From the NCBI GenBank assembly GCA_002345745.1, contig DDWQ01000011.1, positions 85,995 to 149,994 of the forward strand: a DNA stretch of 64,000 nucleotides, in the 5' to 3' direction. The stretch's first letter is position 1. Each line of letters starts with the position of its first letter. The position numbers were made by a program, and so were the translations under genes. This DNA comes from Candidatus Moranbacteria bacterium UBA2282. Its GTDB lineage: Bacteria > Patescibacteriota > Minisyncoccia > Moranbacterales > UBA2206. Shown here piece after piece: positions 1-64,000 of this stretch. The notes under the pieces were generated by a model. The model saw nothing but the letters and a program-made list of their open reading frames with translations, had not been told where the DNA came from and searched no databases.

Positions 1-867
1 GGAATTGATGAGGTTCTAGTGCAAGTGATTGATGATGGCTCTAAAGATCAAACAATAGAAATTGCCAAAACTGCCGGAGCTGACTTTGTCTATACAAACG
101 GAATTAATCGTGGCATTGGTATAACTTTTAAACATGCGGCTGAGCGAGCTTTGGATAATGGTGCTGATATTATGGTCAATATGGACGCCGACGGACAATT
201 CAATCCGCAAGATATTACAAAGATTATTGCGCCAATTTTAAATAAAACAGCTGATATGGTTAGTGCTACTCGTTTTGGCGACAAGGAAGCCAAGGATATG
301 CCTAAGGCGAAATATTATCTGAATAAAATAGCTGCTAAGATAATCGGTAGTTTTATGGGATTTCCAATTGACGATCTGACTTGTGGTTTCCGTGCTTACA
401 GCCGAGAAACACTTGTTCGTCTAAACATCACTCCAGGATTTACTTACACTCAAGAAACAATTATCGACGCGATCGGAAAAAATTTGAAACTAGTTTGGAT
501 ACCAGTTGAAGTAACTTATTTCGCTGGTCGAAAATCAAGAGTGGTAAAAAGCATTTTTAATTATGTTAGTAACAGTGGAAAAATAATTCTAGAAGCTGTG
601 CGAGACGTTCGTCCAATGAAATTTTTTGGTTGGCCAGCACTAATTCTTCTTCTGTCTTCTTTTGGATTCTTTGTTTATTTTTTTGTCCTATATTTTCAAG
701 ATTTCAAAATATCACCTTACAAAAACATTTTACTTGTAGCAATCACGCTACTTATCGTTGGGATTCAATTCCTAATCTTCGCTTTCATTGCAGATATGAT
801 TAAATCTGCCCGCAAGCTCATCGAAGATCAAGCACACACTTTGAAAAAATGGCATTATAAAAAATAA
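1..867 (+). CDS. GT2-family glycosyltransferase (polyprenol-phosphate sugar synthase, DPM1/GtrB/ArnC-like); 5' end lies outside the window
   Basis: The reading frame is open from base 1 (GIDEVLVQVIDDGSKDQT). GT-A motifs DDGSKD and DADGQ are present, with C-terminal TM helices. ORF track 19..867. Confidence 0.75.
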   Translation, partial: GIDEVLVQVIDDGSKDQTIEIAKTAGADFVYTNGINRGIGITFKHAAERALDNGADIMVNMDADGQFNPQDITKIIAPILNKTADMVSATRFGDKEAKDMPKAKYYLNKIAAKIIGSFMGFPIDDLTCGFRAYSRETLVRLNITPGFTYTQETIIDAIGKNLKLVWIPVEVTYFAGRKSRVVKSIFNYVSNSGKIILEAVRDVRPMKFFGWPALILLLSSFGFFVYFFVLYFQDFKISPYKNILLVAITLLIVGIQFLIFAFIADMIKSARKLIEDQAHTLKKWHYKK

Positions 868-884
868 TCACGACATTAGCCTCT

Positions 885-915
885 AAAAACCCACTATTCA
901 AACGGTGGGTTTTTT
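885..915 (+). terminator. Rho-independent terminator-like hairpin after the GT2 gene
   Basis: Stem aaaaacccac/gtgggttttt with a 10-nt loop, followed by a T-rich run. Confidence 0.5.
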
Positions 916-961
916 ACTTGAAAAATAGTGTGCTTTGAGGTAGAATAAGAAGGTAAATTAA

Positions 962-2056
962 ATGATACATACTATGAAAATTCTATTCATTTCTCACGCC
1001 TATCCGCCCACTGTCGGCGGAGTTGAAAATCAAAATTTTGAACTTGCTTCGTGGCTCGGAAAAATTGCTGAAGTCCGTATAATGGCCAATGGTCGTGGTA
1101 AGAAAGTTTTACCGCTCTGGATGCCCTACACACTCCTCAAATGCTTTTTTGTTGCACCCAAATATGATGTCATCCTTTTGGGCAATGCTCTTTTGGCCCA
1201 TATGGGTTGGATTTTGAAAATTATTTATCGAAAGCCGGTCATTGTAGTAGCACATGGACTTGATCTGACTTTCAAAAATTGGATCTACCAAACTTTTTGG
1301 GTGGGTTTTTTCATCAAGAAAATGGATAAAATAATCTGTGTTGGCAACGAAACTATCCGTGTTGCCAAAGAAAAAGGCATTGATGCAGAAAAATTAGTTT
1401 TCATTCCTAATGGCGTCAACACTAACAAATTTATAGCAGAATATTCTTGGACTGACATAGAAAAAATTTTTGGAAAAAAATTAGCTCAGAAAAAAATTCT
1501 AATGACTTCTGGAAGACTAGCAAGAAGAAAAGGTGTGGCGTGGTTTATTCGCAATGTGATGCCAAAACTAGATCAAAATATTTTGTATATTGTCGCAGGT
1601 GATGGTGTTGATAAAGAGAATATTCAAGTTGCCATCCAAGAAAAAAATTTAGCTGACCGCGTGCAAATGATTGGCTATATGGGCGACCCAGTGCGAGATA
1701 TGCTTTTTCACACCTGTGATTTATTTATCCAACCCAACATTAAGACTGTTGGCGATATGGAAGGTTTTGGTCTATCAGTTATTGAAGCTGCTTATTGTGG
1801 CATTCCAGTTCTTGCTGCTAATCTTGAAGGGCTTAAAGATGCTATCAAGGATGGACAGGATGGTTTTTTAATTGAACCAGAAGATGTTGCTGGATATGTT
1901 GCCAAAATTAATGAACTTTTGTCCAATGATGAAAACCGAAAAGCTTTTGGACAAAAGGCTAGACAGTTTGTCATTGATAATTATAGTTGGGATAAAATAG
2001 CTGAAAAATATTTAACGGAAATAGAAAAGACAATCTCAAATCAAAAAAATATTTAA
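962..2056 (+). CDS. GT4-family (GT-B) glycosyltransferase
   Basis: C-terminal EGFGLSVIEAAYCGIPVLA...DGFL motif (E-x7-E-type GT4 signature). N-terminal YPPTVGG. Confidence 0.8.
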   Translation: MIHTMKILFISHAYPPTVGGVENQNFELASWLGKIAEVRIMANGRGKKVLPLWMPYTLLKCFFVAPKYDVILLGNALLAHMGWILKIIYRKPVIVVAHGLDLTFKNWIYQTFWVGFFIKKMDKIICVGNETIRVAKEKGIDAEKLVFIPNGVNTNKFIAEYSWTDIEKIFGKKLAQKKILMTSGRLARRKGVAWFIRNVMPKLDQNILYIVAGDGVDKENIQVAIQEKNLADRVQMIGYMGDPVRDMLFHTCDLFIQPNIKTVGDMEGFGLSVIEAAYCGIPVLAANLEGLKDAIKDGQDGFLIEPEDVAGYVAKINELLSNDENRKAFGQKARQFVIDNYSWDKIAEKYLTEIEKTISNQKNI

Positions 2057-2118
2057 ATATTTAGACTTCATTTTGAAATTTTAAATTTAGAATTTGAAAT
2101 TAAACAAAAAAATCTATA

Positions 2119-3999
2119 ATGCTACAACACATACTAAACCAAATAACTTTCTTCATCACACTAGCCTTTGTGTTATTTATTCCTGGCTATGTAATGCTTC
2201 TGGCAATTTTTGGCAAAAGCAAAATTTTGAGTACGCTAGAAAAATTTATTATTTCTTTTGGCTTGAGCATTGTTGGTGTTGATTTTATTTTCTTTGCCAT
2301 CGCAAAATTAAATATTCCTATCACTCGCCTATCATCTGTCATTAGTATTGCATTGTTTATTTTTATTTGTTGGATTATTTATAAATTTAGACATTTTTCA
2401 ACTTCAAATGAAAGCACACCATTATTCTCTTTTTCTAAAAATCAATTCATTCTAATTCTGCTTTTGCTATTTCTAACTCTTTTTATAAAAACAGCCTTTT
2501 TAACTGATACGGTTTTTCCAACAGCGACCGATATGGGACACCATATGTATTGGGCCAAGTGGATGGTAGAAAATCATCAATTGCCAACCTATGACGGTAT
2601 GCCGGATTTTATTATTGGTGAACACATCATATTTGCTACTATATCAACACTTAGTGGTGCCAGTTTTCTATCTGCTTTTCCAATTGTTGTTTTGTTTCTT
2701 ATAAATATGCTCAGTATTTTAACAGTATTTATCCTAACCCTGCGTATTTTTAAAGAGAAAAATATTGCTATTCTAACCTTATTATTTTTAGGTGTTTTGT
2801 ATGCAGTCGCTTCACCGCAAGCCAAATTTGTTTCTGGCGGCGTCATTGGCAACCTGATCGGAAATTTCCTACTACCATTGTCATTCTATTTCTATTATCG
2901 TGCTTTTAGTTTTTTTGAAACTGATGCGAAGTTAACGACTGATAATAAAACATTCCTAGCTCTGGCAATTTTCTCAACCTTTGGATTGTTCTATACACAT
3001 CATCTTACTTCTTTTATTTTTCTTTTTATTTTTACCTTGTTAGTGTTGATATTTTTGGTCGTCAATCGAAATCACTTAAAAAGTATCTTTTCAGCTTTGT
3101 TTAAAATTATTCTTTCTCCACAGGTGCTAGCAACGTTTTTCACTGGATTGCTATTTTTCTTTTTTATTTTCACACCAAACTACATCAAAAATAGTGCTGT
3201 CGAAACAGCCGTCGGCGCTCCTAGCAAAGAAACTCGCGTAGGGCTTACGATTGACAATTTACGTTCATCTGTTGGCGAAGCCAGAATCGCACTTGGCTTT
3301 CTGGGACTGCTCATTCTTGCAATTGGATTTAAGAAAAAAAATATTGGTTTCGCAATTGTCGCTGCTTGGGCGGTGATGATTTTCATTATGTCTACACAAC
3401 CCCAAATGTTGTTTATAAATCTGCCTAGCACGCGTATTGGTAACTATCTTTCCTATCCAATCGCAATTTTGAGTGCCTATGCTTTCTATGAAATTTTCAA
3501 GGCACGCCAAAATGATACCAAAAAAATAAATAACCTGCTTAAAATAAGTTTTGTCATTATTGCAACATTTTTTTTAGTGGATGGCATTTCCGATTCAGCC
3601 ACAAGTTTCAAAGTCAAGACTGATCTTAGTCCGCTGGCACAAACTTTTGATGCTTCCAATTATCTTGCAACTGTCACTACTGATACTGATGAAATACTAA
3701 AAGATCACAACTATATTACAGCTGATTCTTGGATGAAAATCTTTCTGATGCGTGGCTATAAATATCCACTGTCTCGCGGATATTTCAAACGCTATGATGA
3801 CCCAACAAAACCGCGCGAAATGTGTACGCTCAATATGATTTCCACACCAGCGAGTCCTGAGGCACAGCAGTGTTTCATTGAAACACAAACTAATTTCATT
3901 GTAGTCAATCCAAACTATGACAGCGCGCAGTTCATTAAATTGAAAAATTTTGATCAAGTCTATTCTAGTGTTGGAATAAATATTTATTACAAAAAATAA
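2119..3999 (+). CDS. Polytopic membrane protein with a large C-terminal extracytoplasmic domain; possibly a GT-C-type glycosyltransferase or polymerase
   Basis: About 12 predicted TM segments followed by a roughly 200-aa soluble tail. The ATG overlaps a TATAAT hexamer, so the start is uncertain. Confidence 0.45.
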   Translation: MLQHILNQITFFITLAFVLFIPGYVMLLAIFGKSKILSTLEKFIISFGLSIVGVDFIFFAIAKLNIPITRLSSVISIALFIFICWIIYKFRHFSTSNESTPLFSFSKNQFILILLLLFLTLFIKTAFLTDTVFPTATDMGHHMYWAKWMVENHQLPTYDGMPDFIIGEHIIFATISTLSGASFLSAFPIVVLFLINMLSILTVFILTLRIFKEKNIAILTLLFLGVLYAVASPQAKFVSGGVIGNLIGNFLLPLSFYFYYRAFSFFETDAKLTTDNKTFLALAIFSTFGLFYTHHLTSFIFLFIFTLLVLIFLVVNRNHLKSIFSALFKIILSPQVLATFFTGLLFFFFIFTPNYIKNSAVETAVGAPSKETRVGLTIDNLRSSVGEARIALGFLGLLILAIGFKKKNIGFAIVAAWAVMIFIMSTQPQMLFINLPSTRIGNYLSYPIAILSAYAFYEIFKARQNDTKKINNLLKISFVIIATFFLVDGISDSATSFKVKTDLSPLAQTFDASNYLATVTTDTDEILKDHNYITADSWMKIFLMRGYKYPLSRGYFKRYDDPTKPREMCTLNMISTPASPEAQQCFIETQTNFIVVNPNYDSAQFIKLKNFDQVYSSVGINIYYKK

Positions 4000-4004
4000 C
4001 TACT

Positions 4005-4370
4005 ATGCAACAACAAACTAAAATTATCTTATTTTTTCTGAGTCTGTTTCTAGCAAGCTCAGTCTATTTATTTTCCATTGATTCCAATTACAACAAAGCA
4101 GGAAATAACAATGACTGGTATGCACTATATTTCACCAATCCAAAATCAGATGACCTCAGCTTTGCTATTAAAAATTTTAGCAGCGAAACTAATTTTCACT
4201 GGGAAATTTTAGCTGACAATAAAAAAATAGCTGAACAAAATGTTAGCATTCAAACTGACGAAGAACTAGGATTCAATCCGACTGCAGTTGACACGGAAAT
4301 TAAAAAATATATCATCCGTGTTTCTGCTGGCAACATCACGCAAGAAATTTATAAAAATATAAAAAAATAA
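4005..4370 (+). CDS. Small hypothetical protein with an N-terminal signal/anchor
   Basis: 121-aa ORF with a hydrophobic N-terminus, tightly spaced between flanking genes. Confidence 0.35.
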   Translation: MQQQTKIILFFLSLFLASSVYLFSIDSNYNKAGNNNDWYALYFTNPKSDDLSFAIKNFSSETNFHWEILADNKKIAEQNVSIQTDEELGFNPTAVDTEIKKYIIRVSAGNITQEIYKNIKK

Positions 4371-4372
4371 TT

Positions 4373-5506
4373 ATGCCAACTCCTAAAAAAATTCTCCTCG
4401 TCACGCGTCCAATCGCTCCCCCTTGGGATGAAGCGTCCAAAAATTTCGCCTACGCCTTGGCTAGTGATTTGCGGTCAAACACAGACCTAGAATTACATTT
4501 GATGACCAACGGTTTTGTTTCGCAGCTGCCAACAGAGGTTATTCAAGAACAGATTTATACCCAATCACAAAATGACTTTAGTTTTTCACAAAAAATAAGA
4601 CTCTTTTGGTTTCTGTTGTGGAGTTCTCACAAATTCGATATCATTCATTTGCTTTTCACACCGACAAAAATAAACATTTTTTTTATTAAATTAGTCTTAG
4701 CATTCTCCAAAGTTAAAACCGTACAAACAGTAGCCACCTTGCGTGAGGATATTTTTTCGCCGGAAGAAATAAAAAAATTAATGTTTGCCGATATTATTGT
4801 TACCTATTCTGACTATGCAAAAAACAAACTACTCACATTAGGAATTGAAAACAGCCAGTGTATTTATCCAGGGATTAATTTGGAGGAATATTGCAAAAAA
4901 GAAAAAAATCCAGAACTCCTAGCTCAATATAATTTTACTGCTACGGACTTTATTATTAATTTCTCTGGTGAATACACGCGTCTCGGAGCAATGGATGATG
5001 TCATTGATTCTTTCATAGAAACCTCTGCCAAAATTCCAAATGTAAAGCTATCACTGGCAGTACGGGTAAAAAATGAACGAGATGCAAAGAAAAAGAAAGA
5101 GGTTGTAGAAAAATTACAAAAAAATGACTTACTTGCAAAAGTTGCCTTTCATGATGATGGAAAATATAATATGACTGATATTTATAATCTAGCTGACATT
5201 TCTATTTTTCCGGTGCAAAATATGCACGGCAAGTTTGATATTCCCTTGGTCGTAGTTGAAGCGATGGCATGTGAAAAAGCGGTTATTGTTTCCAATTTGC
5301 CGATCCTGCGAGAATTTACTTCGGAAATAACTGCAGTTACAATTACCAAAGGCAATGTGCCAGAATTAACTGTCGCGATTATTGACCTCTATGAAAACCC
5401 AGAGAAACGCAATTCTCTTGGGAAAAATGGACGAAAATTTTGTGAAGAACATTTTGATATTAAAAAAGTTTCCGCTAAATATGAACGCCTCTATAAAAAT
5501 TTATAA
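4373..5506 (+). CDS. GT-B glycosyltransferase (GT4-like)
   Basis: C-terminal PLVVVEAMACEKAVIVSNL motif typical of GT4 C-domains. Confidence 0.6.
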   Translation: MPTPKKILLVTRPIAPPWDEASKNFAYALASDLRSNTDLELHLMTNGFVSQLPTEVIQEQIYTQSQNDFSFSQKIRLFWFLLWSSHKFDIIHLLFTPTKINIFFIKLVLAFSKVKTVQTVATLREDIFSPEEIKKLMFADIIVTYSDYAKNKLLTLGIENSQCIYPGINLEEYCKKEKNPELLAQYNFTATDFIINFSGEYTRLGAMDDVIDSFIETSAKIPNVKLSLAVRVKNERDAKKKKEVVEKLQKNDLLAKVAFHDDGKYNMTDIYNLADISIFPVQNMHGKFDIPLVVVEAMACEKAVIVSNLPILREFTSEITAVTITKGNVPELTVAIIDLYENPEKRNSLGKNGRKFCEEHFDIKKVSAKYERLYKNL

Positions 5507-5515
5507 ACAAAAATT

Positions 5516-7024
5516 ATGAATAATCCCAAGGAAAATTTATCAGAAATAACACCACATCAATATGATTTTCAGACAGAAAAAATGTCTGTGCCAAGTCGCT
5601 TTTTTATGAGCTCAGATCTTTTGCCTGAAGAGCAAACATTTCTGCAAACAGAAGACATTGCTTCCAATAAAGATGTTTTTTTTCGCCATACTGTTGCTAT
5701 GCCAGATGTCTGTTCCAAACCAGGAAGGAAAAATGCGGCCGGAACCACTATCGTATCAGAAAAATATATTCTGCCACAGGTTAATGATTCTGATCCTAAT
5801 TGCGGTATGCGTCTAGTCAAAACAAATTTGACCGAGGACAACATTACGCCAACCGAAATTCATAAACTATTTGAATATTTGGTCGATGTTGTACCCACGA
5901 AAAAATTAATTGGAACTACAGTGCCTTTCAAAACTGTGGTGGACATTTGTCGCAAAGGGACGAGTGCTGTCATAGAACATTTTGGGGTTAAAACCAAAAA
6001 TGAATTAGAAAATACACAGTCAGGAGGAAATTTTTTCAGCAAAGAAATGACCCCGCAAGATATTTTTGATGCCATCCCGAAATTGTATTTGCATTTTGCA
6101 AAATATCGTCTTGGAATTCTTGGTGCAGCTGGTAATCATTTTCTTGATTTAGTTAAAGTCACTGAAATTATTGACCCTCTAATGGCTGAAAAATTTGGCG
6201 TAAAAAAAGGTCAGTATCTTTTTATGATACACACTGGTTCTGGCATTCTCGGACAATATACAATGTATTCCTACACTGCCAAAAAGAGAGAACATCTTTC
6301 TCAAGCAATTATGGTGAAACTTGGACAACTCACTTTCAATTCCAGAAAGAAAGATATCTACGACTCTATGCAAAAATCTATCGCCAAACATATGGCAGAT
6401 GATAATTCACTTTTGAAATATGATGCCAACGGACCGGACGGCGAACTCTATATGAATGCCCGTGCGGCCGCTTCTAACTTTGGCACCGCTAATCGTGCCG
6501 TTATCACACACAACATTTCCGAAGCTATTAAAAAAATTCTAGATCGTGATCCGGAAATGGATTTGATTTATGACATTCCACACATCTCGATTACAAAAGA
6601 AGAACATTTTAGCACGCCGGTGATGGTGCATCGCAATAACACCTCACGAGCCTTTGGACCAAGCAAGATGTCTGCTCATCCTCTTTACAAAGAAACTGGC
6701 GAGCCAGCATTTATTCCATCTTCAATGAGCACTTCAGCCTATCTTTGCGTCGGCACTGATGACAACGCTGAAAGTTTCTATTCTGCCCCGCACGGGACTG
6801 GAAAAGGTCAGAATGCTACGGAAAAGTCCATTACTAACAAAGAGGAGCTATTTGAAAAAATGAAGGAAAAAGGCGTGCATCTATATAACGCTAAATCGTC
6901 CATCGTCATGAACCAAGATTCTGCCAGATACAAAAACATCAATCAAGTAATCACTGGTGTCGAAGCTAATGGCATCGCCCACGTGGTGGCAAAAATGGAG
7001 CCTGTGGCAGTGTTAATGTATTAA
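5516..7024 (+). CDS. RtcB-family protein (RNA 3'-phosphate ligase family), divergent
   Basis: Motifs align with RtcB: AMPDVCSKPG (PDVH-like, but His is replaced by Cys), DPNCGM (DIGCGM), AAGNHFLD (GNHFIE), IHTGSGILG (HSGSRGLG), APHGTGKG (HGAGR). Confidence 0.6.
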   Translation: MNNPKENLSEITPHQYDFQTEKMSVPSRFFMSSDLLPEEQTFLQTEDIASNKDVFFRHTVAMPDVCSKPGRKNAAGTTIVSEKYILPQVNDSDPNCGMRLVKTNLTEDNITPTEIHKLFEYLVDVVPTKKLIGTTVPFKTVVDICRKGTSAVIEHFGVKTKNELENTQSGGNFFSKEMTPQDIFDAIPKLYLHFAKYRLGILGAAGNHFLDLVKVTEIIDPLMAEKFGVKKGQYLFMIHTGSGILGQYTMYSYTAKKREHLSQAIMVKLGQLTFNSRKKDIYDSMQKSIAKHMADDNSLLKYDANGPDGELYMNARAAASNFGTANRAVITHNISEAIKKILDRDPEMDLIYDIPHISITKEEHFSTPVMVHRNNTSRAFGPSKMSAHPLYKETGEPAFIPSSMSTSAYLCVGTDDNAESFYSAPHGTGKGQNATEKSITNKEELFEKMKEKGVHLYNAKSSIVMNQDSARYKNINQVITGVEANGIAHVVAKMEPVAVLMY

Positions 7025-7081
7025 TAATTGGTTTAAAGGTCTGTCACGTGCTATTATTTTGATGTAATAAAAAAATACGAT

Positions 7082-7684
7082 ATGAAAATAATTACTATTT
7101 CAGGTGTCGACGGCTCAGGAAAATCTACGCAAATTGAGCTTTTGAAAGAATATTTAGAATCGCAAAATAAGCGGGTTTTCTATTTTCACGCCATCGAGTT
7201 CGGTTTGGCTAATAAATTAGCGCGGTTCAAACATAGCTATTGTCTGCTCTGCAAAATCAAATCACCTTCTGCTACCAAAAGTGTCACCCGGGCTAATTGG
7301 CTACAAATCCAATTGCGCAAAATATTTCTAATTATTGATATTTGGCGATTTGATAAATTAGTTAAAAAATTAAACAAAGAAAATTTTGACTATCTTTTAA
7401 GCGATCGTTATTTCTACGATAGTATTATTAATATCAAATATTTATCTGAAACAACTTGGACACCCAGTGTCCAAGTGAAAAAACCAGATGTATCATTTTT
7501 TCTTGATATGAACCCGGAACAAATTATGCAACGCGAAAGAAAGCCAGATCAGGGTCTGGAATATTTACAGAAAAAAACAGCTCTATTCAAAGCTAAAATT
7601 GTTGAATGGAATATGAAAATTATTGATGCCAATCAGTCCAAAGAAGAACTTTTTAACACCATAAAAAATATTCTAGCTTTATAA
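7082..7684 (+). CDS. Thymidylate kinase (Tmk)-family P-loop kinase with an unusual insertion
   Basis: P-loop GVDGSGKST, DRYFYDS (Tmk DRY motif), and FLDMNPEQIMQRER lid-like region. A roughly 40-aa insert follows strand 2. Confidence 0.5.
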   Translation: MKIITISGVDGSGKSTQIELLKEYLESQNKRVFYFHAIEFGLANKLARFKHSYCLLCKIKSPSATKSVTRANWLQIQLRKIFLIIDIWRFDKLVKKLNKENFDYLLSDRYFYDSIINIKYLSETTWTPSVQVKKPDVSFFLDMNPEQIMQRERKPDQGLEYLQKKTALFKAKIVEWNMKIIDANQSKEELFNTIKNILAL

Positions 7685-7720
7685 ACTTTACGGACTTTAT
7701 AAACTTTTAACTTTATATAT
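7685..7720. repeat. Short array with 9-bp periodicity (ACTTTnnnn units)
   Basis: actttacgg actttataa actttttaa ctttatat, the same unit family as the other intergenic arrays. Confidence 0.4.
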
Positions 7721-9262
7721 ATGTCAAATACTATCGCCAAATCAGCCCTCTGGGTTACCATTTCCGAGATACTCTTTAATCTATCTGGATTCATTATCCA
7801 CAGCGTTCTGGGACGCGTTTTAGGGCCTGCAGACTATGGCCGCTATGGCCTAATTGTGACTTTGACCACGATGGTTATCGTACTCATCGGCAATGGCATT
7901 CCGACCGCTATGGCTAAATATATCAGTGAGATTTTTGAAACTGATCCACGGATGGTTTTGCAAATCAAAAAGCAAGCTATCAAATTGCAAATGATTATCG
8001 TTGGTGCCATCACAGTTATTTTCTATCTTTCCGCCGGACTAATTTCTAAAGCATTGGGAGATCCAACTCTGGCGCCACTCTTCCGTTTTTCAACCTTAAT
8101 CATCCCCGCTTTCGCCGCCGCATCTTTTTATTTTTCCTACTACACTGGTCTGCATAAATTTAATACTCAAGCCACACTCAAAACAATTCGCTCAGTGATG
8201 CGTATCGGCTTTGTCATTGGTATGGCTATCCTGTTTGGACTCAAAGGCTCTCTCTCTGGCTACATCATCGCGCCATTTTCTGTTTTCGCAATTGCCTTTC
8301 TGATTGATAAATTCAAAATTTCAAAAGAATTAAAATCCCACATCGCCGTAAAGACGCAAAATATTGCGTCTCTACCGAAGGAAACATCCTTTGATTGGAA
8401 AAAATTAGTCAATTATGGTTGGCAGATAGTGGTTTTTTTCCTGGCCTACGAACTACTCATCAGTATTGATTTATATATGGTCAAAGCCATTTTGCACGAC
8501 GATGTTTTAACTGGAATCTACAACGCCTCACTCACCGTCGGTCGCATTCCCTACTACATCTTCTATGCTATGACCGTCTTTCTTCTGCCAATGATGTCAA
8601 AATCAACTGCACAAAATAATCACAGTGAGACAACTAGAATCCTTGCTCAAGCACTGCGTATCATTTTAATTTTACTAGTGCCAATGATAATTCTGCTCTC
8701 AATTTTTTCTTTGCCAACTTTGGAACTGCTCTATGGTCAAAAATATTTAGCAGGAGCTGTGCCAATGTCAATTTTGGTTTTTGGCGTCGGGTTCCTCACT
8801 CTTTTCTATGTCTTGAGTTTTGCAATGAATGGTGCTGGCAAAACTAAACTTGTGATGTGGATTGCCTCGATTGGACTCGCAATAAACTCAACTTTAAATT
8901 ATTTTTTCATCCAAAAATACGGCATTCTTGGTTCAGCTATTGCCACTTCCGTTGCTTCGTTTGTCATAATGATCATTATGCTCTGTTATTTGCACCGTGA
9001 TTTCGGCGTTGCCTACAAAATCAGAAGTGTTTCATCTGTAGCATTGGCTGGACTTGGCATCTATATTTTTTCACTCATCATCCCATTGGATAAAAAATTC
9101 TTTATCATTGAATCAATCATTCTTTTGGGAGTCTATTTCGGTTCGCTTTGGCTTCTGCGGGAAATCAAAAAGGAGGACCTCACGATCCTCCAAAACCTTA
9201 TTCGCCGTAAGAAAGTCGTGGAAGTGGAACAAGAACTTTCCGGCAATGAACCCAGCGCCTAA
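7721..9262 (+). CDS. Polysaccharide biosynthesis protein, Wzx/MOP-superfamily flippase
   Basis: 513 aa, about 14 TM helices, typical Wzx/MurJ-like topology and length. Confidence 0.7.
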   Translation: MSNTIAKSALWVTISEILFNLSGFIIHSVLGRVLGPADYGRYGLIVTLTTMVIVLIGNGIPTAMAKYISEIFETDPRMVLQIKKQAIKLQMIIVGAITVIFYLSAGLISKALGDPTLAPLFRFSTLIIPAFAAASFYFSYYTGLHKFNTQATLKTIRSVMRIGFVIGMAILFGLKGSLSGYIIAPFSVFAIAFLIDKFKISKELKSHIAVKTQNIASLPKETSFDWKKLVNYGWQIVVFFLAYELLISIDLYMVKAILHDDVLTGIYNASLTVGRIPYYIFYAMTVFLLPMMSKSTAQNNHSETTRILAQALRIILILLVPMIILLSIFSLPTLELLYGQKYLAGAVPMSILVFGVGFLTLFYVLSFAMNGAGKTKLVMWIASIGLAINSTLNYFFIQKYGILGSAIATSVASFVIMIIMLCYLHRDFGVAYKIRSVSSVALAGLGIYIFSLIIPLDKKFFIIESIILLGVYFGSLWLLREIKKEDLTILQNLIRRKKVVEVEQELSGNEPSA

Positions 9263-10854
9263 TTTCTTAGAGATTTAATTAACCCAAAGCGACCGAAGGA
9301 TTTAAAATCTAAAACATTAGAATTTTTTTCTAGTGTTTTTATTTTATTGTCTTTTGATTCAGTGCTAATCAAGGTAAAGACGATGTTACCAGCGACGCTA
9401 TTTTTCTTATTTAATGGTTGCAAATGCACCCCTTGCTTTTCTGTCAAATAGATTAAACCCTTGGATGCCTTAAATAAATATTGACTGTTTCCATCCAACA
9501 AAACATCTTGCGATAAGTTATTTTGTGCAGTAATGTAGTTTGCCATCATTGCAAGCTCCCCCAGATATACATTATCAAATCCATCCATATTGCTACTTTC
9601 AGTATAATTATTCAAAGCAATAAAATTATCTCTAACCGTCCAGAGATTTAAAGCAATTAAAATTATCATAATAGTTAGCGTAATAACAACCTCATTGTTT
9701 TTAAATTTCTGTATTAAAAATTCTAGCCATAAACCTAAAAATATAAATGGTAAAAAGGTGATAATCAGAAAGTATCGCAATGAAAGTTCATAAGCGACAG
9801 GAGTCATAAAGAAAGCCATAAGCCCCGCATAGCTCAAAATTAGCCCTAGGAAGCGTTTTCTATCTTCACTAGTCTCTTTTACTAATCGCCAAATTCCCAG
9901 GCCTAGACCACCCAAAAACAACAGTCCGCCCAACAAAATATCCACAATATGACCTGCTGTTTTAACTGGCAAAAAGTTGCACTGATCCGATTCTCCTACC
10001 GATGAAATTGTAAAGGTCGTGGCAGTCATAAAGCATTCCCCCACGCGTCCAGCCTTCAGCAATAAATTTTCATCTTCTTTCTTAGTTGTCACACCGCTGA
10101 AAAGAGCTTTGACATTGTCACCGCCTGTTTTTGCTTCATTATATAACTGCGGAATATTTAAAAAAATTGAAACAACAAAAACAATCATAAAACTCTTCCA
10201 GAGATTATTTTTCTTAGGCACCTCAATTCTCAGATAAACAAAATACGCAATAGTCAGCAGTGGCATCACCACGAGCAAAAAAGTGTGCAACTGCACCCCG
10301 ACGCCTACAGCGACACCAGCCATCACTGACCAGAAGATTCGATGCTTGCCTTGAGATTCGGCTAATTGCAAAAGTGCATAGAGAAAAAGCATCGTCCAAA
10401 AAGGCGTTGAATTTGGATTCCAAGCAAAATGTGCATACTTAATGGCGTAAAAAGAAACGGCAAAGAGTGCAGTCAGTGCCAGTGCTAATTTTTCACTGAA
10501 ATATTTTTTTAGGAAAAAAAACAAAAGTGGAATAGATAGCAAAGAAAAGAATAAGTCTGGGTATGCTAATTTGTCAGGATAATTGCCAAATATTTTTCCA
10601 GCAATTATTTGAAATTCATAGAAAATTGGACCCAGACGAAAATCAGTTCCACCCGCTTTTGGTCCCAAAAGTGGCCAACCAGTTTCTCCATTGATAACTT
10701 CACCAACAAGCGTTGCATCTCGTGCTTGATCAGCGTTGAACCGCAAGCCATCGTGAAAATTGTAAGTACGCAAAAAAATTCCAACTAAAATTATTGCGAG
10801 GAGAATCCAGGTCTCTTTTTTTATATTTTTAACTATGTTTATCATTTTAACCAT
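9259..10854 (-). CDS. GT-C fold membrane glycosyltransferase (ArnT/PMT-like, GT39/GT83-type), paralog 1
   Basis: N-terminal loop RFNADQARDA...PLLGPKAGG resembles the DE-x-RYA/KPPL motifs of ArnT. It is polytopic and has paralogs at 11792..13444 and 16082..17836. Confidence 0.7.
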   Translation of the reverse strand: MVKMINIVKNIKKETWILLAIILVGIFLRTYNFHDGLRFNADQARDATLVGEVINGETGWPLLGPKAGGTDFRLGPIFYEFQIIAGKIFGNYPDKLAYPDLFFSLLSIPLLFFFLKKYFSEKLALALTALFAVSFYAIKYAHFAWNPNSTPFWTMLFLYALLQLAESQGKHRIFWSVMAGVAVGVGVQLHTFLLVVMPLLTIAYFVYLRIEVPKKNNLWKSFMIVFVVSIFLNIPQLYNEAKTGGDNVKALFSGVTTKKEDENLLLKAGRVGECFMTATTFTISSVGESDQCNFLPVKTAGHIVDILLGGLLFLGGLGLGIWRLVKETSEDRKRFLGLILSYAGLMAFFMTPVAYELSLRYFLIITFLPFIFLGLWLEFLIQKFKNNEVVITLTIMIILIALNLWTVRDNFIALNNYTESSNMDGFDNVYLGELAMMANYITAQNNLSQDVLLDGNSQYLFKASKGLIYLTEKQGVHLQPLNKKNSVAGNIVFTLISTESKDNKIKTLEKNSNVLDFKSFGRFGLIKSLRN

Positions 10855-11786
10855 AAATTTAATTTACCAATTTTCTTTTCAATCTCAAACTTTTGCGCAT
10901 ATTCACCGTGTTTTTCAATAATTATTTTCGCTTTTTTAGTACATTTATTATATTTAGCTTCCAATGATACAAAGTTTACCAAGGCCTGAGATGTCGCTAT
11001 GTTTCCAACAATAAGATAGTTTATTCCTTCAACATTTTCAAACCTATATCCTGGCTCATGTCCTGATATGACAAGCACTAAATTTTTATATTTTTTAAAA
11101 AAATTATGAACATCTATGCCATTGGAGAGATTTTTAAAATTAGAAACAAGTTCTCCATCAATCTTAGATGGAATTGAACTATGATGAGAAAAAATAATAG
11201 TCGGCTTTTCTGTATTAAGCACATCTTCAAGCCACTCAAATTCTGCCTTACTTACATATCCATTCACATAATAATCTGGACCAAAATCAGAACCATCTAT
11301 TTTGAAATTAGTATCCATTAATACAAATCTCCAATCACCTAAATCTATATAACTATGATTATCATTCATCGCAAGCATATCTCTTAACTCTTCTTTATTT
11401 AGATCACGAAGATCATGATTTCCAAAAACATATTCTCTCCTTGTTTCTAGTTTTGAGAAAATTGCATTTATCTTTTCAAACTGCTCAATAGTAGTTTTTT
11501 TCTTAGACAATGAACTCTCCACCATATCTCCACCCATAATCACAATTTCTGGATTAAATTTTTCGTTAAAAAAAGTCACAGCCTTTTCTAATGCATCAGG
11601 TGAATCCTTGGGTAGTTTATTGCCAACATTGTTTTTATACCCATATTCTAAATCAGTCACAAAACCAAATTTTAAATCAGTTTCAGTATTAATTTTATTC
11701 CAATATGTAGATCCCGCTAGAATAATAATACTTACGCAAATATACAATAAAATTTTATTAGATTCATTATTTGAATATTTTTTCAT
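10842..11786 (-). CDS. Membrane-anchored metallophosphoesterase (calcineurin-like), copy 1
   Basis: N-terminal TM anchor; motifs GGDMVE, GNHDLR, SGHEPG. Overlaps the upstream GT-C gene by 13 bp. Confidence 0.7.
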   Translation of the reverse strand: MKKYSNNESNKILLYICVSIIILAGSTYWNKINTETDLKFGFVTDLEYGYKNNVGNKLPKDSPDALEKAVTFFNEKFNPEIVIMGGDMVESSLSKKKTTIEQFEKINAIFSKLETRREYVFGNHDLRDLNKEELRDMLAMNDNHSYIDLGDWRFVLMDTNFKIDGSDFGPDYYVNGYVSKAEFEWLEDVLNTEKPTIIFSHHSSIPSKIDGELVSNFKNLSNGIDVHNFFKKYKNLVLVISGHEPGYRFENVEGINYLIVGNIATSQALVNFVSLEAKYNKCTKKAKIIIEKHGEYAQKFEIEKKIGKLNLWLK

Positions 11787-11791
11787 ACGCC

Positions 11792-13444
11792 TTATTTTAA
11801 ATTACTATTTTTTAAAATATAAACGTCCACTGAGTCGAAATGTTCACCGGCAACTACTTGATAATCACGAATTGATTTTGAAAAGCCATCTGTTTTGTTT
11901 TTAATATAAACAAATTTTTGCCCCGATGGTATTTTTTCCTTTACTTTGGTAATATCAACTTCAGCAACCTCCAGTCCTTGTCGATAAAGCATATAGTCGA
12001 TGGACCCAAAATACCTATCCAAATACTTACCCTCCCCACTCATATAAATAATCTTTGAGCCAAGATTATTTTCTCCCAAAAAATCGACTACATTTTCCAC
12101 CCAACCTAAATTTGAATTATTAATATTGTTATCAAGTCCCTTCTTATAAAAATAATATTTTTTAATGTCAGTTTGCAATAAAACAATGGCCATAATTACT
12201 GCTAAAATTAGCGCTAATATCTTTCCATTTTTTCTAAATTTTTGCTGGAAAAATTGCAATAAGAAACCTAGGAATATAAACGGGATAAAAAATAAAATAT
12301 TAAAATAACTAACAGAAATAGAAGAAATGACGGGTATAAAGACTAGAAGACCAATCGCATTAAAAAGACCCGCAACTAACAAGAATGTTTTTCTATTTCT
12401 ATCTTTTTCTTTAAGAAAATTAATAACAAGAATTGCATAGCCCAAGACATAAAAGATAAAAATAGATACAAAAGTTGAAATATAGACGACTTTTCTTAAT
12501 GTGCGATTTTTAATTTCTCCATACAATTCTTTCGAGCCATTTTTAACATCAATACTCACGCCATCGTAACACTTATCCAAAACTGGAGCATATAGAATTA
12601 TATTTGCATTTGATTTTGCTTGACAAATAATAACTAACGCTGCATTTTTAACTAAATTATTTTCATTACCTCCTTTATCAATTGTTCCTAGTATAAAATT
12701 TCTTGTATTTTCTCCCCGGGTATTAATCTCACTGATAATTTGTGTAACATTTACAGTAACAGCAATTAGGATAATGATTATAAAATATTGCAAATATTGC
12801 ATCTTGCTTCTTTTGAAAATATACGCAGAAATGACCAATGTAAATATAGGCATAATAACCATTAAAGTTGTGTGCAATTGAACTCCGATTCCCAATGATA
12901 ATCCTACTAAAATTGACCACCACAGATAATTTCTATTTTTAAAATTAGTAATTTTAAAAATAGAAAGCAAAAACAATAAAACAAAAAATGGAGCCAAATT
13001 TGGATTTGATGAAAAACGAGATGCTTCAATAAAGAAATATGAAAAACTCATTACGCCTGTAATGCTCAGTGAGATATGTTTACTAAAATATTCTCTCAAA
13101 AACAAAAAGAGCAGTGGTATAGCTAAGATTGAAAATATAAGACTTGGGTATGCCATTTTGTCTGGATAATTGCCAAATATCTTCGCAGAAAGAAGCGAAA
13201 AATAATAATATGCTGGTCCAAGATGAAAACTTGTTCCGCCAGCTAACGGACCAAGCAATGGGATTGCTGTTTTCCCATCCAACACATCACTAATAATAAA
13301 TGCATCGCGTGATTGATCCATACTAAAGCGCAACCAATCATGAAAATGATAGGTACGCAGAAAAATACCAACTACTATTATCACCAAAAGAATCCAAATA
13401 TGGATTGGTATTTTTTTTATTTTATTTTGCAAATACTTTAACAT
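11792..13444 (-). CDS. GT-C fold membrane glycosyltransferase (ArnT/PMT-like), paralog 2
   Basis: RFSMDQSRDA...PLLGPLAGG N-terminal loop. Co-linear similarity to 9259..10854. Confidence 0.7.
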   Translation of the reverse strand: MLKYLQNKIKKIPIHIWILLVIIVVGIFLRTYHFHDWLRFSMDQSRDAFIISDVLDGKTAIPLLGPLAGGTSFHLGPAYYYFSLLSAKIFGNYPDKMAYPSLIFSILAIPLLFLFLREYFSKHISLSITGVMSFSYFFIEASRFSSNPNLAPFFVLLFLLSIFKITNFKNRNYLWWSILVGLSLGIGVQLHTTLMVIMPIFTLVISAYIFKRSKMQYLQYFIIIILIAVTVNVTQIISEINTRGENTRNFILGTIDKGGNENNLVKNAALVIICQAKSNANIILYAPVLDKCYDGVSIDVKNGSKELYGEIKNRTLRKVVYISTFVSIFIFYVLGYAILVINFLKEKDRNRKTFLLVAGLFNAIGLLVFIPVISSISVSYFNILFFIPFIFLGFLLQFFQQKFRKNGKILALILAVIMAIVLLQTDIKKYYFYKKGLDNNINNSNLGWVENVVDFLGENNLGSKIIYMSGEGKYLDRYFGSIDYMLYRQGLEVAEVDITKVKEKIPSGQKFVYIKNKTDGFSKSIRDYQVVAGEHFDSVDVYILKNSNLK

Positions 13445-13453
13445 AAAATTTTC

Positions 13454-14323
13454 CTATTTAGCAAATTTGTAATCCACCTGATTATTTTCTAAGTTTATTG
13501 TGGCATACGCACCTTCACTACCCTCTCTTGTCAAAGCTGATTCACCATAATATTCAATTCCATTATATTCTTTTCGCCACGACATATGCCAATGTCCAGA
13601 CAGAACCATCTTTACATTATTACTTTCACTCAAAATGCCTTCCAACTCCGAAAATCTTTCCAAAACATCCTGGCTTAAACCAAAAAATTCACTCTTTAAA
13701 TCATAAGTATTGATGGCTTCAGTGTCTGAATCGAAAACTGGAATATGCATAGCAACAATAATTTCTTTATCAGTTTTCACTGCTTCTCGCAACCAAGCCA
13801 ATTGCTCAGGATTAACTCCTCCTTTATAGTCATATTCGCTATTCAAATATTCCGTAGTGTCCATGACGATAATCCTAGTGTTGCCATAATCATTGTAATA
13901 ATAATCTTCTACACCCAGAATACCCATCACTTCGTCATTGTCGTGATTGCCCCTTACCCAAAGTACCTCCATTTTTTTCTCATCTGCGATTCTCTTTAAA
14001 TCTCTTGCGTAATTATCATCGCCAGAATTAGTGTTGTCTCCAGTGGCAATGACTACATCAACACCCTCATCTTTCATAGCATCCAAAGTTTTTGGCAGAT
14101 ATTCCATATATTTTTTTGGATAAATAATTCCACTATCCACATCTCGTTTTTTGAAACGGTCAGCATGAATATCTGTCACCCAACCAATTTTTGTTTCACT
14201 TTGTATTAAATAGTGTAACCCATATTTTTTTACCAAAACAAAAAAAATACTGACCGCTAGAATAGCCACCATAATAACAATTAGCCACTTCTTTTTAGGT
14301 ATTCTTTTTAAATATTTTTTCAT
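13454..14323 (-). CDS. Membrane-anchored metallophosphoesterase (calcineurin-like), copy 2
   Basis: Motifs DIHAD, ATGDNTN, RGNHDN, SGHWH. N-terminal TM anchor. Confidence 0.8.
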   Translation of the reverse strand: MKKYLKRIPKKKWLIVIMVAILAVSIFFVLVKKYGLHYLIQSETKIGWVTDIHADRFKKRDVDSGIIYPKKYMEYLPKTLDAMKDEGVDVVIATGDNTNSGDDNYARDLKRIADEKKMEVLWVRGNHDNDEVMGILGVEDYYYNDYGNTRIIVMDTTEYLNSEYDYKGGVNPEQLAWLREAVKTDKEIIVAMHIPVFDSDTEAINTYDLKSEFFGLSQDVLERFSELEGILSESNNVKMVLSGHWHMSWRKEYNGIEYYGESALTREGSEGAYATINLENNQVDYKFAK

Positions 14324-16072
14324 TTAAGGTTTTCCTAAATCAGTAATTTGATAGGCCACGATATAATCATCTTCATATTTGCTATCATACTGTATATATT
14401 TTTCAATAAATCTCTCCGCATTAACCAAAACTTTCTCTTTCACAAATTTTTTGCTAATTGTTATATAGCCTATGTTGTTTTCATTTAATATCTTATTAGC
14501 CTGAGAAAAATATTCTTCTGGATTTGGAAATTTTGTATCTGGATCATTACCCTTGGGCAACGTATATAGCAATTGCTTGATTACGGGCGTGTTCTGTTGC
14601 ATATCAAATTGATCCTTGATTTTCCTAGCGAGTGGCATACCATTCACCAATTCCTTGTGATGCACTGTTTGCAATATCATTTCATAACTAGCAAAGTTAT
14701 AACTCGTACTACCAGGAATTTCTAGTAGTTTATAGCTTCCACCGTCAGCGCCAATTTTATTATAGAACTTAGAATATCCCATAGAATTCATTTCGATTGG
14801 GATAACAGAAAACTCGAGCATAATCAATAGAACAATTCCTGATGCTAGCAATTTTTTATTATTAGCATATTTTTTAAATATATAAACCAATGCATATCCG
14901 GCTAAAATAGAAATTCCAATAAGAGCAAAGACAAACAATCTTCCAGTGGTTCGGATATTTTCATAGAATGGAACAAGTTTATATAAAAGATAATATGGCA
15001 AGTAAATTTTTACTTTAAAAATAGAAAAATATGGTCCCATCGCTAAAATACAAAATACCAGCGTTTCCACGACCCAAAAATTCAAACTACTGGAAATTGA
15101 ACGCAATTTTTTCCCTGCTGTTTCTTTTTTCAGGAGCAAAAAACCGATGACAATTATCGTTATAACACTAAATCCTACGAAATATACATTATCACCAGAA
15201 CCAATCAACTTGCCAAAAAAATTCCAAATAGAATGTGCCTCCGGAGGTGAAATCGGATCTAACAAATTCATTGAATATTTTGAGGCCTTACCTATTCCCG
15301 CATCCAAAAAATTATTTTCCGAAGTTGCAACTTTTAACAATGGCTTAAATATTGTTAGCGCTAAGGTGACTAAAAATAAAAGAGATGAAACAGCATATAA
15401 CCATAATTTCTTATTTTTGAGAATTTCTCTTTCCGTGATTGCTTTATAAACAATGAAAAATACTGCAAAAATAACCGTGAAAGCCAGCAGCTGATGCTCA
15501 GTTATCGCAATTAAAAGTGCTGTACCAATCAAAGCGATAAAATATCTTAATTTTAATTTTTCAAAAAATTTAAACAGGAATAAAATGAAAAAAGGCAACA
15601 ATTCCTGATGCATTGTTCCGATATTTGTCGAAAGAGCTTGATGAAAATGAAAAGGCGAAAAAGCAAAGATAACCCCCGCAATGAAAGCCACTGTCTTATC
15701 TTTAATAAAATATAAAGTCAGTAAATACATTCCAACTCCGCTTAAAACGAAACTAGCCAGAAAAAGAAAATTATATGCAAAAAAATTGTTAGTGAAGAAA
15801 GCTAATATTGAATACGGCAAAAAGACATTGATTTGAAAAGTCTCCGCTAAATATTTCAGCCCAACTGAGAATCCACTCGCCTGCATAATTCCGACCTGAC
15901 TACTAATATTTCCAAAAGCCTGATAGACATCACTGCCCCACATTGGAACCATCGAATTTATATTAAAGATGACTGGATAGGTAAATATAACCACAAGCAT
16001 AGCATACAATCCAGTGATTGTTGTTATTGGATAGCACCTAAAAAAATCCAGTAGCAGTTTTTTAATTTTCAT
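14324..16072 (-). CDS. Polytopic membrane protein; possibly a YfhO/GT-C-like glycosyltransferase
   Basis: 582 aa with at least 12 TM helices. Lies inside the GT-C/phosphoesterase operon with no intergenic gaps. Confidence 0.45.
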   Translation of the reverse strand: MKIKKLLLDFFRCYPITTITGLYAMLVVIFTYPVIFNINSMVPMWGSDVYQAFGNISSQVGIMQASGFSVGLKYLAETFQINVFLPYSILAFFTNNFFAYNFLFLASFVLSGVGMYLLTLYFIKDKTVAFIAGVIFAFSPFHFHQALSTNIGTMHQELLPFFILFLFKFFEKLKLRYFIALIGTALLIAITEHQLLAFTVIFAVFFIVYKAITEREILKNKKLWLYAVSSLLFLVTLALTIFKPLLKVATSENNFLDAGIGKASKYSMNLLDPISPPEAHSIWNFFGKLIGSGDNVYFVGFSVITIIVIGFLLLKKETAGKKLRSISSSLNFWVVETLVFCILAMGPYFSIFKVKIYLPYYLLYKLVPFYENIRTTGRLFVFALIGISILAGYALVYIFKKYANNKKLLASGIVLLIMLEFSVIPIEMNSMGYSKFYNKIGADGGSYKLLEIPGSTSYNFASYEMILQTVHHKELVNGMPLARKIKDQFDMQQNTPVIKQLLYTLPKGNDPDTKFPNPEEYFSQANKILNENNIGYITISKKFVKEKVLVNAERFIEKYIQYDSKYEDDYIVAYQITDLGKP

Positions 16073-16081
16073 TATTTTAGA

Positions 16082-17836
16082 TTATTTTACATTAACCTTT
16101 GTTCCAAAAACATCTTTCCAAAAAAGCCTGTCTTCACTACCACTATCTTTTTTGACTTTAAACTCTGCTGAAACAGCACGTGTGGGAAAATTAATCTCTG
16201 CCACCAACAACTGTCCAACTTTTTCTCTAGAAAGAACATCGAAATCCAATTTATATTTATCTCCAACACTATCCAATCCATCTTTTTTATCAGGCACAAT
16301 CGCAAAATATTGCGCATTCGGATCTTTATTGATTTTTAAAGTTGAAAAATTAAAATTTGGATCGTGCTTTTCTTCCAACAGATATTGAATTGGTCGCTCA
16401 TGCTCTGGTTTAACGTAGTAATAGATATTAGCTCCTTCCTTATGCTTAATATAAATAAAATCGGCTACGCGTTGTAATTCACCTAATGTCACACCATCCT
16501 TTGCTTTGAGAATCAAAGTTCTTTTGACTTTTATTCTGGAATTTTGCGATGCGGACTGCTCGCTAAACCAAGCGTATGTTCCATACATATTGGAAATTAT
16601 AATCGCCATTGTAACCAACAGTGCAACAAAAAACATTTTTTTGCCATAACGATTTTCCAGAAACTCAAAAAGCAAACCCAGAAAAATAAATGGCACTGCG
16701 AACACAACAATAAAAAAACGCGGACGCAATTGAAAAGAAATCGGAATTGTCAGAATAAAAAACACACCAATCCAAATCATTAACAAAACAAGAAAATTTC
16801 TCTTTTTCTCATCTTTAATTTTTATAAAATTCCAAACCGACAAAAATAGACCTGCCATTAAAATCAATCCCGTTACTAAAACTGAGCCAGTGTTGTCTCC
16901 CAAGTCTCCTGCGTAACAATCTGATGTTGTTATTAAACAATAGTAATTTAAATTTTCCTCTAGGTTCTTGCCTATTTTTTCTATCAAAGGCTTATTAGTT
17001 GGTTTTGACCCTAAAGCCTCAATAAAATTATTCGCATTCTGACCTTTTTCAAAAACATCGCTTATAATAACTGGTGCATAGATAAACACAAAAATAATCG
17101 TCACAATCGCAAAATATTTAGAAAAATTCAATAAAGTTGTTTTTTGAAAATATTTTTTCCAGGATTCCTTGCTCCAAGGCTTTAGGCTATATAAAATTAC
17201 TAGTCCTGATATGCCCAATAAGCTGAAAAAGCCAAAAAAATGTAATTGTGAACCAATAGCTAACGCAAATGTCCATAATGCTATCCACCATTTTTTCTTT
17301 TTGGCATCTTCCTCGTTAATAAATTTCAATAAACCGAAAAAGGTTAATAGTAAGAAAAATTGCAAAGAATTCGGATTCCAAGCAAAACGTGAGTATTGGA
17401 TAATTATGAAGGAAAAAGCATACATCGCCATAATCATCAATGCGTGCTTTTGGGAAAAATATAGCCGACTGAAAAAATACACCAGTGCGATTGCCGCCAA
17501 TGAAAAAAATAAATCCGGATAAGCCATTACATATGGCTCAGTCGAATGAGCAATCAAAGCAGCTAGATATTGAAAATAGTAGTAAACTGGACCTAGACGC
17601 AAAAAACCACTTTCTAGTGTTGTTGCTCCGGCACGTGGCCCTAGGAGTGGCAAATAACCTGGATCAGCTATGGCTTTGCTAATCAGCATTGCATCCCTCG
17701 CTTGATCCATTTTGAAATATAACCAATCTTCGTGTTTATAAATTCTGACTGCAAAAGCAGCAATCATAATCGCCAAAATAAGCATTGGAACCACAAATTT
17801 TCTTTGTGCTAATGTTTCTATAAAATATTTTTTCAT
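16082..17836 (-). CDS. GT-C fold membrane glycosyltransferase (ArnT/PMT-like), paralog 3
   Basis: YFKMDQARDA...PLLGPRAGA N-terminal loop. First gene of the minus-strand operon. Confidence 0.7.
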   Translation of the reverse strand: MKKYFIETLAQRKFVVPMLILAIMIAAFAVRIYKHEDWLYFKMDQARDAMLISKAIADPGYLPLLGPRAGATTLESGFLRLGPVYYYFQYLAALIAHSTEPYVMAYPDLFFSLAAIALVYFFSRLYFSQKHALMIMAMYAFSFIIIQYSRFAWNPNSLQFFLLLTFFGLLKFINEEDAKKKKWWIALWTFALAIGSQLHFFGFFSLLGISGLVILYSLKPWSKESWKKYFQKTTLLNFSKYFAIVTIIFVFIYAPVIISDVFEKGQNANNFIEALGSKPTNKPLIEKIGKNLEENLNYYCLITTSDCYAGDLGDNTGSVLVTGLILMAGLFLSVWNFIKIKDEKKRNFLVLLMIWIGVFFILTIPISFQLRPRFFIVVFAVPFIFLGLLFEFLENRYGKKMFFVALLVTMAIIISNMYGTYAWFSEQSASQNSRIKVKRTLILKAKDGVTLGELQRVADFIYIKHKEGANIYYYVKPEHERPIQYLLEEKHDPNFNFSTLKINKDPNAQYFAIVPDKKDGLDSVGDKYKLDFDVLSREKVGQLLVAEINFPTRAVSAEFKVKKDSGSEDRLFWKDVFGTKVNVK

Positions 17837-17883
17837 ATAGCCATATTTTACCTTATTTACAGCTTGCGGTCAAAGCAAATTCG

Positions 17884-17913
17884 TTAGACTTATCTTGTGA
17901 CTTATTGTATAAT
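17884..17913 (+). promoter_or_regulatory. Sigma70-like promoter (TTAGAC, 18-nt spacer, TATAAT)
   Basis: The TATAAT at 17908-17913 overlaps the TTG start given by the ORF track, which implies the real start is the downstream ATG at 17947. Confidence 0.45.
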
Positions 17914-17946
17914 GAAAACCATAAATCAAGTCTAATATTCTATTTT

Positions 17947-19797
17947 ATGAACCAAAAAAATGTCCTTACGCTCACTATTATTTTTGCTATTTTTGCTATA
18001 AATATTTTTTTTGGCTTTCCGCGTATTTCCGAATATTCTTCCGTAGACGAACCCTATTGGACATATGATCGCACACCTGATTTTTGGAATGCTATTACTG
18101 AGAGAAAGTGGAAAAAAACTGATATAAACGACAAGCCAGGTATAACTGTAGCAGAAATCTCTGGGATTGGGCTTAGCAGCGGAATACAACCCTTAGAATA
18201 TAAATCTGTTCGTCAAGAAGCAAAAACCCCCCAAACTGTTGCTGAAATTATTAAAATAAATTTTTTTCTTCGACTACCTATCTATCTAGCGGGACTTCTT
18301 CTGCTTCTGACATTCTATTTCTTTCTGAAAAAACTTTTCAATCGCCCCATTGCCCTCCTATCTTTAACTTTCATTGGACTTTCTCCAATTATTCTGGGCA
18401 TTTCGCTCATAATTAACCCGGACTCGCTTCTCTGGGGATTTCTGCCACTCTCAATTATTGGTTTTTTAATTTACCAACGAGAAAATCAAAAAAAATATTT
18501 AGTTTTTTCAGGAATTTTATTAGGACTCGCATTGCTTACTAAATATGTAGCCAATATTTTATATGTATATCTATTGGGACTCCTTTTTCTGGAATATATC
18601 TATGCTGACAAAGGTACTCTGAATTTTGCTGTCTATCTCAAAAAAGCACTCTTAAATTATGCAATATTAATTATTATTTCTCTCGCCGTTTTTTTTATTC
18701 TTTATCCAAGTTGTTGGGTTAAGCCAGAAATGCTCCTTAAGGGAACCATCCTTAGTGCAGCTTTCGAAACAACCTGGCCAATTTTTGCCGGATTTATTGG
18801 ACTATTACTAGCTGATTTATTTTTCTTAAAAAGTCGCATTTCATCTTGGATTATGAATTTTCTTTCCAAATATAGTCAGCACTTTAAACTAGCAATTGGA
18901 GGTTTGTTTTTAGTAGGAATTATTTTTGTTTTGCTTAATACTTATACTAGTATGCAAATCTTTGACTTTGAAGGAGAGATGGCTTCCCCTAAGGGTGACA
19001 ATATACTTGCATTGTCGCATATTTTGAAAATTACAACTTCTGATTTATACGCACTTATTTTCGGACTCACTCCAATTGTTTTTATTTTTTTCGTCTGGTC
19101 AATTATTAAAAATACTTTTCAAACAGGCAAGATAACAAAAGAAGCTGCCGTTGTTTCCTATTTTTTGATTTTTATTTTACTATATTACATTGCTTCAACT
19201 ATAAATCAGGTTACAGCAACCGTCCGCTACCAAATTACTATCTATCCCCTAGCCTCAATTATTGCAGCCATTGGAGCATATCAATTCAGTCAATTAGAAA
19301 AAATAAAGAAATATTTTGATAATGGAATCTTCTATATTATAATCATCTTAATATCTGTCTCAAGCCTTTATTTATCCAGTCCGTTCTTTTTCAATTATTC
19401 CTCAGTCCTTTTGCCAGAAAAATATATTCTCAATCTAAAAGATATGGGCGATGGCAGTTTTGAAGCGGCGAAGTTTCTAAATCAACTGCCTGATGCAAAA
19501 AATCTTGTCATTTGGTCAGATAAAGGTGCAGTTTGTGAAACCTTTCTTGGAAAATGTAAAACCAGTTTTAATGAGAATGACACATTAACTTTTGATTTCG
19601 ACTACTTTGTTGTTTCCACTGGCAGAAAATCACGTTCTTTGAAACTAGAAAAGTCCACTGATTTCAAATATGAAATAGATTTTCCAAAATTGTATATGCC
19701 AAATATTGAGGATGCAGATTTTGAAATTAATTTTGGTGACAACCCAAATAATTTTGTAAGAGTAATTAAGACAGAAAAAATTATCCAGAATAATTAA
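17947..19797 (+). CDS. Polytopic membrane protein; likely a GT-C-type glycosyltransferase of a different subfamily
   Basis: VDEPYWTYDR loop after TM1 resembles the DE-x-x-Y motif of GT-C. About 12 TM helices. Start moved from 17905 (TTG) to the ATG at 17947 (MNQKNVL). Confidence 0.5.
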   Translation: MNQKNVLTLTIIFAIFAINIFFGFPRISEYSSVDEPYWTYDRTPDFWNAITERKWKKTDINDKPGITVAEISGIGLSSGIQPLEYKSVRQEAKTPQTVAEIIKINFFLRLPIYLAGLLLLLTFYFFLKKLFNRPIALLSLTFIGLSPIILGISLIINPDSLLWGFLPLSIIGFLIYQRENQKKYLVFSGILLGLALLTKYVANILYVYLLGLLFLEYIYADKGTLNFAVYLKKALLNYAILIIISLAVFFILYPSCWVKPEMLLKGTILSAAFETTWPIFAGFIGLLLADLFFLKSRISSWIMNFLSKYSQHFKLAIGGLFLVGIIFVLLNTYTSMQIFDFEGEMASPKGDNILALSHILKITTSDLYALIFGLTPIVFIFFVWSIIKNTFQTGKITKEAAVVSYFLIFILLYYIASTINQVTATVRYQITIYPLASIIAAIGAYQFSQLEKIKKYFDNGIFYIIIILISVSSLYLSSPFFFNYSSVLLPEKYILNLKDMGDGSFEAAKFLNQLPDAKNLVIWSDKGAVCETFLGKCKTSFNENDTLTFDFDYFVVSTGRKSRSLKLEKSTDFKYEIDFPKLYMPNIEDADFEINFGDNPNNFVRVIKTEKIIQNN

Positions 19798-19809
19798 TTT
19801 CTATAAAAA

Positions 19810-20751
19810 CTAGATGTTTTTTCGACGCACAACATACATCGGACGATTGATAACCTCACTGTGAATATTAGCAACATACATTGCCAAAAGACCTATTGAA
19901 ATCAGAATTATACCTACAAGAAAAAGAATAAGAATAGCTAAATTTTCTGCATCAGAAAAAGTTGAAGCAAAATTCGTACGAAAAACATATTTACCCAACA
20001 AAATATAGAAGCCTGCTACACCAGAAATTGTTGTTATAAAGATACCAAGTGATCCAGCCAGTTTCAACGGCACAAGGCTAAGTGACATAAAGCTATTAAC
20101 CGCAAGTTTAAATAATTTCCAAAAACCGTAGCTTGCTGTTCCATATAATCTTTCGTTAGCATTAAAATAAACACAAGTTCGCTGAAATCCCAGCCAATCA
20201 ATGAGAGCTCTGGTCATGCGATTTGTTTCCGTGAAACGATTAAATTCGGCAATAACAACCTTATCAATCAAGCGAAAATCAGTAGCACTCGGTATGATAT
20301 GCACATCTGCTATTTGATTTATAATTTTATAAAATATTTTTGAACCAATTTTCTTAATTAATTTATCACTTTTATTTTCTTTTCGCACACCGACGACAAC
20401 ATCATTACCCTCTTCCCATTTGGCAATAAATTCAGGAATAAGCTCTACTGGATGTTGCATATCTGCGTCCAACATAATACAAGCATCAGAGACACAATTA
20501 TTTATTCCAGCGGTAGTCGCCAGCTCCTTTCCAAAATTCCTAGAAAAATCAATGTATTTAACTGTCATATCCGATTTGGATAATTTCTCAATTTCAAAGA
20601 TTGTGTTGTCCGTGCTGCCGTCATTAATAAACAATATACTGAATTCGTATGACTTTCCCACAGAAACAAAGACCTTTTTAAGGGCATTATATATAGGAGC
20701 TATATTCTTCTCCTCATTATACGCTGGAATGACTATGGAAATTGACTTCAT
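19810..20751 (-). CDS. GT2 polyprenol-phosphate glycosyltransferase (GtrB/ArnC/DPM1-like)
   Basis: SIVIPAYNEEKNI, NDGSTDNT, DADMQH motifs. Two C-terminal TM helices. Confidence 0.85.
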   Translation of the reverse strand: MKSISIVIPAYNEEKNIAPIYNALKKVFVSVGKSYEFSILFINDGSTDNTIFEIEKLSKSDMTVKYIDFSRNFGKELATTAGINNCVSDACIMLDADMQHPVELIPEFIAKWEEGNDVVVGVRKENKSDKLIKKIGSKIFYKIINQIADVHIIPSATDFRLIDKVVIAEFNRFTETNRMTRALIDWLGFQRTCVYFNANERLYGTASYGFWKLFKLAVNSFMSLSLVPLKLAGSLGIFITTISGVAGFYILLGKYVFRTNFASTFSDAENLAILILFLVGIILISIGLLAMYVANIHSEVINRPMYVVRRKNI

Positions 20752-20898
20752 ATTGGTGATATTAATCCTAAGTTATCTTCTTTCAGTATAACAGCTATTT
20801 TCTTTTACTCAAATGATATTTATTATATAATAGCTATACAAGTAGTTTCTACCAGAAATAAAGACTAGTCAACCACTAACAATAAATAAAAATTTAAT

Positions 20899-21618
20899 AT
20901 GCTTAAAAAAAATAACAGCACTCTGATAATTTCCGTAGACGACTTTGGTATTAGCAAGTTAGCTAATGAAAATATTCTTCGACTCGCGAGATATGGCAAA
21001 ATTGACCGAGTAGAAATAATGATGAGTCAAAATATCATGCCTAGCCACGTCACGGAACTCCTAGCCTCTGGCGTTGCACTGGACATTCATCTGCATCTAG
21101 CCAAAGGTAGCTTGGATTTATGGCAAGATAATTTTAGAAAATCAAGTCCTGGAACAATACAAAGAATTTTTGCGTTTCTCTTCAGTTATTTTTTTGGTAA
21201 AAACAGACCCAAAGAAATTGCTAAAGAGTGGGAAGAACAAATACAGGAATTTAAAAGACTTTTTCAAAAAAATCCGGATGGGATAAGCTCTCATGAACAT
21301 ATTCATTTTTTCCCTTCCTATTTTTCGCTAGTCTTAAAACTTGCTAAAAAAAATAATATTCCGTATGTGCGTTTTGGAAAATATTGGGTCAAAGAAAAAA
21401 ATCCCGCTTGTCTGATTCTAAATTTTTTAAAAAAAATTAATAGTTTAATTTTTAATGAAACTAGATTTGACTCGACTGACCTGATGATTAGTTTCAACTG
21501 GATAACTGATTTTGATAAGTTTTTACAAAATTGTCCAAGCAATAAAAAAATTGAGCTTGTTTTTCATCCGGAGAAAACAAATGAATTTGAATTTCTAAAA
21601 AAACTTTCTTTAGAATAA
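20899..21618 (+). CDS. YdjC/ChbG-family carbohydrate deacetylase
   Basis: N-terminal ISVDDFGIS matches the YdjC NADDFG motif. About 240 aa. Confidence 0.65.
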   Translation: MLKKNNSTLIISVDDFGISKLANENILRLARYGKIDRVEIMMSQNIMPSHVTELLASGVALDIHLHLAKGSLDLWQDNFRKSSPGTIQRIFAFLFSYFFGKNRPKEIAKEWEEQIQEFKRLFQKNPDGISSHEHIHFFPSYFSLVLKLAKKNNIPYVRFGKYWVKEKNPACLILNFLKKINSLIFNETRFDSTDLMISFNWITDFDKFLQNCPSNKKIELVFHPEKTNEFEFLKKLSLE

Positions 21619-21626
21619 AAAAACTG

Positions 21627-22571
21627 CTATTTTTTGCTTCCCAAATAAACCGGCAAAGCAAAGAAGCTTAGTAGCATTTGCAAGAAGCGACTGAGAATTG
21701 CTACCGTAATAACAACCGTGGCACTGACTCCGAAAAACCCAAAAAAAGTTACATACGCCCATTCCTTCACGCCAATATTATTAATGCTAATTGGCAAGGC
21801 TGAAATAAAGCTAATTAGAAATATAACTGACAGATAATCCAGAATATTTATCTGAACTCCCAACGCCAGAAAAAGCACAAAATTAGTTGCAGCCAGACCA
21901 ATCAGCCCAAAGGCCATTGACCACGCCACAGCGCGTCCTAGCACGCCTGAGTCGCTATGATAGTGCGATAATTCCTTCACAAAGCTCCAAATTTTTTCCG
22001 GCACATACTTAGCAAAGCTCAAATTGCGTACTGTCATTTTTTCCCAAAATCGCATTTGTCTTGTAACAAAAAATAACAATACAATCATCACGCTCAATAA
22101 TACCCCCGCATTTAACACTAACAAGATATGCTTAGTGCTGATTGTGCTAAAATTTATAACAGAAAAAAACAGCGTCAAAAGCGTCGCGCCAAAAAGACCA
22201 GTTAATCGATCCATCACCACCGAAGAGGCGGCCTCCGCATATTTTTTCTCAACTTTACCAATTTGATAAGCACGAAAAGTATCGCCACCAATAAAAGATG
22301 GCATAAAATTATTAACAAAAGTTCCAGCTAAATAAAACTTAAAAAAAGCACCTAAGGACAGCTCGATGCCTTTAAACTTTGCCAGCATTCGCCACTTCTG
22401 TGCGGAAACAGCAATGCCGATAAGCAAGATAACGAAATATAATATAATATATCCTATTTTAATCTGAGCTAGCAACGTCAGAACCTCTTGCCAATTCACT
22501 CGATAAATAATCCACAGCAAAAACACCACACTAACAACCAGTTTAATAATAAATTTTGTATTTTTTTTCAT
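21627..22571 (-). CDS. Flippase-like membrane protein (LPG-synthase TM domain / UPF0104 family)
   Basis: N-terminal KLVVSVVFLLWIIYRVNW...AQKWRMLAK pattern typical of PF03706. About 8 TM helices. Confidence 0.65.
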   Translation of the reverse strand: MKKNTKFIIKLVVSVVFLLWIIYRVNWQEVLTLLAQIKIGYIILYFVILLIGIAVSAQKWRMLAKFKGIELSLGAFFKFYLAGTFVNNFMPSFIGGDTFRAYQIGKVEKKYAEAASSVVMDRLTGLFGATLLTLFFSVINFSTISTKHILLVLNAGVLLSVMIVLLFFVTRQMRFWEKMTVRNLSFAKYVPEKIWSFVKELSHYHSDSGVLGRAVAWSMAFGLIGLAATNFVLFLALGVQINILDYLSVIFLISFISALPISINNIGVKEWAYVTFFGFFGVSATVVITVAILSRFLQMLLSFFALPVYLGSKK

Positions 22572-23741
22572 TTACTTAGAAACTTCTTGATATAGTTCAA
22601 AATATTGTCGAGCCACTTCTTGCCAACTCATTTTTTCCGCTAGCTGGCGACTAACTTGGCTCATTTTCTCACATAGCTCTGGATTTAATATTAATCTTTC
22701 AATTCTTTCCGCCAAGTCTTCCCTGCTACCCATTGCAACTATGAAGCCATTTTCTCCTTCCGTCACCAGTTCTTTAGTTCCGCCCGTCTCTGTCGCGATA
22801 ATTGGAAGTCCAGTCGCCAAGGCTTCTAGCATCGCATTACTCATTCCTTCATTGAAGGATGGCAGAATAAAGACATTTGCTTCTTGATAGTAGTTCGCTG
22901 TTTCTTCTCTAGGAATGCGTCCTAAAAATTGCACATTATTTTCTAATTTTAACTTCTTTGCCAACATAACTAAATTTTCCTTTTCATCGCCATCCCCCAT
23001 TATTTTCAAAAGAATATTAGGATATTTTGGCAAAAGCTGTTTCACTGCTTTAATCAAAAATTCCAACCCCTTGCGTTTTGTCACGCGTGAAGCACCAGGA
23101 GTAATAACAAATTTATCCAATATTTTTTTATTCTGATTGGGTTTGAAATTATCAATGTCGATGCCATTGTGAATAACCCCGATTTTCTGACTCGGTCTTG
23201 CCTTGAGTGCCAAATCTTTCAAACCATCACTATTAGAAATAACAGCATCTGACTTTTTCCAAACATATCTAATAATTGGCAAGAGAATATAATATATCCA
23301 ACCAAACCTATCGCTATACCCCGGAACGTCTGAACCACGCAAAGACACAATGTAGTGCAGATTATATTGATATTTCAATAGTAGCGACAAAAAACCGCAC
23401 GGCACAGAAAAAAAGGAATGCGTTAAGTCATATTTATTTTTCTTAATCAGCTTCTTAGAAAAAAAATAAGCTTTCCAAGAATATACCAACAAATCTTTTT
23501 GCGACTGAAAATGCAGATTATTTTCATTTTTTCCAATCGGAAGCTTGTGAATTTGCACGTTGCTACCAATTTTTTCCAAATGATATTTATCATCGATTGA
23601 TGAGGTTACTAAATCGACTTCCAAATTTGGAATTTTCGCAAACTCGCCTAAAATATAGGCGGTTGCATTAGCTGCTCCTCCTCCAAGTGGTGGATATTCA
23701 TAGTTAAAAAAAAGTATTTTCATAAAATTCAGCGCTACCAA
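22572..23741 (-). CDS. GT4-family glycosyltransferase
   Basis: SFNEGMSNAMLEALATGLPIIATETGG...NGF motif. Confidence 0.85.
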   Translation of the reverse strand: MVALNFMKILFFNYEYPPLGGGAANATAYILGEFAKIPNLEVDLVTSSIDDKYHLEKIGSNVQIHKLPIGKNENNLHFQSQKDLLVYSWKAYFFSKKLIKKNKYDLTHSFFSVPCGFLSLLLKYQYNLHYIVSLRGSDVPGYSDRFGWIYYILLPIIRYVWKKSDAVISNSDGLKDLALKARPSQKIGVIHNGIDIDNFKPNQNKKILDKFVITPGASRVTKRKGLEFLIKAVKQLLPKYPNILLKIMGDGDEKENLVMLAKKLKLENNVQFLGRIPREETANYYQEANVFILPSFNEGMSNAMLEALATGLPIIATETGGTKELVTEGENGFIVAMGSREDLAERIERLILNPELCEKMSQVSRQLAEKMSWQEVARQYFELYQEVSK

Positions 23742-23905
23742 ATAATAAAAAACATAAAAGTTCTGTTTGGGAAGTCTTTGTTTCTCTGATATTTTCCTAG
23801 GGGCGTGTTGAATGAGGGAAAATATTAGCTAGAAACAAAGTGGTTCGAGTTAAGTTTTATGTTTTTTATTATTTGGCAATTTAGTTCTTACACGCTTTCA
23901 TTATA

Positions 23906-23936
23906 ACAAAAAAGAGGTGATGTTGCCATCACCTCT
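23906..23936 (-). terminator. Rho-independent terminator of ugd
   Basis: Hairpin agaggtgatg-ttgc-catcacctct; on the minus strand it is followed by TTTTTTG. Confidence 0.6.
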
Positions 23937-23943
23937 AGTTAAT

Positions 23944-25290
23944 TTACAGTTTATCTCCCCGGCCAATGGCATAATATTCAAATCCGGCCTTTTTTATGAA
24001 TGGAATATCAAACAAATTGCGACCGTCAAAAATCACTGGATTGATTAGCAATTTTTTCATACGCTCTAAATCAGGCGAGCGATATTCCTCGGTCTCAGTA
24101 GCAATTATAAGTGCTTCGCATCCATCTAGAAGGCTATATTTATCCATTTTTTCATAACTAATGCCCTCCCGATTAGCTAGATAAACATTTTTAGCTTCTT
24201 CAACTGCTAGTGGGTCATAAGCCACAATAGTAGCTCCGTGTTTGAGCAACTCTTCAACGATTGTAATTGCCGCAGATTCACGCATATCATTAGTCTCAGC
24301 CTTAAAAGCCAAACCCCAAAGAGCAAACTTTTGCCCAGTCAAATCCGCACCAAAACGTGCCACTACCTTGCTTGAAATAATGGTTTTCTGATAATCATTA
24401 ACATCTTCGATAGATTTCAAAAGATTGCGATATGGCTCTGGAACTCCAATTTTTTCCGCAAATTTAATGAGTGCTTTCACGTCTTTTGGAAAACAACTAC
24501 CGCCATATCCACAACTGGCATATAGAAATTTATTACCAATCCGCGGATCACTGCCCATTCCCTTGGCAATTTGCTTTACATCACCACCAATCATTTCACA
24601 AATTGCGGACATAGTATTAATATATGAAATCCTTTCCGCCAATATAGTGTTAGAGGCATATTTTATGAGTTCTGCCTCATGAACACCAACATGAATAAAA
24701 CGATCACCGCTCATCATAAAAGGCTTATATAGTTGATGTAATTTTTCAGCTACTTCAATATTGTCTGTGCCAACCACTACGCGACTTGGCTCCATCATAT
24801 CAGAAACAGCCCGACCTTCAGCCATAAATTCAGGATTACTAACGACATGAAATTCAATATTTTCTCCACGCTTATCCAATTCTGCTTGAATAATAGCTCG
24901 CACATTGTCAGCTGTTCCAACTGGCACAGTTGATTTATCCGCGATAATCAATGGTTTTTGCATTCGACTGCCGATTTCATATGCCACACTCTCCACAAAA
25001 CGCAAATCAGCACTACCATCTTGACCAGGAGGTGTCCCCACAGCCACAAAAACAATTTCAACATTACTAAGTGTTTCATCATAGTCTGTCGTAAAATGCA
25101 ACAATTTATGTTCCATTCCTTTTTTTACCAATTCTTCCAAGCCAGCCTCATCAATTGGCAAAATCCCTTGCTTGAGATTTTCAATTTTCTTCGCATCAGT
25201 ATCCAAGCAATAGACAGTATTTCCCATCTTGGCAAAAGCTGCTGCTAGTGGCAAGCCCACAAACCCAATTCCAATTACTCCGATTTTCAT
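23944..25290 (-). CDS. ugd: UDP-glucose 6-dehydrogenase (nucleotide-sugar dehydrogenase)
   Basis: MKIGVIGIGFVGLPLA Rossmann N-terminus. Catalytic GYGGSCFPKDV motif. 448 aa. Confidence 0.88.
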   Translation of the reverse strand: MKIGVIGIGFVGLPLAAAFAKMGNTVYCLDTDAKKIENLKQGILPIDEAGLEELVKKGMEHKLLHFTTDYDETLSNVEIVFVAVGTPPGQDGSADLRFVESVAYEIGSRMQKPLIIADKSTVPVGTADNVRAIIQAELDKRGENIEFHVVSNPEFMAEGRAVSDMMEPSRVVVGTDNIEVAEKLHQLYKPFMMSGDRFIHVGVHEAELIKYASNTILAERISYINTMSAICEMIGGDVKQIAKGMGSDPRIGNKFLYASCGYGGSCFPKDVKALIKFAEKIGVPEPYRNLLKSIEDVNDYQKTIISSKVVARFGADLTGQKFALWGLAFKAETNDMRESAAITIVEELLKHGATIVAYDPLAVEEAKNVYLANREGISYEKMDKYSLLDGCEALIIATETEEYRSPDLERMKKLLINPVIFDGRNLFDIPFIKKAGFEYYAIGRGDKL

Positions 25291-25390
25291 ATGTTTTAGT
25301 CTTTAAAGTCATAAAGCTGAAAGTCCATAAAGTCGATTTGAAAAAATGCTTTATGAACTTTATGAACTTGATAGACTTTTGACTTAATTG
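25291..25390. repeat. Intergenic palindromic array of 9-bp periodic units (AAAGTC half, then GACTTT half)
   Basis: gtctttaaa gtcataaag ctgaaagtc cataaagtc ... ctttatgaa ctttatgaa cttgataga cttttgact. Shares acttgatagacttt with the 53552 copy. Confidence 0.6.
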
Positions 25391-26353
25391 TTAATTATTG
25401 ATAATTGATTTGATTGAATAATTCATTTGGTCTCGATTTTTGTAATAATTCTTCACCAAGATATCTGCGAGCAATCCTGAAATAAAAAGTTGCATACCAG
25501 TCAAAATAAAAAATATCCCGATAAGTGGCCAGATTTTTTCCGCCAGAGAGGCATTAAAAAAGATTTTTTCGATAGCCATCCATATTAGAATAAATGTGCC
25601 TACAACTGAAAAAACTATTCCAGCACCACCAAACAGATGCAGTGGACGATTTGCATATTTTCTCCAAAACCAAATAGAAATCATATCTACAAAGCCTTTG
25701 ATAGCTCGCTTCCAATTATATTTCGTCACGCCATGAATTCTGGGATGATGCGAGACGACCACTTCACCAACTTTGTAACCTTGCATTTCCAAAATTGCTG
25801 GCATAAAGCGATGCATTTCACCAAACAAATCCACTTCCTCAAAACAACTTCTTTTGTATGCCTTCAAACTGCAACCACTATCATGAATCTTATCTTGAAT
25901 TAGAATCTTGCGTAAAAGATTTGCCGTGCGTGAAAAAAACTTTTTCATGAAAGTGTCTTTGCGATGAAAACGCCAACCGGAAACAACATCAAATAATCCT
26001 CTGTCCATTTCTTCTAGCAACAATTTAATATCCGCGGGGTCATTTTGCAAGTCGCCATCCATCGTCACAATAATTTCGCCCGTCGCTTCTTTAATACCGG
26101 CATCAAAAGCGGCTGTTTGTCCAAAATTTTTGCGGAATTGAATCAACTTCAAAGGCGAAAGATTAACAGCTTTCTCTACGGTCTTGTCTTTTGAACCATC
26201 ATCAATAAAAATTATTTCAAAGCTTTTTCCCAACGCCACACAAGCGTTTTTAATTCGCTCATGCAACAGTTCAACATTGCCTTCCTCATTATACAGCGGT
26301 ACGACAACTGATAAATAAATTTTGTCTGTTTTTAACTTTGCATCTTCTTCCAT
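25391..26353 (-). CDS. GT2 polyprenol-phosphate glycosyltransferase (ArnC/GtrB-like)
   Basis: LSVVVPLYNEEGNV, DDGSKDKT, DGDLQNDP motifs. C-terminal TM helices. Confidence 0.85.
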   Translation of the reverse strand: MEEDAKLKTDKIYLSVVVPLYNEEGNVELLHERIKNACVALGKSFEIIFIDDGSKDKTVEKAVNLSPLKLIQFRKNFGQTAAFDAGIKEATGEIIVTMDGDLQNDPADIKLLLEEMDRGLFDVVSGWRFHRKDTFMKKFFSRTANLLRKILIQDKIHDSGCSLKAYKRSCFEEVDLFGEMHRFMPAILEMQGYKVGEVVVSHHPRIHGVTKYNWKRAIKGFVDMISIWFWRKYANRPLHLFGGAGIVFSVVGTFILIWMAIEKIFFNASLAEKIWPLIGIFFILTGMQLFISGLLADILVKNYYKNRDQMNYSIKSIINN

Positions 26354-26402
26354 ATTTTTAGAATTCTAATAAGTTAGCTACTCTGTTATTTTACAGCGAA
26401 TC

Positions 26403-26423
26403 GCTAATATTGGCAATATTAGC
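26403..26423. promoter_or_regulatory. Operator-like palindrome in a divergent intergenic region
   Basis: GCTAATATTG-g-CAATATTAGC: 10-bp perfect arms with a 1-nt spacer. Confidence 0.35.
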
Positions 26424-26455
26424 CAAAATAGCCAAAAGAATATGTTTTTTTATTA

Positions 26456-26510
26456 CTTAGTCTACTTAGGACTCTACTTAGGACGGTCCTAAGTAGACCT
26501 AAGTAGATTA
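26456..26510. repeat. REP-A element (extended nested palindrome around the CTTAGGAC-G-GTCCTAAG core)
   Basis: tctacttaggactctacttaggac g gtcctaagtagacctaagtaga. Same core as the copies around RAYT-1. Confidence 0.7.
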
Positions 26511-26568
26511 GAAAAATTTTACGAAAACTGCTATACTTAATCTATATTAGATAAAAAACAAAAAAATA

Positions 26569-28023
26569 ATGCTTATCAAAATAAAATTTATCATATTCAT
26601 TCTCACTCTTTCTTTTCTACTGACCCCGCTTTTTGATGTTCACGCCTCCTTGTCTGATGACGCGAACGCTTACCAAAAATATCCTTTGCATGAAAAATAT
26701 GAAAAGAAAAAGAAATATAAGGAATACTTAAAAGCTAAAGAAAAATATGCTTTTGAAACCACTGAAGAAAAACTCGAATACAAGCAAGCTTATGATAATT
26801 ACAAACTATTTAAAAAAAATCCGGTAACCTATCGTCGATATGCTGTTCTTTTACCTGAATATAATAAATATAAGAAATATAAGGAAAAATATCTTCCCCT
26901 AAAAAAATATTCCACATACAAGAAATATAACAAAAAGGAATATGATAGATACAAAAATTACGGTTCTAATGGATATAAGGATGGCTACAACCGCTACAAG
27001 GTTTTTATGAATGACCTTGGAAATGTGACCACTAATCGTGGACCAGAAATAAAAGTTGGACTTTGGAGCTATTCCATTGCAGATCTTCAAAGCAGTCCAT
27101 TCAAGATTACTGCTAACAAACCATTTGATGTCACCAATTGTGATTCGACCAAAATAAATCCAACTCCTATTGCCATCGGTGAAAATGCCAGAGTAACATA
27201 TCTTGGTCCGGATGGAATACTTCAAGTCTATAACAGTAACATTCCTGAACTTTTTCCAATCACTGACAATCAGGACAAATTTTGTTTTGTGGCTTCTGAC
27301 GGCAACAATGATGATATGATTTTTGATGTTAATAGACCATCCTCTACTTACGATCAATACCGTGGAAAAATAAAAATTCAGCATAGCTATACCCAAGACA
27401 ATCAAGATCAAGAAGGAGATTTGCGACGCATTTGGGTTATCAATGAACTTCCACTTGAACATTATGTTTGGGGCTTTGGAGAAATTGGCGGAGGAGTCCA
27501 GCAACATTCACTCGCGATGTTAGTGACAGCTCGCACATACGCACGCTGGTATCTCCAACCAACTGTGACTAGGTGGAATGAAGAAGGTTTCAATGTTCTC
27601 TCAACTTCAGGTTCACAAATATATAGTGGCTATGACTACGAAAAAGATCATCTCACAATTCCGGATCTTGCACGCCAAACAAATGGAATCATAATGAGAA
27701 ATCAAGATGGCGATGTCGTGCTGGCAGCCTATAGCAGTTGGACAGATGGACGCACACGAAAATATGAAGATGGTCTTTTTGGCGGAAGTTGCAAGGCTGT
27801 TACCGCTGGAGATACATCATCTGCATATCCAGAACTCAGTGCTGTGTCTGACCCCTATGGAAAAAATTCAAGTCTAGACACTTGTGCCTTAGGTAGCGCT
27901 GGAAATCATATGGTCGGCCTCAGTGCCAACGGTTCACTTAATCTTGCCGCAAATTATGGCTGGTCTTGGACAAGAATTTTGAGTTATTACTATTCAGGCA
28001 TTAACATAGTCAAAGAATATTAA
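26569..28023 (+). CDS. Secreted SpoIID/LytB-domain protein with a Lys/Tyr-rich repetitive N-terminal region
   Basis: Signal peptide. YKKY-type low-complexity repeats. C-terminal HSLAMLVTARTYARWY resembles the SpoIID AQAVAARTYA motif. Confidence 0.5.
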   Translation: MLIKIKFIIFILTLSFLLTPLFDVHASLSDDANAYQKYPLHEKYEKKKKYKEYLKAKEKYAFETTEEKLEYKQAYDNYKLFKKNPVTYRRYAVLLPEYNKYKKYKEKYLPLKKYSTYKKYNKKEYDRYKNYGSNGYKDGYNRYKVFMNDLGNVTTNRGPEIKVGLWSYSIADLQSSPFKITANKPFDVTNCDSTKINPTPIAIGENARVTYLGPDGILQVYNSNIPELFPITDNQDKFCFVASDGNNDDMIFDVNRPSSTYDQYRGKIKIQHSYTQDNQDQEGDLRRIWVINELPLEHYVWGFGEIGGGVQQHSLAMLVTARTYARWYLQPTVTRWNEEGFNVLSTSGSQIYSGYDYEKDHLTIPDLARQTNGIIMRNQDGDVVLAAYSSWTDGRTRKYEDGLFGGSCKAVTAGDTSSAYPELSAVSDPYGKNSSLDTCALGSAGNHMVGLSANGSLNLAANYGWSWTRILSYYYSGINIVKEY

Positions 28024-28040
28024 ATAAATAATTACGACCT

Positions 28041-28586
28041 ATGAGCAAATTCTCCAAAATCTCTCTCACAATTTTCATTTTTGTACTAGCAGGATTATTG
28101 ATTTATAGTTTTCTCATTTTCCGTGACCGTAATTCCGTGCCAAACAAGGATGATTCTCAACAATCAGCAGAGCAAGAACAAGAAAATGCTCCTTCAACAG
28201 ATTCATCAACTGATTCAGTCACAGATAATTCAAGCATAGATTCCGAAGACGCCGATAACACAGAGGGAGAGTCTGAAAGTGTCACATCTGAAAATACTGA
28301 TTATATCAATATTTCACGCTCTGATTGTGACAACAATTGCCAGGATTTCACTGACCCAGACGATCTCAAATATTGTCAACAAGTTTGCGGGCTGACGGAA
28401 ATCAAAAAGGACGTCACAGAAAAAACTGGTTGCGACGCCCTGCAAGATTTGGAAAAAGACTATTGTCTCAAAGATTTGGCGATTACCAAAAAAGATATCA
28501 GCCTTTGCGCAAAAATCAGCGACACCAATGTCCTCAAGACTTGCAAAAATCGCATCGCCCAAGACCTACTGGAATCACAAAATTAA
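28041..28586 (+). CDS. Small secreted/anchored protein with an acidic Ser/Asp-rich region and a Cys-rich C-terminal domain
   Basis: N-terminal TM/signal segment, a low-complexity S/D/E stretch, and 8 Cys in the C-terminal half. Confidence 0.4.
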   Translation: MSKFSKISLTIFIFVLAGLLIYSFLIFRDRNSVPNKDDSQQSAEQEQENAPSTDSSTDSVTDNSSIDSEDADNTEGESESVTSENTDYINISRSDCDNNCQDFTDPDDLKYCQQVCGLTEIKKDVTEKTGCDALQDLEKDYCLKDLAITKKDISLCAKISDTNVLKTCKNRIAQDLLESQN

Positions 28587-28596
28587 ATAATAGATT

Positions 28597-28620
28597 TACT
28601 TAGGACGGTCCTGGGGAATA
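28597..28620. repeat. REP-A copy
   Basis: acttaggacggtcctggggaata. Confidence 0.65.
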
Positions 28621-28743
28621 TAACCGATTAGAAATCGCATATTTAGACTCAAACATAATACTTTAAGTTATATTCTATAGTCTTATTATAGACGATTGAT
28701 AGACGATTGTCAACCTCACTAGCCTACTGGCGGTTACGCATTT

Positions 28744-28785
28744 CATTGGCAGGTGAGTATTCACCAGTCAATACTCACCCCCAAT
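28744..28785. other. Nested stem-loop (CATTGG..GGTGAGTATT..AATACTCACC..CCAATG); possible terminator or small structured RNA
   Basis: 10-bp inner arms plus 6-bp outer arms; lies between convergent genes. Confidence 0.3.
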
Positions 28786-28832
28786 GCGAGTGAAATATTT
28801 TCAGGCTCCAATTTTTAAAAAATTTATAATGT

Positions 28833-29825
28833 CTACACTTCACTAATTACATCAAATCCCTTGAAGCTTCCGGTAATTGAGAGTCCAATAACCTTTTTTG
28901 CAATTCCCTTTTGCTTGATTTGCAAAGCAGTTTCATTGAGCGTCGCCCCTGACCCAACAGCATCATCAATCAACAGAACATTATCAAATACTCCACGCTC
29001 ATCCACAATAATCGTATTTCTGGCATTCTCAATACGATCACTCAATTTAGTGAGGGTTTTTTGCGGAACAATAATCTCAGTCTTGATTTTGACAATAGAA
29101 ACTCTGCGAACATGCTCATGTAGATTCTTTTCCAATTCTTTCATAAGTTGCACTTCACGTTTCACTGTCGGTGGAATAAATCCAATTCCATCAATTTTAT
29201 ATCTTACAATGAGTTCATCGATTCTTGATTTGACGTCACTTGTCAATTCACGCATCAATTTTTTATCCTGACTCTGTTTGGCATACAAAAGCAATTGTCC
29301 AAGTTTTGTTTTGCCGAATCTTTCAATACTATAAAAATCCAAATAAAAAACCTTATCCAGTCCAACTTTTTCAAATGTAGCTTTGAACTTTTCAATCCCA
29401 TCAATGACACTATTTTTCTTGAATGCATTATATTTTTCTAGAGTTTTGACATATTCAACGGCAGTTTTCTCAACTGACTGATTTGTTCTCCCGCACCAAT
29501 ATTCAAAACCATCCACTCCTTGCTTGCGTTCTCCTGAAGGCGAAATAAAAAGAAAATTTTCTTCTATAATTTTTTTAATATTATCACCAATAATAAAAGG
29601 ACTTTTTTTTGCAAAAAACTCGTCACTAATCATATAAAAAACCTTTGGTGACTTACCAATCTTACTCAGTGTGTTATCAGCAATCAAATTAGCCAACTGT
29701 TTGAAAACAGCTCTTTCGCTAATTAACAAATAATCAACAAGTTCACTAGCCGTTACTTGTTTTTTTGCCTGTATATATTCAACAATTTTTTCTGCAGTAG
29801 TTTTTTTCATAAGTTCATAGTTCAT
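28833..29825 (-). CDS. Winged-helix plus phosphoribosyltransferase (PRTase, type I)-domain protein
   Basis: C-terminal NVLLIDDAVGSGATL PRPP-binding motif. The N-terminal roughly 60 aa are wHTH-like. Confidence 0.6.
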   Translation of the reverse strand: MNYELMKKTTAEKIVEYIQAKKQVTASELVDYLLISERAVFKQLANLIADNTLSKIGKSPKVFYMISDEFFAKKSPFIIGDNIKKIIEENFLFISPSGERKQGVDGFEYWCGRTNQSVEKTAVEYVKTLEKYNAFKKNSVIDGIEKFKATFEKVGLDKVFYLDFYSIERFGKTKLGQLLLYAKQSQDKKLMRELTSDVKSRIDELIVRYKIDGIGFIPPTVKREVQLMKELEKNLHEHVRRVSIVKIKTEIIVPQKTLTKLSDRIENARNTIIVDERGVFDNVLLIDDAVGSGATLNETALQIKQKGIAKKVIGLSITGSFKGFDVISEV

Positions 29826-30010
29826 ACTTAACTATGAACCAATATAACATATTTATATCTTTTGTCAATACCTCAATTTTATGGCTTAATACAGCCCACT
29901 TTACCCAAGCCATCTTTTCCAAAATGGCTGGCGCAGAAAGGCAGGAGAGAAAAATTCGTCGTGGGTGAGATACTAACTTAGGCAAACTTAGGACGGTCCT
30001 AAGGAATATC
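29822..30010. repeat. Copy A of a roughly 185-bp repeated element ending in REP-A
   Basis: Near-identical to 30987..31175. Contains the GCCATcttttccaaaATGGC hairpin and ends gtgggtgagatactaacttaggcaaacttaggacggtcctaagg. Confidence 0.7.
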
Positions 30011-30060
30011 GTGGATGAGATACTAACTTAGGCGAACTTAGGACGGTCCTAAGGAATATT
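29961..30060. repeat. 50-bp tandem duplication carrying two REP-A cores
   Basis: The unit gtggDtgagatactaacttaggcRaacttaggacggtcctaaggaatat occurs twice. Confidence 0.7.
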
Positions 30061-30065
30061 ATCTT

Positions 30066-30285
30066 GCAGTTGTCAATACCTGAATTTTATGGCTTAAAAT
30101 TAGGATTTTTCTGCTCTTTTCACTGAGGACGATCCTAGAGAATAGCGACGCTTATCCAAGCCATCTTTTCCAAAATGGCTGGTGCAGAAAAGCAGGGGAG
30201 AAAAATTCATCGTGGGTGAGATACTAACTTAGGCAAACTTACTTAGGACTACGAACTTAGGACGGTCCTAAGTAAACTAAGTAAA
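30066..30285. repeat. Diverged copy B of the 185-bp element plus an extended REP-A
   Basis: Shares ttgtcaatacctSaattttatggcttaa and ccaagccatcttttccaaaatggctgg...gtgggtgagatactaacttaggcaaactta with copies A and C. Ends in acttaggactacgaacttaggacggtcctaagtaaactaagtaa. Confidence 0.6.
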
Positions 30286-30286
30286 T

Positions 30287-30916
30287 CTAATCTTCCAAAT
30301 AAAACTTGCTCATTTCTTTTCGCTCTTTCATGCCAACGACTTTTTCCATACAGAAAACACTGTAATCTTCCGCATTTTTGAATTGTCCAAGCACTTCATC
30401 TTTTTGACATCCAATCCCCGATTTTCCCATATATTCTGAGAAACTGCACCATGGATATTTTTCAGCTTTTTCAATGCCATGAATTTGACTATTGCAATTC
30501 ACATACGCCGACATATACAAAAGTAAATCATTTGAATTTATGTGCACAGACTTGAATCTTCCCTGAAATAAAACTCCTGATCGATTATATCTTTTGTTAA
30601 AATACATAGCATAGCCAGTGCCAATCTTTTTCATAAACATCGCAATACCGTTTTCTTTATTCTCTCTTAGAATGAGATGGAAATGATTTTGATTTAAGCA
30701 ATATGACACCACATCAACCAATCTTTCTTCTGGTCTTGGACGAACCTTATCCTCATCTCTCATTTGAATTGGATTTTCAGTATTAAAAAATATCAAAGAC
30801 CTAAGCAGACGGGTATAATCCGTATTCCGCTTGAATATTTGTCTTTTTTCTACTCCACGATTGAAGATATGATAATATTCGCCAATCGTGAAAAATTCTC
30901 TTCGTTGCATAAACAA
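30287..30916 (-). CDS. REP-associated tyrosine transposase (RAYT; IS200/IS605 TnpA-like HuH Y1 enzyme), copy 1
   Basis: EYYHIFNRG, the HuH motif NHFHLIL, and GRFKSVHINSNDLLLYMSAYVNCN (catalytic Tyr region). REP-A palindromes flank it on both sides. Confidence 0.75.
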   Translation of the reverse strand: MFMQRREFFTIGEYYHIFNRGVEKRQIFKRNTDYTRLLRSLIFFNTENPIQMRDEDKVRPRPEERLVDVVSYCLNQNHFHLILRENKENGIAMFMKKIGTGYAMYFNKRYNRSGVLFQGRFKSVHINSNDLLLYMSAYVNCNSQIHGIEKAEKYPWCSFSEYMGKSGIGCQKDEVLGQFKNAEDYSVFCMEKVVGMKERKEMSKFYLED

Positions 30917-30961
30917 ATTCTAGCACAAAGCGCCTTCTATACCTAGACTTACTTAGGCAAA

Positions 30962-30979
30962 CTTAGGACGGTCCTAGGG
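30962..30979. repeat. REP-A copy (upstream of RAYT-1)
   Basis: cttaggacggtcctaggg. Confidence 0.7.
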
Positions 30980-30986
30980 AATATAG

Positions 30987-31175
30987 TTCATACTTAACTA
31001 TGAACCAATATAACATATTTATATCTTTTGTCAATACCTCAATTTTATGGCTTAATACAGCCCACTTTACCCAAGCCATCTTTTCCAAAATGGCTGGCGC
31101 AGAAAGGCAGGAGAGAAAAATTCGTCGTGGGTGAGATACTAACTTAGGCAAACTTAGGACGGTCCTAGGGAATAG
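30987..31175. repeat. Copy C of the 185-bp element ending in REP-A
   Basis: Near-identical to 29822..30010. Confidence 0.7.
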
Positions 31176-31627
31176 TGGTAACAGTTTCGGCAAGGTTTCA
31201 TAAAAAGTTTGTCGACGATGATTGATACCAAAATATTCTTTGAGCAATTCAATTGATTGTAATTTTGATGCTGGCTGGATAATTCGCATAATTACCAAAT
31301 CATGCAAGAGTGTATTGCCAACAGCGGTAAATTTAAAACGATCAAGTAGTTTGATTAAAATTTCATAGATAAAATTGTAACGAAATCCGATGTATTCACA
31401 TTTATCCAAAATGGCAAAGCTGTGTTGTTCCTCAACTTTATCAAACAAGCTCTGTTGCTTGGTTGTTTTTTAACCCAAGCCCCGGCAATTTTTAGAAGTG
31501 CATCAATTTCTTCATTTGTGCGACCACTGCCAATATGCTTGGACAGTGTCATTTTGCGTTCAAGGTAACTTACAACTTGCACAGCTGTTGCTCCGGAAGC
31601 AGTTTTAGTTTTACGAATATGATACAT
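31176..31627 (-). pseudogene. IS1634/IS4-superfamily transposase remnant (N-terminal part, frameshifted and truncated by the 185-bp element)
   Basis: ORF 31355..31627 begins MYHIRKTKTASGATAVQVVSYLERK..HIGSG, as IS1634 transposases do. It continues in another frame (31176..31448); the C-terminal part of that frame is a translated repeat. Confidence 0.5.
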
Positions 31628-31785
31628 GGCAGTACATTACTACCCTTAGTATGACAAAAAACTCTTTTTTTCACAAATTATCCTTTAGTTTAGCTGAAAT
31701 ATTTTTTTGGAAAAATGAGGCGGACAAGTCGGGACCATGGATATTCGGCAATCCAGCCAATATTTTTCAAACTAAAAAACTTCTG

Positions 31786-31801
31786 CCGAGGACGGTCCTA
31801 G
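31786..31801. repeat. Degenerate REP-A copy
   Basis: gaggacggtcctaggg. Confidence 0.5.
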
Positions 31802-31813
31802 GGAATGTTAACT

Positions 31814-31894
31814 TTATCTTGCAATGTTTTTATCAAATCCACGATTAAAAATGTGATAATATTCGCCAATCGCGAAAAATTCTCTTCGTTGCAT
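31814..31894 (-). pseudogene. Duplicated 5' fragment of the RAYT-1 gene (26 codons then a stop)
   Basis: 31836..31963 duplicates 30858..30985. It encodes MQRREFFAIGEYYHIFNRGFDKNIAR*. Confidence 0.6.
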
Positions 31895-31932
31895 AAACAA
31901 ATTCTAGCACAAAGCGCCTTCTATACCTAGAC

Positions 31933-32412
31933 TTACTTAGGCAAACTTAGGACGGTCCTAGGGAATAAAGCGATATTTCCATAGGTTCTAAAAAAGGAAT
32001 ATCCGTACAATTTAGAATTTTTCATAAATCGAGATCCAAGAATGGCTGCTAGTTCATCATTTCGCTCAATTTCACTGATAAAATTGTTAATTTCCTGTGT
32101 TTTTGCCTGATCATCGCCATGCAAAATGATCACATAATCCATTCCATTTTCAAAGCCAAAATTGAAGGCAACCTTGTGAGATCCTCCTAAACCATAATTA
32201 TTATCATTTCTAAAGACATTAAATTTATCATGGCCAATTGTTTTTGTTTTTATCGCATTAATTGCTGAATTTATAGTATCATCCTTGCTTTGATTATCTA
32301 TGATAATCACTTTCTCAATCTTATCCAATAGATTTTCATCAAAACCAGCAATTACCCGCTTTATTTGGATTTCACAATTATAACAAGGAATCGCCACTAA
32401 TATTTTTGACAT
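31933..32412 (-). pseudogene. GT2 glycosyltransferase truncated after about 150 aa by the REP/RAYT-fragment insertion
   Basis: The N-terminus ILVAIPCYNCE...IIIDNQSKDDT...HGDD is a GT2 A-domain. The last 10 codons (FPRTVLSLPK) are a translated REP-A. There are no C-terminal TM helices. Confidence 0.5.
31946..31963. repeat. REP-A copy
   Basis: cttaggacggtcctaggg. Confidence 0.7.
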
Positions 32413-32413
32413 A

Positions 32414-33109
32414 TTATTTTATATTATTTGAGGTTAGTAAATCATAAGCGGATTTAAAGGAAACTGCACTAACTTCTAAAATAATCGGATCGGAAGAAAT
32501 TTTATGCCTCAATCCAATCATATCTTTTTTATAGTTTTTCAGAGCCTCCTCTTTATTTTGGGGCAATTTAGAAATTCTAGCAATACTTAGATGCAATATA
32601 TTTTTCATCTTAATCGGTTTTAATCCGCATTTCTCATATATGTGCCCCAATTCCAATCTTACTCTTTCAATTTCTTCTGGCATATCAGTCGAAGTCAACA
32701 AAACATTTTCCTTATCTATTAAAATATATTTAAATTGAATTTGAATGCCGGAAAGATTTTGAATGTTCTCTTTAAATTCACCGCTTTCAATAATTTCTTT
32801 AAAAATTTTTTCTCTATCTGAAACTTGAATGCCCTCAAATAATCCCTCTAGCAAAGTTGAGTGAAAAGGATAATCTTTACCGCCTAAAATAAAACCGACT
32901 TCATTTTCTTTCCCGATTATTTCTATATTAGATGCTATCCGTTGATTTATTTGGTCATTGGATTCATCAGAAAATAAGATAGCACAATTCAATCTATTTT
33001 TTAGATCCTCTGAAAATCCATTAAATATTTTAATGTTCTCGGCATCATTGAGAGACTTTCTCCCAGAATAATCTATGCCAGCATATTTTATTATTGTTTC
33101 TTTGAACAT
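32414..33109 (-). CDS. Putative 2H-phosphoesterase superfamily protein (LigT/CPDase-like)
   Basis: Two H-x-S/T-x motifs, PFHSTLLEG and ILHLSIARI, about 90 aa apart as in LigT. Otherwise unrecognised. Confidence 0.4.
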   Translation of the reverse strand: MFKETIIKYAGIDYSGRKSLNDAENIKIFNGFSEDLKNRLNCAILFSDESNDQINQRIASNIEIIGKENEVGFILGGKDYPFHSTLLEGLFEGIQVSDREKIFKEIIESGEFKENIQNLSGIQIQFKYILIDKENVLLTSTDMPEEIERVRLELGHIYEKCGLKPIKMKNILHLSIARISKLPQNKEEALKNYKKDMIGLRHKISSDPIILEVSAVSFKSAYDLLTSNNIK

Positions 33110-33122
33110 ACCCTTACTTTAT

Positions 33123-33479
33123 TTATTTAAAAACAAATTTTAATCTAAACCAAAAATTCCAGAAAAATGTAACAGCCATCGATATGAATTTTCCAATATA
33201 TGGCAATAATTTGAAATGCTCAACACAAATAATGGTAATAAAAATCTGCAATAAAACTCCAAAAATACTCCCAACAAAAATCATTATTATTTCCTTTCCA
33301 ATTTTTTCTGATCCATTTTTAAAAACAATCTTCTTACTAAAATACCAATTTAGAACTGTAGCTATCACAAAACTAATCACTATGGCAATAACATAATATA
33401 TCTGTAAATAACTATTCAAAAATATGAAAGCTTCCATCTCAAATGCGACAAGAACAAGTGCGACAGCAAAATATCTCAC
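33123..33479 (-). CDS. GtrA-family small membrane protein (polyprenol-P-sugar flippase-like)
   Basis: 118 aa with 4 TM helices and the C-terminal WNFWFRLKFVFK pattern of GtrA. The start is taken at the internal Met (MVRYFAV) to avoid overlapping the upstream gene. ORF track 33123..33575. Confidence 0.55.
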   Translation of the reverse strand: MRYFAVALVLVAFEMEAFIFLNSYLQIYYVIAIVISFVIATVLNWYFSKKIVFKNGSEKIGKEIIMIFVGSIFGVLLQIFITIICVEHFKLLPYIGKFISMAVTFFWNFWFRLKFVFK

Positions 33480-33516
33480 CATCTTTTCATAAATAAAATT
33501 AAATTTATTCACATAA

Positions 33517-35682
33517 TTATATAATATCTTCATGTATAAAATCATCGTAAAATTCATTAAGTAACCTAATTGCAACGCTATAGAATGCTAAAAAAGTTTC
33601 TGGGTTTATCTTTGCTCGGTATGTTAACATTCTGAAATAATGGATAGCTTCATGAAATTTTATCAACTTTAACCTATCATGTGTTAAATTTTCAGATAGT
33701 ATTTTTTCTAAATGCAGGAATAACTCAGAATATTTTGAAGAAATATTCTCTTCAAAATAAATCTCATTTCCATTGTATCGAACACTTTCCAACATGCATA
33801 AAAATTCATACCCAGAATGCAATGATTGATAGAGCTTTGCATAGTCAACTAATGGATCGGAGATATAATTTTCATTATTAGGATCCAATAATATAAACTT
33901 GCCCTCATTTACTATAATATTATCAACTGTCAAATCTCCATGCAACGAGGTTTGATAATATCTTGAGATAGATTGCATTATCCTTTCATTGCTGGTTATT
34001 TTTTCCATTATTATAGAAAAATTATCATACTCCTTTCCATTTATAATTATTTTTGGATAATCTATAATTTGAGGAAGTTGATGATTTAAAACCAAGCAAT
34101 CATTAACTTTATCAAATATCTTTGTTTTTATATAATAATCTAGATTTTTAACTGATTCAATAATTTCTCCACTAGAATATAGCTCCTTATTAACAAAAAT
34201 TATAACGTCCTCTAATATTTTTTTGCTTACATCTATATTACTTGAGTGAATAAAATCAAAAAATGGAATATATTCTTTATTATATTCTATATCAATTGAA
34301 TAAGATACTTCGTCTTTTTCACATCCAATTATATTGGGAATATTTTCCAAATGCTGCCGTTCCTTTATCCAATTATATTGATCTTCTAATTTAGCTGCGT
34401 GCTGTAAGAGAGTTATCTTTCGTACACACTCTCTCTCACCATTCCACGCCAAGATAGTAACCGCATTCGACCCGCCCTTAAACGTTTTCAAAAGTCGTGT
34501 TTTATCCGATATTTCTTGCAAACTAATAATCCGTGCGATTTCTAGATTTTTAAAATATGCATCTAAAAAATAGCTCATTTCATTCGAAATATCCTCATAT
34601 CTAAATAACTTATTCATATATTTACCACTCGCATCCCCAGCTATCTCCTTCGCGCTAAAAAAATCAAATATTCCATATTGTCTAAGACCATTACCAAAAA
34701 GAAATAGTGCTCCAATTATGGATATCGGAATAACAAGAATCACCCACGAAATCAGAGAGAAAGATAATATATTTTCTTTCTGAGATATTATATTGCTCAC
34801 TATAATTGTCAAATAATAATGATATGTCCCAACATACGCTGGCCCAGATGGAATAGAGGCGCTAATGTATGAGGCAAGTGATATCAATAAATTCTTAGCA
34901 ACATCTCCATTTTTAAATACTACCTTTGCCAATAACAGGAGGGACTCCACATAAAATATCCACATCAATACAGACAAGGCTACATATTTTTTAATACTTA
35001 CTTTTTGGTATATTGTATTTATTCCATAAATAACAGACCAGATAATAAATCTTAACTTATCTTTTATTTTATTATTAAAAAGATTTGTTAATTTATAAAA
35101 GAATTTAAGAAGCATTTTGTTTTGAACATATAATTCAAATATTACAATCAATATAACCAGAGAAATCGCAATCATAGCAATAATAAACGGAAGCAGGATG
35201 GATATAAAATTCAGAGCTACTTTAACATTTCCACCCACAAGAAGCGCAACGGCAACTCCAGCCAACACGATAATCACATCAATTGATCTTTCAAATAAAA
35301 TCGTTATAAAAACGACTGTGCGGCTAATATTGAGCTTTTTTCCGATTACATGCGCCCGCATAAGCTCTCCCATTCTAAAAGGTAATATGGAATTAAATAG
35401 AAAACCTATCCCTAGGGACTTAAATAAAAATAAACTATTTGTGTTTTTAATTGGATTAATTAATAATGATGACTTGTATGCTCTTAAATAATGACCGACC
35501 ATTTGAAGCAACACGATTAAAATAAGCAGTAAAATACTAGGGTGAAAAAAATTTTCGTCCCGTAGATCAATATTAAATTGGCTAAAAAATCTAATTAGGT
35601 AAAATAGACTTACCACTGTGCCAATAAAAAAAATGCTCAATAATAGTTTTTTGCTTTTTAACATCATATTTATACCATTCAA
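33517..35682 (-). CDS. Fusion protein: N-terminal flippase-like LPG-synthase-TM domain plus C-terminal APH/choline-kinase-like phosphotransferase domain
   Basis: The N-terminal 330 aa are polytopic and carry the ILPFRMGELMRAHVI (P-x-R-x-GE-x-x-R) hallmark. The C-terminal part carries HGDLTVDNIIV and LLDPNN (the APH catalytic and Mg-binding loops). Confidence 0.6.
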   Translation of the reverse strand: MNGINMMLKSKKLLLSIFFIGTVVSLFYLIRFFSQFNIDLRDENFFHPSILLLILIVLLQMVGHYLRAYKSSLLINPIKNTNSLFLFKSLGIGFLFNSILPFRMGELMRAHVIGKKLNISRTVVFITILFERSIDVIIVLAGVAVALLVGGNVKVALNFISILLPFIIAMIAISLVILIVIFELYVQNKMLLKFFYKLTNLFNNKIKDKLRFIIWSVIYGINTIYQKVSIKKYVALSVLMWIFYVESLLLLAKVVFKNGDVAKNLLISLASYISASIPSGPAYVGTYHYYLTIIVSNIISQKENILSFSLISWVILVIPISIIGALFLFGNGLRQYGIFDFFSAKEIAGDASGKYMNKLFRYEDISNEMSYFLDAYFKNLEIARIISLQEISDKTRLLKTFKGGSNAVTILAWNGERECVRKITLLQHAAKLEDQYNWIKERQHLENIPNIIGCEKDEVSYSIDIEYNKEYIPFFDFIHSSNIDVSKKILEDVIIFVNKELYSSGEIIESVKNLDYYIKTKIFDKVNDCLVLNHQLPQIIDYPKIIINGKEYDNFSIIMEKITSNERIMQSISRYYQTSLHGDLTVDNIIVNEGKFILLDPNNENYISDPLVDYAKLYQSLHSGYEFLCMLESVRYNGNEIYFEENISSKYSELFLHLEKILSENLTHDRLKLIKFHEAIHYFRMLTYRAKINPETFLAFYSVAIRLLNEFYDDFIHEDII

Positions 35683-35698
35683 CCTAAAAATTTTATAG

Positions 35699-36859
35699 TT
35701 ATTTTTTAATTATTATTTCAAGAATTTTCTCTATATTTTCAACTTGTTTTTTTGGAGAATATTTTTCAAGACAATAATCATTTGCAGATAAAATCAAAGA
35801 TTGATCTATCCCCTTTTCATATACAGTCTTAATGGTTGAATACCAATCACCTTCCTCACATAAATATCCATTTTTTTCATTATTAATATTTTCTTTATAT
35901 ACAAAGGTAGGTATTGCACATGTTATCGTTCCAACCACAGCAGCTTCAAAAAATTTTAATTCTGACTTGCAATTGGTAAATTCATTGTCCACTAATGGTA
36001 CAATATTAACATCAACTTCTGATATCTTTCTTTGTAATGTCAAAAAATCAACAAAGGGACGGTGAATTATTCTTTTTTTATTAGCTAAATCTTTCATATT
36101 ATCAGGAAATTCCATATAGCCAGTTACTTCCAATGTAATATTAGGACAATCCTCGAGCAATCTAATCATCTCACTTGAAATTTTTTTAAAATCATTTATA
36201 TGGGAAGGTGTTCCACTAAAATATCCAACTCTAAAAAATTTCTTTTTCTGAATTCTCTCTTTACTTTTTTGTGAAAACAACCTAGCTGAAATTTTAATCT
36301 GCTCATTATTTAAAAAATTGTTTACAATAAAAACTGGTTTCTTAAACGTATTTTCGATTTTATCACACAAAAATTTATTTGTACCTATAAAAAAATCACA
36401 TTTCTTCCCCATAAGCCACAACCTAGAAACATAAGAAAACCAATAGGAATAATTTTCTGGATTGTTAAAATCAATATTTAACGTATTCATTATTAGTGGG
36501 ATCTTTTCAACATCAAAAACTAAATCATCGGTATCAAATACTATTGGTTTTGTTGCTTTTTTAATCTTATTTATGAATTCATCTATCCGTATTGACCATC
36601 TCGTTCGCACAAAAATGAATATATCAACTTTTTCAATATATTCACCTAATAACGGTAATTCATCTTCAAAGAAATACGAACCCACCCATTTGGAGCTATA
36701 GTCTAGGGATTGGCACATATTGTACACACGATATCTAAATGTACTTGAATCGGCTTTTTCATAAATATAAACAACTCTTTGTTTGATATTTTCTTTTTTT
36801 AATATCTCTAATCTTTCCCAAAAAGAAATATTCCAAGGCTCACTATTAATCTTTTCCAT
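35699..36859 (-). CDS. Putative GT-B glycosyltransferase (GT4-like), paralog of 52370..53551
   Basis: Shares FDTDDLVFD, RVGYFSGTPSH and SELKFFEAAVVG motifs with the paralog. C-terminal E..EA..G pattern. Confidence 0.5.
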   Translation of the reverse strand: MEKINSEPWNISFWERLEILKKENIKQRVVYIYEKADSSTFRYRVYNMCQSLDYSSKWVGSYFFEDELPLLGEYIEKVDIFIFVRTRWSIRIDEFINKIKKATKPIVFDTDDLVFDVEKIPLIMNTLNIDFNNPENYSYWFSYVSRLWLMGKKCDFFIGTNKFLCDKIENTFKKPVFIVNNFLNNEQIKISARLFSQKSKERIQKKKFFRVGYFSGTPSHINDFKKISSEMIRLLEDCPNITLEVTGYMEFPDNMKDLANKKRIIHRPFVDFLTLQRKISEVDVNIVPLVDNEFTNCKSELKFFEAAVVGTITCAIPTFVYKENINNEKNGYLCEEGDWYSTIKTVYEKGIDQSLILSANDYCLEKYSPKKQVENIEKILEIIIKK

Positions 36860-36885
36860 ATTATTTTTTTATAACAGCTTCTTAA

Positions 36886-38256
36886 CTATTTATTTTCATG
36901 CATAAATTCAAGAACTTTTTCAAAACTTTTTCCCCAATCTCTCTCTATATTATTTTTTTGAAAATTAACTTCCCTTTTCTGTTCGTCTTTTACCAACGCA
37001 ACCGCCTTGACGAATCCATCCAAAATCGAAGGGGTGTCAAGATCTGAACATATAATGTTTTCAGAATAATATAAGGACTGCTTATTTAAAAATTTATTTG
37101 TTAAAACCACCCCGCCTGAGGCAGCGATGTCTAGCGGTGGATAGCTTGGATGAGGAGTGCTCATAAGACACAATCCCAAATCAACATTTTTTATAAATTC
37201 TGAATATTGCAACCATGTCATCTGTCCTAGAGATATCGATTTCATCCCATTTGAAAATACAACGGAATCGATTTCGGATCCAGCAAAATAAATATCCCAA
37301 TCATCCTTATTGATTATTCCAGCTGAAATAGCCTCTTCTAAAATTTTTATTCCAGTGTAAAACATGTTTCTGGGATTATTTGGTCTTGCGTAAAAAAATA
37401 ATTTATATTTATTTTTTTTATCAATATTTTTAGTATTTCCTGATGAATATATATCTTCCGGAAAAGCTGGTTCAAAATAAATTCCATTCTCTGTCACATT
37501 GTTATGATTATTTTGCAAATAATAATCATAGAGAAGTTTGGAGTTTATAATATATTTAACATTTTTTTTCAATAAGGTAGTTGTACATAAAATCTGCTCG
37601 TCACCACTTGGATAAAAAAATGATTCTACCTCTTGGAGGATATAGAAAAAATCTTTTCTAAAATTAATTTCTTCCACGACTTTTGTTGTCCACCACGATG
37701 TTGATAGATAAATATCTTTATCCGATGTTTCAATGCCAGAATACCTGCCAGAATTATTCCTGTCATAATCAGAAAAATATTCTACCTCTTTTGGGATTGA
37801 GATATTCATTAATTTTAAAAAATCCTCAAAATCAATAGGATTGTTTTCTGTCTCTCGAGTGACTATTCGTAAAGAAAAATTGTATTTATTGGCAAATAAA
37901 GTAGCAAGAATCAATGATGTTGCTACGCCCCCAAATAAACTTTCCTTTTTAACGCTATCTGTGACAATATTTATTCGGTATTTTTCTCTTTCAACTTTTA
38001 TATACTTTATGGGCTGAATATTTCTGAACCTTTCATTATATAAATCACTTGCCATTACCTCCCTCTTAATTAACACATTCACATTTTTTGGGAATGAGAC
38101 AATCTTTAATTGGAGGAAATCTAATGATTTATATAGAAAAGCCTTCAATCCGTATTTTTTCAACACCAAAATCGCTGCGCGAGGAACATCTTTCAGTCGT
38201 ATAGATGGGTTTTTTATTTTATAATTATTGTTCTGCATTTTTTTATTATTATTCAA
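36886..38256 (-). CDS. Hypothetical protein, possibly a GT-B-like glycosyltransferase (RgpF/WsaF-like)
   Basis: FFYARPNNPRNMF and C-terminal MSTPHPSYPPLDIAASGGVVLTNKF resemble rhamnosyltransferase-type GT-B C-domains. Weak call. Confidence 0.35.
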   Translation of the reverse strand: MNNNKKMQNNNYKIKNPSIRLKDVPRAAILVLKKYGLKAFLYKSLDFLQLKIVSFPKNVNVLIKREVMASDLYNERFRNIQPIKYIKVEREKYRINIVTDSVKKESLFGGVATSLILATLFANKYNFSLRIVTRETENNPIDFEDFLKLMNISIPKEVEYFSDYDRNNSGRYSGIETSDKDIYLSTSWWTTKVVEEINFRKDFFYILQEVESFFYPSGDEQILCTTTLLKKNVKYIINSKLLYDYYLQNNHNNVTENGIYFEPAFPEDIYSSGNTKNIDKKNKYKLFFYARPNNPRNMFYTGIKILEEAISAGIINKDDWDIYFAGSEIDSVVFSNGMKSISLGQMTWLQYSEFIKNVDLGLCLMSTPHPSYPPLDIAASGGVVLTNKFLNKQSLYYSENIICSDLDTPSILDGFVKAVALVKDEQKREVNFQKNNIERDWGKSFEKVLEFMHENK

Positions 38257-38259
38257 TAT

Positions 38260-39315
38260 TTAACCAAAATAATTCTTAATCTGTTTATATTTTTTATATA
38301 AAAAATTTGGAATTTTCCAACGCAGAGAATTGACGACGGAGGACAATTGTTTTTCTTTTTGAATAATTTCATCTTTTAGATGTTGTACTTTTTCTTCCCC
38401 AGCCTCTATTTCTCGCTCATTAGCTTGTGTTTTTTGCTTTTCATTCAATACCTCTTTAGTTTTTATTTCAATACTAATTTTATTTTCTATATTTATTTTA
38501 TTCATCATATCCATCGCATTTTTTATCGTTTTCAAGAAAAGATTATCATCAATCAAGCTTTTAGCTATTTCTAAATCCTTTAATTCATTGCTTTTCTTAA
38601 TAAAATATATTTTTCTATAAGATGGGTCTTGATTATCAAAAGGAAAAACCTCTGTATTATAAAAATAATTAAATTTCTGGTGATTACTATGGAGTTCATC
38701 TGACATATTTTCTTCAATCAAAAATTCCATCCCTAATAATAATTGCCACAAAAACAATCTGTTATTTTGTAGCTTCTGAAATGATACTGCCTTTTCTTCT
38801 AACAAATTTTCAAATTCAATCATTTCTGGCAAACCATTTTCTATATGCTCCTTGAGCCAAATATGATCCTCTCCATTATGTAGCATTTTATAATTTTCAT
38901 TTGCATTTATTTCTGCTTGCGCAACCGCTGGAGAGTAGAAAGGTGCCACTAGGACAACTCCTAATTTTGCAACTCGCAAGTTTTCCTCTAAAAAATTTTT
39001 TCTTTTTTCTTTTGGTATATGTTCAAAAACATCAGTAGAAACAACCCAGTCAAAACTTTCATCAACCAATGGCATATTGCAGCCATCCCCCTTGATAAAA
39101 TTTTCGTCCTCAGAATCAAGAAACGGATCGAGATAAAAGACATCATCCTCTGGAAAAAATTTTTTCATCCAGTTACCCCTACCACCCACATCAAGAATTT
39201 TTAATTTTTCATTACCTTTGCGATTTTTTTCTACAATATTCTGAATAGGTGCAAATCGTCCATACAAATGGAAAACCATTTCTTTTTTAAATTGTTCTTC
39301 TGCTATTTTTTCCAT
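38260..39315 (-). CDS. Class I SAM-dependent methyltransferase with a C-terminal coiled-coil region
   Basis: LDVGGRGNWM (motif I), DESFDWVVSTDVFEHIP, LRVAKLGVVLV. The C-terminal roughly 80 aa are K/E-rich and predicted helical. Confidence 0.7.
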   Translation of the reverse strand: MEKIAEEQFKKEMVFHLYGRFAPIQNIVEKNRKGNEKLKILDVGGRGNWMKKFFPEDDVFYLDPFLDSEDENFIKGDGCNMPLVDESFDWVVSTDVFEHIPKEKRKNFLEENLRVAKLGVVLVAPFYSPAVAQAEINANENYKMLHNGEDHIWLKEHIENGLPEMIEFENLLEEKAVSFQKLQNNRLFLWQLLLGMEFLIEENMSDELHSNHQKFNYFYNTEVFPFDNQDPSYRKIYFIKKSNELKDLEIAKSLIDDNLFLKTIKNAMDMMNKINIENKISIEIKTKEVLNEKQKTQANEREIEAGEEKVQHLKDEIIQKEKQLSSVVNSLRWKIPNFLYKKYKQIKNYFG

Positions 39316-40601
39316 AATGTTTCTATTTTTATTAATCCATTTTGGTTCTCTTCTTGAGAAATTATTTTAAATCCATAAAACCTATCCTTAAAATCAATTG
39401 GAGTTACACAATCCCAATTAAATAATGCTGCGGTAAATCTATAACTACCCGTGAAAAATTTATTTTCAATAATTACAAAATCAAAAGAGCCAAGACCTTC
39501 GATATAATCTATTATAAATTTAGAAGTTTTTGTATTTGGACCGGAAATATGAATTCCGTCTTGTGTATAAATAGCAACACCGAAGACAGGTTTTTCTATT
39601 TTCTTTTTTGCATTGTAATATATCCGCGCTACAATATCATCCCCTGTCTCAAAAACATTCTTTGCTTTCCCGTCCTTATCCAAAAATTCAACCTTAGTTA
39701 TTTCTATGACTTTACTTTTTCTTTCTTCGCTATCTTCTTTATTGATATTTTTTTTACCATCTTCTTCCTTTTTTTGCTCATCATACATCCTCTTTTCCTC
39801 ATCCGACATATTCTGATAGACATATTCATTGCCAACTTCTTCCGCTTTGCCAATTTTAACAATTTTTCCATTACGAAGCAACATTGCCCGATCGCAATAT
39901 CTTTGCACTACGGCGATATCATGAGTGACAATTATTACTGTTCTCCCCATACCTCGATATCTATTAAATTCTTCCAGACATTTCGATTGAAAATTTGAAT
40001 CTCCCACCGCCAAAACCTCATCCATAAGTAGTATATCACGATTAGCGTGAATGGACACCGAAAAAGCCAACCTCACCTGCATGCCGGAAGAATAGTTTTT
40101 CAATTTTTGGTCAATGAAGCGTTCCAGTTCAGAAAATTTCACAATGGAATCGAATTTCTTGTCGATTTGCTTTTTGGTCATCCCCAGCACTGTGGCGTTC
40201 AAATAGACATTATCCCGTCCGGAAAGCTCGGGATTGAAACCGATGCCCAACTCCAAAAAGGGTGAAATCATGCCATCAATCTTTACCCCGTGAAATTCCG
40301 CCTTAGGCGGACGGGCTCCGCCCGATTTCACTGGGGTGCCTTTCTTGGGTTTATCCGCCTGATAAATCCCCGCCAAAACCTTCAACAGCGTCGATTTTCC
40401 GCTGCCATTCCGACCAATGATGCCAAAAAATTCGCCCTTTTTCACCTCAAAAGAAACATCGTCTAATGCTTTGAATTCTTCGTAACCCCTCTTTTTACTA
40501 AAAACCGAAATAGCAGCTCCTCTTAGCGAGGAGATTTTTTCATGTGGTATTTTAAACGTCTTACTGACGTTTTTTACACTAATTGCGATGTCTTTATCCA
40601 T
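39303..40601 (-). CDS. wzt: ABC transporter ATP-binding protein of Wzt type, with a C-terminal carbohydrate-binding domain
   Basis: Walker A GRNGSGKST, signature SSGMQ, Walker B LLMDEVLAVGD. A roughly 170-aa C-terminal beta-rich extension. A roughly 20-aa GC-rich insertion lies after Walker A. Confidence 0.8.
   Translation of the reverse strand: MDKDIAISVKNVSKTFKIPHEKISSLRGAAISVFSKKRGYEEFKALDDVSFEVKKGEFFGIIGRNGSGKSTLLKVLAGIYQADKPKKGTPVKSGGARPPKAEFHGVKIDGMISPFLELGIGFNPELSGRDNVYLNATVLGMTKKQIDKKFDSIVKFSELERFIDQKLKNYSSGMQVRLAFSVSIHANRDILLMDEVLAVGDSNFQSKCLEEFNRYRGMGRTVIIVTHDIAVVQRYCDRAMLLRNGKIVKIGKAEEVGNEYVYQNMSDEEKRMYDEQKKEEDGKKNINKEDSEERKSKVIEITKVEFLDKDGKAKNVFETGDDIVARIYYNAKKKIEKPVFGVAIYTQDGIHISGPNTKTSKFIIDYIEGLGSFDFVIIENKFFTGSYRFTAALFNWDCVTPIDFKDRFYGFKIISQEENQNGLIKIETLWKK
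40287..40336. repeat. GC-rich nested-hairpin element inserted in frame in the wzt ATPase domain
   Basis: ccccgtgaaat tccgcc tta ggcgga cgggc tcc gcccg atttcactgggg. It encodes the extra KPKKGTPVKSGGARPPKAEF segment. Confidence 0.55.
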
Positions 40602-40652
40602 TGCTTAATAATACCTAATAAATGCCGAAAATACAATGATCCCTTACTTAAA

Positions 40653-40800
40653 AACCAAGATACAAGATAGTTAGTGAAGAAACAAGGTACAAGATACAAA
40701 CATCAAACAATATTCAATAATCAAATTTCAATATTCAAACTTTTTTGGTTATTGTCTTTTGGAATTTGTATCTTGTTTGGTACCTGTTTCTTGGTTATTG
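40653..40800. repeat. Long imperfect palindrome built from CCAAGATACAA/TTGTATCTTG units
   Basis: Left half ccaagatacaagata...caaggtacaagatacaaac; right half tttgtatcttgtttggtacctgtttcttgg. Confidence 0.55.
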
Positions 40801-40812
40801 GTAATTATTAGC

Positions 40813-41172
40813 CTATTTACCCTCTATTTTGTTTATGATGGTTGATAATATATTTTTTATCTCGTTTGCTTCTCGCTTGATGTCTTGCATACAATCTTTT
40901 AGCTCTGGGTTTGCTTCTTCAATAAGGTCTAGCCAGTGAATTGTTTCCTTGGCTTCTTTTCTAGCAATCTTCATTCGCATTATCAAATCTTTTTTGCCTA
41001 AAGAATCATTTGCTTCTCGATAATTTGCTCCAACAGAACCAGCCGAGCCTACAGCTTGCCCTGTTAGGCGATTGTTTATTGAATTTTTTGGCAAAGAAAT
41101 ACACAATCTAACTACCCGTTTTCCGAATTCAGTAGTTCTTTCCTCTAAATCAAATTTGCGATTATTTTCCAT
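40813..41172 (-). CDS. Four-helix-bundle protein (23S rRNA intervening-sequence protein family)
   Basis: 119 aa. AVGSAGSVGANYREA and KETIHWLDLIEE segments typical of this family. Confidence 0.7.
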   Translation of the reverse strand: MENNRKFDLEERTTEFGKRVVRLCISLPKNSINNRLTGQAVGSAGSVGANYREANDSLGKKDLIMRMKIARKEAKETIHWLDLIEEANPELKDCMQDIKREANEIKNILSTIINKIEGK

Positions 41173-41229
41173 AGATATTTTTTTAATGTTTGTTTTTTGT
41201 ATTTTGATGCTTGAAATTTGTTTGGTTAT

Positions 41230-41300
41230 TGTATCTTGGTGTTTGTATCTTATTTTTGCGTTTGTATCTTGCTTAGCGTTTGTATCTTAAGCATTATTTG
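41230..41300. repeat. Iteron-like direct repeats: 4 copies of GTTTGTATCTT spaced 15-18 bp apart
   Basis: ttgtatcttggt, gtttgtatcttat, gcgtttgtatcttgc, gcgtttgtatcttaa. Confidence 0.6.
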
Positions 41301-41321
41301 ATATTTCTTAGATATTATAGC

Positions 41322-42662
41322 CTATTTTTTAATAATTTTCCAATATCCTCCCTTGTCGGGACCAACCCTTTTTAGCAAATCTTTTTCCTTTAATTTTGAG
41401 ATATCTCTTTTAATAGTTTTTTCATTAACACCTGCCTTTTTGGCTATTTCTGGAATTGTAATTCTATTATTATTTCTAATAATTTCCACAACAATATCTT
41501 CTCGATTTTCAGGGACATTTTCAGGGACATTTTCAGGGACATTTTCTAATGCCATTCTTTTGAAAATTATAGAGAACCAATTCTCGTTGGTTTCAATTTT
41601 TGGATTTGGAAGACCATATTCTTTCATGGCTTTTTTCATCCGCAGAATTCCAGACCCTATTTTCTCCACCAAATCCATTCTCTGCATCAAGCCAAATAGA
41701 AGATTATTTCTGGACAAACTTCTTTTACCCAATTCTTTTATCGTCATTCCCCGCACTAGCCCTCCGGGATTAGTTATTTCAACTCGATCAGAAAAAATAT
41801 AAATCTGAATATTCGCACCTGTCACGAAATAGTTTCTGTGCGCAATTGCATTCAGGATTGCTTCGCGCAATGCGTCTTCTGGTAGTTCTAATTTTTCTTC
41901 TCGCGGTCCACCTTTTATGATAAATTCTGTGTTCAACTTTGAACGCAGATAATCCATGGCATTCTCATAATTGCTAAATAGGTCAGCATCAAATTCTTTT
42001 CGGTCCAATATTCTGTATTTTGTCCTTCCATAAAAAAGCACGCATGTAATCGTTGACTGCAAAAGAAACTTTGTAATATCATTGGAAAAAAGAAGTACAC
42101 CGGCATTTTTCATTTTATCATCAGAGACCAAATTAAGATTTGTCAAAATGTCGCGTGTTGGCAAAATTTTTCTTATATGAGATAGTCGTAAAAAGTTATT
42201 AAAAGATTTTTTATTTAAATCCTTTTTGATATCAAATTTTTCATTAACCCTCTCATCAAAAAGAACCAGGCCTTCTTTTTGAAAAAAATATTTGATTTCA
42301 TTTCTCGTAAGTTGCTGACTATTGGCTCCTTGGCGCAAGTAAAATTTTCCCACAATTGAATATGGTTTTTCTTTGCCCTCTGGGACATCAACAATCAAAA
42401 TACCCTCAATTTCTTGCAAATGTATGGTCATTTTCGGATCAAGATTTCTGCCAATAACCTGAATTTCTGATTTTAATTTGTTGGTAATTTTGATTTCTTT
42501 TTTTATTCCGGAATCAGTAATTCCAATAAATATCTTTCCCCCAGAAGCATTGGCAAAAGCACACATTTCTTTTCCAATTGTGGAACTATGCGACTCTTTA
42601 AATTCAATATTATAGCCTTCTCCTTGGCTGATATAAAATTCTAATTCTTTTTTCATTAACAT
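41322..42662 (-). CDS. AlbA_2 (Schlafen-like) plus HATPase_c_4 (RecG-C-like) plus wHTH putative ATP-dependent DNA-binding regulator
   Basis: N-terminal YNIEFKES...CAFANASGG (AlbA_2/divergent AAA). The C-terminal wHTH is RITIPEIAKKAGVNEKTIKRDISKLKE. It contains an ENVPENVPENVPEN repeat. Confidence 0.6.
   Translation of the reverse strand: MLMKKELEFYISQGEGYNIEFKESHSSTIGKEMCAFANASGGKIFIGITDSGIKKEIKITNKLKSEIQVIGRNLDPKMTIHLQEIEGILIVDVPEGKEKPYSIVGKFYLRQGANSQQLTRNEIKYFFQKEGLVLFDERVNEKFDIKKDLNKKSFNNFLRLSHIRKILPTRDILTNLNLVSDDKMKNAGVLLFSNDITKFLLQSTITCVLFYGRTKYRILDRKEFDADLFSNYENAMDYLRSKLNTEFIIKGGPREEKLELPEDALREAILNAIAHRNYFVTGANIQIYIFSDRVEITNPGGLVRGMTIKELGKRSLSRNNLLFGLMQRMDLVEKIGSGILRMKKAMKEYGLPNPKIETNENWFSIIFKRMALENVPENVPENVPENREDIVVEIIRNNNRITIPEIAKKAGVNEKTIKRDISKLKEKDLLKRVGPDKGGYWKIIKK
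41507..41546. repeat. 12-bp tandem repeat (3 units) inside a CDS, encoding (VPEN)n
   Basis: agggacattttc repeated three times. Confidence 0.8.
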
Positions 42663-42684
42663 TTTTTTACTTCTAATTTTTATT

Positions 42685-43548
42685 TTAGTTGCTTAGTGTC
42701 ACATTCACCTCTTTCAACTCATTGAAATCTTCCCATTCGATTAGATTGGTTTTTGAGAGAATTTTTTCAGCCTCCCTATTCTTCAGATGATAATTACAGC
42801 CGATATCATAATTAGGAACAGTCAATGAGGGAAATTCTTTAATAAAATAGAGTTTATTGTCATCACTATATAAAAACAAAAAGGATTTTATTGGTTTTAT
42901 TTTATTTATCAAACTAAGCCCGAAAATAAATTTGGAGTTTGTTTCGCGACCACCTGATGATCCGCCTCCACCTTTGCGAAAAACCTTCCTATCATCCTCC
43001 TCCCAAACAAAAATAGTATCATATGGATTTCGCCAATCCACATGATTCAAGGGAGACGGTAAATTATAATATCGACTCTTTTTAATTTCTACTCGTGGCT
43101 TAAACAACTTTTCATGATTTTTATATTTTTTCAATATTTTTTCTCTATATCGAGGCTCCAATTCGTTCTTGATGATATAGTCATCCAGTTCCTTTTTCAT
43201 TTCTTCTTTTTTCCAAACGGCCGTGTATTTATCCAGCCATTTTGCATACACCTCATTTCCCTCGCGATGATCAAATTCAGTAAAAAAATACTCATACAAG
43301 AGTTCCATATAGTGGGACTGAATTGGCATTCGTGTCTTTTCAACGTATTTCTTATTATTCCAAAATTTTGGATCGAGATTATCAATAATGATAGTAATGG
43401 TATATGGATTTTTATTTTTTAGTTTTTGAGCAATTGTTTTGTGATCATTAAGCACATCAAATGCATGCTCAGATATCGAAAAAATTTCCGGATTATATTC
43501 CTGACTCAGCTTGGATTTATTAATTTTAATGCTTTTATTTACTAACAC
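42685..43548 (-). CDS. Hypothetical protein (two-lobed, with an internal GGGGSSGG linker)
   Basis: 287-aa ORF with no recognisable motifs. The Gly-linker codons are locally GC-rich. Confidence 0.4.
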   Translation of the reverse strand: MLVNKSIKINKSKLSQEYNPEIFSISEHAFDVLNDHKTIAQKLKNKNPYTITIIIDNLDPKFWNNKKYVEKTRMPIQSHYMELLYEYFFTEFDHREGNEVYAKWLDKYTAVWKKEEMKKELDDYIIKNELEPRYREKILKKYKNHEKLFKPRVEIKKSRYYNLPSPLNHVDWRNPYDTIFVWEEDDRKVFRKGGGGSSGGRETNSKFIFGLSLINKIKPIKSFLFLYSDDNKLYFIKEFPSLTVPNYDIGCNYHLKNREAEKILSKTNLIEWEDFNELKEVNVTLSN

Positions 43549-43675
43549 ATTAATTGATAAGTTTGTTATAATGATATTATATCACCATACACAAAAACTG
43601 TCTAGTTCCAATTTTTTATATATTCAGGTTGAGAAGCACAGTGCTTAATTTGAAAGTTTAAATACGCTTGAAATA

Positions 43676-43745
43676 ACCAAGATACAATACTTAATTTAAA
43701 ATTTATAATTTAAAATTACTCTTTGGTTTATTGTATTTGTTTGAT
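43676..43745. repeat. Right-hand copy of the AACCAAGATACAA repeat plus a degenerate inverted partner
   Basis: aaccaagatacaatac ... attgtatttgtttg. The same 13-mer occurs at 40653. Confidence 0.5.
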
Positions 43746-43800
43746 AATTGATCCATTGAAAATTTATTCCGCATGTATTTTTCTGATATTGGGTCATTTT

Positions 43801-44190
43801 TTATTTTCTCTTTGAAAGATGATATATGATTATGTATACGCTGATGGCTCCATAGATAATTGACGAAAAGAATGCCACCGTGCCTTTTTCAATGGGAATC
43901 ATCCAATTGCTGGAATACGATGGAGCCATTAGAATCATCAGCATAGAAAGCGGAATCCAAACACGGGAAAATTTCCACCAAGTTTGATATACATCTTCTT
44001 TCATTTTATAGGTGATGAGAGAGAAAATAAATAATGGAATGATTATAACAAATATAAGCATAGCATCATGCATAGTATCCATGCAGTTGCTATATCCCTT
44101 GCCACCACATAAACCAAAAGTCCCAATCAAATTAAGAATAATCAGTAACGCGGAACCAACAAAAGAAGCTAGTATTGTCATTATTTTCAT
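43801..44190 (-). CDS. Small membrane protein (4 TM), hypothetical
   Basis: 129-aa hydrophobic ORF. Confidence 0.35.
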   Translation of the reverse strand: MKIMTILASFVGSALLIILNLIGTFGLCGGKGYSNCMDTMHDAMLIFVIIIPLFIFSLITYKMKEDVYQTWWKFSRVWIPLSMLMILMAPSYSSNWMIPIEKGTVAFFSSIIYGAISVYIIIYHLSKRK

Positions 44191-44213
44191 ATTTTTTATT
44201 TATTTTTAAAAAT

Positions 44214-44825
44214 TTAAAATTTTTTAAACATCCCAATTCCCCACCGCCTAATTCCAAAAATAATAATTATAAAGAGGACAACCAAGCTAACAAAAATTTC
44301 TCTTATAATCTGATTTTTATTTTTTTCATCACTCATTCTATTCTCCCATCTATTTTCTTTTTTATCAATAGCGTCCTTCACTACCTCAGCATAGGCAGTT
44401 GTTTTGGGGATAATGAAGGCATCCGCCAGTTTTGCTCCAATGGGAAATCTTGGAGCAATTTTTCTTGTCTCCGCAATCGAAGTGGCTTTATTTTTTTTGT
44501 GACTATGATTATCATTATCGCCATCACTTTGCGAATCATTTTCAATTCTAATCAAATCACTACTTGTCACTATACCATTGAGGATTGGCGCCACCTCATA
44601 TCCATCTCCATCCTCATCAATGCTCATTTTTGACGCACTGGCAAGATTGCTCGAAATATCTAACATCACTTTTGTTTTCGGAGTGGTGGGCATATTTTGA
44701 AAAGTGATTTTGTTGAGGAGTTCATCACCCCGCAATTCATCTACCGAAAAAGTGAACGTGCCATCGCCATAACCATCCATCATGATATTTTGAGTTGATC
44801 CTTCCTCAGAAAAAATATACTTCAC
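44214..44825 (-). CDS. Hypothetical protein with a C-terminal TM anchor
   Basis: 203-aa ORF with an acidic D/G-rich middle region and a C-terminal hydrophobic segment. Confidence 0.35.
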   Translation of the reverse strand: MKYIFSEEGSTQNIMMDGYGDGTFTFSVDELRGDELLNKITFQNMPTTPKTKVMLDISSNLASASKMSIDEDGDGYEVAPILNGIVTSSDLIRIENDSQSDGDNDNHSHKKNKATSIAETRKIAPRFPIGAKLADAFIIPKTTAYAEVVKDAIDKKENRWENRMSDEKNKNQIIREIFVSLVVLFIIIIFGIRRWGIGMFKKF

Positions 44826-44905
44826 ATCGCCGAATTGTTGATAGTATGTCCCCGGAATTTGTTCTTCAATTTGACCATCTTTATCAATGCCCGTGTGATT
44901 ACCAT

Positions 44906-44937
44906 AAAAAAAATCGGAGTCGAACTCCGATTTTTTG
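44906..44937 (-). terminator. Rho-independent terminator (bidirectional-capable)
   Basis: aaaaaaaatcggagt-cgaa-actccgatttttt: perfect 13-bp stem with A and T runs on both sides. Confidence 0.75.
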
Positions 44938-44956
44938 TATATTCAAGAAATTTTGA

Positions 44957-45289
44957 CTACGCACTTACCAAAGATGCTTTTTCTAATTTCACAATGCGAG
45001 TTTCATGATTGTCAGTGACGGTCTTTTTGGCCTTGTTTTCTAATTTTTCATCAATATTATCAAGACGGAGTTTTATATCCACAATATCTGTTTTTATATA
45101 CACAATATCCGACTTCATATCCACAATGTCAGACTTTATTTCATCAATATCTTCCAAAATCAAGTCAACAGTTTTCTTCACATCATTCAAGCCTTCACCA
45201 AAAACCTTGAAATCACTGCGAATATCCTCAAGCATTATTTCTACTTGAGCTTTAGGCATAAAGTCTTTATTTTCTACTTGTTCTTCCAT
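44957..45289 (-). CDS. Heptad-repeat coiled-coil protein
   Basis: DIDEIKS/DIVDMKS/DIVYIKT/DIVDIKL heptads encoded by 21-bp tandem DNA repeats. Confidence 0.45.
   Translation of the reverse strand: MEEQVENKDFMPKAQVEIMLEDIRSDFKVFGEGLNDVKKTVDLILEDIDEIKSDIVDMKSDIVYIKTDIVDIKLRLDNIDEKLENKAKKTVTDNHETRIVKLEKASLVSA
45075..45158. repeat. Four 21-bp tandem repeats inside a CDS
   Basis: atatccacaatatctgttttt, atatacacaatatccgacttc, atatccacaatgtcagacttt, atttcatcaatatcttccaaa. Confidence 0.75.
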
Positions 45290-45327
45290 ATCTCAATTTT
45301 ATCACATAAAAAATTCATGTCAAACTA

Positions 45328-47829
45328 CTATACTTTTGTCAAAAAGAAAATCAAACCTTTGCGCGCTACAAAAACCGCTATCAGTGAGGCAAAGATTTCG
45401 AAGACAATTTTTCCACTGCCACTGCCAGTTTCACTATTTTTCTTGATCACCTCTTCCGCCTGGGCAGTTTTAGCTAATTCAATATCCTGGCTCAACTTAT
45501 CAAAACCATTCTTCAAATTGGCAACGATTGAATTTTCATCACGACTATCATTACTACCGCTAACTTGCGGTTCACTGCTCTCAACAATTGCAAGTTGATT
45601 GTCATCTTCCTTCGAAGATTCTTGCTGATGTTTCTCGGTTTTTTTCTCGTGACTACTCTCAGCGACGACTTCTTGATTTTCTTCAATCACAGGCTCTTGC
45701 TCCTCCTGAATGTCTTGTGAGTCAGAATCTTGCTCGTCCTGAACCTCATTTTGAACAGTGGGATCAATTACCGTTTCGCCCGCAACTTCCACTGTGAATG
45801 CTTTTTGCGCGTCTGGCGTGGTCTTGCCAACAAGTGCCACCGTCGATTCCTGCGCGCTACCGTCCTCTTGTTCAGAGATTTCAGTTGTCTCAACCTTGAA
45901 ATCACCCTCGCCAGTTCCTTGGGTTAAAATTTTGTATTCACCGTCTATCGGATTGGGAATGGTCAAAAATTCATTCTCCGTCGCATAGCCGGAATAATAG
46001 GCGCCTTCAATTTCATCAAAAACCTCACCCGTCACAAAATCCTTCCCGACCCTTTTCCCATCCGGCGCAATGACTTGAATGTCGATTGGGGAGAAAACTT
46101 GCGTAATAAATATATTTTTAATCAAACCACTCTCAACTTTGATATCAGGTCTAATAGTTGTCAGAAGTTCCAACACATCTTTTTGTGCATCTGTTACAAT
46201 ACTTCGATGATCTGACGGCAGTTCAATTAAATTATCCGATGGTACATTTTCACTTTTGGATGAACTTAAAGGAACCGTGACATCTCCAGCATCATATCGA
46301 ATACCTCTATCACCAACAAAAACTTCAAATCCTAATGGATAACCATCAACCCAATATTTACCCATATCAGCACTTACAACATTTATTCCGCTAATTGTAT
46401 CTTTCCCCTTTGTGTTACCAATAATTTTATCATATTCAACCGCAGAAGTAAGCTTGAGAGCATTATTATTTAGCTTTTCCAAAAACTCATTATGAGGATA
46501 ACCAATTGGATATGATTTTAAATCATATCCATTATCGGCTTCATATAAATAATCATAGACTGGCAAAAGTTCCTGCAGAGAAGCAATTGGCCGATTGTGC
46601 ATATAATCAAATCTATCGGCAAAACCACCTTCCTCAGCTTCTTGAGTTACAATATGCTTCATAAAAATGTCCACCAGACTGAAAAACCAGCCATCACCAT
46701 CCCACTTCATATACGATTCAGGTGCACCAAGATTTGGAGTAGCCAGAGTAACCAGCTGGTCAACATCTCCCTGATAATAATCTGATTCAATATATTCTCG
46801 CACCAAAAGTCCACCCATCGAATGTGCTACGACATCAACTTTAGGCCAGTTAGTTACGATTTTTATCTCAGCAATTTTGCTTTTTAATTTCTTGGCATTT
46901 TCTATATTGCTATCTCGCCATTCGTAAGGAAAGATAAATAAATCTTTATCCGGTACATATCCATTATTAGCAAATTCGGTGTAGAGATTGTCATAGGTGT
47001 GAAAAACTGGATCGAGTTGCAATTTCCCATCTTTTTCCCAAGAGCCAAAAATTCCTGGAACAATTACAACTGGGTCGTGAAAACTTTTTTCTGGCAAAAA
47101 ATTAGAAAAATCAATATCGCCATCAATTTTTTCATAATAGCAAGACTGTCCACTGTAACATTTCTGCTGTGGTCCGTTAGCATCTCCCCACCAATTATAT
47201 TGAAAGTTTGGCAATGAATCTCCATCACCACGATAGACAACATCAGCAATTGCATTATTTTCAAATGTTGATCGATTCACTTTCACATCAGCAGAATTAA
47301 CATCGCCAATAAACATCACGACATCATTATCATGAAAATCACAACCTTCCGCATCTAGTGATCCACTATTTAGTTTAATGCCGCCATTATAAAAAGCATT
47401 CACAGCATTTATAATTGAATTGCCTTTCATCAGTTGAATAGAAGCACCCGCTCCGCTCATGTCCGTATTACGCATCACAATTTTACCGCCATCAACAGCA
47501 ATGGAATAGCTAGGTGCCCCGTCAGATTTTCTCAACTTCACATTATCTTTCAATGTTCCTGCAATAATCAAACTTCCATACACATCTACACCTCCGCCAT
47601 CGAAAGTTATTGTAACTCCTTTTTTTATTACTAAAGTTGCACCCTCATCAATAGACACATAAGATGTTATGGATTTATCAGTAGTCCATTCTTCATACCC
47701 AGTGATATGCTCGTTTCCATATTCATCAATTGTCTGCGAATGCACAATAAAATTCAGAGGTGAGATCGGAGCGAGGACAAGAACGATAACCAGAAAAACT
47801 CCGCAAAAAAAATTATTTATTCTTTGCAT
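45328..47829 (-). CDS. Large secreted protein: parallel beta-helix region plus LCAT/PGAP1-like alpha/beta-hydrolase (lipase/esterase) domain plus acidic low-complexity tail with a C-terminal anchor
   Basis: Signal peptide. Repeated G-x-I/V beta-helix rungs. VVIVPGIFGSW and the AHSMGG nucleophile elbow. The tail QDEQDSDSQDIQEEQE... ends in a hydrophobic segment. Confidence 0.6.
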   Translation of the reverse strand: MQRINNFFCGVFLVIVLVLAPISPLNFIVHSQTIDEYGNEHITGYEEWTTDKSITSYVSIDEGATLVIKKGVTITFDGGGVDVYGSLIIAGTLKDNVKLRKSDGAPSYSIAVDGGKIVMRNTDMSGAGASIQLMKGNSIINAVNAFYNGGIKLNSGSLDAEGCDFHDNDVVMFIGDVNSADVKVNRSTFENNAIADVVYRGDGDSLPNFQYNWWGDANGPQQKCYSGQSCYYEKIDGDIDFSNFLPEKSFHDPVVIVPGIFGSWEKDGKLQLDPVFHTYDNLYTEFANNGYVPDKDLFIFPYEWRDSNIENAKKLKSKIAEIKIVTNWPKVDVVAHSMGGLLVREYIESDYYQGDVDQLVTLATPNLGAPESYMKWDGDGWFFSLVDIFMKHIVTQEAEEGGFADRFDYMHNRPIASLQELLPVYDYLYEADNGYDLKSYPIGYPHNEFLEKLNNNALKLTSAVEYDKIIGNTKGKDTISGINVVSADMGKYWVDGYPLGFEVFVGDRGIRYDAGDVTVPLSSSKSENVPSDNLIELPSDHRSIVTDAQKDVLELLTTIRPDIKVESGLIKNIFITQVFSPIDIQVIAPDGKRVGKDFVTGEVFDEIEGAYYSGYATENEFLTIPNPIDGEYKILTQGTGEGDFKVETTEISEQEDGSAQESTVALVGKTTPDAQKAFTVEVAGETVIDPTVQNEVQDEQDSDSQDIQEEQEPVIEENQEVVAESSHEKKTEKHQQESSKEDDNQLAIVESSEPQVSGSNDSRDENSIVANLKNGFDKLSQDIELAKTAQAEEVIKKNSETGSGSGKIVFEIFASLIAVFVARKGLIFFLTKV

Positions 47830-48097
47830 TTTTTCTTTGATTATATTTAATTATTAAAAAGATATTTATAATTGGCCAAATTATTAGTGAAAAATATTGC
47901 AACCATAACAAGTCAAAACTAATAAACATTCTTGATCCAATATTAACCAAAAAAGACAAGTTAGCTAAAACTGAAAAAACAACAAGTGTTTTAAATATTT
48001 TTTTAGACAAAGCAAAAACAATTACCGCCACTATCGCCGACAATATTAGTAGTGCCATTGTTATTTGCATGTCCAGCACCGGATTCGAAAAAAACAT
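47813..48097 (-). CDS. Small membrane protein, hypothetical
   Basis: 94 aa with 3 TM helices. Confidence 0.3.
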   Translation of the reverse strand: MFFSNPVLDMQITMALLILSAIVAVIVFALSKKIFKTLVVFSVLANLSFLVNIGSRMFISFDLLWLQYFSLIIWPIINIFLIIKYNQRKNAKNK

Positions 48098-48187
48098 ATT
48101 TTTTTATTTTAATTTAATTACATTTTTATTATACTCCATCCCTCAAAAATACAAAACGCTTAAACACGCTTTGCCACACATATATTC

Positions 48188-48208
48188 TGTAGGGGTTTCA
48201 CCCCTACA
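48188..48208. repeat. REP-B copy (TGTAGGGGT-TTC-ACCCCTACA), immediately 3' of RAYT-2
   Basis: 9-bp perfect arms with a 3-nt loop. Confidence 0.75.
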
Positions 48209-48210
48209 GA

Positions 48211-48849
48211 TTATTCTTCCAGCAAATATCTTCTCATTTCATTTCTGCGTTGATTTATTTCCTTCGCATTTACATCAACAAATTTACCATAATCACTTTT
48301 ATTCTTAAACTGATTTAGAATTATTTCTGGATTGCATAACTTTTCAACATCATCACCCAAATAGCTTTTCAAACTTGACCTAAATTCTTTTACATCATGA
48401 ATAACATTATTACCATTCACATAAGCTGACAGATGCAATAAATATTCATTACTATTTATATGTATAGCCTTAAATCTTCCTTGAAATAATGAACCATTTC
48501 TTTTATTTCTATGATTAAAATATCCTGTATATCCACCGCCTATGCGTTTCATAAATTCCGATATACCACCATCACTCAACTGCTTTAGTATAAAATGAAA
48601 ATGATTTGGAAGCAGATTGTAGACAATTATTTCCACTAACGCACCATTCTGTAGGGGTTTCACCCCTACATCATTTACTTTACTTTTTATATATAAACTA
48701 ATGATGGGTTCGATTTCATTAAATTCTTTCATTGATTTAAGAAACCTGGCATAATCATATTTATCCAAAAAAATATCTCGCTTCTCCACTCCACGATTAA
48801 ACACGTGATAATATTCGCCATTTACAAATTCAAAAGAAAAGTTTCCCAT
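48211..48849 (-). CDS. REP-associated tyrosine transposase (RAYT), copy 2
   Basis: EYYHVFNRG, PNHFHFILK (HuH), GRFKAIHINSNEYLLHLSAYVNGN. Flanked by REP-B copies, and contains one REP-B in frame. Confidence 0.75.
   Translation of the reverse strand: MGNFSFEFVNGEYYHVFNRGVEKRDIFLDKYDYARFLKSMKEFNEIEPIISLYIKSKVNDVGVKPLQNGALVEIIVYNLLPNHFHFILKQLSDGGISEFMKRIGGGYTGYFNHRNKRNGSLFQGRFKAIHINSNEYLLHLSAYVNGNNVIHDVKEFRSSLKSYLGDDVEKLCNPEIILNQFKNKSDYGKFVDVNAKEINQRRNEMRRYLLEE
48650..48670. repeat. REP-B copy inside the RAYT-2 coding sequence, in frame
   Basis: tgtaggggtttcacccctaca encodes ...VGVKPLQNG... within the protein. Confidence 0.75.
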
Positions 48850-48874
48850 CTTTTTTGTTTTAGTTTTTTATATC

Positions 48875-48895
48875 TGTAGGGGTGAAACCCCTACA
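48875..48895. repeat. REP-B copy (inverted-loop orientation), 5' of RAYT-2
   Basis: tgtaggggtgaaacccctaca. Confidence 0.75.
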
Positions 48896-48934
48896 TTATT
48901 CCACTATTTAAGTTCTACTCCCTGAAGACATATC

Positions 48935-50107
48935 TCAATCATTGATCTTTTCAACTTCATCCTTCCCACAATTTGGACAATGCGATAAATATTTTATTTT
49001 AAACTCCCCACAATGTTTGCATCTTTCTTTTAACTGAAGTCCGCAATTAGGACAAAAGGTGTGTTGCGAATCTAAAGAAAAAGAGCATTTGGGACATTTT
49101 TTATCCTTCAGTCTTCTGATTGCAATTTTTGCAGAACTAAAAACTTTCTTTTGGATATAATAGACAATTCCACCAAAAATCACAATTACGATAATCACGG
49201 AACCATAATAAATTACATACCGCAAAAATGGCACTTCCATAAAGAATTTAAAAATCCTCTCCAACCATTCTTTCGGCAGGATATCATAAAGAAAAACGCC
49301 AACCACCTGCAAAAACAGTATAGCAAATGCTGTCGTTGTTGCGGTTAGAATTATCGTATAGGGACTATTCTTTCTTTTCAATTTAAAATAGAAAAACACG
49401 GAGAATGCGAAAAATGGCAGAACAAATACTAATGTAAGCAAAAATACCTTAAATTTAAGCCAAGCAACTTTATTTAAAAAATAATCTGTTGCTTCTTTGT
49501 GACTCTGCTCAATTGATTTAATAGAATCACTTATTTGGGAAATAAAAATACTTTTTTTGCTTTCCAAGGATTTGGTTTCTTCTTGAATGGCGCTAGCTTT
49601 GGCTCTCGTGCTTGTGATTTCATTTTTGATATTCTCCTTGTTCGCTATTGCCTTTTCACCAGCCATTTTCTCTTGCAAACTCAGATCATATTCTTTGATT
49701 AACTTTTGGATACTGTTTTCCAAGCCCCTAACCTCGCTTTTATTCGATTCTATGCCAGTATTTAATAAAACTATTTCCTGCAATTGCGGCTTTATGCCAT
49801 CATACTTCTCATCTAATCCAAATTTTCTATCGACATCATTGAATGAATTTTGGCAGATCGAATATTTTGTCAGGTTTTTGGGATTATGTATGGAATTCAT
49901 AACACATCCAGATGGAGCAATCGGTTTTTCAGGAATTCTCGCCAAATCAGAAAAAATTGTCTCCCCGACACCAATCACAAAAGTTACCATCACAATTAAG
50001 AGAATATATCCTAATTTTGAAGTTCTTTTTTCACTTATTTCTTCATAAGAATTTTGATCATTTTTGCCAATCTTTTTTTCTAATTGTTTTTCATTTTGCA
50101 GATTCAT
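48935..50107 (-). CDS. Membrane protein with a coiled-coil N-terminal region and a C-terminal double zinc-ribbon
   Basis: CPKCSFSL...CPNCG...CKHCG...CPNCG (four CxxC pairs). 4-5 TM helices. Confidence 0.5.
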   Translation of the reverse strand: MNLQNEKQLEKKIGKNDQNSYEEISEKRTSKLGYILLIVMVTFVIGVGETIFSDLARIPEKPIAPSGCVMNSIHNPKNLTKYSICQNSFNDVDRKFGLDEKYDGIKPQLQEIVLLNTGIESNKSEVRGLENSIQKLIKEYDLSLQEKMAGEKAIANKENIKNEITSTRAKASAIQEETKSLESKKSIFISQISDSIKSIEQSHKEATDYFLNKVAWLKFKVFLLTLVFVLPFFAFSVFFYFKLKRKNSPYTIILTATTTAFAILFLQVVGVFLYDILPKEWLERIFKFFMEVPFLRYVIYYGSVIIVIVIFGGIVYYIQKKVFSSAKIAIRRLKDKKCPKCSFSLDSQHTFCPNCGLQLKERCKHCGEFKIKYLSHCPNCGKDEVEKIND

Positions 50108-50139
50108 TTTTTTATTGCTATTTAATAAATTAGTAATTT

Positions 50140-50160
50140 TGTAGGGGTGAAACCCCTACA
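50140..50160. repeat. REP-B copy
   Basis: tgtaggggtgaaacccctaca. Confidence 0.75.
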
Positions 50161-50181
50161 AAATTATTTCTTGCTTCGATC

Positions 50182-50958
50182 CTAGATATCTTCCGCAATG
50201 CGTGGTGCTAATTTGCGGTAGGACCAGATGCTGAAGCCGAAAGCTCCGAAGACAATCGAAACAAAAACAGCATACTGATTAAAGCTGGCGAAATGATTAT
50301 TGATGAGTGATTCTTTGGTGAAATGGATGATGAAGGCCAAAGGATTAAGCAGAATTAGAGTGTGATATTTGGCTGGCAAAGTTGACAAGGGATAGATGAT
50401 TGGTGAGCCATACATAATAATCATCAAAAGCACCTCCCAAATCATTGAGAGGTCGCGAAATTTCACATAGAGCGGTGCGGTTATTAGAGCAAAAGATAGG
50501 ACGATAATATAGATGAAGATTGAAAACAGCAGGAACATTCCAATGGCTGGAAGACTTGGCATAAAACCCTTAACCGCAAAAAAGAAAATAATCACTACCA
50601 GATTCATCAAAAATATCATCGTGGCATTGATAGTTGACGCTAAAATGATAGTCCAACGCGGGACATAAATTTTCGTCACTAATTGCGACTTGCTCAATAA
50701 TGAATTCATACCAGCATTAGTGCCTTCGGCAAAAAAATAGAACATCATCAGAGCCACAAGAAGTTGCAAAGAATAGGTGTCCACACCTCCCGTTCTTGGA
50801 TTGAAAACAGATGAGAAAACAAAATTCAAAATCGCAAAAGTTAAAAGCGGTTTAAGCAATGCCCACAAATAACCCAAAAAACTACCATGATAGCGTAGCT
50901 TGAAATCAGTCTTTGCTAACATCCAGATTAGCTCTTTATAATTTTCGTGATGACGCAT
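50182..50958 (-). CDS. wzm: ABC-2 type polysaccharide exporter permease (Wzm/KpsM/TagG-like)
   Basis: LAKTDFKLRYHGSFLGYLWALLKP N-terminal signature. 6 TM helices. 258 aa. Confidence 0.75.
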   Translation of the reverse strand: MRHHENYKELIWMLAKTDFKLRYHGSFLGYLWALLKPLLTFAILNFVFSSVFNPRTGGVDTYSLQLLVALMMFYFFAEGTNAGMNSLLSKSQLVTKIYVPRWTIILASTINATMIFLMNLVVIIFFFAVKGFMPSLPAIGMFLLFSIFIYIIVLSFALITAPLYVKFRDLSMIWEVLLMIIMYGSPIIYPLSTLPAKYHTLILLNPLAFIIHFTKESLINNHFASFNQYAVFVSIVFGAFGFSIWSYRKLAPRIAEDI

Positions 50959-51020
50959 AGCGTCTAGTCTATAAAGCCTATAAAGTCTATAAAGTCCTTA
51001 AAGCCTTACTAATTAAATTA
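50959..51020. repeat. 9-bp periodic array (GTCTATAAA-type units)
   Basis: gtctataaa gcctataaa gtctataaa gtccttaaa gccttac. Confidence 0.6.
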
Positions 51021-51368
51021 TTATTTCAATTGCTTGATGAAACCCGAAAGCATCTTAGAAATTTCTAATGATTTCCCGTACATAGTTTCGAAACTTATTT
51101 TATCAATATAGTCTAAATCTGAAGCTAAGTAAAGCATTGAGCGAACTTCACCACAAGATCCCTTTGCTATGAATAAAAATCTTCCAAGTTCTTTGTCACC
51201 TTTACGTTCATATCCCTCTGCAATGTTATTCATTATTGAAACCGCAGCTCTTTGAATTTGATCTCTAAAGGAAAAGTCCCTACTTAATTTAAAAGCCCTA
51301 TAAACATCCAGCGTGAGTACGCGCGCCTTTTGCCAAGCGATAATATCTTCAAATTTTTCTATTGCCAT
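51021..51368 (-). CDS. Four-helix-bundle protein (23S rRNA IVS protein family), second copy
   Basis: 115 aa. IAEGYERKGDKE and GSCGEVRSMLYLA motifs. Confidence 0.7.
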   Translation of the reverse strand: MAIEKFEDIIAWQKARVLTLDVYRAFKLSRDFSFRDQIQRAAVSIMNNIAEGYERKGDKELGRFLFIAKGSCGEVRSMLYLASDLDYIDKISFETMYGKSLEISKMLSGFIKQLK

Positions 51369-51410
51369 TCTTTTGACTTTATGAACTTTATGGGCTTGAT
51401 GGACTTTCTA
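51369..51410. repeat. 9-bp periodic array (GACTTT-type units)
   Basis: cttttgact ttatgaact ttatgggct tgatggact ttc. Confidence 0.55.
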
Positions 51411-52364
51411 ATAATTTTGTTTATTTTTCTGATACCACTCTACAAAATTCTTCATCCCATCTTCAATTTTGGTTTTAGGATTATAGTCCAGCATTTTTCT
51501 AGCTTTTGTAATGTCGGCATAAGTTATTGGAACATCACCAGAAAACATTGGGTATTCTTTGATGTTGGCTTTTTTGCCAAGACATTTTTCCACCACTGCG
51601 ATGAAGCTATTGAGATCAATCGTATCAGAATTTCCGAGATTAAAAATTTCATAACCAAAAATTCGATCAATAGCAGAAATGACGCCGTCCACAATATCAT
51701 CAATATAGGTATAGTCACGTCTGGTTGAGCCGTCGCCAAATCTTTTCACTTCTGTGCCTTCGTCAATCCACTTGGTGCACAAAAACGGAAACATATCTGG
51801 TCGTCCACCTGGTCCATAGACAGTGAATGGTCGCACGATGTTGACATTCAATTTGTGCAGATAGTGATAGGCGTGCGCCATCAGTTCGGTGGCTTTTTTG
51901 GTCGCTGCATAGGGTGAGATGGGAAAATCAACATTATCAGTTTCGGAAAATGGAACTTTTTTGTTTTCACCATAGACTGAAGATGAACTGGTCAAGACGA
52001 AATTTTCAATCCCGAAGTCTTTTGATAAATCTAGCAAATTCAATGTGCCGATATAGTTGGTGTCGGCATAGATGAATGGATCAGCAATGCTAGGTCGCAC
52101 ACCAGCACGTGCGGCTGGATGAAAAACACGCTCAAACTTTTCCATCGCAAAAATATTTTTCATAAAGTCATAGTCAGCAATGTCGCCACGATATAATTTG
52201 TAATTTGGATTTTGTGCAAATTGTGCCACGTTTGCCTCCTTCACTTTCGGCGAATAATAATCATTGAAACTATCCACGCAAACCACGCTATCGCCTCTTT
52301 CTAATAATTTTTTGGTAACAGCTGACCCAATGAAACCTGCTCCTCCTGTGACTAATATTTTCAT
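51408..52364 (-). CDS. NAD-dependent UDP-glucuronate 4-epimerase-like SDR (epimerase/dehydratase family)
   Basis: MKILVTGGAGFIGS and the YAATKKATELMAHAYHYL (YxxxK) motif. Strong co-linearity with Cap1J/LpsL-type UDP-GlcA 4-epimerases. Confidence 0.8.
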   Translation of the reverse strand: MKILVTGGAGFIGSAVTKKLLERGDSVVCVDSFNDYYSPKVKEANVAQFAQNPNYKLYRGDIADYDFMKNIFAMEKFERVFHPAARAGVRPSIADPFIYADTNYIGTLNLLDLSKDFGIENFVLTSSSSVYGENKKVPFSETDNVDFPISPYAATKKATELMAHAYHYLHKLNVNIVRPFTVYGPGGRPDMFPFLCTKWIDEGTEVKRFGDGSTRRDYTYIDDIVDGVISAIDRIFGYEIFNLGNSDTIDLNSFIAVVEKCLGKKANIKEYPMFSGDVPITYADITKARKMLDYNPKTKIEDGMKNFVEWYQKNKQNY

Positions 52365-52369
52365 ATTTT

Positions 52370-53551
52370 TTATAATTTAGATCTTAAATAATTATAATAT
52401 TCTTCGTTATGGCTATTTTTATTGGTATATTTTTTTAAAACAGTAACTCGAGCTTGCTTTCCCATTCTAACACGAAATTCCTTATCGACAATTAATTTTT
52501 CTAATTTCTCCACCCATTCCGTGGTGCCATTCGCCACAAAGCCATCAACACCATCGGAAATCGCTTCACAAAAGACTTGTGTCGCACTAGCTACGGTTGG
52601 AACATTCATAATTCCGGCCTCAAAAAATTTAAGCTCTGATTTTGATTCACAATATGGATCACCAATTTCAAGCGGCGCTAAATTTATATCAACGTTAGAA
52701 ATATTTTCGAAATGTTTATCCCTTGGCACAAATGGAGATTGTTCGATTCTATCCTTGAATTTATTTAATTTATTTTCAACTTCTAGCGGACCAGCCAAAA
52801 TTAATTTTGTTTGCGGATATTTTTCCATGATTTCCAATAATGCATCGGCGATTGTGGCAAAATCACGATTATGACTCATAGTTCCACTGAAATATCCGAT
52901 TCTAATAAAACTATTCTTTAAATTTTTATTATTGCAAATAATTTTTTCTGTAACTTCCAAATCATGATCAGAAATTTTATTCTTAACGATAAAAACTTTT
53001 TTATTATAACCCGCTAAGATATTCGCAAGATATTTTGTCGAAGTTGAACAAACCTTAATATATTCGTCTCTTAATATTTCTTCACCCACACCTTTAGCAT
53101 ATTGTTTTTTTTCAAAATAACTCATTTTTTCATAGCTACCCGTTGCATGCATATATTTTGTGTCAAAAACCAAATCATCAGTTTCAAAAATAATTTCTTT
53201 ATTTTGTTTTTTTATATTTTTGATTAACTTTTTTACGCTTGAAGTTACAAGTGTTCGATGAAAAACAAACACGCTAAACTTATTTGCAAATAATGGAAGA
53301 AATGGATTATCTTGCATTGTGACTTCTGCATTAATACCATGTAAATTTAATTCCTCCGCAACTCTGTGCGAACGATAGTCCGCACTATCACCAACTCCTC
53401 CAGTAATAAACAAAACATCTCCTGATTTGAAACTTAAAGCAGTTTTAAAAAAAGTCCTCAAATAACTCAATGATCTTCTTCCGCCAACAATAATTCCATC
53501 TCTTTGCACCGCCGCGATTGCCTTGCCTAATTTTATCAAATATAGATTCAT
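52370..53551 (-). CDS. Putative GT-B glycosyltransferase (GT4-like), paralog of 35699..36859
   Basis: FETDDLVFD, RIGYFSGTMSH, ESKSELKFFEAGIMNVP. Confidence 0.5.
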   Translation of the reverse strand: MNLYLIKLGKAIAAVQRDGIIVGGRRSLSYLRTFFKTALSFKSGDVLFITGGVGDSADYRSHRVAEELNLHGINAEVTMQDNPFLPLFANKFSVFVFHRTLVTSSVKKLIKNIKKQNKEIIFETDDLVFDTKYMHATGSYEKMSYFEKKQYAKGVGEEILRDEYIKVCSTSTKYLANILAGYNKKVFIVKNKISDHDLEVTEKIICNNKNLKNSFIRIGYFSGTMSHNRDFATIADALLEIMEKYPQTKLILAGPLEVENKLNKFKDRIEQSPFVPRDKHFENISNVDINLAPLEIGDPYCESKSELKFFEAGIMNVPTVASATQVFCEAISDGVDGFVANGTTEWVEKLEKLIVDKEFRVRMGKQARVTVLKKYTNKNSHNEEYYNYLRSKL

Positions 53552-53663
53552 AATAATGTAGTCTTTAAAGTCATAAAGTTGAAAGTCCTTAAAGTCTATA
53601 AAGTCGAAAGCTTTACGGGCTTGACGGACTTTTGGACTTGATAGACTTTACAGACTTTTAGAC
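53552..53663. repeat. Intergenic palindromic array of twelve 9-bp units (AAAGTC half, then GACTTT half)
   Basis: gtctttaaa gtcataaag ttgaaagtc cttaaagtc tataaagtc gaaagcttt acgggcttg acggacttt tggacttga tagacttta cagactttt agactt. Confidence 0.65.
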
Positions 53664-54839
53664 TTAGTTAACTTTCCTATAAATTTCATCAATCTTTTGC
53701 GCCGAATTTTTCCAACTAAATGAGGCGGCGCGTTTTTTATTATTTTCACCTTTCACACGTGCCTCCTGTGGATTTTGTGCTAAATACAAAATACCCTCCG
53801 TAATTCCTTCGGCTGACGGCGCGCAGAAATAGCCACCCTCGCCCAGATAATTGCGATTGTTAGCTTTATCAAAACACACCACTGGCAATCCCGCGGACAT
53901 ATAATTCAACATTTTACCGCTGGCTTGATTAGTATCGGAATTCTTCGGATCAATCGCCACGTCAGCTACACAATTAAAAGCTGGCAAGTCGAAATAATTT
54001 AGTGGGCTCACCACTCGTACAAATTTTTCCAACTTATTCTCCCGCACAAACTGGACAGCATAATGATCTGGAAAGCCACCAATCAAAAAGAAAATGTTCG
54101 AATTTTGTTTCACTGTCAATTCAATCGCTCGAAAAAGATAGTCGATGCCTTTGTTTGGCACCAATCCTCCCGAATAGACCACAACAAATTTATCAGCTGG
54201 AATTTCCAGCTCTTTTCGAAGTTCATTTTTGTCCTGCTTTAAATTAAAACTATCTAGATTAGTTCCGTCCAGTATCACTTCGACGCTTTCCTTGTTTTTT
54301 CTGGCATCTTTTATGGTTGCTAAATTTTCCCAAGAACTGACCACCGCCCAATCTCCCAGACTATTGATGAATCTTTCAACTATCTGAAAAAACCATTTCA
54401 AGCCTTTTTTTAGATAACCATGAGAAACCATCTCACCAGTCAAACTGCCATGAAAATCAGCTACTAATTTTATTTTTCTCCAAAAAAGAATTTTCTGTAC
54501 AAGGAAGCCGATCAAAACTCCTTCATGCAAATGACCGTGAATAATGTCTGGCTTTTGTGTACGTGCCAAAAAAAGAACTTTTTTAATAAGCATCAGATCC
54601 AAAATGATTTTTTGCCAATCCGGACCAGCTTCCAATTTTTTATACCAAAAAAGCAAGCGACGGATTCTCCGCACATCAATTTTGGTTTCAATTTCAGCTG
54701 AAATATCTTTACCAATATGATAGGTGGCAATTGTAATTTGATTGCCCAGCTTTTCCAAAGCCAGTGCTTCTTCCAAAATCCGAATATGTGTTCCGCGATC
54801 AGAAAAAAATGGCGTAGGAGCAATAACAAGAATTTTCAT
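53664..54839 (-). CDS. GT4-family glycosyltransferase
   Basis: MKILVIAPTPFFSDRGTHIR N-terminus. C-terminal GKMLNYMSAGLPVVCFD. Confidence 0.8.
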   Translation of the reverse strand: MKILVIAPTPFFSDRGTHIRILEEALALEKLGNQITIATYHIGKDISAEIETKIDVRRIRRLLFWYKKLEAGPDWQKIILDLMLIKKVLFLARTQKPDIIHGHLHEGVLIGFLVQKILFWRKIKLVADFHGSLTGEMVSHGYLKKGLKWFFQIVERFINSLGDWAVVSSWENLATIKDARKNKESVEVILDGTNLDSFNLKQDKNELRKELEIPADKFVVVYSGGLVPNKGIDYLFRAIELTVKQNSNIFFLIGGFPDHYAVQFVRENKLEKFVRVVSPLNYFDLPAFNCVADVAIDPKNSDTNQASGKMLNYMSAGLPVVCFDKANNRNYLGEGGYFCAPSAEGITEGILYLAQNPQEARVKGENNKKRAASFSWKNSAQKIDEIYRKVN

Positions 54840-54951
54840 AAGGATTATATATATTAAGTCAAAAATTCATAAGCTTTATGAACTTATACCAATTTTACCC
54901 CATAAATATCCATTTGGCAAAAGCCTATTTAGGCTATATAATTAAGTAACT
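54840..54951. repeat. Divergent promoter region containing a short 9-bp periodic array
   Basis: ttcataagc tttatgaac ttatacc. Confidence 0.4.
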
Positions 54952-56772
54952 ATGAAACTACAAATACCAGAGATAACTTTAAATAGATACCAACTATTCA
55001 CAATCTTTGCCCTGTTTTGGATAGGATTGGGATGGCTTGGTTTGGCATTGTCTCTTTTGGGTATTTTTTATAATATCTTTCTTGTCAGTTATATAGTCCT
55101 TGGTGTAATAACGTTGGTATATTTAATCAATTTCAATAAAACCAAAATTGAAATTAATCCGCGTTTCTTTTTGATGTTATTTCTCACCCTGACAGCAATT
55201 TTTATTTTTTCCACCTACACCACACCTAGCATCTTTTCTGGACGGGACCAAGGATCACTCAGTGAAGCAGCAATTCGATTGTCACAAAACCATCACATTT
55301 CTTTTTCTTCTCCCGTTTCAGAAGAATTTTTCAAAATTTATGGTCCTGGCAAAGCCTTAAATTTTCCTGGCTTCAACTATACGGCATCCGGAAATATGTC
55401 AACCCAATTTCCACTCGGCTATATTTCTTGGCTGGCGATTTTTTATTCTTTATTTGGACTAAATGGTTTTATTGTTGCCAATAGCATTACGTTTTTCATA
55501 TTTATTTTTTCTTTTTATTTAGTTACTAGATATTATCTGCGAGCTTCTTCCGCAATTGCCGCGGTTGCTCTAGTGTTGACTTCCTTTGTTTTTTCTTGGT
55601 TTTTCAAATTCACCCTCAGTGAAAATCTCGCGTTGATGCTAACTTGGTTTGGAATTTATGAATTCGTACTCTTCACTAAAAATAGATCGCGTTTTTATTT
55701 ACTTTCCTCTCTCACAGCTTTTCTATTGCTGTTTTTTACCCGTGTAGAAGCACTCGGATTTCTAGCGATTATTTTTGCGATGCTTATTATCAAATACAAA
55801 GATTGGAAATATCTCCTGTTTGTTGTTATTGGGAAAAAAGCACTGTTATTTATTGGCTGTTTTCTTTTACTGCATATTTTTCATTTAACAATCGATAGTC
55901 CATCATATTTCTCAATGTTGAAAAGCATCCTCAGTCCATTTATCTCCCTTGGTTCCGGACTTAAGGATTATTCACAAACTGATTCCGTACCATTTCTAGC
56001 AACGTCTTTCTATGTGCTTAAAGTTTTTTCTGTCTACGCTCTTTTCAATTTCCTTCTTTTCGGTTTCATTGGTTTTGTCTATTTATGGAAACACAAAAAA
56101 TTTGAAATTCTTGTTCCGTTTCTGATTGTCTTGCCAACCCTTGTTTATCTTGTTCATCCTAGTATTTCCGCCGATCATCCCTGGATGTTGCGCCGTTTTG
56201 TTTTTTCGATTATTCCCATCAGCATTCTCTATAGTATTTGGTTTTTCGATTCCTGCCTGCCGGCAGGCAGAGGTTTTTTCAAAAGAATTTATTTTTACAT
56301 TGCTATCTCCATGCTACTTGTTACCAATCTAATTGTTTCCGTGCCATTTCTGACAGTTTCACCTGACAAAAATCTGCTGCCGCAAATCAAAGCCATCAGT
56401 GGAAATTTCCAAGACTCCGATTTGATTCTGGTGGATCGCGATGCTACGGGAGATGGCTGGTCGATGATGACCGGTCCGATGAATTTTCTATTTAACAAAC
56501 AGGCAGTGTATTTTTTTAATCCGAAAGATCTAGCTCAAATTGACCGCAACAAATTCAGCGCGATTTATTTCATTATTCCCGATACTAAACTAGATTTTTA
56601 TCGCTCCAACGGAATTCTTGAAAAACTGGCTCCTATCAAAAATTACTCTATTGCTACAGAAATTTTAGCTATAAAAACCGGAGAAAAACAAGAAATGTTT
56701 ACCGCTCCAATTGAATTGCCTTCTGTGCAAGACGTCACAATTTATGGTAAAATTTATTTATTAACCGATTAG
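54952..56772 (+). CDS. Polytopic membrane protein; possibly a GT-C-type glycosyltransferase
   Basis: 606 aa with at least 13 TM helices. The first extracytoplasmic loop is FSGRDQGSLSEAAIRL (DE-x-x-x-A-like). Confidence 0.45.
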   Translation: MKLQIPEITLNRYQLFTIFALFWIGLGWLGLALSLLGIFYNIFLVSYIVLGVITLVYLINFNKTKIEINPRFFLMLFLTLTAIFIFSTYTTPSIFSGRDQGSLSEAAIRLSQNHHISFSSPVSEEFFKIYGPGKALNFPGFNYTASGNMSTQFPLGYISWLAIFYSLFGLNGFIVANSITFFIFIFSFYLVTRYYLRASSAIAAVALVLTSFVFSWFFKFTLSENLALMLTWFGIYEFVLFTKNRSRFYLLSSLTAFLLLFFTRVEALGFLAIIFAMLIIKYKDWKYLLFVVIGKKALLFIGCFLLLHIFHLTIDSPSYFSMLKSILSPFISLGSGLKDYSQTDSVPFLATSFYVLKVFSVYALFNFLLFGFIGFVYLWKHKKFEILVPFLIVLPTLVYLVHPSISADHPWMLRRFVFSIIPISILYSIWFFDSCLPAGRGFFKRIYFYIAISMLLVTNLIVSVPFLTVSPDKNLLPQIKAISGNFQDSDLILVDRDATGDGWSMMTGPMNFLFNKQAVYFFNPKDLAQIDRNKFSAIYFIIPDTKLDFYRSNGILEKLAPIKNYSIATEILAIKTGEKQEMFTAPIELPSVQDVTIYGKIYLLTD

Positions 56773-56779
56773 CAAAAAT

Positions 56780-58120
56780 ATGTGGTTTGATTTAACTCAA
56801 GAAGTTCAACTTCCAGAAAAAAAATATATGCTTTATAAAAAGCTACAGACCATGCTCTATGTTGTGGCCTTTTTGCTTGCTATCATTATGGCCTTGCGTG
56901 TAATATTTGATTCACAAAATTTTTATTCATCTCTTACTAATCTAGATTCAAACAAAAACACTCTTGATTTACTTCAATATCAAGGTACGGACTCACCTAC
57001 AAACGGCAATATAGTTGCTGGAAGTGCATTATATTTTGATACGGTGCCTGTGGGAACTTTTTCCAAAGCCGTTATCAAATTTCCTCAAGACAATCAATCA
57101 CAAAAAATAACCACGGGTGAAATCACAATCAGAAAATCGCACCAAGCGTTTCTCTACCCCGAAGGCGGATCACTTGGATTCAAAGATGGCACGCTACTAA
57201 AAAACAAATCTGCCTATTACATAGTTTCCAAAGGAGAACTTCGTAAATTCGAAACATCCACTGTCTCTGCATTTGGTTATCCGCTCAATGCTTTCGTTGA
57301 GGTTACGACTGAAGAATTGCAATATAATCCCGCAGGACAATTAGTTGAAGACGCTACAGTCTATCCAGAATCTTCGCTCTTCAAGATTGATAGTGATTAT
57401 TATATCCTGCAAAATTCCCAATTAAAAAAATTTACAAGTGAATATGCTTTCCTTAGTCAATACAAGGCAGTGCAAGCTATCCAAAAAGATCAAACATTTT
57501 TTACCCAATACGCTCTAGCTGATGATGTTGTTGGTTTTAGTGATGGATCACTCGTCTCCTTTGGTGATTCAATTTATATCATTAGCAGTGGTAAATATTT
57601 TCCTATCAACAACCCCGAAACTTTTATTGAGAAGGGCTATAGCTGGGATGATGTAATTCCTGCCGGTTCTGATGAAATAGCACTCTACGAAAAAACAGCC
57701 CTGTTCACAATCAGACGTGATCATCCAAATGGCACAATTTTCAAAACCATCGAGAGTGGCAAATATTTCATCGTTAATAATTTAAAAAAACAATTTCTGC
57801 CATCTCAAAATATCGTCGACTCATGGTCTAATCGCTCTCCCATTCTCGTTTCAGAAAAAAGTCTAGAAACCACCAGCCAATGTGCTATTAAAAAATCTTT
57901 CTTTGGTTCATACTCTTGTGAAATCGGAATTGATAATCTTCAGAATCTTATTGGCGTCAATTATGAATTCATTATGAAATTAAATAATGATACTACAATT
58001 GCAGACTTAAATGTTTCTTTCAAAAAAGACATAAACCGCACAAATCTAATGGTATTTCTACGTAATATTTATAATAAAATTACAAATAAGTATGTTGCAA
58101 AAATTACTCCAACTCAATAA
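56780..58120 (+). CDS. Hypothetical protein with an N-terminal TM anchor and a large extracytoplasmic domain
   Basis: 446-aa ORF. Confidence 0.4.
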   Translation: MWFDLTQEVQLPEKKYMLYKKLQTMLYVVAFLLAIIMALRVIFDSQNFYSSLTNLDSNKNTLDLLQYQGTDSPTNGNIVAGSALYFDTVPVGTFSKAVIKFPQDNQSQKITTGEITIRKSHQAFLYPEGGSLGFKDGTLLKNKSAYYIVSKGELRKFETSTVSAFGYPLNAFVEVTTEELQYNPAGQLVEDATVYPESSLFKIDSDYYILQNSQLKKFTSEYAFLSQYKAVQAIQKDQTFFTQYALADDVVGFSDGSLVSFGDSIYIISSGKYFPINNPETFIEKGYSWDDVIPAGSDEIALYEKTALFTIRRDHPNGTIFKTIESGKYFIVNNLKKQFLPSQNIVDSWSNRSPILVSEKSLETTSQCAIKKSFFGSYSCEIGIDNLQNLIGVNYEFIMKLNNDTTIADLNVSFKKDINRTNLMVFLRNIYNKITNKYVAKITPTQ

Positions 58121-58484
58121 TCAAGATAAGACTATGATCGCCTATAAACTTCTCCATGATTTTCTATTTCTGTGGATGATTTTTTTCGTCTTCGCTTTGA
58201 TTGCTGATGGTTTGATTGCGGGAATAGTATCAGCGCGGATGGGGCTTTATGCAATTGCATTAATATTACTTGTTAATGTTTTTTTAATTCATCAGTTGAG
58301 AATTAGCACTCAAATAGAAAACATTGGTAAAGTAAACAAAAAAATAGCTGGGTTGCTATTTTTCATATTTGGTCTATTAATTTTCAACAGCTTGATTAAA
58401 CTGCCAATATTTTTAAGTTTATTTATTTTAATCATTGTCTTCGTAATTTTTTATTTTCTACTTAAAGTGTTTCAAGAAGAATAA
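58092..58484 (+). CDS. Small membrane protein, hypothetical
   Basis: 130 aa with 4 TM helices. Overlaps the upstream ORF by 29 bp. Confidence 0.35.
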   Translation: MLQKLLQLNNQDKTMIAYKLLHDFLFLWMIFFVFALIADGLIAGIVSARMGLYAIALILLVNVFLIHQLRISTQIENIGKVNKKIAGLLFFIFGLLIFNSLIKLPIFLSLFILIIVFVIFYFLLKVFQEE

Positions 58485-58491
58485 TAGACTC

Positions 58492-59646
58492 CTAGTTCTT
58501 CAAATATTCCAGAGTCTCTTGCGCGCATTTTTCCCAAGAGAATTCTTTTAATTGCTCACGCCCTTTTGCAATCAACTCAATTTGCAGATCTTTAGAAATC
58601 AAAACTTGTTCTATTTGTGTACTGAGTTGTGCTGTATTCTGTGCATCAAAATATAGTGCACCTTCTCCACCAATTTCTCGCAAAGAAGAATTATCCGCTG
58701 TTATCAAAGGCACACCAGCGGCATATGCCTCTAGGATTGTGATGCCAAAGCCCTCATAAAGTGAAGGATAGACAAATACACTAGCCCCCCGAAACAAACA
58801 CCCTACATCGCAAAATTTGAGCCTGCCAGGCATTATGATGTCTTTAGAATAGACGCTATTTCTAGCCTTTTTTTCTATAGATTCCGCGAGCCATGCCTTT
58901 TCTCCCGCTAAAACCAATTTGAGAGCGCAAAAGGAGCTAAGCTCCCAAGCTTGGGAGCTTAGCTCCTTTTGCTTCCGGCTTTTTAATAAGTCAAATGCCT
59001 CAATCAATTTTTCAATATTTTTTCTCGGCTGTAACGCACCAGAATACAAAATATACTCTCCTACTATTCCAAGTTTATTTTTCAATTCTTGCTCTTTGCC
59101 ATGATCACGTGCTTGAGAAAAAACATCTGGACTAAAGCCATGATAGATGACCTGGATTTTATTGGCGTCAATTTCCGGATAAAATTTTATGATGTCATGC
59201 TTGGTCGCCTGTGAAATGGCAATAATTTTGTCTGCCTGCCTAATTGAGTAGTCCGCAAATAAATTTAGTTTGCGTAAATCTTTTGGAGGAAAATATTGTG
59301 GAAAATATTTAAAAGCCAAGTCATGAATAGTCACCACTGTTTTCAAATTTTTTCGACGTAGATATGGCAGAGCCGCCATCGGCATCCACAAAACAGTTGG
59401 TTTTTCTTTCCACACTTCCCATGCAAATCTAATTTGCGTCCACAGGATTGGAAAAGACTTTTGAATAATTTTATAATTTGAAAATTCCGGCGGAGTGAGT
59501 TCCGGATTAAATTTACTTTTGTGATAAATTAAAAACTCGCTCTGTAAATCTAGCTTGCCAAAGTGTTTTAGCAAGTTAAAAATATAGACGCGAGTTCCAT
59601 CAATGCGCTCGTGATCAAGGTCAGCTGCAGAAATTGCAATTTTCAT
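58492..59646 (-). CDS. GT4-family glycosyltransferase carrying an in-frame 46-bp perfect palindrome at the inter-domain linker
   Basis: YPSLYEGFGITILEAYAAGVPLITAD motif. Inserted peptide KELSSQAWELSSF. Confidence 0.8.
   Translation of the reverse strand: MKIAISAADLDHERIDGTRVYIFNLLKHFGKLDLQSEFLIYHKSKFNPELTPPEFSNYKIIQKSFPILWTQIRFAWEVWKEKPTVLWMPMAALPYLRRKNLKTVVTIHDLAFKYFPQYFPPKDLRKLNLFADYSIRQADKIIAISQATKHDIIKFYPEIDANKIQVIYHGFSPDVFSQARDHGKEQELKNKLGIVGEYILYSGALQPRKNIEKLIEAFDLLKSRKQKELSSQAWELSSFCALKLVLAGEKAWLAESIEKKARNSVYSKDIIMPGRLKFCDVGCLFRGASVFVYPSLYEGFGITILEAYAAGVPLITADNSSLREIGGEGALYFDAQNTAQLSTQIEQVLISKDLQIELIAKGREQLKEFSWEKCAQETLEYLKN
58927..58972. repeat. Perfect 46-bp palindrome inside the GT4 CDS
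   Basis: GCAAAAGGAGCTAAGCTCCCAAG|CTTGGGAGCTTAGCTCCTTTTGC. Confidence 0.9.
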
Positions 59647-60504
59647 TTATTTCTTAGATTGAATAAATTCATCTAGTGTGTCCTTCAAATCTTCTCTATC
59701 TGAAGCATAGGCCAAGATGGTTTTCAAATAATTTGCTGGATCACCTGTCGTAAACCATTGTCCATCTTTAATTTCTTTAGCGACAAAAACGCCACCTCTT
59801 CGGATATATTCTTTGATGGCATCGGTAATCCAAAGCTCATTGCCCTTACCAAGACTCGTGGTTCTTAGAATATCAATAATTTCTTGATTCAAAATATATC
59901 TTCCAAATCCAGCCAAGCGAGAAGGTGCTTCTTCAACGGAGGGTTTTTCAATAATATCTTCCATCTGGTTTGTTCCTTCTTTTAATTTAACTATTCCATA
60001 TCTAACAACATCTTTTTTATCCACCTCTTGCACGCCCAAAATCAAATTACCATTCTTTTCATAGTCCTCCACCATTTGTTTTGTGAAAGATGTTTTTGAT
60101 TTGACAAGGTCATCTCCGAAACAAAAAACAAATGGCTCATCATTAACAAGGCTGGCTGCTGATAGAATTGGCGTTCCATTACCATATGGACCCTTTTGAC
60201 GCACGTGTATAAAATTTGCCATTTCAGCAATTTTAGAAATACTATCAGCTGCCTCATTTTTGCCATTTTTTCTCAGATCATTTTCCAAGGCAACACTATG
60301 ATCAAAATGATCCTCCAATGGTTTCTTGTCCCAACGAGTTACAAAAATAATATCTTCAATACCAGCCTCAACCAATTCTTCAACAACCAACTGAATGATT
60401 GGTTTGTCTACGATTGGCAACATTTCTTTGGGCATTGATTTTGTGGCTGGCAACAATCTTGTGCCCGAACCAGCAACTGCAATTACAGCTTTTTTGATTT
60501 TCAT
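59647..60504 (-). CDS. galU: UTP-glucose-1-phosphate uridylyltransferase
   Basis: AVIAVAGSGTRLLPATKSMPKEMLPIVDKP N-terminus. 285 aa. Confidence 0.85.
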   Translation of the reverse strand: MKIKKAVIAVAGSGTRLLPATKSMPKEMLPIVDKPIIQLVVEELVEAGIEDIIFVTRWDKKPLEDHFDHSVALENDLRKNGKNEAADSISKIAEMANFIHVRQKGPYGNGTPILSAASLVNDEPFVFCFGDDLVKSKTSFTKQMVEDYEKNGNLILGVQEVDKKDVVRYGIVKLKEGTNQMEDIIEKPSVEEAPSRLAGFGRYILNQEIIDILRTTSLGKGNELWITDAIKEYIRRGGVFVAKEIKDGQWFTTGDPANYLKTILAYASDREDLKDTLDEFIQSKK

Positions 60505-60543
60505 AATGAGATAAATTTAAAAATAAAAAAATGAATAGTTAAA

Positions 60544-61341
60544 TTAATTTAATCTTTTTTTAGCTATAATTTTTAATTCTTCATTAAATTCAGCAATGGC
60601 AGTATCAATAATTGGATCAAAATTTTTATAGATTTCCTTGTTCTTCACAATGTTACTTGCCTCCAATAATGAATCGAATGTTCCAGCATCCAGCCATTCG
60701 CCAGAAACTGTTGTTACTTGCAATTCACCTAATTGCAAATAATAATTTTGCAAAGAGGTTATTTCAATCTCGCCTCGCTCTGATGGCACAGCACTTTTTG
60801 CCACTTTCACCACGCGATTATCATAGATATACAATCCCGTTACGGCGTAATCACTAATCCATTCGCTTGGTTTTTCAATAACTTCTACTGCTTTATTATT
60901 TTCATCGAACTTAACCACCCCAAATCTTTCTGGATCCTGCACTTTTTTCGCGAAGACATGCCCGCCTGATTTGAAATTTTTAATTTCCTCCGAAAAATCA
61001 TCTTCAAAAATATTATCACCCAAAATCATTGTAACATTGTCCTGACCGATAAAAGATTCTCCCAGAATAAAGGCATCGGCCAATCCGCGCGGAACTTTTT
61101 GCACTTCAAAATAAATATTAATACCAAATTTTTTCATCGTCGAGCCCAACAAATTCAAATATTGTCCGCTGTGTTCCGGCGAAACAATCATTAAAATATC
61201 TTTGATACCAGCCTTAATTAGTGTATTCAAAGGATAGAAAATCATCTGCCGATTATAGACCGGCAATAGTTGCTTGCTTGTGGTGGCTGTTAGTGGAAAA
61301 AGTCGAGTGGCTGTTCCACCGGAAAGTATAATCCCCTTCAT
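60544..61341 (-). CDS. rmlA: Glucose-1-phosphate thymidylyltransferase (short form)
   Basis: MKGIILSGGTATRLFPLT...SKQLLPVYNRQMIFYPL...PRGLADAF...LGDNIF. Confidence 0.8.
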   Translation of the reverse strand: MKGIILSGGTATRLFPLTATTSKQLLPVYNRQMIFYPLNTLIKAGIKDILMIVSPEHSGQYLNLLGSTMKKFGINIYFEVQKVPRGLADAFILGESFIGQDNVTMILGDNIFEDDFSEEIKNFKSGGHVFAKKVQDPERFGVVKFDENNKAVEVIEKPSEWISDYAVTGLYIYDNRVVKVAKSAVPSERGEIEITSLQNYYLQLGELQVTTVSGEWLDAGTFDSLLEASNIVKNKEIYKNFDPIIDTAIAEFNEELKIIAKKRLN

Positions 61342-61351
61342 AAAATTATTT

Positions 61352-62680
61352 TTACCAATTTAAATCTTTATACAATGGAAATTTTTTGCACAAATTTTTA
61401 ATTTCACTTTTTATGCTTTTTAATTTTTTATTTTTTCCAATGTATGCTTTAAATTTTTTCAAAGCCGCTATTCTTTCTTCTTTGTCTTCTGGAAATTCAA
61501 AGGTTTTGATTTCTTCCATTACTTCCGCAATCCATCCAGCTATTTTTTTCATCTCTTTTTCTTTCATACCTCGCACAGTAAGTGATGGAGTTCCCAGTCT
61601 AACTCCGCTTGGATAAAAAGGAGTCGAGGGATCTAGCGGTATAGTATTTTTATTAACTGTCATTCCCGCCATTCCCATGGCATCTTGCAAAAGCACTCCT
61701 CTGCCCTTACCGCAGTCAATAAGCATCAGGTGATTATCTGTGCCATTACTTACTAATTTTATACCTGATTTCATCAACTCAGCGGCCAGAGCTTTGGCAT
61801 TTTTAACAACTTGCTGTCCATATTTTTTAAACGAAGGTTTCATCGCTTCACCCAAGGCTACCGCGATTGCGGCTGTCTGATGATTATGCGGTCCGCCTTG
61901 AAGATTAGGAAAAATGGCACGATCAATTTTTTGCGCCAATTCCGGATCTTTTTTCAATCCCTTAGTAGTAACCATTATCATTCCACCTCTCGGTCCGCGA
62001 AGTGTTTTGTGAGTTGTTGTCGTAATAATATGTGCATATTTTGCAGGACTCTTATGCACTCCAGCTATTACTAGTCCAGCGATATGAGCGATATCCGCAG
62101 CTAAATATGCGCCAACTTTGTCAGCTATTTTAGCTATTTTTTCAAAAGGAAATTCTCGAGCATATGCAGTGGCACCGACCCAAATCAATTTTGGTTTGTG
62201 TTTCAATGCTAATCTTTCAATTTCCTCTAAATCAAGTCGTCCATCTGGTTTCACGTGATATGGGATTGTATTATAGAACATACTAGTCGCGCTAGCTTTC
62301 CAACCATGAGTTAGGTGACCGCCATCCAAAAGATTCAATCCCATCACAGTGTCCCCTGGTTTGCAGACAGCAACATAAACTGCCAAATTAGCTGGACTGC
62401 CAGAATAGGGTTGCACATTAGCGTGCGGAACACCAAATAATTTTTTCGCTCTTTCAATCGCAATGCTTTCCACAATATCCGTGTTTTCTTGTCCTCCATA
62501 ATATCTTTTATATGGATAACCCTCGCTATATTTATTAGTCAAAACAGATCCCAAGGCTTCCATCACTGGAATTGATGCGGCAATTTCTGATGGAATAAGT
62601 TCTAGACCTTCTTCTTGTCTTTTGATTTCATTTTTAATCGCATTATAAATTTTTGGATCCTGTTTTTTTAAATTTTTCAT
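61352..62680 (-). CDS. glyA: Serine hydroxymethyltransferase
   Basis: LELIPSEIAAS..., TTTTHKTLRGPRGGMI (PLP-Lys motif). 442 aa. Confidence 0.92.
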   Translation of the reverse strand: MKNLKKQDPKIYNAIKNEIKRQEEGLELIPSEIAASIPVMEALGSVLTNKYSEGYPYKRYYGGQENTDIVESIAIERAKKLFGVPHANVQPYSGSPANLAVYVAVCKPGDTVMGLNLLDGGHLTHGWKASATSMFYNTIPYHVKPDGRLDLEEIERLALKHKPKLIWVGATAYAREFPFEKIAKIADKVGAYLAADIAHIAGLVIAGVHKSPAKYAHIITTTTHKTLRGPRGGMIMVTTKGLKKDPELAQKIDRAIFPNLQGGPHNHQTAAIAVALGEAMKPSFKKYGQQVVKNAKALAAELMKSGIKLVSNGTDNHLMLIDCGKGRGVLLQDAMGMAGMTVNKNTIPLDPSTPFYPSGVRLGTPSLTVRGMKEKEMKKIAGWIAEVMEEIKTFEFPEDKEERIAALKKFKAYIGKNKKLKSIKSEIKNLCKKFPLYKDLNW

Positions 62681-62714
62681 ATCAATTATATTTTAGCTTA
62701 TTATTTTTAAACTC

Positions 62715-62795
62715 CTCAAAGGTTAAGCCTTTGCATCGCTTAAACTCCGTAAAGGCTTAACCTTGGAAACTCTCAGTGAAAGTAATAAAGTAATT
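62715..62795. other. Tandem roughly 30-bp units, each with a small hairpin, between the rmlD 3' end and the glyA start
   Basis: aaactcc tcaaaggttaagcctttg ... aaactcc gtaaaggcttaaccttgg aaactct. Confidence 0.35.
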
Positions 62796-62837
62796 TAATA
62801 AACTTAGATCATACAATTTATTTTTAAATATTTTGAT

Positions 62838-63857
62838 TTATGATTTTTTCAAATATTCTTTCAAGGCATCTTTATAACTTCGCAACGGATTGAGTTTGGT
62901 GTTAAGTAACACTGAATAATATGGTCGCTTAGCCGGACGGGGAAATTCCGCTCCATCCACAGGAATGACTTTCGTCTTCAATTTCGCCTGCTGATATAAT
63001 TCTAGAACAGCTTCGTACCAAGTGCAAGGGTCGCCATTTACAATATGATAGATGCCAAATGGCTTCTCGGCTTCAACAATTTCCTTAGTTTTCTTCGCCA
63101 AATCAGGTGCATAAGTGAAACAACTCGTTTCTTCATCCACCGCCTTTACCATTTTATTCTTTTTACCTGCTTCCAGCATCACATCAAAAAAACTGCGTTT
63201 GGCATTTTCTGCCTGAGCTGGTTTTCCAAAAATTTTAGATGGTCGAATAATATAAAAATTCTTAGTATTTTTCTGCACTTCTTTTTCACCCAGCACTTTA
63301 GACTTGCCATAGTTAGAAATCGGATTAGTTTTTGCCTCTTCATCAAAGCCAATTTGTGGCCAGCCTCGCATCGACGAGCGGTCGTCTCCGCGAGTCGAGG
63401 CGGGCACGAAATCAGTATGCAGACTGCAAGAACCGCAAGAATGTGTGCATCCAGTTGGCTCAGGAATTTCAGGCTCGCCGTCAAAAACATAATCAGAAGA
63501 ATAATTCACAAAAACAGCCTTGATTTTCTTTGCCACTTTGGCAAGATACCCCGGTGCTTTGCCATTTAGTTTTTTCGCCAACTCATATTCTTTTTTATCT
63601 TCTTCGCATTTATCCACGGCGTTATAACCCGTAGCATTGATAATAATAGCTGGTTTAAGTTTTGTCACTTTAGCAATTACTTGCTTTTCAGAAGTGATGT
63701 CAATGTCATCTCGATCCCACGCCACAACTTCATAGGCTGTGTCTTTTTTAAAAGCTATTACTAGTTCTTGACCCAACATTCCCCGCGCACCGATTATTAA
63801 AACTTTTTTCTTCTCCGAAGGTTGAGCCTTCGGAAGACTAATTTTTTTATTCACCAT
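62838..63857 (-). CDS. rmlD: dTDP-4-dehydrorhamnose reductase with a roughly 35-aa GC-rich in-frame insertion
   Basis: VLIIGARGMLG, YSSDYVFDG, NPISNYGKSK (YxxxK). The start is taken at MVNKK (63857), where ATGGTGAATAA overlaps the rmlB stop. ORF track 62838..63917. Confidence 0.75.
   Translation of the reverse strand: MVNKKISLPKAQPSEKKKVLIIGARGMLGQELVIAFKKDTAYEVVAWDRDDIDITSEKQVIAKVTKLKPAIIINATGYNAVDKCEEDKKEYELAKKLNGKAPGYLAKVAKKIKAVFVNYSSDYVFDGEPEIPEPTGCTHSCGSCSLHTDFVPASTRGDDRSSMRGWPQIGFDEEAKTNPISNYGKSKVLGEKEVQKNTKNFYIIRPSKIFGKPAQAENAKRSFFDVMLEAGKKNKMVKAVDEETSCFTYAPDLAKKTKEIVEAEKPFGIYHIVNGDPCTWYEAVLELYQQAKLKTKVIPVDGAEFPRPAKRPYYSVLLNTKLNPLRSYKDALKEYLKKS
63364..63470. repeat. GC-rich structured insertion within rmlD (nested hairpins)
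   Basis: GCCTCGCatcGACGAgcggTCGTCtccGCGAGtCGAGGC ... tgcagactgca. It encodes PTGCTHSCGSCSLHTDFVPASTRGDDRSSMRGWP, which Salmonella RmlD lacks. Confidence 0.5.
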
Positions 63858-64000
63858 ATTGTTTTTTATAATAATTTTGATAATCCCCACTCTTGATATT
63901 TTTCCACCACGATTCATTGTTTTGAAACCAAGCTAACGTCTGAGCAATGCCTTCTTCAAAAGTCACTTGTGGTTCGAAACTCAGTTCATTTTTAATTTTT
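63853..64000 (-). CDS. rmlB: dTDP-glucose 4,6-dehydratase, C-terminal 49 codons (gene continues beyond the window)
   Basis: Minus-strand translation ...EEGIAQTLAWFQNNESWWKNIKSGDYQNYYKKQYGE* matches the RmlB C-terminus (WY.N..WW..vksG.Y). Confidence 0.6.

Follow-up and report, generated by a model that had tools for sequence, protein, structure and literature searches.

Results

An operon in which GT-C-fold proteins alternate with metallophosphoesterases

In a 64,000-nucleotide stretch (hereafter the window) of the genome of Candidatus Moranbacteria bacterium UBA2282, an uncultivated CPR bacterium of the Parcubacteria/Moraniibacteriota type, we found an operon along which GT-C genes alternate with genes for two metallophosphoesterases, MPE1 and MPE2. 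Gene identities, folds, motif states and the conservation of the neighbourhood are established; topology, substrate and reaction we infer. The reading that we favour, with a probability of about 0.45, is that the region serves the extracytoplasmic stage of surface-glycan assembly, and that the two phosphoesterases would cleave polyprenyl-linked intermediates at the outer leaflet.

The operon consists of six minus-strand ORFs (9259-17836), in the 5′ to 3′ order GTC3 (16082..17836, 584 aa), a 582-aa polytopic protein (14324..16072), MPE2 (13454..14323, 289 aa), GTC2 (11792..13444, 550 aa), MPE1 (10842..11786, 314 aa) and GTC1 (9259..10854, 531 aa). From GTC3 to GTC1, intergenic gaps are 9, 0, 9, 5 and −13 nt (range −13 to +9), the last of these being a 13-nt overlap between the 3′ end of MPE1 and the start of GTC1. 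ORF map and gaps agree with the original prediction of a gap-free operon, in coordinates as in gene order. Just upstream of the GTC3 start, a promoter-like site (17845..17873, minus strand, TTGACC-17-TAAAAT, 10/12 matches) falls in the 68-110 bp divergent region common to GTC3 and GTC4 (see below). It is weak evidence, because the promoter consensus scan overall was not above shuffled sequences. At the other end, 68 nt 3′ of the GTC1 stop, lies a terminator-like hairpin with a T-run (9172..9191, minus strand), made of an 8 bp stem with 5 GC pairs followed by TTTTTGATTT; the terminator consensus scan gave no enrichment compared to shuffled sequences.

All Pfam assignments of the operon proteins exceed the gathering scores. 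PMT_2 (cutoff 26.1 bits) matched GTC1, GTC2 and GTC3 with 31.0, 42.1 and 26.7 bits respectively, and Metallophos (cutoff 21.5) matched MPE1 and MPE2 with 43.2 and 61.8 bits. GTC3, which has at least 8 TM segments, also matches PMT (37.8 bits, cutoff 22.7), and its membership of the PMT-like class comes from the GT-C tree. Pairwise identities between the three proteins are 29-35%, GTC1 and GTC2 being the closest pair (35%), and the first-loop motif DQxRD...PLLGP.AG is common to all three (MDQARDA...LPLLGPRAGA in GTC3, MDQSRDA...IPLLGPLAGG in GTC2, ADQARDA...WPLLGPKAGG in GTC1); D42, Q43, R45 and D46 are conserved at 94% or more in 32 family members. The paralogy and the shared loop that had been predicted were therefore recovered. 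The label ‘ArnT-like’ did not hold: no NCBIfam equivalog matched the GT-C proteins, their sole match, TIGR03663, being weak and far under its cutoff.

The 582-aa protein is, judging from its AlphaFold2 model (pLDDT 88.4), the fourth GT-C-fold member of the operon, overlooked as such in the original prediction. When this model was compared to the PDB with Foldseek, the top 19 matches were all GT-C enzymes (DPY19, STT3/PglB/AglB, AftA, ALG12, ALG9). It has PF19830 (DUF6311) as a precomputed database match, our own hmmscan yielding no Pfam match at E≤0.01, and its first-loop D48 is conserved at 90% or more in 32 homologs.

Surrounding genes

Divergent from the operon is GTC4 (17905..19797, plus strand; in the public gene call, an ATG start at 17947 and 616 aa), with 45.3 bits for PMT_2 and 32.0 for PMT. 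It belongs to a different GT-C class, without BLASTP similarity to GTC1-3, and had also been overlooked. It is followed by a PgfS/ArnC-like GT2 similar to synthases of polyprenyl-phosphate sugars (19810..20751, minus strand; Glycos_transf_2 99.9 bits, NCBIfam PgfS 224.9 and ArnC 133, both under the equivalog cutoffs), a candidate for the enzyme making the donors of the GT-C proteins, and by a YdjC-family carbohydrate deacetylase (20899..21618, plus strand, YdjC 95.4 bits). Together with GTC4 these two form a NaxD/Lgm/Arn-like amino-sugar trio; in the case of NaxD, Und-P-GalNAc is deacetylated prior to its transfer onto lipid A (PMC11279074). Further along are a flippase-like membrane protein (21627..22571, minus strand; LPG_synthase_TM PF03706 137.3 bits, TIGR00374 96.7 with a cutoff of 43.2), a candidate flippase for polyprenyl-P-sugars, and a second ArnC/PgfS-like GT2 (25391..26353, minus strand; ArnC 160.1 bits, PgfS 145.7, both under the equivalog cutoffs). 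On the other side, a Wzx/MurJ-type flippase (7721..9262, plus strand; Polysacc_synt 80.2 bits, MurJ 49.1) converges with the operon, with a 4-nt overlap between its end and the GTC1 stop region.

Active sites and predicted topology of the two phosphoesterases

MPE2 is a canonical metallophosphoesterase: the motifs DIH/GD/GNHD/H/GHWH are conserved (64 homologs), and Rv0805 is its nearest solved structure by sequence. In MPE1 the motifs read DxEY/GD..E/GNHD/SHH/GHEP, with DLE at the DxH position and GHEP at that of GHxH. The complete calcineurin-like motif sets announced for both proteins are thus found in MPE2 and not in MPE1. The AlphaFold2 model of MPE1 (pLDDT 91.2) had as best Foldseek matches the dimetal phosphatase 2nxf (probably ADPRibase-Mn-like), Rv0805 and GpdQ, with E values of ∼1e-13. 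In this model, a TM helix (8-32) leads directly into a strand (35-44) that ends at motif I.

Each protein has one hydrophobic helix near its N-terminus, with a run rich in K/R before it, in agreement with the N-terminal anchors first proposed; in MPE2 the TM segment spans 13-31 and has 7 K/R ahead of it. Across the MPE1 family, mean K/R numbers before and after the anchor were 4.4 and 1.9, with an excess before it in 24 proteins and after it in 1. Across the whole MPE2 family the positive-inside signal is modest (means of 3.6 and 2.6, excess before in 36 and after in 16). One homolog has a Sec-signal-like N-terminus. The phosphoesterase domains are therefore predicted to be membrane-tethered and outward-facing, on the same side of the membrane as the GT-C catalytic loop.

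Conservation of the neighbourhood

In related loci, a GT-C-fold gene lies no more than 300 bp from 12 of the 17 MPE2-family genes, in either order (raw counts, shared ancestry ignored), while no GT-C-family match was found around generic MPEs in 66 control loci. The adjacency that had been proposed as a test does recur in other genomes, on Parcubacteria-group and Moraniibacteriota contigs, with MPE identities down to ∼37-45% and a variable gene order. An MPE2-type gene lies beside a GTC3-class gene in the window and at ten other loci, the pair being split by one gene in the window and at one of the ten. MPE1-family genes are found in GT-C arrays and in GT4-rich, Wzy-type or other glycan clusters, some of the GT4 clusters lacking the GT-C family; at five MPE1-family loci, no recognisable glycan genes were found. 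Each MPE family is tied to particular GT-C classes. The divergent GTC4-type arrangement is conserved at nine loci, and a Wzx/MurJ-type flippase also stands beside the array at six. One syntenic GT-C array (L118) has no MPE at all, and the phosphoesterases are therefore accessory to the array rather than the obligate half of a module.

Discussion

In the pathway that we propose, the GT2 enzymes, three of which are in the window, would load sugars onto polyprenyl phosphate at the cytoplasmic face, and the flippase-like protein and the Wzx-type flippase would carry lipid-linked sugars or glycans outward. The five GT-C-fold enzymes, four from the operon and one divergent, would then transfer these to an acceptor outside the membrane. 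MPE1 and MPE2, as single-anchor, outward-facing members of the class III PDE/GpdQ/ADPRibase-Mn structural group, would be held to the membrane surface by a tether of a few residues (MPE1) or about a dozen (MPE2), and may hydrolyse a phosphodiester or diphosphate bond of a polyprenyl-linked intermediate at the outer leaflet. The likeliest outcome would be the freeing of polyprenyl phosphate, or of glycan, from a polyprenyl-P-sugar or polyprenyl-PP-glycan, an outside-facing counterpart to carrier-lipid liberation of the UpsH/UshA type. MPE2, with its canonical active site, would partner GT-Cs of the GTC3 class, which is PMT-like. In MPE1 the first metal site is remodelled but the catalytic GNHD and all second-site ligands are kept, and MPE1 therefore probably acts on a different intermediate. 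It counts against this proposal that GT-C reactions using polyprenyl-P-sugars release polyprenyl-P themselves and need no phosphoesterase. The MPE-free array L118, the solitary MPE2 homologs and the MPE1-family loci without glycan genes also speak against it.

The known GT2 polyprenyl-P-sugar synthase, flippase and GT-C systems (GtrA/GtrB/GtrC, CsbB-GtcA-YfhO, PgfS/PgfM, ArnC/D/E/F/T with FlmF2-NaxD-FlmK) resemble the window in its PgfS/ArnC-like GT2s, flippase-like protein, YdjC deacetylase and GT-C proteins. To our knowledge each of their modules has a single GT-C and lacks a phosphoesterase, whereas the array has five GT-C-fold genes interleaved with two MPEs. Serial GT-C paralogs building one extracytoplasmic glycan from polyprenyl-P-sugar donors are found in the mycobacterial Emb/Aft/PimE pathways (arabinan, mannan) and the ER-lumenal ALG3/9/12/6/8/10 series, and AftA, ALG9 and ALG12, matched by the predicted structure of the 582-aa protein, belong to these assembly lines. 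We know of no dedicated metallophosphoesterase in either; Rv3807c, the phosphatase of mycobacterial donor synthesis, is a PAP2 enzyme.

For the recycling of polyprenyl (di)phosphate, a role raised in the original prediction, there is a precedent in the same superfamily. UpsH (YpbG) of Bacillus subtilis is a membrane-associated metallophosphoesterase freeing undecaprenyl phosphate from Und-PP-linked teichoic and teichuronic acid intermediates (Roney & Rudner 2025, PMC11898649), and its function, like that proposed for the window MPEs, lies in polyprenyl-linked glycopolymer pathways. Its function, known from genetic evidence only, requires the catalytic GHxH histidines (PMC11898649), a motif that MPE2 also has. 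The precedent is only partial, because UpsH, a COG1408 member of the SigM stress regulon, is reported to act at the cytoplasmic face (PMC11898649), whereas the window MPEs are predicted to face outward. By its description UpsH is also set apart from MPEs that lie inside GT-C operons and have CpdA, SpdA, Rv0805 and GpdQ as best models.

A less probable role is glycan remodelling or ‘uncovering’: between GT-C steps, the MPEs would trim a phosphodiester-linked substituent of the glycan or acceptor, or convert a diester into a monoester. The alternation of GT-C and MPE genes, the link of each MPE family to particular GT-C classes, the diesterase type of the fold, and the presence of MPEs in some syntenic arrays only, as expected of structure-modifying accessory enzymes, all fit such a role. 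In addition, GT-Cs of the ArnT/FlmK type make sugar-phosphate diesters, and the NaxD-like trio adjoins the operon. There is also a eukaryotic parallel: Cdc1, Ted1 and PGAP5 (MPPE1) take ethanolamine phosphate off GPI mannoses once the GT-C mannosyltransferases have done their work. These are membrane-bound luminal metallophosphoesterases of GPI remodelling, which strip a phosphodiester-linked group from a GT-C-built, lipid-linked glycan on the non-cytoplasmic side (PMC4214784). The resemblance is one of logic and not of family membership, since their architecture is different and our analysis found no sequence or structural link to the window MPEs. Against remodelling, no transferase of the ethanolamine-phosphate type was seen in the window, nor any other phospho-substituent transferase (sulfatase/LtaS/EptA-like, LicD, CDP-alcohol transferase) among the window ORFs scanned. 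The very short tether in the MPE1 model would suit lipid-linked rather than polymer-linked substrates, and the MPE1 family is also present in GT4 clusters devoid of the GT-C family.

Somewhat less likely again, the MPEs could be outward PDEs for nucleotides, cyclic nucleotides or glycerophosphodiesters, with which a nutrient-dependent CPR cell scavenges, and would sit in this locus through envelope co-regulation or inherited synteny. Rv0805, CpdA, SpdA and Enterobacter GpdQ, the nearest characterised relatives, speak for this role: together with 2nxf they are the nearest solved structures or profile matches to both MPEs and share the core fold with GD and GNHD. At two loci, close homologs of MPE2 (53-56% identity) are found by themselves beside unrelated genes, as are homologs at four of the five MPE1-family loci without glycan genes, and the MPE-free array L118 points the same way. 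The characterised relatives are however soluble or peripheral, with nucleotides or small diesters as substrates, whereas the window MPEs have an N-terminal membrane anchor, MPE1 has no metal-1 histidines, and NCBIfam CpdA/SpdA scores reach 35-48 bits for equivalog cutoffs of 225-400. Scavenging also fits poorly with an adjacency that recurs at low MPE identity with differing orders and partners, with the overlap of MPE1 and GTC1 in the window and the overlapping start and stop codons of MPE and GT-C genes at two other loci, with a GT2-TM-MPE fusion encoded at the related locus L120, and with the independent association of the MPE1 family with GT4 clusters.

We also considered, as an unlikely case, that MPE1 is not a hydrolase but serves the GT-C machinery as a non-catalytic or binding partner, like the pseudo-phosphatases Vps29 and GAP50, leaving MPE2 as the sole active enzyme. 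Vps29 and GAP50 are indeed among the structural matches of MPE1, and both metal-site-1 histidine ligands are missing throughout its clade. Moreover, relatives of ∼700 aa that bear a further, fused domain have degenerate GNHD and GHxH motifs (GNQD, GARD, GGAE, GN..), so the clade is prone to non-catalytic roles. Yet D45, E47, D87, N123, H124, D125, H201 and H243 are invariant in 29 MPE1 homologs (33-75% identity), the pattern expected of a working active site; the catalytic GNHD histidine and all second-site metal ligands are kept; an additional conserved residue, H202 of SHH, could stand in for a lost ligand; and GHxE replaces GHxH in many related families. The DxE(Y) and GHxP motifs are a conserved trait of a variant clade and not an error.

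Finally, descent of the operon from tandem duplication of one [MPE + GT-C] unit, as first proposed, is very improbable: GTC1 and GTC2 are the closest GT-C pair, each preceded by an MPE gene, and homology of MPE1 and MPE2 is detectable (E = 6e-9), but the two are 25% identical, and MPE2 scores 76 bits on the MPE1-family profile, on which the 150th best 50%-identity cluster of a 1.84 billion-protein library reaches 106 bits, so that by sequence they are not nearest relatives. Orthologs of each of the three GT-C classes and of each MPE family are found at several other CPR loci, and these are old lineages, separately conserved; the recurrent partner of MPE2-type genes is the GTC3 class, not GTC2; and arrays occur with 0, 1, 2 or 3 MPEs. 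Of the initial observation, the operon, the protein families and the anchors stand, and the duplication and the full motif sets in both MPEs do not.

The pairing of metallophosphoesterases with GT-C proteins is recurrent in related genomes, and points to an undescribed extracytoplasmic step in the building of surface sugars.

Organisation of the operon and family assignment of its products

Six minus-strand ORFs fill positions 9259-17836. In order, they encode GTC3 (16082-17836, 584 aa), a polytopic protein publicly listed as DUF6311 (14324-16072, 582 aa), the metallophosphoesterase MPE2 (13454-14323, 289 aa), GTC2 (11792-13444, 550 aa), the second metallophosphoesterase MPE1 (10842-11786, 314 aa) and GTC1 (9259-10854, 531 aa), with intergenic distances of 9, 0, 9, 5 and -13 nt. 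A promoter-like site was found directly 5′ of GTC3, and a hairpin followed by a T-run 68 nt past GTC1. These sites are weak support, because the total matches of the promoter/terminator scan were not above those of shuffled controls.

All GT-C and Metallophos calls passed the Pfam gathering scores. Matches to PMT_2 (PF13231, cutoff 26.1) reached 31.0 bits for GTC1, 42.1 for GTC2 and 26.7 for GTC3, the latter also matching PMT (PF02366) with 37.8 bits (cutoff 22.7). For Metallophos (PF00149, cutoff 21.5), MPE1 scored 43.2 and MPE2 61.8 bits. The three GT-C glycosyltransferases are polytopic, with eight to nine hydropathy peaks, and share 29-35% pairwise identity. The motif DQxRD...PLLGP.AG is common to their first loops, directly after TM1, and within it D42, Q43, R45 and D46 reach 94% conservation or more among 32 family members from other loci. 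The original prediction had thus described the genes correctly, as to position, family and common first-loop motif. Its ArnT-like label found no counterpart among curated equivalogs: no ArnT-type model of NCBIfam matched GTC1-GTC3 at E≤0.01, and the sole NCBIfam match of the GT-Cs, TIGR03663, reached 19-23 bits (cutoff 126). Another PMT_2 protein, GTC4 (17905-19797, plus strand, 45.3 bits), is the fifth GT-C; it belongs to a different class and is encoded divergently from the operon. In a distance tree the GT-Cs fell into three old classes, each represented in several loci.

The fifth-GT-C count includes the 582-aa protein, predicted with high confidence from its structural model to have a GT-C fold, and not to be a bystander in the operon. 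The AlphaFold2 model, built with 32 homologs, had a pLDDT of 88.4, and its best 19 Foldseek matches in the PDB were all GT-C enzymes (DPY19, STT3/PglB/AglB, AftA, ALG12 and ALG9; E 4.5e-6 to 1.5e-2, TM-score 0.39-0.55). Fold comparison alone identified GT-C, as a sequence-profile search of the family against the PDB gave no meaningful match. Residue D48, in the first loop, is kept in at least 90% of homologs. The family name comes from a precomputed public match of the exact protein, and of some homologs, to PF19830 (DUF6311); our own hmmscan at E≤0.01 assigned no family. DUF6311 proteins are widespread in the Candidate Phyla Radiation (CPR, Patescibacteria), with 145 matches, many of them ~720-aa forms with a C-terminal extension. 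A literature search found no paper mentioning DUF6311.

Two different phosphoesterases, predicted to face outward

Both phosphoesterases had been credited with a complete set of calcineurin motifs. This is the case for MPE2, in which all five (DIH, GD, GNHD, H, GHWH) are present, and kept in 64 homologs. MPE1 departs at motifs I and V, with DLE(Y) for DxH and GHEP for GHxH, so that its first metal site lacks both histidine ligands. The same deviation was seen in 29/29 family members, and D45, E47, D87, N123, H124, D125, H201 and H243 are invariant in the 29 homologs. DxE / SHH / GHxP was found in 23/23 further loci of the MPE1 clade, and in an exhaustive profile search among 1.84 billion representatives the DxE(Y) state was restricted to approximately the top 20 clusters. 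The deviation is thus a family trait. It is conceivable that MPE1 is non-catalytic, as ~700-aa fused relatives have lost both GNHD and GHxH, but the invariant active-site residues in MPE1 proper point to catalysis.

The fused proteins recovered by the MPE1-family profile search (P0223, P0227, P0228, P0231 and P0234) associate a degenerate MPE1-like domain, with GNQD, GARD, GGAE or GN.. as catalytic motifs, with a ~400-aa domain that has a weak ISOA1-3_C match. The same ~400-aa domain is a separate gene beside MPE1 in one related locus (L028, 5035-6231), and probably also in another (L031). The motif losses suggest that the fused proteins are a pseudo-enzyme offshoot of the MPE1 clade.

At the N-terminus of each phosphoesterase, a K/R-rich segment leads into a single hydrophobic helix. 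We counted K and R in the 15 residues before and after this helix. In the MPE1 family, the means were 4.4 before and 1.9 after, with 24 proteins having more before and 1 more after; in the MPE2 family, they were 3.6 and 2.6, with 36 and 16 proteins respectively. In one MPE2-type homolog, the N-terminus resembles a Sec signal. Under the positive-inside rule, the two proteins and their families are predicted to be N-in/C-out, with catalytic domains that face outward, as do the first loops of the GT-Cs, and the original placement of the phosphoesterase domain outside the membrane agrees with both observations.

In the AlphaFold2 model of MPE1 (pLDDT 91.2), the TM helix spans residues 8-32 and is followed, after two residues, by a strand (35-44) ending at motif I. 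This would place the active site close to the membrane surface, and so short a tether may favour lipid-linked substrates. The model has a beta-sandwich phosphoesterase fold, Foldseek giving 2nxf, Rv0805 and GpdQ as closest structures (probability 1.00, E ~1e-13). Sequence-profile matches pointed to the same group. All three act on phosphodiester or pyrophosphate bonds; 2nxf, a dimetal phosphatase from zebrafish, we take to be ADPRibase-Mn-like. The window proteins do not belong to the CpdA or SpdA families, since their scores fall far under the curated NCBIfam cutoffs (48.1 and 39.8 bits against 400 for SpdA, 35.4 against 225 for CpdA).

Duplicated modules or separate recruitment

A tandem duplication of two-gene modules had been proposed to account for the two GT-C/phosphoesterase pairs. 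MPE1 and MPE2 are 25% identical, and are not nearest relatives: MPE2 scored 76 bits against the MPE1-family profile, while the 150th best 50%-identity cluster of the global library scored 106 bits; MPE2 is thus less close to MPE1 than many other MPE lineages are. Moreover, every GT-C class and both MPE families have their own orthologs in other loci, and the number of MPE genes per array varies from 0 to 3. On these four grounds a recent tandem duplication was rejected, and with it the duplicated two-gene module. The arrangement suggests a variable glycan locus that has recruited two distinct MPE lineages.

Conservation of the association between phosphoesterases and GT-C genes

The predicted adjacency of GT-C and phosphoesterase genes does recur in related loci, though the two genes do not form a fixed module. 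The array GTC3-MPE2-GTC-MPE1-GTC was found in three further loci: in a Parcubacteria MAG (L011/L015), where the MPEs are 71% and 62% identical to those of the window and the DUF6311 gene is missing, in a Moraniibacteriota MAG (L020, MPE1 identity 45%), and, in an expanded form with three MPEs, in L014. In L009, L039, L043, L044 and L119, an MPE2-type gene is first in the array, directly upstream of a GTC3-class gene and divergent from a GTC4-class gene, and in L012 it comes after a GT2 donor synthase. Overall, MPE2-type and GTC3-class genes lie side by side in eleven loci, in either order, with one gene between them in the window and L012.

Adjacency was counted over de-duplicated loci, a GT-C-fold gene being required at 300 bp or less. 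This was the case for 12/17 genes of the MPE2 family and 4/19 of the MPE1 family. One more MPE1 gene (L026) adjoins an unclassified 12-TM GT-C-like protein, and seven further ones are in GT4-rich clusters, beside an epimerase/dehydratase; at five MPE1-family loci glycan genes were not recognisable nearby. As for MPE2 homologs outside GT-C arrays, one adjoins Wzy, Wzz-like and GT4 genes (L006), and two are in unrelated gene contexts (L007 and L013). A metagenome scan made with the MPE2 alignment yielded mainly generic MPEs (24-30% identity), and only L038-L051 were usable. The remainder, 66 loci (517 kb) around generic MPEs, contained no member of this GT-C family, but is an imperfect control, because most of its loci are non-CPR.

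In L118 (GCA_027338925.1, DAHWRT010000023.1), an array at 7230-15583 comprises GTC3, DUF6311 and three PMT_2 genes without any MPE, with Wzx, Tmk and RtcB genes beside it as in the window. This means that the MPEs are accessory to the array. In L120 (JGI 3300056844 Ga0438325_0000004, 4672-6354), a single 560-aa ORF, followed by a GTC3-class gene, encodes a putative GT2-TM-MPE fusion, in which a basic stretch and a TM segment link a rhamnosyltransferase-like GT2 to an MPE2-type Metallophos domain whose motifs are intact; this single ORF may result from an assembly or frameshift artefact.

Contigs carrying a CPR-type MPE1 with glycan genes (L017, L018, L024, L025, L029, L030 and L032) bear the public label 'uncultured Bdellovibrionales bacterium', and are probably mislabelled Patescibacteria MAGs.

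The surrounding glycan island

The entire 64-kb window is a surface-glycan island. It has a GC content of ~33%, gave no match in tRNA and Rfam scans, and its nearest homologs carry the labels Parcubacteria group, Moraniibacteriota or Pacebacteria. It encodes several GT4 and GT2 proteins and a WsaF-like rhamnosyltransferase, a Wzm/Wzt ABC transporter, GtrA and a Wzx-type flippase, and UDP-glucose dehydrogenase, nucleotidyltransferases, epimerases and RmlD-like proteins. The component families are very common, and the logic of GT2 donor synthase, flippase and GT-C is textbook. Three GT2 genes resemble polyprenyl-phosphate-sugar synthases: one AglJ/PpgS-like (19-867), one PgfS/ArnC-like (19810-20751, minus strand; 224.9 bits for PgfS and 133 for ArnC, below the equivalog cutoffs) and one ArnC-like (25391-26353). 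They are consistent with several lipid-linked sugar donors for the five GT-C-fold enzymes.

The PgfS/ArnC-like GT2 and GTC4 are found together with a YdjC deacetylase (20899-21618, plus strand, 95.4 bits), with a TIGR00374 flippase-like gene beside them (21627-22571, minus strand). The trio resembles FlmF2-NaxD-FlmK, LgmABC and Arn. In the FlmF2-NaxD-FlmK and LgmABC systems, Und-P-HexNAc is deacetylated and the GT-C then transfers the amino sugar (PMC11279074). Lipid A is not expected to be the acceptor for the trio of the window, and the organism is probably without lipid A.

Other genes of the island were recorded. A 721-aa protein (33517-35682, minus strand) has an N-terminal LPG_synthase_TM domain and ~400 remaining residues without Pfam match; it is a second flippase-like gene, within the low-GC glycan segment. 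In an 833-aa protein (45328-47829, minus strand), a beta-helix region is joined to an LCAT/Lipase_2/PGAP1-like alpha/beta-hydrolase domain; from its domains, the protein may be a secreted lipase or an acyl-remodelling enzyme. A 626-aa polytopic protein (2119-3999, plus strand) with DUF6541/DUF1616 matches, syntenic in L015, L020, L026 and L119, is possibly another GT-C-like membrane enzyme. An RtcB RNA ligase and a thymidylate kinase (Tmk) are encoded at 5516-7684 (plus strand), with the Wzx flippase on one side and the GT4/DUF6541 genes on the other, and this odd yet stable position is syntenic in L015, L020, L026, L044, L118 and L119. Finally, two IS200-like Y1 transposase ORFs (30287-30916, 209 aa, and 48211-48849, 212 aa, both on the minus strand) flank a stretch containing the low-GC segment (32-40 kb, GC ~0.29). 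A mobile unit bracketed by them was rejected: the two are only 44% identical and there are no common flanking DNA repeats.

Possible role of the phosphoesterases

We infer MPE functions from sequence, predicted structure and gene neighbourhood. Ranked first, by analogy with UpsH, is a role in release: at the outer leaflet, MPE1 and MPE2 would cut polyprenyl-linked intermediates at their phosphodiester or diphosphate bond and so set free either the carrier lipid or the glycan. The fold of diesterases, the short membrane tether, the outward orientation and the putative GT2-TM-MPE fusion argue for it, as does the fact that polyprenyl-linked intermediates are the only feature common to the host clusters, whether GT-C arrays, Wzy-type or GT4. 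The sole related mechanism paper retrieved by our literature search deals with UpsH (YpbG), a B. subtilis metallophosphoesterase of COG1408 that acts on the cytoplasmic face and that, on genetic evidence, is needed for the release of Und-P from teichoic/teichuronic acid intermediates trapped in Und-PP-linked form (Roney & Rudner 2025, PMC11898649). The window proteins, predicted N-in/C-out, would differ from UpsH in this topology.

We rank second a phospho-remodelling of the glycan product itself, comparable to the remodelling of GPI anchors by the luminal MPEs Cdc1, Ted1 and PGAP5 (PMC4214784). The patchy, accessory distribution of the MPEs would fit such a role, but no gene for a phospho-substituent transferase turned up among the window ORFs scanned. 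Generic nutrient scavenging comes third: stand-alone homologs and the character of the nearest characterised relatives speak for it, and an adjacency that is recurrent yet rearranged, the overlapping coding regions and the putative fusion protein speak against it. A more elaborate scheme would make the GT-C/diesterase alternation an obligatory alternating extracytoplasmic chemistry, in which ArnT-like GT-Cs would put sugars on phosphate groups and tethered diesterases would uncover phosphates or hydroxyls, or expose them again, as acceptors for the GT-C that acts next. It would amount to a bacterial, CPR-specific counterpart of GPI-type phospho-remodelling, and MPE1 would stand for a new catalytic subclass of metallophosphoesterases, with a carboxylate-rich (D/E) first metal site. 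Taken as a whole, we regard this scheme as improbable.

Literature searches combining Metallophos with PMT_2, or CPR with GT-C, found nothing, and the search for Patescibacteria and glycosyltransferase returned fungal PMT papers only. In the literature searched, the following are not described: the conserved link of outward, membrane-tethered MPEs with CPR GT-C arrays, the specific linkage between MPE2 and the GTC3 class, the MPE1 clade with its rewired first metal site, and the model-based placement of DUF6311 in the GT-C fold.

Both phosphoesterases offer small soluble domains for expression and assay without culturing the organism, and the metal site of one of them is systematically rewired. 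If release is their role and polyprenyl phosphate is freed at the outer leaflet, the recently proposed idea of a hydrolase-driven liberation of carrier lipid (UpsH/UshA) would be extended to the opposite side of the membrane. CPR cell envelopes are almost unstudied, yet their surfaces mediate an attachment-dependent lifestyle, and the conserved MPE/GT-C link points to a step missing from textbook schemes of polyprenyl-dependent glycosylation, a step in which the carrier lipid might be released or salvaged, or the glycan phospho-remodelled.

Follow-up and report, generated by a model that had tools for sequence, protein, structure and literature searches.

The window, the 64-kb stretch of DNA analyzed here, has 34.5% G+C, is dense with genes, and in large part is a polysaccharide cluster. 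Several gaps between its genes contain arrays of short tandem units with the core AAAGTY or its complement RACTTT, and in two places a pair of arrays, one of them with a different set of units, encloses a small gene (Table 1).

AAAGTC/GACTTT arrays in the window

We found 11 tandem AAAGTY-N1-3-AAAGTY pairs in the window, compared to 0.47 ± 0.72 in shuffled sequences; 0 of 100 shuffles reached 11. All 11 pairs (7684-7714, 25320-25334, 50982-50996, 51375-51389 and 53567-53658) lie inside the gaps in which a first-pass annotation had reported AAAGTC/GACTTT arrays, so the arrays are real. The intervals given in that annotation were entire intergenic gaps. Tandem Repeats Finder (TRF) placed period-9 arrays at 7677-7717, 25349-25369, 50969-51006, 51375-51407 and 53560-53658. 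Over-representation of AAAGTC had been proposed as a check. It holds for the tandem AAAGTY pairs (11 vs 0.47) and does not hold for the single hexamer, which has 28 copies in the window and no overall enrichment. That is, the signal is in the tandem clustering.

The arrays had been described as having a strict 9-bp period, from which it was argued that successive sites lie on different helical faces. We found spacings of 7, 8 and 9 nt mixed within one array: core-to-core distances are 8, 7 and 9 in the 25.3-kb copy and 8, 7, 9, 9 and 7 in the 53.6-kb copy. With units of 7-9 nt, there is no strict period, and the helical-face argument fails.

Two of the gaps, 25291-25390 and 53552-53663, contain complete imperfect palindromes, as had been reported. 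As RNA, these gaps are predicted to form hairpins of -25.2 kcal/mol (z = -5.3) and -29.6 kcal/mol (z = -4.3), respectively. We refer to the two palindromes as hairpins A and D. A longer string that they were said to share, ACTTGATAGACTTT, is present at both 25366 and 53636, and the palindromic center that had been singled out, AAAGCTTT, is indeed the center at 53607. Single-stranded DNA hairpins were predicted on both strands for these gene-less copies (z = -2.4 and -2.6 for hairpin A, -4.8 and -5.3 for hairpin D). The upstream gene takes its stop codon from TAAGTC, the first unit of hairpin D.

The arrays at 50959-51020 and 51369-51407 had been taken as separate palindromes. They are two halves of one, split by a 348-nt gene. 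The halves correspond to an inverted repeat (I5) with 31-nt arms that are 84% complementary and that are predicted to pair around the whole 115-aa open reading frame in both minimum free energy (MFE) and centroid folds. The 5' arm begins directly after the TAG stop codon of an epimerase gene, and the 3' arm stops 7 nt short of the start codon of wzm.

The remaining two gaps contain less. At 7685-7720 there are tandem units, as reported, and no palindrome: the array is one-armed, with no hairpin (z = +0.4). It overlaps the 3' end of tmk, extends to a flippase gene, and is probably half an element. The gap at 54840-54951 was listed as an array and is not one. It has only a two-unit mini-palindrome, with autocorrelation near background, a fold z-score of -1.7 and no match to the tandem core, and is at most a relic. 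The window has three full and two partial copies of what we call the family-1 element.

A second element has a different set of units (family 2) and the same architecture. It is the longest inverted repeat in the window (I1), and its arms enclose an open reading frame in the MFE and centroid folds (z = -3.7). I1 and I5 are the strongest inverted repeats in the 64 kb, and each encloses one gene of the PF05635 family. Family-2-like units at 43640-43770 were also considered and gave no significant hairpin (z = +0.7).

Table 1. Coordinates of the array elements in the window
Feature	Position	Strand	Description
Hairpin A, gene-less, family 1	25298..25384	-	87 nt, between a GT2 gene (25391..26353) and ugd (23944..25290); ~5 AAAGTY-type units, 13-nt center, ~5 RACTTT units
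Hairpin D, gene-less, family 1	53560..53664	-	105 nt, between GT4/GT1 genes 53664..54839 and 52370..53551; ~7 units per arm around the center AAAGCTTT
5' arm of gene-bearing family-1 element	51369..51405	-	AAAGTC CATCAAGCC CATAAAGTT CATAAAGTC
PF05635/TIGR02436 gene, 115 aa	51021..51368	-	in predicted hairpin loop; four-helix-bundle, Avd-like
3' arm of gene-bearing family-1 element	50966..51007	-	GGCTTTAAG GACTTTATA GACTTTATA GGCTTTATA GACT
One-armed array	7677..7717	+	RACTTT-type units only
Degenerate two-unit mini-palindrome	54856..54886	.	AAGTC..TTCATAAGC / GCTTTATGAACTT, divergent intergenic region
Second element (family 2)	40640..41290	-	other unit set, same architecture; encloses PF05635 gene
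5' arm of second element	41173-41290	-	AAGATACAAAC/CAAGATACA units
Second PF05635 gene, 119 aa	40813..41172	-	Pfam 1.2e-14
3' region of second element	40640-40812	-	ends in inverted units of TGTATCTTG type

Often, the upstream stop codon is part of the first 5'-arm unit or directly adjoins it: TAAGTC at 53661-53666, TAG followed directly by AAAGTC at 51405-51410, and TAAAAGTC at ~7898-7905 of L168, a locus from a related genome. Units of 7-9 nt with TAA would give stop codons in all three frames over a few units. ATG occurs in the complementary arm (CTTTATG).

The enclosed genes encode PF05635 proteins

The 115-aa protein matches Pfam PF05635 (8.5e-34) and TIGR02436, 'four helix bundle protein' (9.7e-33). 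It resembles the pentameric structure of XCC0516 (PDB 2gsc; 1.4e-9) and has a weak match to the PHROG 'Avd protein of DGR' (9.5e-5). By these matches, its family is that of the 23S rRNA intervening-sequence proteins (IVPs), homologues of Avd. BLASTP detected no similarity between the two PF05635 proteins of the window (115 aa and 119 aa). Membership in a defense system and carriage by phages were both considered: PADLOC gave no match, and single-protein patterns found no close relatives in viral contigs (IMG/VR).

The PF05635/TIGR02436 family was reportedly first found in 1993, in Leptospira rRNA intervening sequences. Thousands of genomes have members of it, frequently several each, annotated as 'S23 ribosomal protein' or 'four helix bundle protein'. 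We know of no catalytic activity for these proteins, and to our knowledge no function has been established since 1993.

Arrays accompany PF05635 genes in many phyla

We found at least 499 relatives of the 115-aa protein in GTDB species representatives. We analyzed the best 80 (63-76% identical) as loci, with neighboring open reading frames called by a simple ORF finder. By the taxon labels that the depositors of the metagenome-assembled genomes had given, most of these 80 are from Patescibacteria and at least 22 are from other phyla; the other labels include Leptospiraceae, Spirochaetota, Gammaproteobacteria, Bacteroidota, Omnitrophota, Cloacimonadota, Ignavibacteria, Bdellovibrionales and Neomarinimicrobiota. 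For family 2, the sample was 80 metagenomic relatives of the 119-aa protein.

Arrays flank the family-1 genes in a fixed orientation. In the 80 loci, AAAGTY is present directly upstream of the gene, on the sense strand, at 1.3 copies per 20 nt, compared to a background of 0.025 (~50-fold), and RACTTT is present directly downstream at 0.8 copies per 20 nt, compared to 0.022 (~36-fold). The opposite orientations of both cores are near background. As in the window, the spacing between units varies (9 nt, n = 338; 7 nt, n = 154; 8 nt, n = 101). Arms have 1-5 units and rarely up to 15. The number of units is not tied to a pentamer: five is not the most common count, and the count in one arm does not correlate with that in the other.

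The type of unit matches the type of gene. At least three AAAGTY cores were found in the arms of 77 of the 80 family-1 genes, and family-2 cores in none of the 80. Conversely, 69 of the 80 family-2 genes have at least three CAAGAWA/CAATAAY cores and none has AAAGTY cores. More divergent PF05635 genes in the same loci are accompanied by still other units (GGATTTG, GATTTA, GAATAAAC, GTTCACRGTT and GAATTT/CAATTT). Similar arrangements are present in cultured bacteria. A PF05635 gene of Riemerella anatipestifer (L170, NZ_CP081938.1 100318..100734) has AAGGTT/AACCTT units on both sides, and one of Nostoc sp. ATCC 53789 (L171, pNsp_c 96451..96828) has GGGAAAA/TTTTCCC units on both sides. Because arrays are found with both families, with the divergent genes and with the genes from cultured bacteria, the architecture is a property of the PF05635 family, and the unit 'code' is specific to each subfamily. 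Gene-less hairpins follow the same rule: across all loci, they were found only near the cognate type of gene (9 vs 0 and 0 vs 4). Inheritance of arms and gene together as one unit could by itself yield the match between unit type and gene type, with no binding of one by the other.

These loci have three other features. In all subfamilies observed, it is the 5' arm that is rich in purines. The Riemerella record, labeled a plasmid, contains lepA and so may be chromosomal. In some family-2 5' arms (L121-L123, L109 and L130), small GC-rich hairpins (GCAACGTAAAGTTGCGTGGCAACCACGTTGCTTTACGC, CTGTCTGCTGACAGGCAGG) interrupt the arrays relative to close relatives such as L120, and look like nested insertions of other mini-palindromes.

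The elements lie inside operons

PF05635 genes and their arrays are typically found between co-directional genes. Both flanking genes are co-oriented with the PF05635 gene in 63 of 74 family-1 loci and 49 of 57 family-2 loci, and a co-oriented open reading frame is directly upstream in 75 of 79 relatives. The gaps beside the PF05635 genes are ~50-75 nt and are filled by the arrays. The neighbors are often polysaccharide genes, and also include genes for RNase Y, Obg, PrgI, NTase/HepT toxin-antitoxin systems and DUF2851. No rRNA was found in the window, and both of its elements are between protein-coding genes.

Promoter or terminator roles for the arrays were considered and rejected. We found no promoter-like site in the arrays, and promoter-like sites were at or below the number expected from shuffled sequence. 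There was also no terminator-like site in or beside the arrays. An intrinsic terminator has a GC-rich stem and a U tract; these stems are instead rich in A+T, with A-rich sequence after them.

These findings bear on the main idea of the first-pass annotation, that the arrays are duplex-DNA sites, akin to operators or iterons, through which a host regulator or nucleoid protein would control glycan genes. All copies in the window are within the glycan cluster, and some repressors do recognize short contiguous direct or inverted repeats, the heptads bound by the omega protein being one example. We nevertheless consider this idea very improbable. The units are 7, 8 or 9 nt long, so the sites are not phased on the duplex. 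The arrays are at junctions within operons, where genes overlap in relatives, and they have no promoter-like or terminator-like signals. They also accompany PF05635 genes whatever the neighbors do, including those beside genes for RNase Y, Obg, PrgI, toxin-antitoxin systems and DUF2851. The part of the idea that may hold is that an oligomeric protein binds the arrays. By analogy with Avd, the likely binder is the pentameric PF05635 protein encoded by the element, rather than a glycan-gene regulator or a nucleoid protein.

The elements are insertions

We compared the operon around hairpin D to orthologous operons in related Moranbacteria-like genomes, found as orthologues of the glycosyltransferase (GT) gene beside this hairpin. 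In L166 and L167, the order GT4-GT-epimerase-wzm is present with an ATGA overlap and 2-nt gaps, with no hairpin and no PF05635 gene. The junction that contains hairpin D in the window is the ATGA overlap in L166 and also in L173, and the junction that contains the gene-bearing cassette is a 2-nt gap in L166 and L167. In contrast, L168 and L169 have a related 100-nt hairpin between the GT4 and GT genes (z = -5.1), the PF05635 cassette between the epimerase gene and wzm, and an additional 81-nt hairpin between the GT and epimerase genes (z = -4.2) that neither the window nor L166 has. There are five gene-less hairpins in 17 kb of L168, and none in L166, L172 and L173. Because flanking genes overlap in related orthologous operons that lack the hairpins, we conclude that the hairpins are insertions.

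At three pairs of occupied and empty junctions, we found a possible target-site duplication, TTAT(A), at one and none evident at the others; the ends are blurred by the unit structure. Paralogues in one genome were 62-86% identical, compared to a median of 64% between copies from different phyla, and were usually no closer. Since paralogues are usually no more alike than copies from different phyla, there is no sign of recent bursts of transposition.

The suggestion in the first-pass annotation of a new MITE-like repeat class largely holds. Hairpins A and D are short and non-coding, have inverted arms, are present in multiple copies, and are polymorphic at orthologous sites, being absent from some junctions. 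A gene-bearing partner with the same arms co-occurs with them; the four-helix bundle that it encodes is not known to act as a transposase.

It is conceivable that these are MITEs or REPINs in the usual sense, that is, DNA moved in trans by a conventional transposase, such as a Y1/RAYT-like enzyme acting on single-stranded hairpins, with the PF05635 gene a passenger whose product does not recognize the arms. The insertion polymorphism at orthologous junctions, the single-stranded DNA hairpins predicted on both strands, and the lack of G.U bias on the sense strand (below) are all consistent with this, and two RAYT-like proteins are encoded in the window beside other families of palindromes. However, those RAYT-like genes are flanked by their own palindromes (CTGTAGGGG..., TTAGGACGGTCCTAA) and not by AAAGTC arrays. 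In addition, the PF05635 subfamily matches the arm type without exception in 160 loci, no transposase is a common neighbor in these loci, which are from many phyla, and none of the compared junctions has a convincing target-site duplication. We regard movement by a conventional transposase as fairly unlikely.

Conservation and pairing of the arms

The 5' arm of the gene-bearing family-1 element (51369..51405) and the corresponding arm in L168 are identical at 29 of 31 positions, whereas identity at four-fold degenerate sites is only 30-49%, that is, saturated. Judged by this alignment, one arm is under purifying selection. Between the two arms of an element, 5.6% of columns are mismatched in the cores and 22.4% in the spacers, and indels are frequent. 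With mismatches concentrated in the spacers, the predicted stem is a series of 6-bp helices separated by small irregularities. Arms from the same locus are predicted to pair somewhat better than arms from different loci (-36.8 vs -31.0 kcal/mol, p = 6e-4). A separate control for arm complementarity, with mismatched loci, was uninformative because all loci share one motif; what it revealed was the conserved core. Mismatches compatible with G.U pairing had no sense-strand excess in either family (61 vs 78 and 60 vs 60), so selection for pairing at the level of RNA is not demonstrated.

Another reading is that the hairpins benefit the host as intercistronic RNA elements that process or stabilize mRNA, or couple translation, in long glycan operons. 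They would then be kept because the operon needs them, with the PF05635 gene an occasional occupant of the loop. In favor of this, the elements occupy only junctions of co-directional genes, where they span the whole stretch between stop and start codons. In addition, their RNA is predicted to fold into stable hairpins with no terminator U tract, one arm is conserved past neutral expectation, and polysaccharide loci are favored. However, in close relatives this operon has overlapping genes and lacks the hairpin, and hairpins are also found beside the unrelated genes for RNase Y, Obg and PrgI. What phyla share is the core sequence itself and not only its ability to pair, each protein subfamily has its own core, and the G.U signature of selection on RNA is absent. 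Our estimate is that a host-beneficial role of this kind is quite unlikely to account for the arrays.

A cassette proposed to be bound by its own protein

Our preferred explanation draws on five observations: the architecture, its conservation across phyla, the subfamily-specific match of arms and protein, the insertion polymorphism, and the purifying selection on an arm. We think it reasonably likely that the arrays are the arms of a cassette that resembles both an intervening sequence and a MITE, and that its own pentameric protein probably binds the periodic stem. The cassette inserts between co-directional genes. In its full form, the arms enclose the small PF05635/TIGR02436 four-helix-bundle gene. 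In its reduced form, the arms abut to give a gene-less hairpin of 90-110 nt, and the two forms are related much as a gene-bearing partner is to its MITE or REPIN. Each arm consists of units of a 1-3-nt spacer and a conserved 6-nt core, so that the paired arms would be 6-bp helices with a mismatch or bulge every 7-9 nt.

The stem presumably forms in the operon transcript. There, it could bring the upstream stop codon and the downstream start codon close together, which would allow the insertion to be tolerated. It may also be a substrate for RNase III, as in rRNA intervening sequences. If, by analogy with Avd, the periodic stem is the ligand of the pentamer, then this binding may underlie the upkeep or spread of both full and gene-less copies. 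Several results count against this proposal: the lack of a sense-strand G.U excess, with single-stranded DNA hairpins equally possible; the lack of a convincing target-site duplication; no sign of recent bursts; unit numbers that are not tied to five; no known catalytic activity of PF05635; and no close relatives in viral contigs.

A broader version of this explanation seems to us possible but doubtful. Stand-alone PF05635/IVP proteins in general would be sequence-specific pentameric binders of tandem units and, with their arms, would make up a new class of mobile operon cassette with no canonical transposase. Their codes (AAAGTC, CAAGATA, AAGGTT, GGGAAAA and others) would serve to maintain or mobilize gene-less hairpins in trans. 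In this version, movement may use an RNA or single-stranded intermediate, akin to Avd acting with a reverse transcriptase.

Comparison to known elements

One close parallel is the 23S rRNA intervening sequence. In Coxiella and Leptospira, an S23p open reading frame is in a stem-loop that is excised from pre-23S rRNA by RNase III, and earlier authors suspected the intervening sequence of being a mobile element whose open reading frame serves mobility (PMC4990558). Like the intervening sequences of Leptospira and Coxiella burnetii, the elements described here have a PF05635 open reading frame in the loop of a (here predicted) stem of terminal inverted repeats, are inserted in the sense direction in a transcribed region, and have forms with and without the open reading frame. 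Unlike them, they are at gene junctions of protein-coding operons rather than in helix 9, 25 or 45 of 23S rRNA. The Coxiella stem was described as a plain 28-bp stem (PMC4990558), whereas the arms here are arrays of 7-9-nt units with a subfamily-specific core.

The elements are like REP/REPIN-RAYT systems in that a gene is bracketed by cognate palindromes, gene-less copies are nearby, and the type of repeat matches the type of gene. They differ in the product of the gene, which is not a Y1 transposase but a small four-helix bundle that has no known motif of a nuclease or transposase. Their arms are built from short tandem units, in place of a single GC-rich stem-loop, and copies are at stop/start junctions within operons. 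The RAYT-like open reading frames of the window (48211..48849 and 30287..30916) go with other palindromes, and we do not place the arrays among REP/REPIN-RAYT systems.

The Correia/NEMIS elements of Neisseria and the ERIC elements of enterobacteria are small inverted-repeat elements near or between genes that are co-transcribed and form long RNA hairpins, which RNase III cuts in the case of Correia elements. Correia/NEMIS and ERIC elements are polymorphic between strains. Their terminal inverted repeats are well delimited, they duplicate the target site (TA for Correia), and we know of no dedicated gene-bearing form. The elements here are likewise small inverted-repeat insertions between genes, with insertion polymorphism and predicted hairpins. 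They differ in their modular arms of unit arrays, their gene-bearing form, and the lack of a convincing duplication at the junctions compared.

The Avd protein of the Bordetella phage diversity-generating retroelement (DGR) is a pentamer, and all five protomers bind an imperfect RNA stem-loop, encoded beside the Avd gene, through the same residues, with flipped-out bases (bioRxiv 10.1101/2023.10.23.563531). The PF05635 proteins are homologous to this pentameric four-helix bundle and also have a predicted imperfect stem at their own gene. By analogy, the periodic 6-bp helices and spacer mismatches would offer repeated contacts of this kind. Unlike a DGR, the elements have no reverse transcriptase, template repeat or variable repeat nearby, and their stems are much longer, repetitive, and enclose the gene.

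Rfam 15 gave no match at gathering score in the window and nothing relevant at E <= 1 around the arrays. Literature searches, including searches with the literal repeat strings, returned no description of the arrays, only general papers on IVPs and Avd. Intervening sequences with an IVP open reading frame were already known, as were IVP genes inside operons, for example between cas genes such as cmr (PMC3936711). What appears to be new is an intervening-sequence-like cassette outside of rRNA, with modular, subfamily-specific unit arms and gene-less derivatives.

The bracketing of PF05635/TIGR02436 genes by arrays of a subfamily-specific 6-nt core gives this family a testable partner. Because the arrays are arms around these genes, they point to a nucleic-acid partner for a family of long-unassigned function, and link stand-alone PF05635 proteins to the RNA-stem binding of Avd in DGRs. 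Our findings suggest that rRNA intervening sequences are one niche of a wider hairpin-cassette element. Since Riemerella and Nostoc share the architecture, questions of binding and processing are accessible in cultivable hosts; proteins WP_004920519.1 (Riemerella anatipestifer) and WP_114083260.1 (Nostoc) are examples. Such cassettes would also explain much of the intergenic DNA that is otherwise puzzling in the streamlined genomes of Patescibacteria. Should the proteins read modular repeat units, they might also be interesting as designable nucleic-acid binders.

Other palindromes and repeats in the window

A REP-like hairpin, CTGTAGGGGT(G/T)(A/T)(A/T)ACCCCTACAG, is present four times (48181-48210, 48648-48677, 48875-48895 and ~50140-50165). 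Among these copies is a RAYT-like gene (48211..48849, minus strand) that matches Pfam Y1_Tnp (1.2e-6) and, below the cut-off, NCBIfam REP_Tyr_transpos (2.5e-7). The gene is also present in L168. Together, gene and hairpins look like a REP-RAYT system in a Patescibacteria genome.

A third family of palindromes, with the core TTAGGACGGTCCTAA, is found at 26461-26507, ~28600, 29959-30059, 30240-30286 and ~31830. It has 10-12-nt tandem units (TCTACTTAGGAC / CCTAAGTAGA), a predicted RNA hairpin with z = -6.0, and a 50-nt tandem duplication. Next to it are a second, weak RAYT-like open reading frame (30287..30916, minus strand; 9e-6) and a fragment that resembles a transposase.

A near-perfect hairpin of ~140 nt occupies 23738-23876, within a 202-nt gap that lies downstream of ugd. 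Its 25-nt outer arms are 96% complementary, and its predicted fold has z = -11 for the minus strand and z = -8.5 for the plus strand. It has no match in Rfam and no relation to the AAAGTC arrays. A perfect 46-nt palindrome (GCAAAAGGAGCTAAGCTCCCAAG / CTTGGGAGCTTAGCTCCTTTTGC) at 58927-58972 is within an open reading frame (58492..59646, minus strand), which is unusual for a coding region. Coding regions also contain a perfect 12-nt tandem repeat (ATTTTCAGGGAC, 3.5 copies) at 41505-41546, in a Schlafen/AlbA_2-HATPase_c_4 gene, and a 21-nt repeat (3.9 copies) at 45072-45152, within the small open reading frame 44957..45289.

Follow-up and report, generated by a model that had tools for sequence, protein, structure and literature searches.

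The RAYT-1 locus, located in a window of 64,000 nucleotides (the whole stretch of DNA analyzed here), is probably a REPtron-like RAYT/REP unit, in which an intact gene for an HUH/Y1 (RAYT-like) protein, a putative single-strand-DNA endonuclease, stands among its probable cognate hairpins, here called REP-A. This kind of element is known, but had not been described from such a host group, which is Moranbacteria-like and part of the CPR. The gene extends from 30287 to 30910 on the minus strand, with an ATG at 30910 as in the public call (the ORF spans 30287 to 30916 if extended to a TTG at 30916), and its 207-residue product is identical to protein P0001. The HuH and catalytic tyrosine signatures which an earlier note on this DNA had read in the gene are both there, in the form of NHFHLIL and of the tyrosine motif SAYVNCNSQIHG, and in a 30-member alignment of homologues N75-H76-F-H78 and Y136 correspond to invariant columns. 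Within the tyrosine motif (Y136-V-N-C-N140-S in RAYT-1), the same alignment has invariant Y and N, with S, N or T replacing P family-wide; hence, while the tyrosine motif of class 2 is Y---NP (PMC6006769), RAYT-1 keeps Y---N but has YVNCN followed by S, N or T.

Regarding profile searches, for which the earlier note had pointed to Y1_Tnp and RAYT models, only the former assignment stands: residues 63-140 match Pfam Y1_Tnp (PF01797) with 30.2 bits for a cut-off of 23, whereas the score against the NCBIfam RAYT equivalog NF047646 (REP_Tyr_transpos) is 25.6 bits, below the 80-bit cut-off. The AF2 model of the protein (pLDDT 90) has as top PDB match the E. coli RAYT-REP complex 4ER8 (E 1.8e-7; TM 0.67 normalised to the target), the IS608 and ISDra2 TnpA structures coming behind with E about 1e-4 (2.5e-4 or weaker). 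The model thus supports RAYT-1 as a Y1 HUH enzyme with a predicted fold nearer to the E. coli RAYT than to the IS608 and ISDra2 transposases. PDB sequences searched with the RAYT-1 family profile gave zero matches, 4ER8 included. The dN/dS values between RAYT-1 and its orthologues are at most 0.13 (dN 0.16-0.25, dS saturated), and the gene is under purifying selection.

On the gene-sense strand, the REP-A core is AGGACCGTCCT. The core AGGACGGTCCT is found in nine exact copies and one with a single mismatch, i.e., 10 copies versus 0.18 expected, while CTTAGGACNGTCCTAAG with up to two mismatches gives eight matches in the window versus 0.02 expected; the commonest 16-mer of the entire window (seven copies) is also REP-A. 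All 10 copies lie within 26480-31959, on both sides of the gene and in a single orientation, that of RAYT-1, in agreement with the at least nine copies previously announced between 26.4 and 32.0 kb (10 are found from 26.48 to 31.96 kb). One copy (30962..30983, minus strand as all those that follow; gene-sense TATTCC-CTAGGACCGTCCTAAG) precedes the RAYT-1 ATG by 46-51 nt, and another (30256-30272) is part of a two-tier long hairpin directly 3' of the stop codon (30228..30290; ssDNA fold -10.4 kcal/mol, z -4.2). Further downstream of the gene, two copies (29987-30008 and 30037-30058) sit at 29987..30058 within a tandem duplication, and a degenerate solo copy, with the core AGGACGATCCT followed by GAGAATA, is at 30122..30144. 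On the other side, one copy cuts off an IS1634-family remnant (31153..31174), a solo copy (CCGAGGACGGTCCTAGGGAATG) is located between a RAYT 5' fragment and this remnant (31785..31806), and another cuts off a GT2 gene (31946..31967). The two most distant copies are a solo REP-A between convergent genes, 1.7 kb from RAYT-1 (28599..28620), and one inside a long, ~21-bp hairpin that lies 3.8 kb away from the gene, in the space between divergent genes (26453..26510, with REP-A at 26477-26493; ssDNA fold -17.3 kcal/mol, z -6.5). As single-stranded DNA, the short REP-A hairpin is only marginally stable (-4.5 to -4.9 kcal/mol). Eight copies have in common the edge TATTCC (GGAATA on the plus strand), past which their neighbors are unrelated, being the GT2 gene, the IS remnant or other repeat units.

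In the ~83 kb of contiguous genome scanned, no REP-A copy was found in the ~77 kb surrounding the 5.5-kb cluster, so that this DNA does not show the dispersal by which REPs are defined. The 5' GT[AG]G foot is absent from REP-A, whose flanks are TATTCC and AATTT, and no inverted pair (REPIN/BIME) occurs among these 10 copies or the 16 copies present at orthologous loci.

The gene and its palindrome have been conserved together across genomes. Five orthologues in other genomes share 64-75% identity with RAYT-1, synonymous sites being saturated, and all five loci have an invariant 11-nt REP-A core 35-49 nt before the ATG as well as a second core within ~45 nt of the stop codon, always in gene orientation; indeed, the 16 palindrome copies at these loci all share the orientation of the gene. 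Compensatory changes affect the outer stem (U-A 13 and G-C 7 at one pair, C-G 10 and U-A 6 at the next), a level of pairing reached by none of 500 shuffles. A symmetric site bound as double-stranded DNA would be expected to covary just as well, and palindrome copies from a same genome are mutually non-independent. From these comparisons, REP-A is most likely the hairpin that RAYT-1 recognizes. The palindrome also occurs in frame within a coding sequence (L056/P0010). The orthologous genes differ in genomic context: RAYT-1 and the genes of L013 and L057 lie in glycan clusters, those of L055, L056 and L058 downstream of rpoD. In the latter three genomes, dnaG-rpoD-RAYT synteny is kept although DnaG is only 45% identical, which points to long vertical inheritance. 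The window itself contains a paralogue, RAYT-2 (48211..48849, 44% identity), whose flanking palindrome, REP-B, differs from REP-A; REP-B carries GTAG...CTAC and also occurs in frame inside RAYT-2. Of the five orthologues examined, two are in surface-glycan gene clusters, as are both RAYT copies of the window. Named homologues of RAYT-1 belong to Candidatus Moranbacteria or Parcubacteria, in which the family is common, and the CPR-like host that had been guessed from the DNA fits with this distribution.

The surroundings of RAYT-1 are rich in duplications, several of them foreseen in the earlier note. The tandem 50-nt unit with its two REPs is present (29959-30008 and 30009-30058, 96% identity), and so is the duplicated 5' end of the gene: a partial RAYT-1 unit made of REP-A, the 45-nt leader and the first ~24 codons (31828..31970, minus strand) corresponds to 30844-30986 with 94% identity over 143 nt, the family HMM matching 31817-31903 on the minus strand (E 7e-8). 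Repeats of 192 and 90 nt with a near-consensus promoter-like site, absent from that note, are also observed. The first 192-nt copy (29817..30008, minus strand) consists, when read in gene sense, of REP-A, then a 90-nt block, then a promoter-like block, and ends just before a ComF-like gene; the second (30983..31174, minus strand) has REP-A at both ends, and the two are 99% identical. The promoter-like site, TTGACA-16-TATATT with TG, runs from 29868 to 29841 in copy 1 and from 31034 to 31007 in copy 2, where it has 11 of 12 matches and precedes the RAYT-1 ATG by 97 nt. The 90-nt block is present in three copies, the third (30152..30241, minus strand, 94%) adjoining the hairpin downstream of RAYT-1. 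A RAYT C-terminal remnant had also been proposed at 31652-31790 but is not supported, the family HMM having no match there at E<50, tblastn of 121 family proteins against a 231-nt target around this position giving a best E of about 0.004, and DNA similarity being limited to a 12-nt exact match (E 0.28).

Two genes are interrupted in this region, as had been anticipated. The IS1634-family remnant (31175..31627, minus strand) retains the N-terminal ~150 residues with one frameshift and has no DDE domain; 157 nt of unassigned sequence (31628..31784), to which the proposed RAYT C-terminal remnant had been mapped, separate its start codon from the next REP-A. On its own, it scores 21 bits against NF033559 (cut-off 100) and covers only positions 42-108 of 483, whereas its homologues P0122 and P0136 (59 and 40% identity) reach 140 and 154 bits over positions 2-219 of 483, and it is thus a gene fragment and not a functional IS1634 member. 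The GT2 glycosyltransferase gene keeps a 5' part of ~148 native codons (31968..32412, minus strand), after which the ORF crosses REP-A and stops at 31933; the ORF (31933..32412, minus strand) covers only positions 2-122 of the 168 of PF00535, and its final 11 codons are palindrome read-through. The earlier statement that the element had clearly remodeled a glycosylation operon holds for this one GT2 gene but not for anything beyond it.

We infer from these features how the RAYT/REP unit might operate. RAYT-1 would bind the folded REP-A hairpin on one DNA strand, cut at a fixed site beside the hairpin foot, on its TATTCC/GGAATA side, and then rejoin the ends, so that segments starting with a hairpin would be copied or moved beside another hairpin. 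Such events, recurring locally, would have built the array, duplicating the promoter-bearing 192-nt segment, the 50-nt unit and the RAYT-1 5' end, and leaving the IS1634-family transposase gene and the GT2 gene ended exactly at a hairpin; these scars would then be the work of RAYT-1 rather than of recombination at repeats. Homologous recombination or replication slippage could yield several of the duplications without specific cleavage.

Compared with known systems, the locus is not a classic one, despite the classic RAYT/REP architecture ascribed to it earlier: its Y1 HUH fold and its own flanking palindrome fit that description, but REP-A has neither a GTAG foot nor inverted pairs, the protein scores below the RAYT cut-off, and no spread across the genome is seen in ~83 kb. 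RAYT genes occur in about one copy per genome and are vertically inherited (PMC5581495), and E. coli REPs have a 5' GTAG foot, form inverted pairs (BIMEs) and number hundreds genome-wide (PMC3333891, PMC3479197). With the E. coli REPtron (YafM, 4ER8), the RAYT-1 locus shares the closest-fold Y1 HUH protein, a palindrome of its own flanking the gene at either end, a paralogue whose cognate palindrome differs, and a low gene copy number; in contrast, REP-A has no GTAG, its copies are one-way and seen only in a 5.5-kb cluster, and RAYT-1 has no profile-level match to 4ER8 and is below the NCBI RAYT equivalog cut-off. Among the TnpAY1 subclasses, 2.1 has NH[YF]H and FQ without REP, 2.4 has a REP within the gene, and 2.6 and 3 have atypical hairpins (PMC6006769). 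By motif, the NHFH and FQ of RAYT-1 fit the second set of subclass 2.1 (Quentin et al., 2018; PMC6006769), but this subclass is reported without REPs while the RAYT-1 hairpins are conserved; the in-frame REPs inside RAYT-2 and the L056 gene recall subclass 2.4, and the non-GTAG hairpins flanking RAYT-1 recall subclasses 2.6 and 3. Moranbacteria and Parcubacteria, where the RAYT-1 family mostly occurs, do not figure in the taxonomic-distribution column of Table 1 of the same study (PMC6006769).

The most serious competitor of the RAYT/REP reading, although we regard it as unlikely, is that RAYT-1 belongs to an IS200-like insertion sequence of the ordinary, autonomous type, the hairpins forming its left and right termini and debris from earlier insertions and deletions of the whole element accounting for solo hairpins and fragments. 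Fold and catalytic motifs are shared with IS200/IS605 elements (IS608, ISDra2), the flanking hairpins are direct on one strand, closer to IS ends than to the E. coli REPtron, and boundaries are sharp a few nucleotides from the hairpin foot; a partial second copy comprising the hairpin and the gene 5' end (94% identity), the differing contexts of the orthologues and the breaks of short contigs from other samples around the RAYT-1 unit would suit a mobile element as well. However, RAYT-1 is present as a single intact copy in ~83 kb of contiguous genome, plus the 143-nt fragment, with no tnpB partner, and the solo hairpins at 1.7 and 3.8 kb have no adjoining gene remnants. The locus is also conserved across deeply diverged genomes, the gene being fixed after dnaG-rpoD in three of them. 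The signatures of IS200 TnpA (subclass 1.1), DH[VI]H, W[TS] and Y---Q (PMC6006769 Table 1), are absent from RAYT-1, which has NHFH, FQ and Y-V-N-C-N instead, and its model is nearer to RAYT than to IS608/ISDra2 TnpA.

Less probable still is a regulatory role for the palindromes, which would act on RAYT-1 as sites bound by protein in double-stranded form or as hairpins at transcript ends, the duplications having arisen by recombination or slippage and with no cleavage by RAYT-1. An operator and a transcript-end structure could well occupy the two conserved positions, the one ~35-49 nt ahead of the ATG and the other just past the stop; the upstream REP-A has a near-consensus promoter-like site on one side and the ATG on the other; symmetric sites covary just as hairpins do; and recombination has adequate substrates in repeats of 50-192 nt. 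Yet, the catalytic HuH and tyrosine are invariant family-wide, the in-frame coding copies (in L056/P0010, and REP-B in RAYT-2) are expected from insertion and not from an operator, the unrelated GT2 and IS1634 genes stop exactly at the same palindrome edge, and no T-run follows the hairpin, unlike in an intrinsic terminator.

A more ambitious extension of the RAYT/REP reading, which we hold to be unlikely, is that Moranbacteria and Parcubacteria would have domesticated this family as a hairpin nuclease passed on vertically, by which the host would vary its surface-glycan clusters through local cut-and-paste of hairpin-bounded segments. The family keeps its invariant 11-nt core past synonymous saturation and, in several genomes, lies right after dnaG-rpoD; the segments moved would be promoters and gene ends.

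Finally, although one JGI contig stops exactly at 31967, in the REP-A copy that cuts off the GT2 gene, and others end within the 143-nt and 192-nt repeats, repeat mis-assembly in a metagenome bin is a most improbable origin for this hotspot, since contigs obtained independently in three samples match the window at 100% identity and overlap every junction, including GT2|REP-A and REP-A|IS remnant. This identity extends over 20287-31967, 29861-31123, 29915-30976 and, across the GT2 junction, 31827-35412. The GT2|REP-A junction is identical in three independent contigs from three samples, and the truncation of the GT2 gene at the palindrome is real and not an assembly artefact.

The minus-strand gene that the earlier note had singled out for its HuH and catalytic-tyrosine signatures is present as an ORF at 30287..30916, for which public gene calls place the start at an ATG at 30910. 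Its 207-aa product is identical to P0001, a protein carried by contigs of three samples. It shows the motifs NHFHLIL and SAYVNCNSQIHG, with residues N75, H76, H78, Y136, V137, N140 and H144 invariant in a 30-member alignment. A profile search had been proposed for this gene, and its outcome is divided: RAYT-1 passes the Pfam Y1_Tnp model (30.2 bits for a cut-off of 23) but not the NCBI RAYT equivalog model (25.6 bits for a cut-off of 80). PDB sequence searches with the single protein and with the 30-member family profile gave no relevant match. The AlphaFold model (pLDDT 90, pTM 0.87) finds its best structural match in 4ER8, the E. coli RAYT bound to REP (E 1.8e-7, TM 0.67 normalised to the target), a link that comes from the fold search only, and the TnpA proteins of IS608 and ISDra2 rank behind it (E about 1e-4 to 1e-3). 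Regarding motifs, NHFH, FQ and Y---N fit TnpAY1 class 2, the second motif set of subclass 2.1 being the closest, although the P of the class 2 Y---NP motif is replaced; by contrast, they do not fit the DH[VI]H and Y---Q of the IS200 subclass (PMC6006769, Table 1). More than 1,200 relatives were matched, those named being mostly from Candidatus Moranbacteria and Parcubacteria, and some carry the JGI annotation 'REP element-mobilizing transposase RayT'. Within the Y1 family, RAYT-1 is on the RAYT side.

At least nine copies of a palindrome, REP-A, had been announced on both sides of this gene between 26.4 and 32.0 kb, and ten were found, in a single orientation and all within 26480-31959. In the 64-kb window, the 17-nt palindrome has eight matches at up to two mismatches versus 0.02 expected, and its core AGGACGGTCCT nine exact copies and one with a single mismatch versus 0.18 expected. 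REP-A is also the commonest 16-mer of the whole window (seven copies, on both sides of RAYT-1). No further copy occurs in the rest of the window, nor in the ~9 kb to its left and ~9.9 kb to its right covered by overlapping public contigs. Contig scans with CTTAGGACGGTCCTARG through genome and metagenome collections, the source genome not being among them, returned only single, chance-looking matches, with the exception of an orthologous locus (L005/L013) and of L020, where a short RAYT-like fragment accompanies two matches. Eight copies, read on the gene-sense (minus) strand, open with a TATTCC edge immediately followed by the hairpin; upstream of this edge the sequences are mutually unrelated, and downstream of the hairpin they have variable lengths in common. 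The minimal hairpin reaches only -4.5 to -4.9 kcal/mol, and longer two-tier hairpins with REP-A inside are found at 26453-26510 (-17 kcal/mol as single-stranded DNA, z -6.5 versus shuffled sequences) and 30228-30290 (-10 kcal/mol, z -4.2). Rfam matches on the long hairpin at 26450-26520 were chance hits to microRNA models, and there were no others. Of note, a perfect 12/12 sigma-70 consensus (TTGACA-17-TATAAT) at 28685-28713 on the minus strand is aimed at the solo REP-A copy 28599-28620, next to a segment (28720-28800) that appears structured; since no ORF lies behind this promoter match, a short hairpin-ended transcript is possible.

Around RAYT-1, the region between about 29.8 and 32.4 kb is a hotspot of repeats and cut-off genes. 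A 192-nt unit is found at 29817-30008 and 30983-31174 (99% identical) and includes a 90-nt block with a third copy at 30152-30241. Its minus strand has, as a pattern match only, a near-consensus promoter-like TTGACA-16-TATATT with TG upstream, one copy lying 31 nt before a ComF-like gene and the other 97 nt upstream of the RAYT-1 ATG, from which a hairpin separates it; overall, the region has no more promoter-like sites than expected from shuffles. Identical 44-aa JGI gene calls within both copies (29834-29968 and 31000-31134) are most likely spurious ORFs. Two duplications noticed earlier were recovered: the tandem 50-nt unit at 29959-30058 and the repeated 5' end of the RAYT gene, the latter as a 143-nt unit (30844-30986, 94% identical to 31828-31970) made of the hairpin, a leader of 45 nt and roughly the first 24 RAYT-1 codons.

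Among the scars, 31175-31627 on the minus strand, which stops at a REP-A hairpin, has coding capacity for ~150 residues, interrupted by one frameshift. Alone, it matches the IS1634 model weakly (21 bits); since its homologues P0122 and P0136 pass the cut-off, aligning to profile positions 2-219 of 483, it can be identified, as proposed, as what remains of the N-terminal part of an IS1634-family transposase. The GT2 gene is indeed truncated at the REP, ORF 31933..32412 on the minus strand covering only profile positions 2-122 of 168 and ending in 11 codons that are the hairpin itself. This fragment is not orthologous to the GT2 genes beside RAYT genes in the loci L057 and L013, and the intact ancestral gene could therefore not be reconstructed. 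The RAYT C-terminal remnant suspected around 31652-31790 found no support: the family HMM had no hit at E<50, the best tblastn match with 121 query proteins had E about 0.004, and the sole DNA similarity was a 12-nt exact match (E 0.28).

The pairing of gene and hairpin extends to other genomes. In five orthologous loci (protein identity 64-75%), the 11-nt core AGGACCGTCCT is identical in all five, 35-49 nt before the ATG, and a second copy lies at most ~45 nt from the stop; L013 has an additional one-mismatch copy overlapping the stop itself. Each of these copies points the same way as the gene, and three of the five loci have one or two more within 5 kb. Synonymous sites are saturated (dS >1.6 wherever computable, dN 0.16-0.25), a divergence at which unconstrained non-coding sequence should be randomised. 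The outer stem shows compensatory changes (U-A 13, G-C 7 and G-U 2 for one pair, C-G 10 and U-A 6 for the next), with pairing in 90% of cells versus 21-42% for slid partners and 0/500 shuffles reaching the observed values, copies of one genome not being independent and a symmetric double-strand binding site being expected to covary alike. In one locus (L056 10179-10189), an intact REP-A-type hairpin stands in frame in a variable loop of the gene of P0010, a RAYT-1 homologue (VEDRPLP). The aligned RAYT-1 segment, 30730-30757, reads AGGTTCGTCCA and retains 8/11 core bases, and many family members have ..RP at this position, which suggests that the in-gene hairpin is ancestral and has since decayed. 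In three other genomes (L055 6041-10545, L056 6412-10639, L058 5127-10630), with DnaG identities of only about 45% between them, the orthologue is directly downstream of dnaG-rpoD, which reflects either conservation of the locus or repeated use of one target site. L058 has another palindrome pair, AAAGATACCTGCAAAGGTATCTTT and AAAGTGAATGGTTTCACTTT, with two occurrences (9689-9751 and 14804-14866), one upstream of the RAYT orthologue and the other 5 kb away, possibly representing a second repeat family.

TnpAREP acts on single-stranded DNA only, requires a folded REP and cuts nearby via a 5'-phosphotyrosine intermediate (PMC3333891). Taking E. coli TnpAREP and IS608 TnpA as models, we infer that RAYT-1 would recognise one strand of REP-A in its folded form, with cleavage at the TATTCC/GGAATA edge followed by rejoining of the ends. 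Such a reaction would explain the one sharp edge common to eight copies, the repeat units starting directly after the edge of another copy (30008|30009, 30983|30984) and the unrelated genes ending exactly at this edge. No active strand is assigned, because two indications conflict: the G·T wobbles of some window copies speak for the + strand, and by GC skew the gene-sense strand is the lagging-strand template. The main alternative, an autonomous IS200-like element, accommodates the hairpins' direct orientation, a second, partial RAYT-1 gene copy and the varied genomic contexts; it is nevertheless unlikely given the motifs and fold of RAYT-1, its single intact copy, the solo hairpins free of gene debris and the dnaG-rpoD-RAYT arrangement kept across such divergent genomes. 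A purely regulatory palindrome combined with ordinary recombination is quite improbable, leaving unexplained both the in-frame copies inside genes and the invariant catalytic residues. Finally, mis-assembly of the hotspot can be excluded in practice, given independent contigs that match the window at full identity and mutually overlap across every hotspot junction: a JGI contig (100% identity over 20287-31967, ending exactly at a hairpin), two short ones obtained from other samples (29861-31123 and 29915-30976) and three contigs from three samples (from 31827, 31841 and 31881 to 35412), which encode exactly the 159-aa GT2-hairpin fusion.

REP/RAYT studies have been conducted almost entirely in Proteobacteria and Cyanobacteria, and among the papers listed by our literature search none joined RAYT, TnpAREP or REPtron with CPR, Patescibacteria or Parcubacteria. 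By analogy, RAYT-1 and REP-A can be taken to work like a REPtron. Of the 'classic RAYT/REP architecture' claimed in the earlier note, the RAYT-side protein and the palindrome flanking the gene hold, whereas the GTAG foot, the inverted pairs and the NCBI equivalog score of classical REPtrons are missing. With its direct-only orientation and local clustering, the system is intermediate between IS200-type elements and classical REPtrons, and this bears on how RAYTs became domesticated. The locus exemplifies a large RAYT-like family that retains a cognate hairpin and, as the scars here suggest, has cut genes short in a small, streamlined genome, and the 11-nt core, invariant across genomes, offers a simple, testable candidate protein–DNA recognition pair.

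The window has a RAYT-like paralogue, RAYT-2, on the minus strand at 48211..48849; it shares 44% identity with RAYT-1. Its palindrome, REP-B, differs from REP-A in being a GTAG-footed 'double-foot' GTAGGGGT(TTC/GAA)ACCCCTAC, with copies just after the RAYT-2 stop (48189), in frame within the gene (48651, encoding DVGVKPLQ) and, in inverted orientation, 27 nt before its start (48876) and at 50141. REPs inside the gene have been described for subclass 2.4 (Quentin et al., PMC6006769), which the in-frame hairpins of the RAYT-2 and L056 genes resemble, and atypical hairpins are already on record for other subclasses (PMC6006769). Elsewhere, a perfect 46-nt palindrome (GCAAAAGGAGCTAAGCTCCCAAGC / GCTTGGGAGCTTAGCTCCTTTTGC) lies at 58927-58972 within a GT4-like ORF (58492..59646, minus strand), and a tandem 12-nt repeat TTTTCAGGGACA (3-4 copies, 41505-41545, within ORF 41322..42662) is the only sequence of the window besides REP-A and REP-B with 16-mers occurring at least three times.
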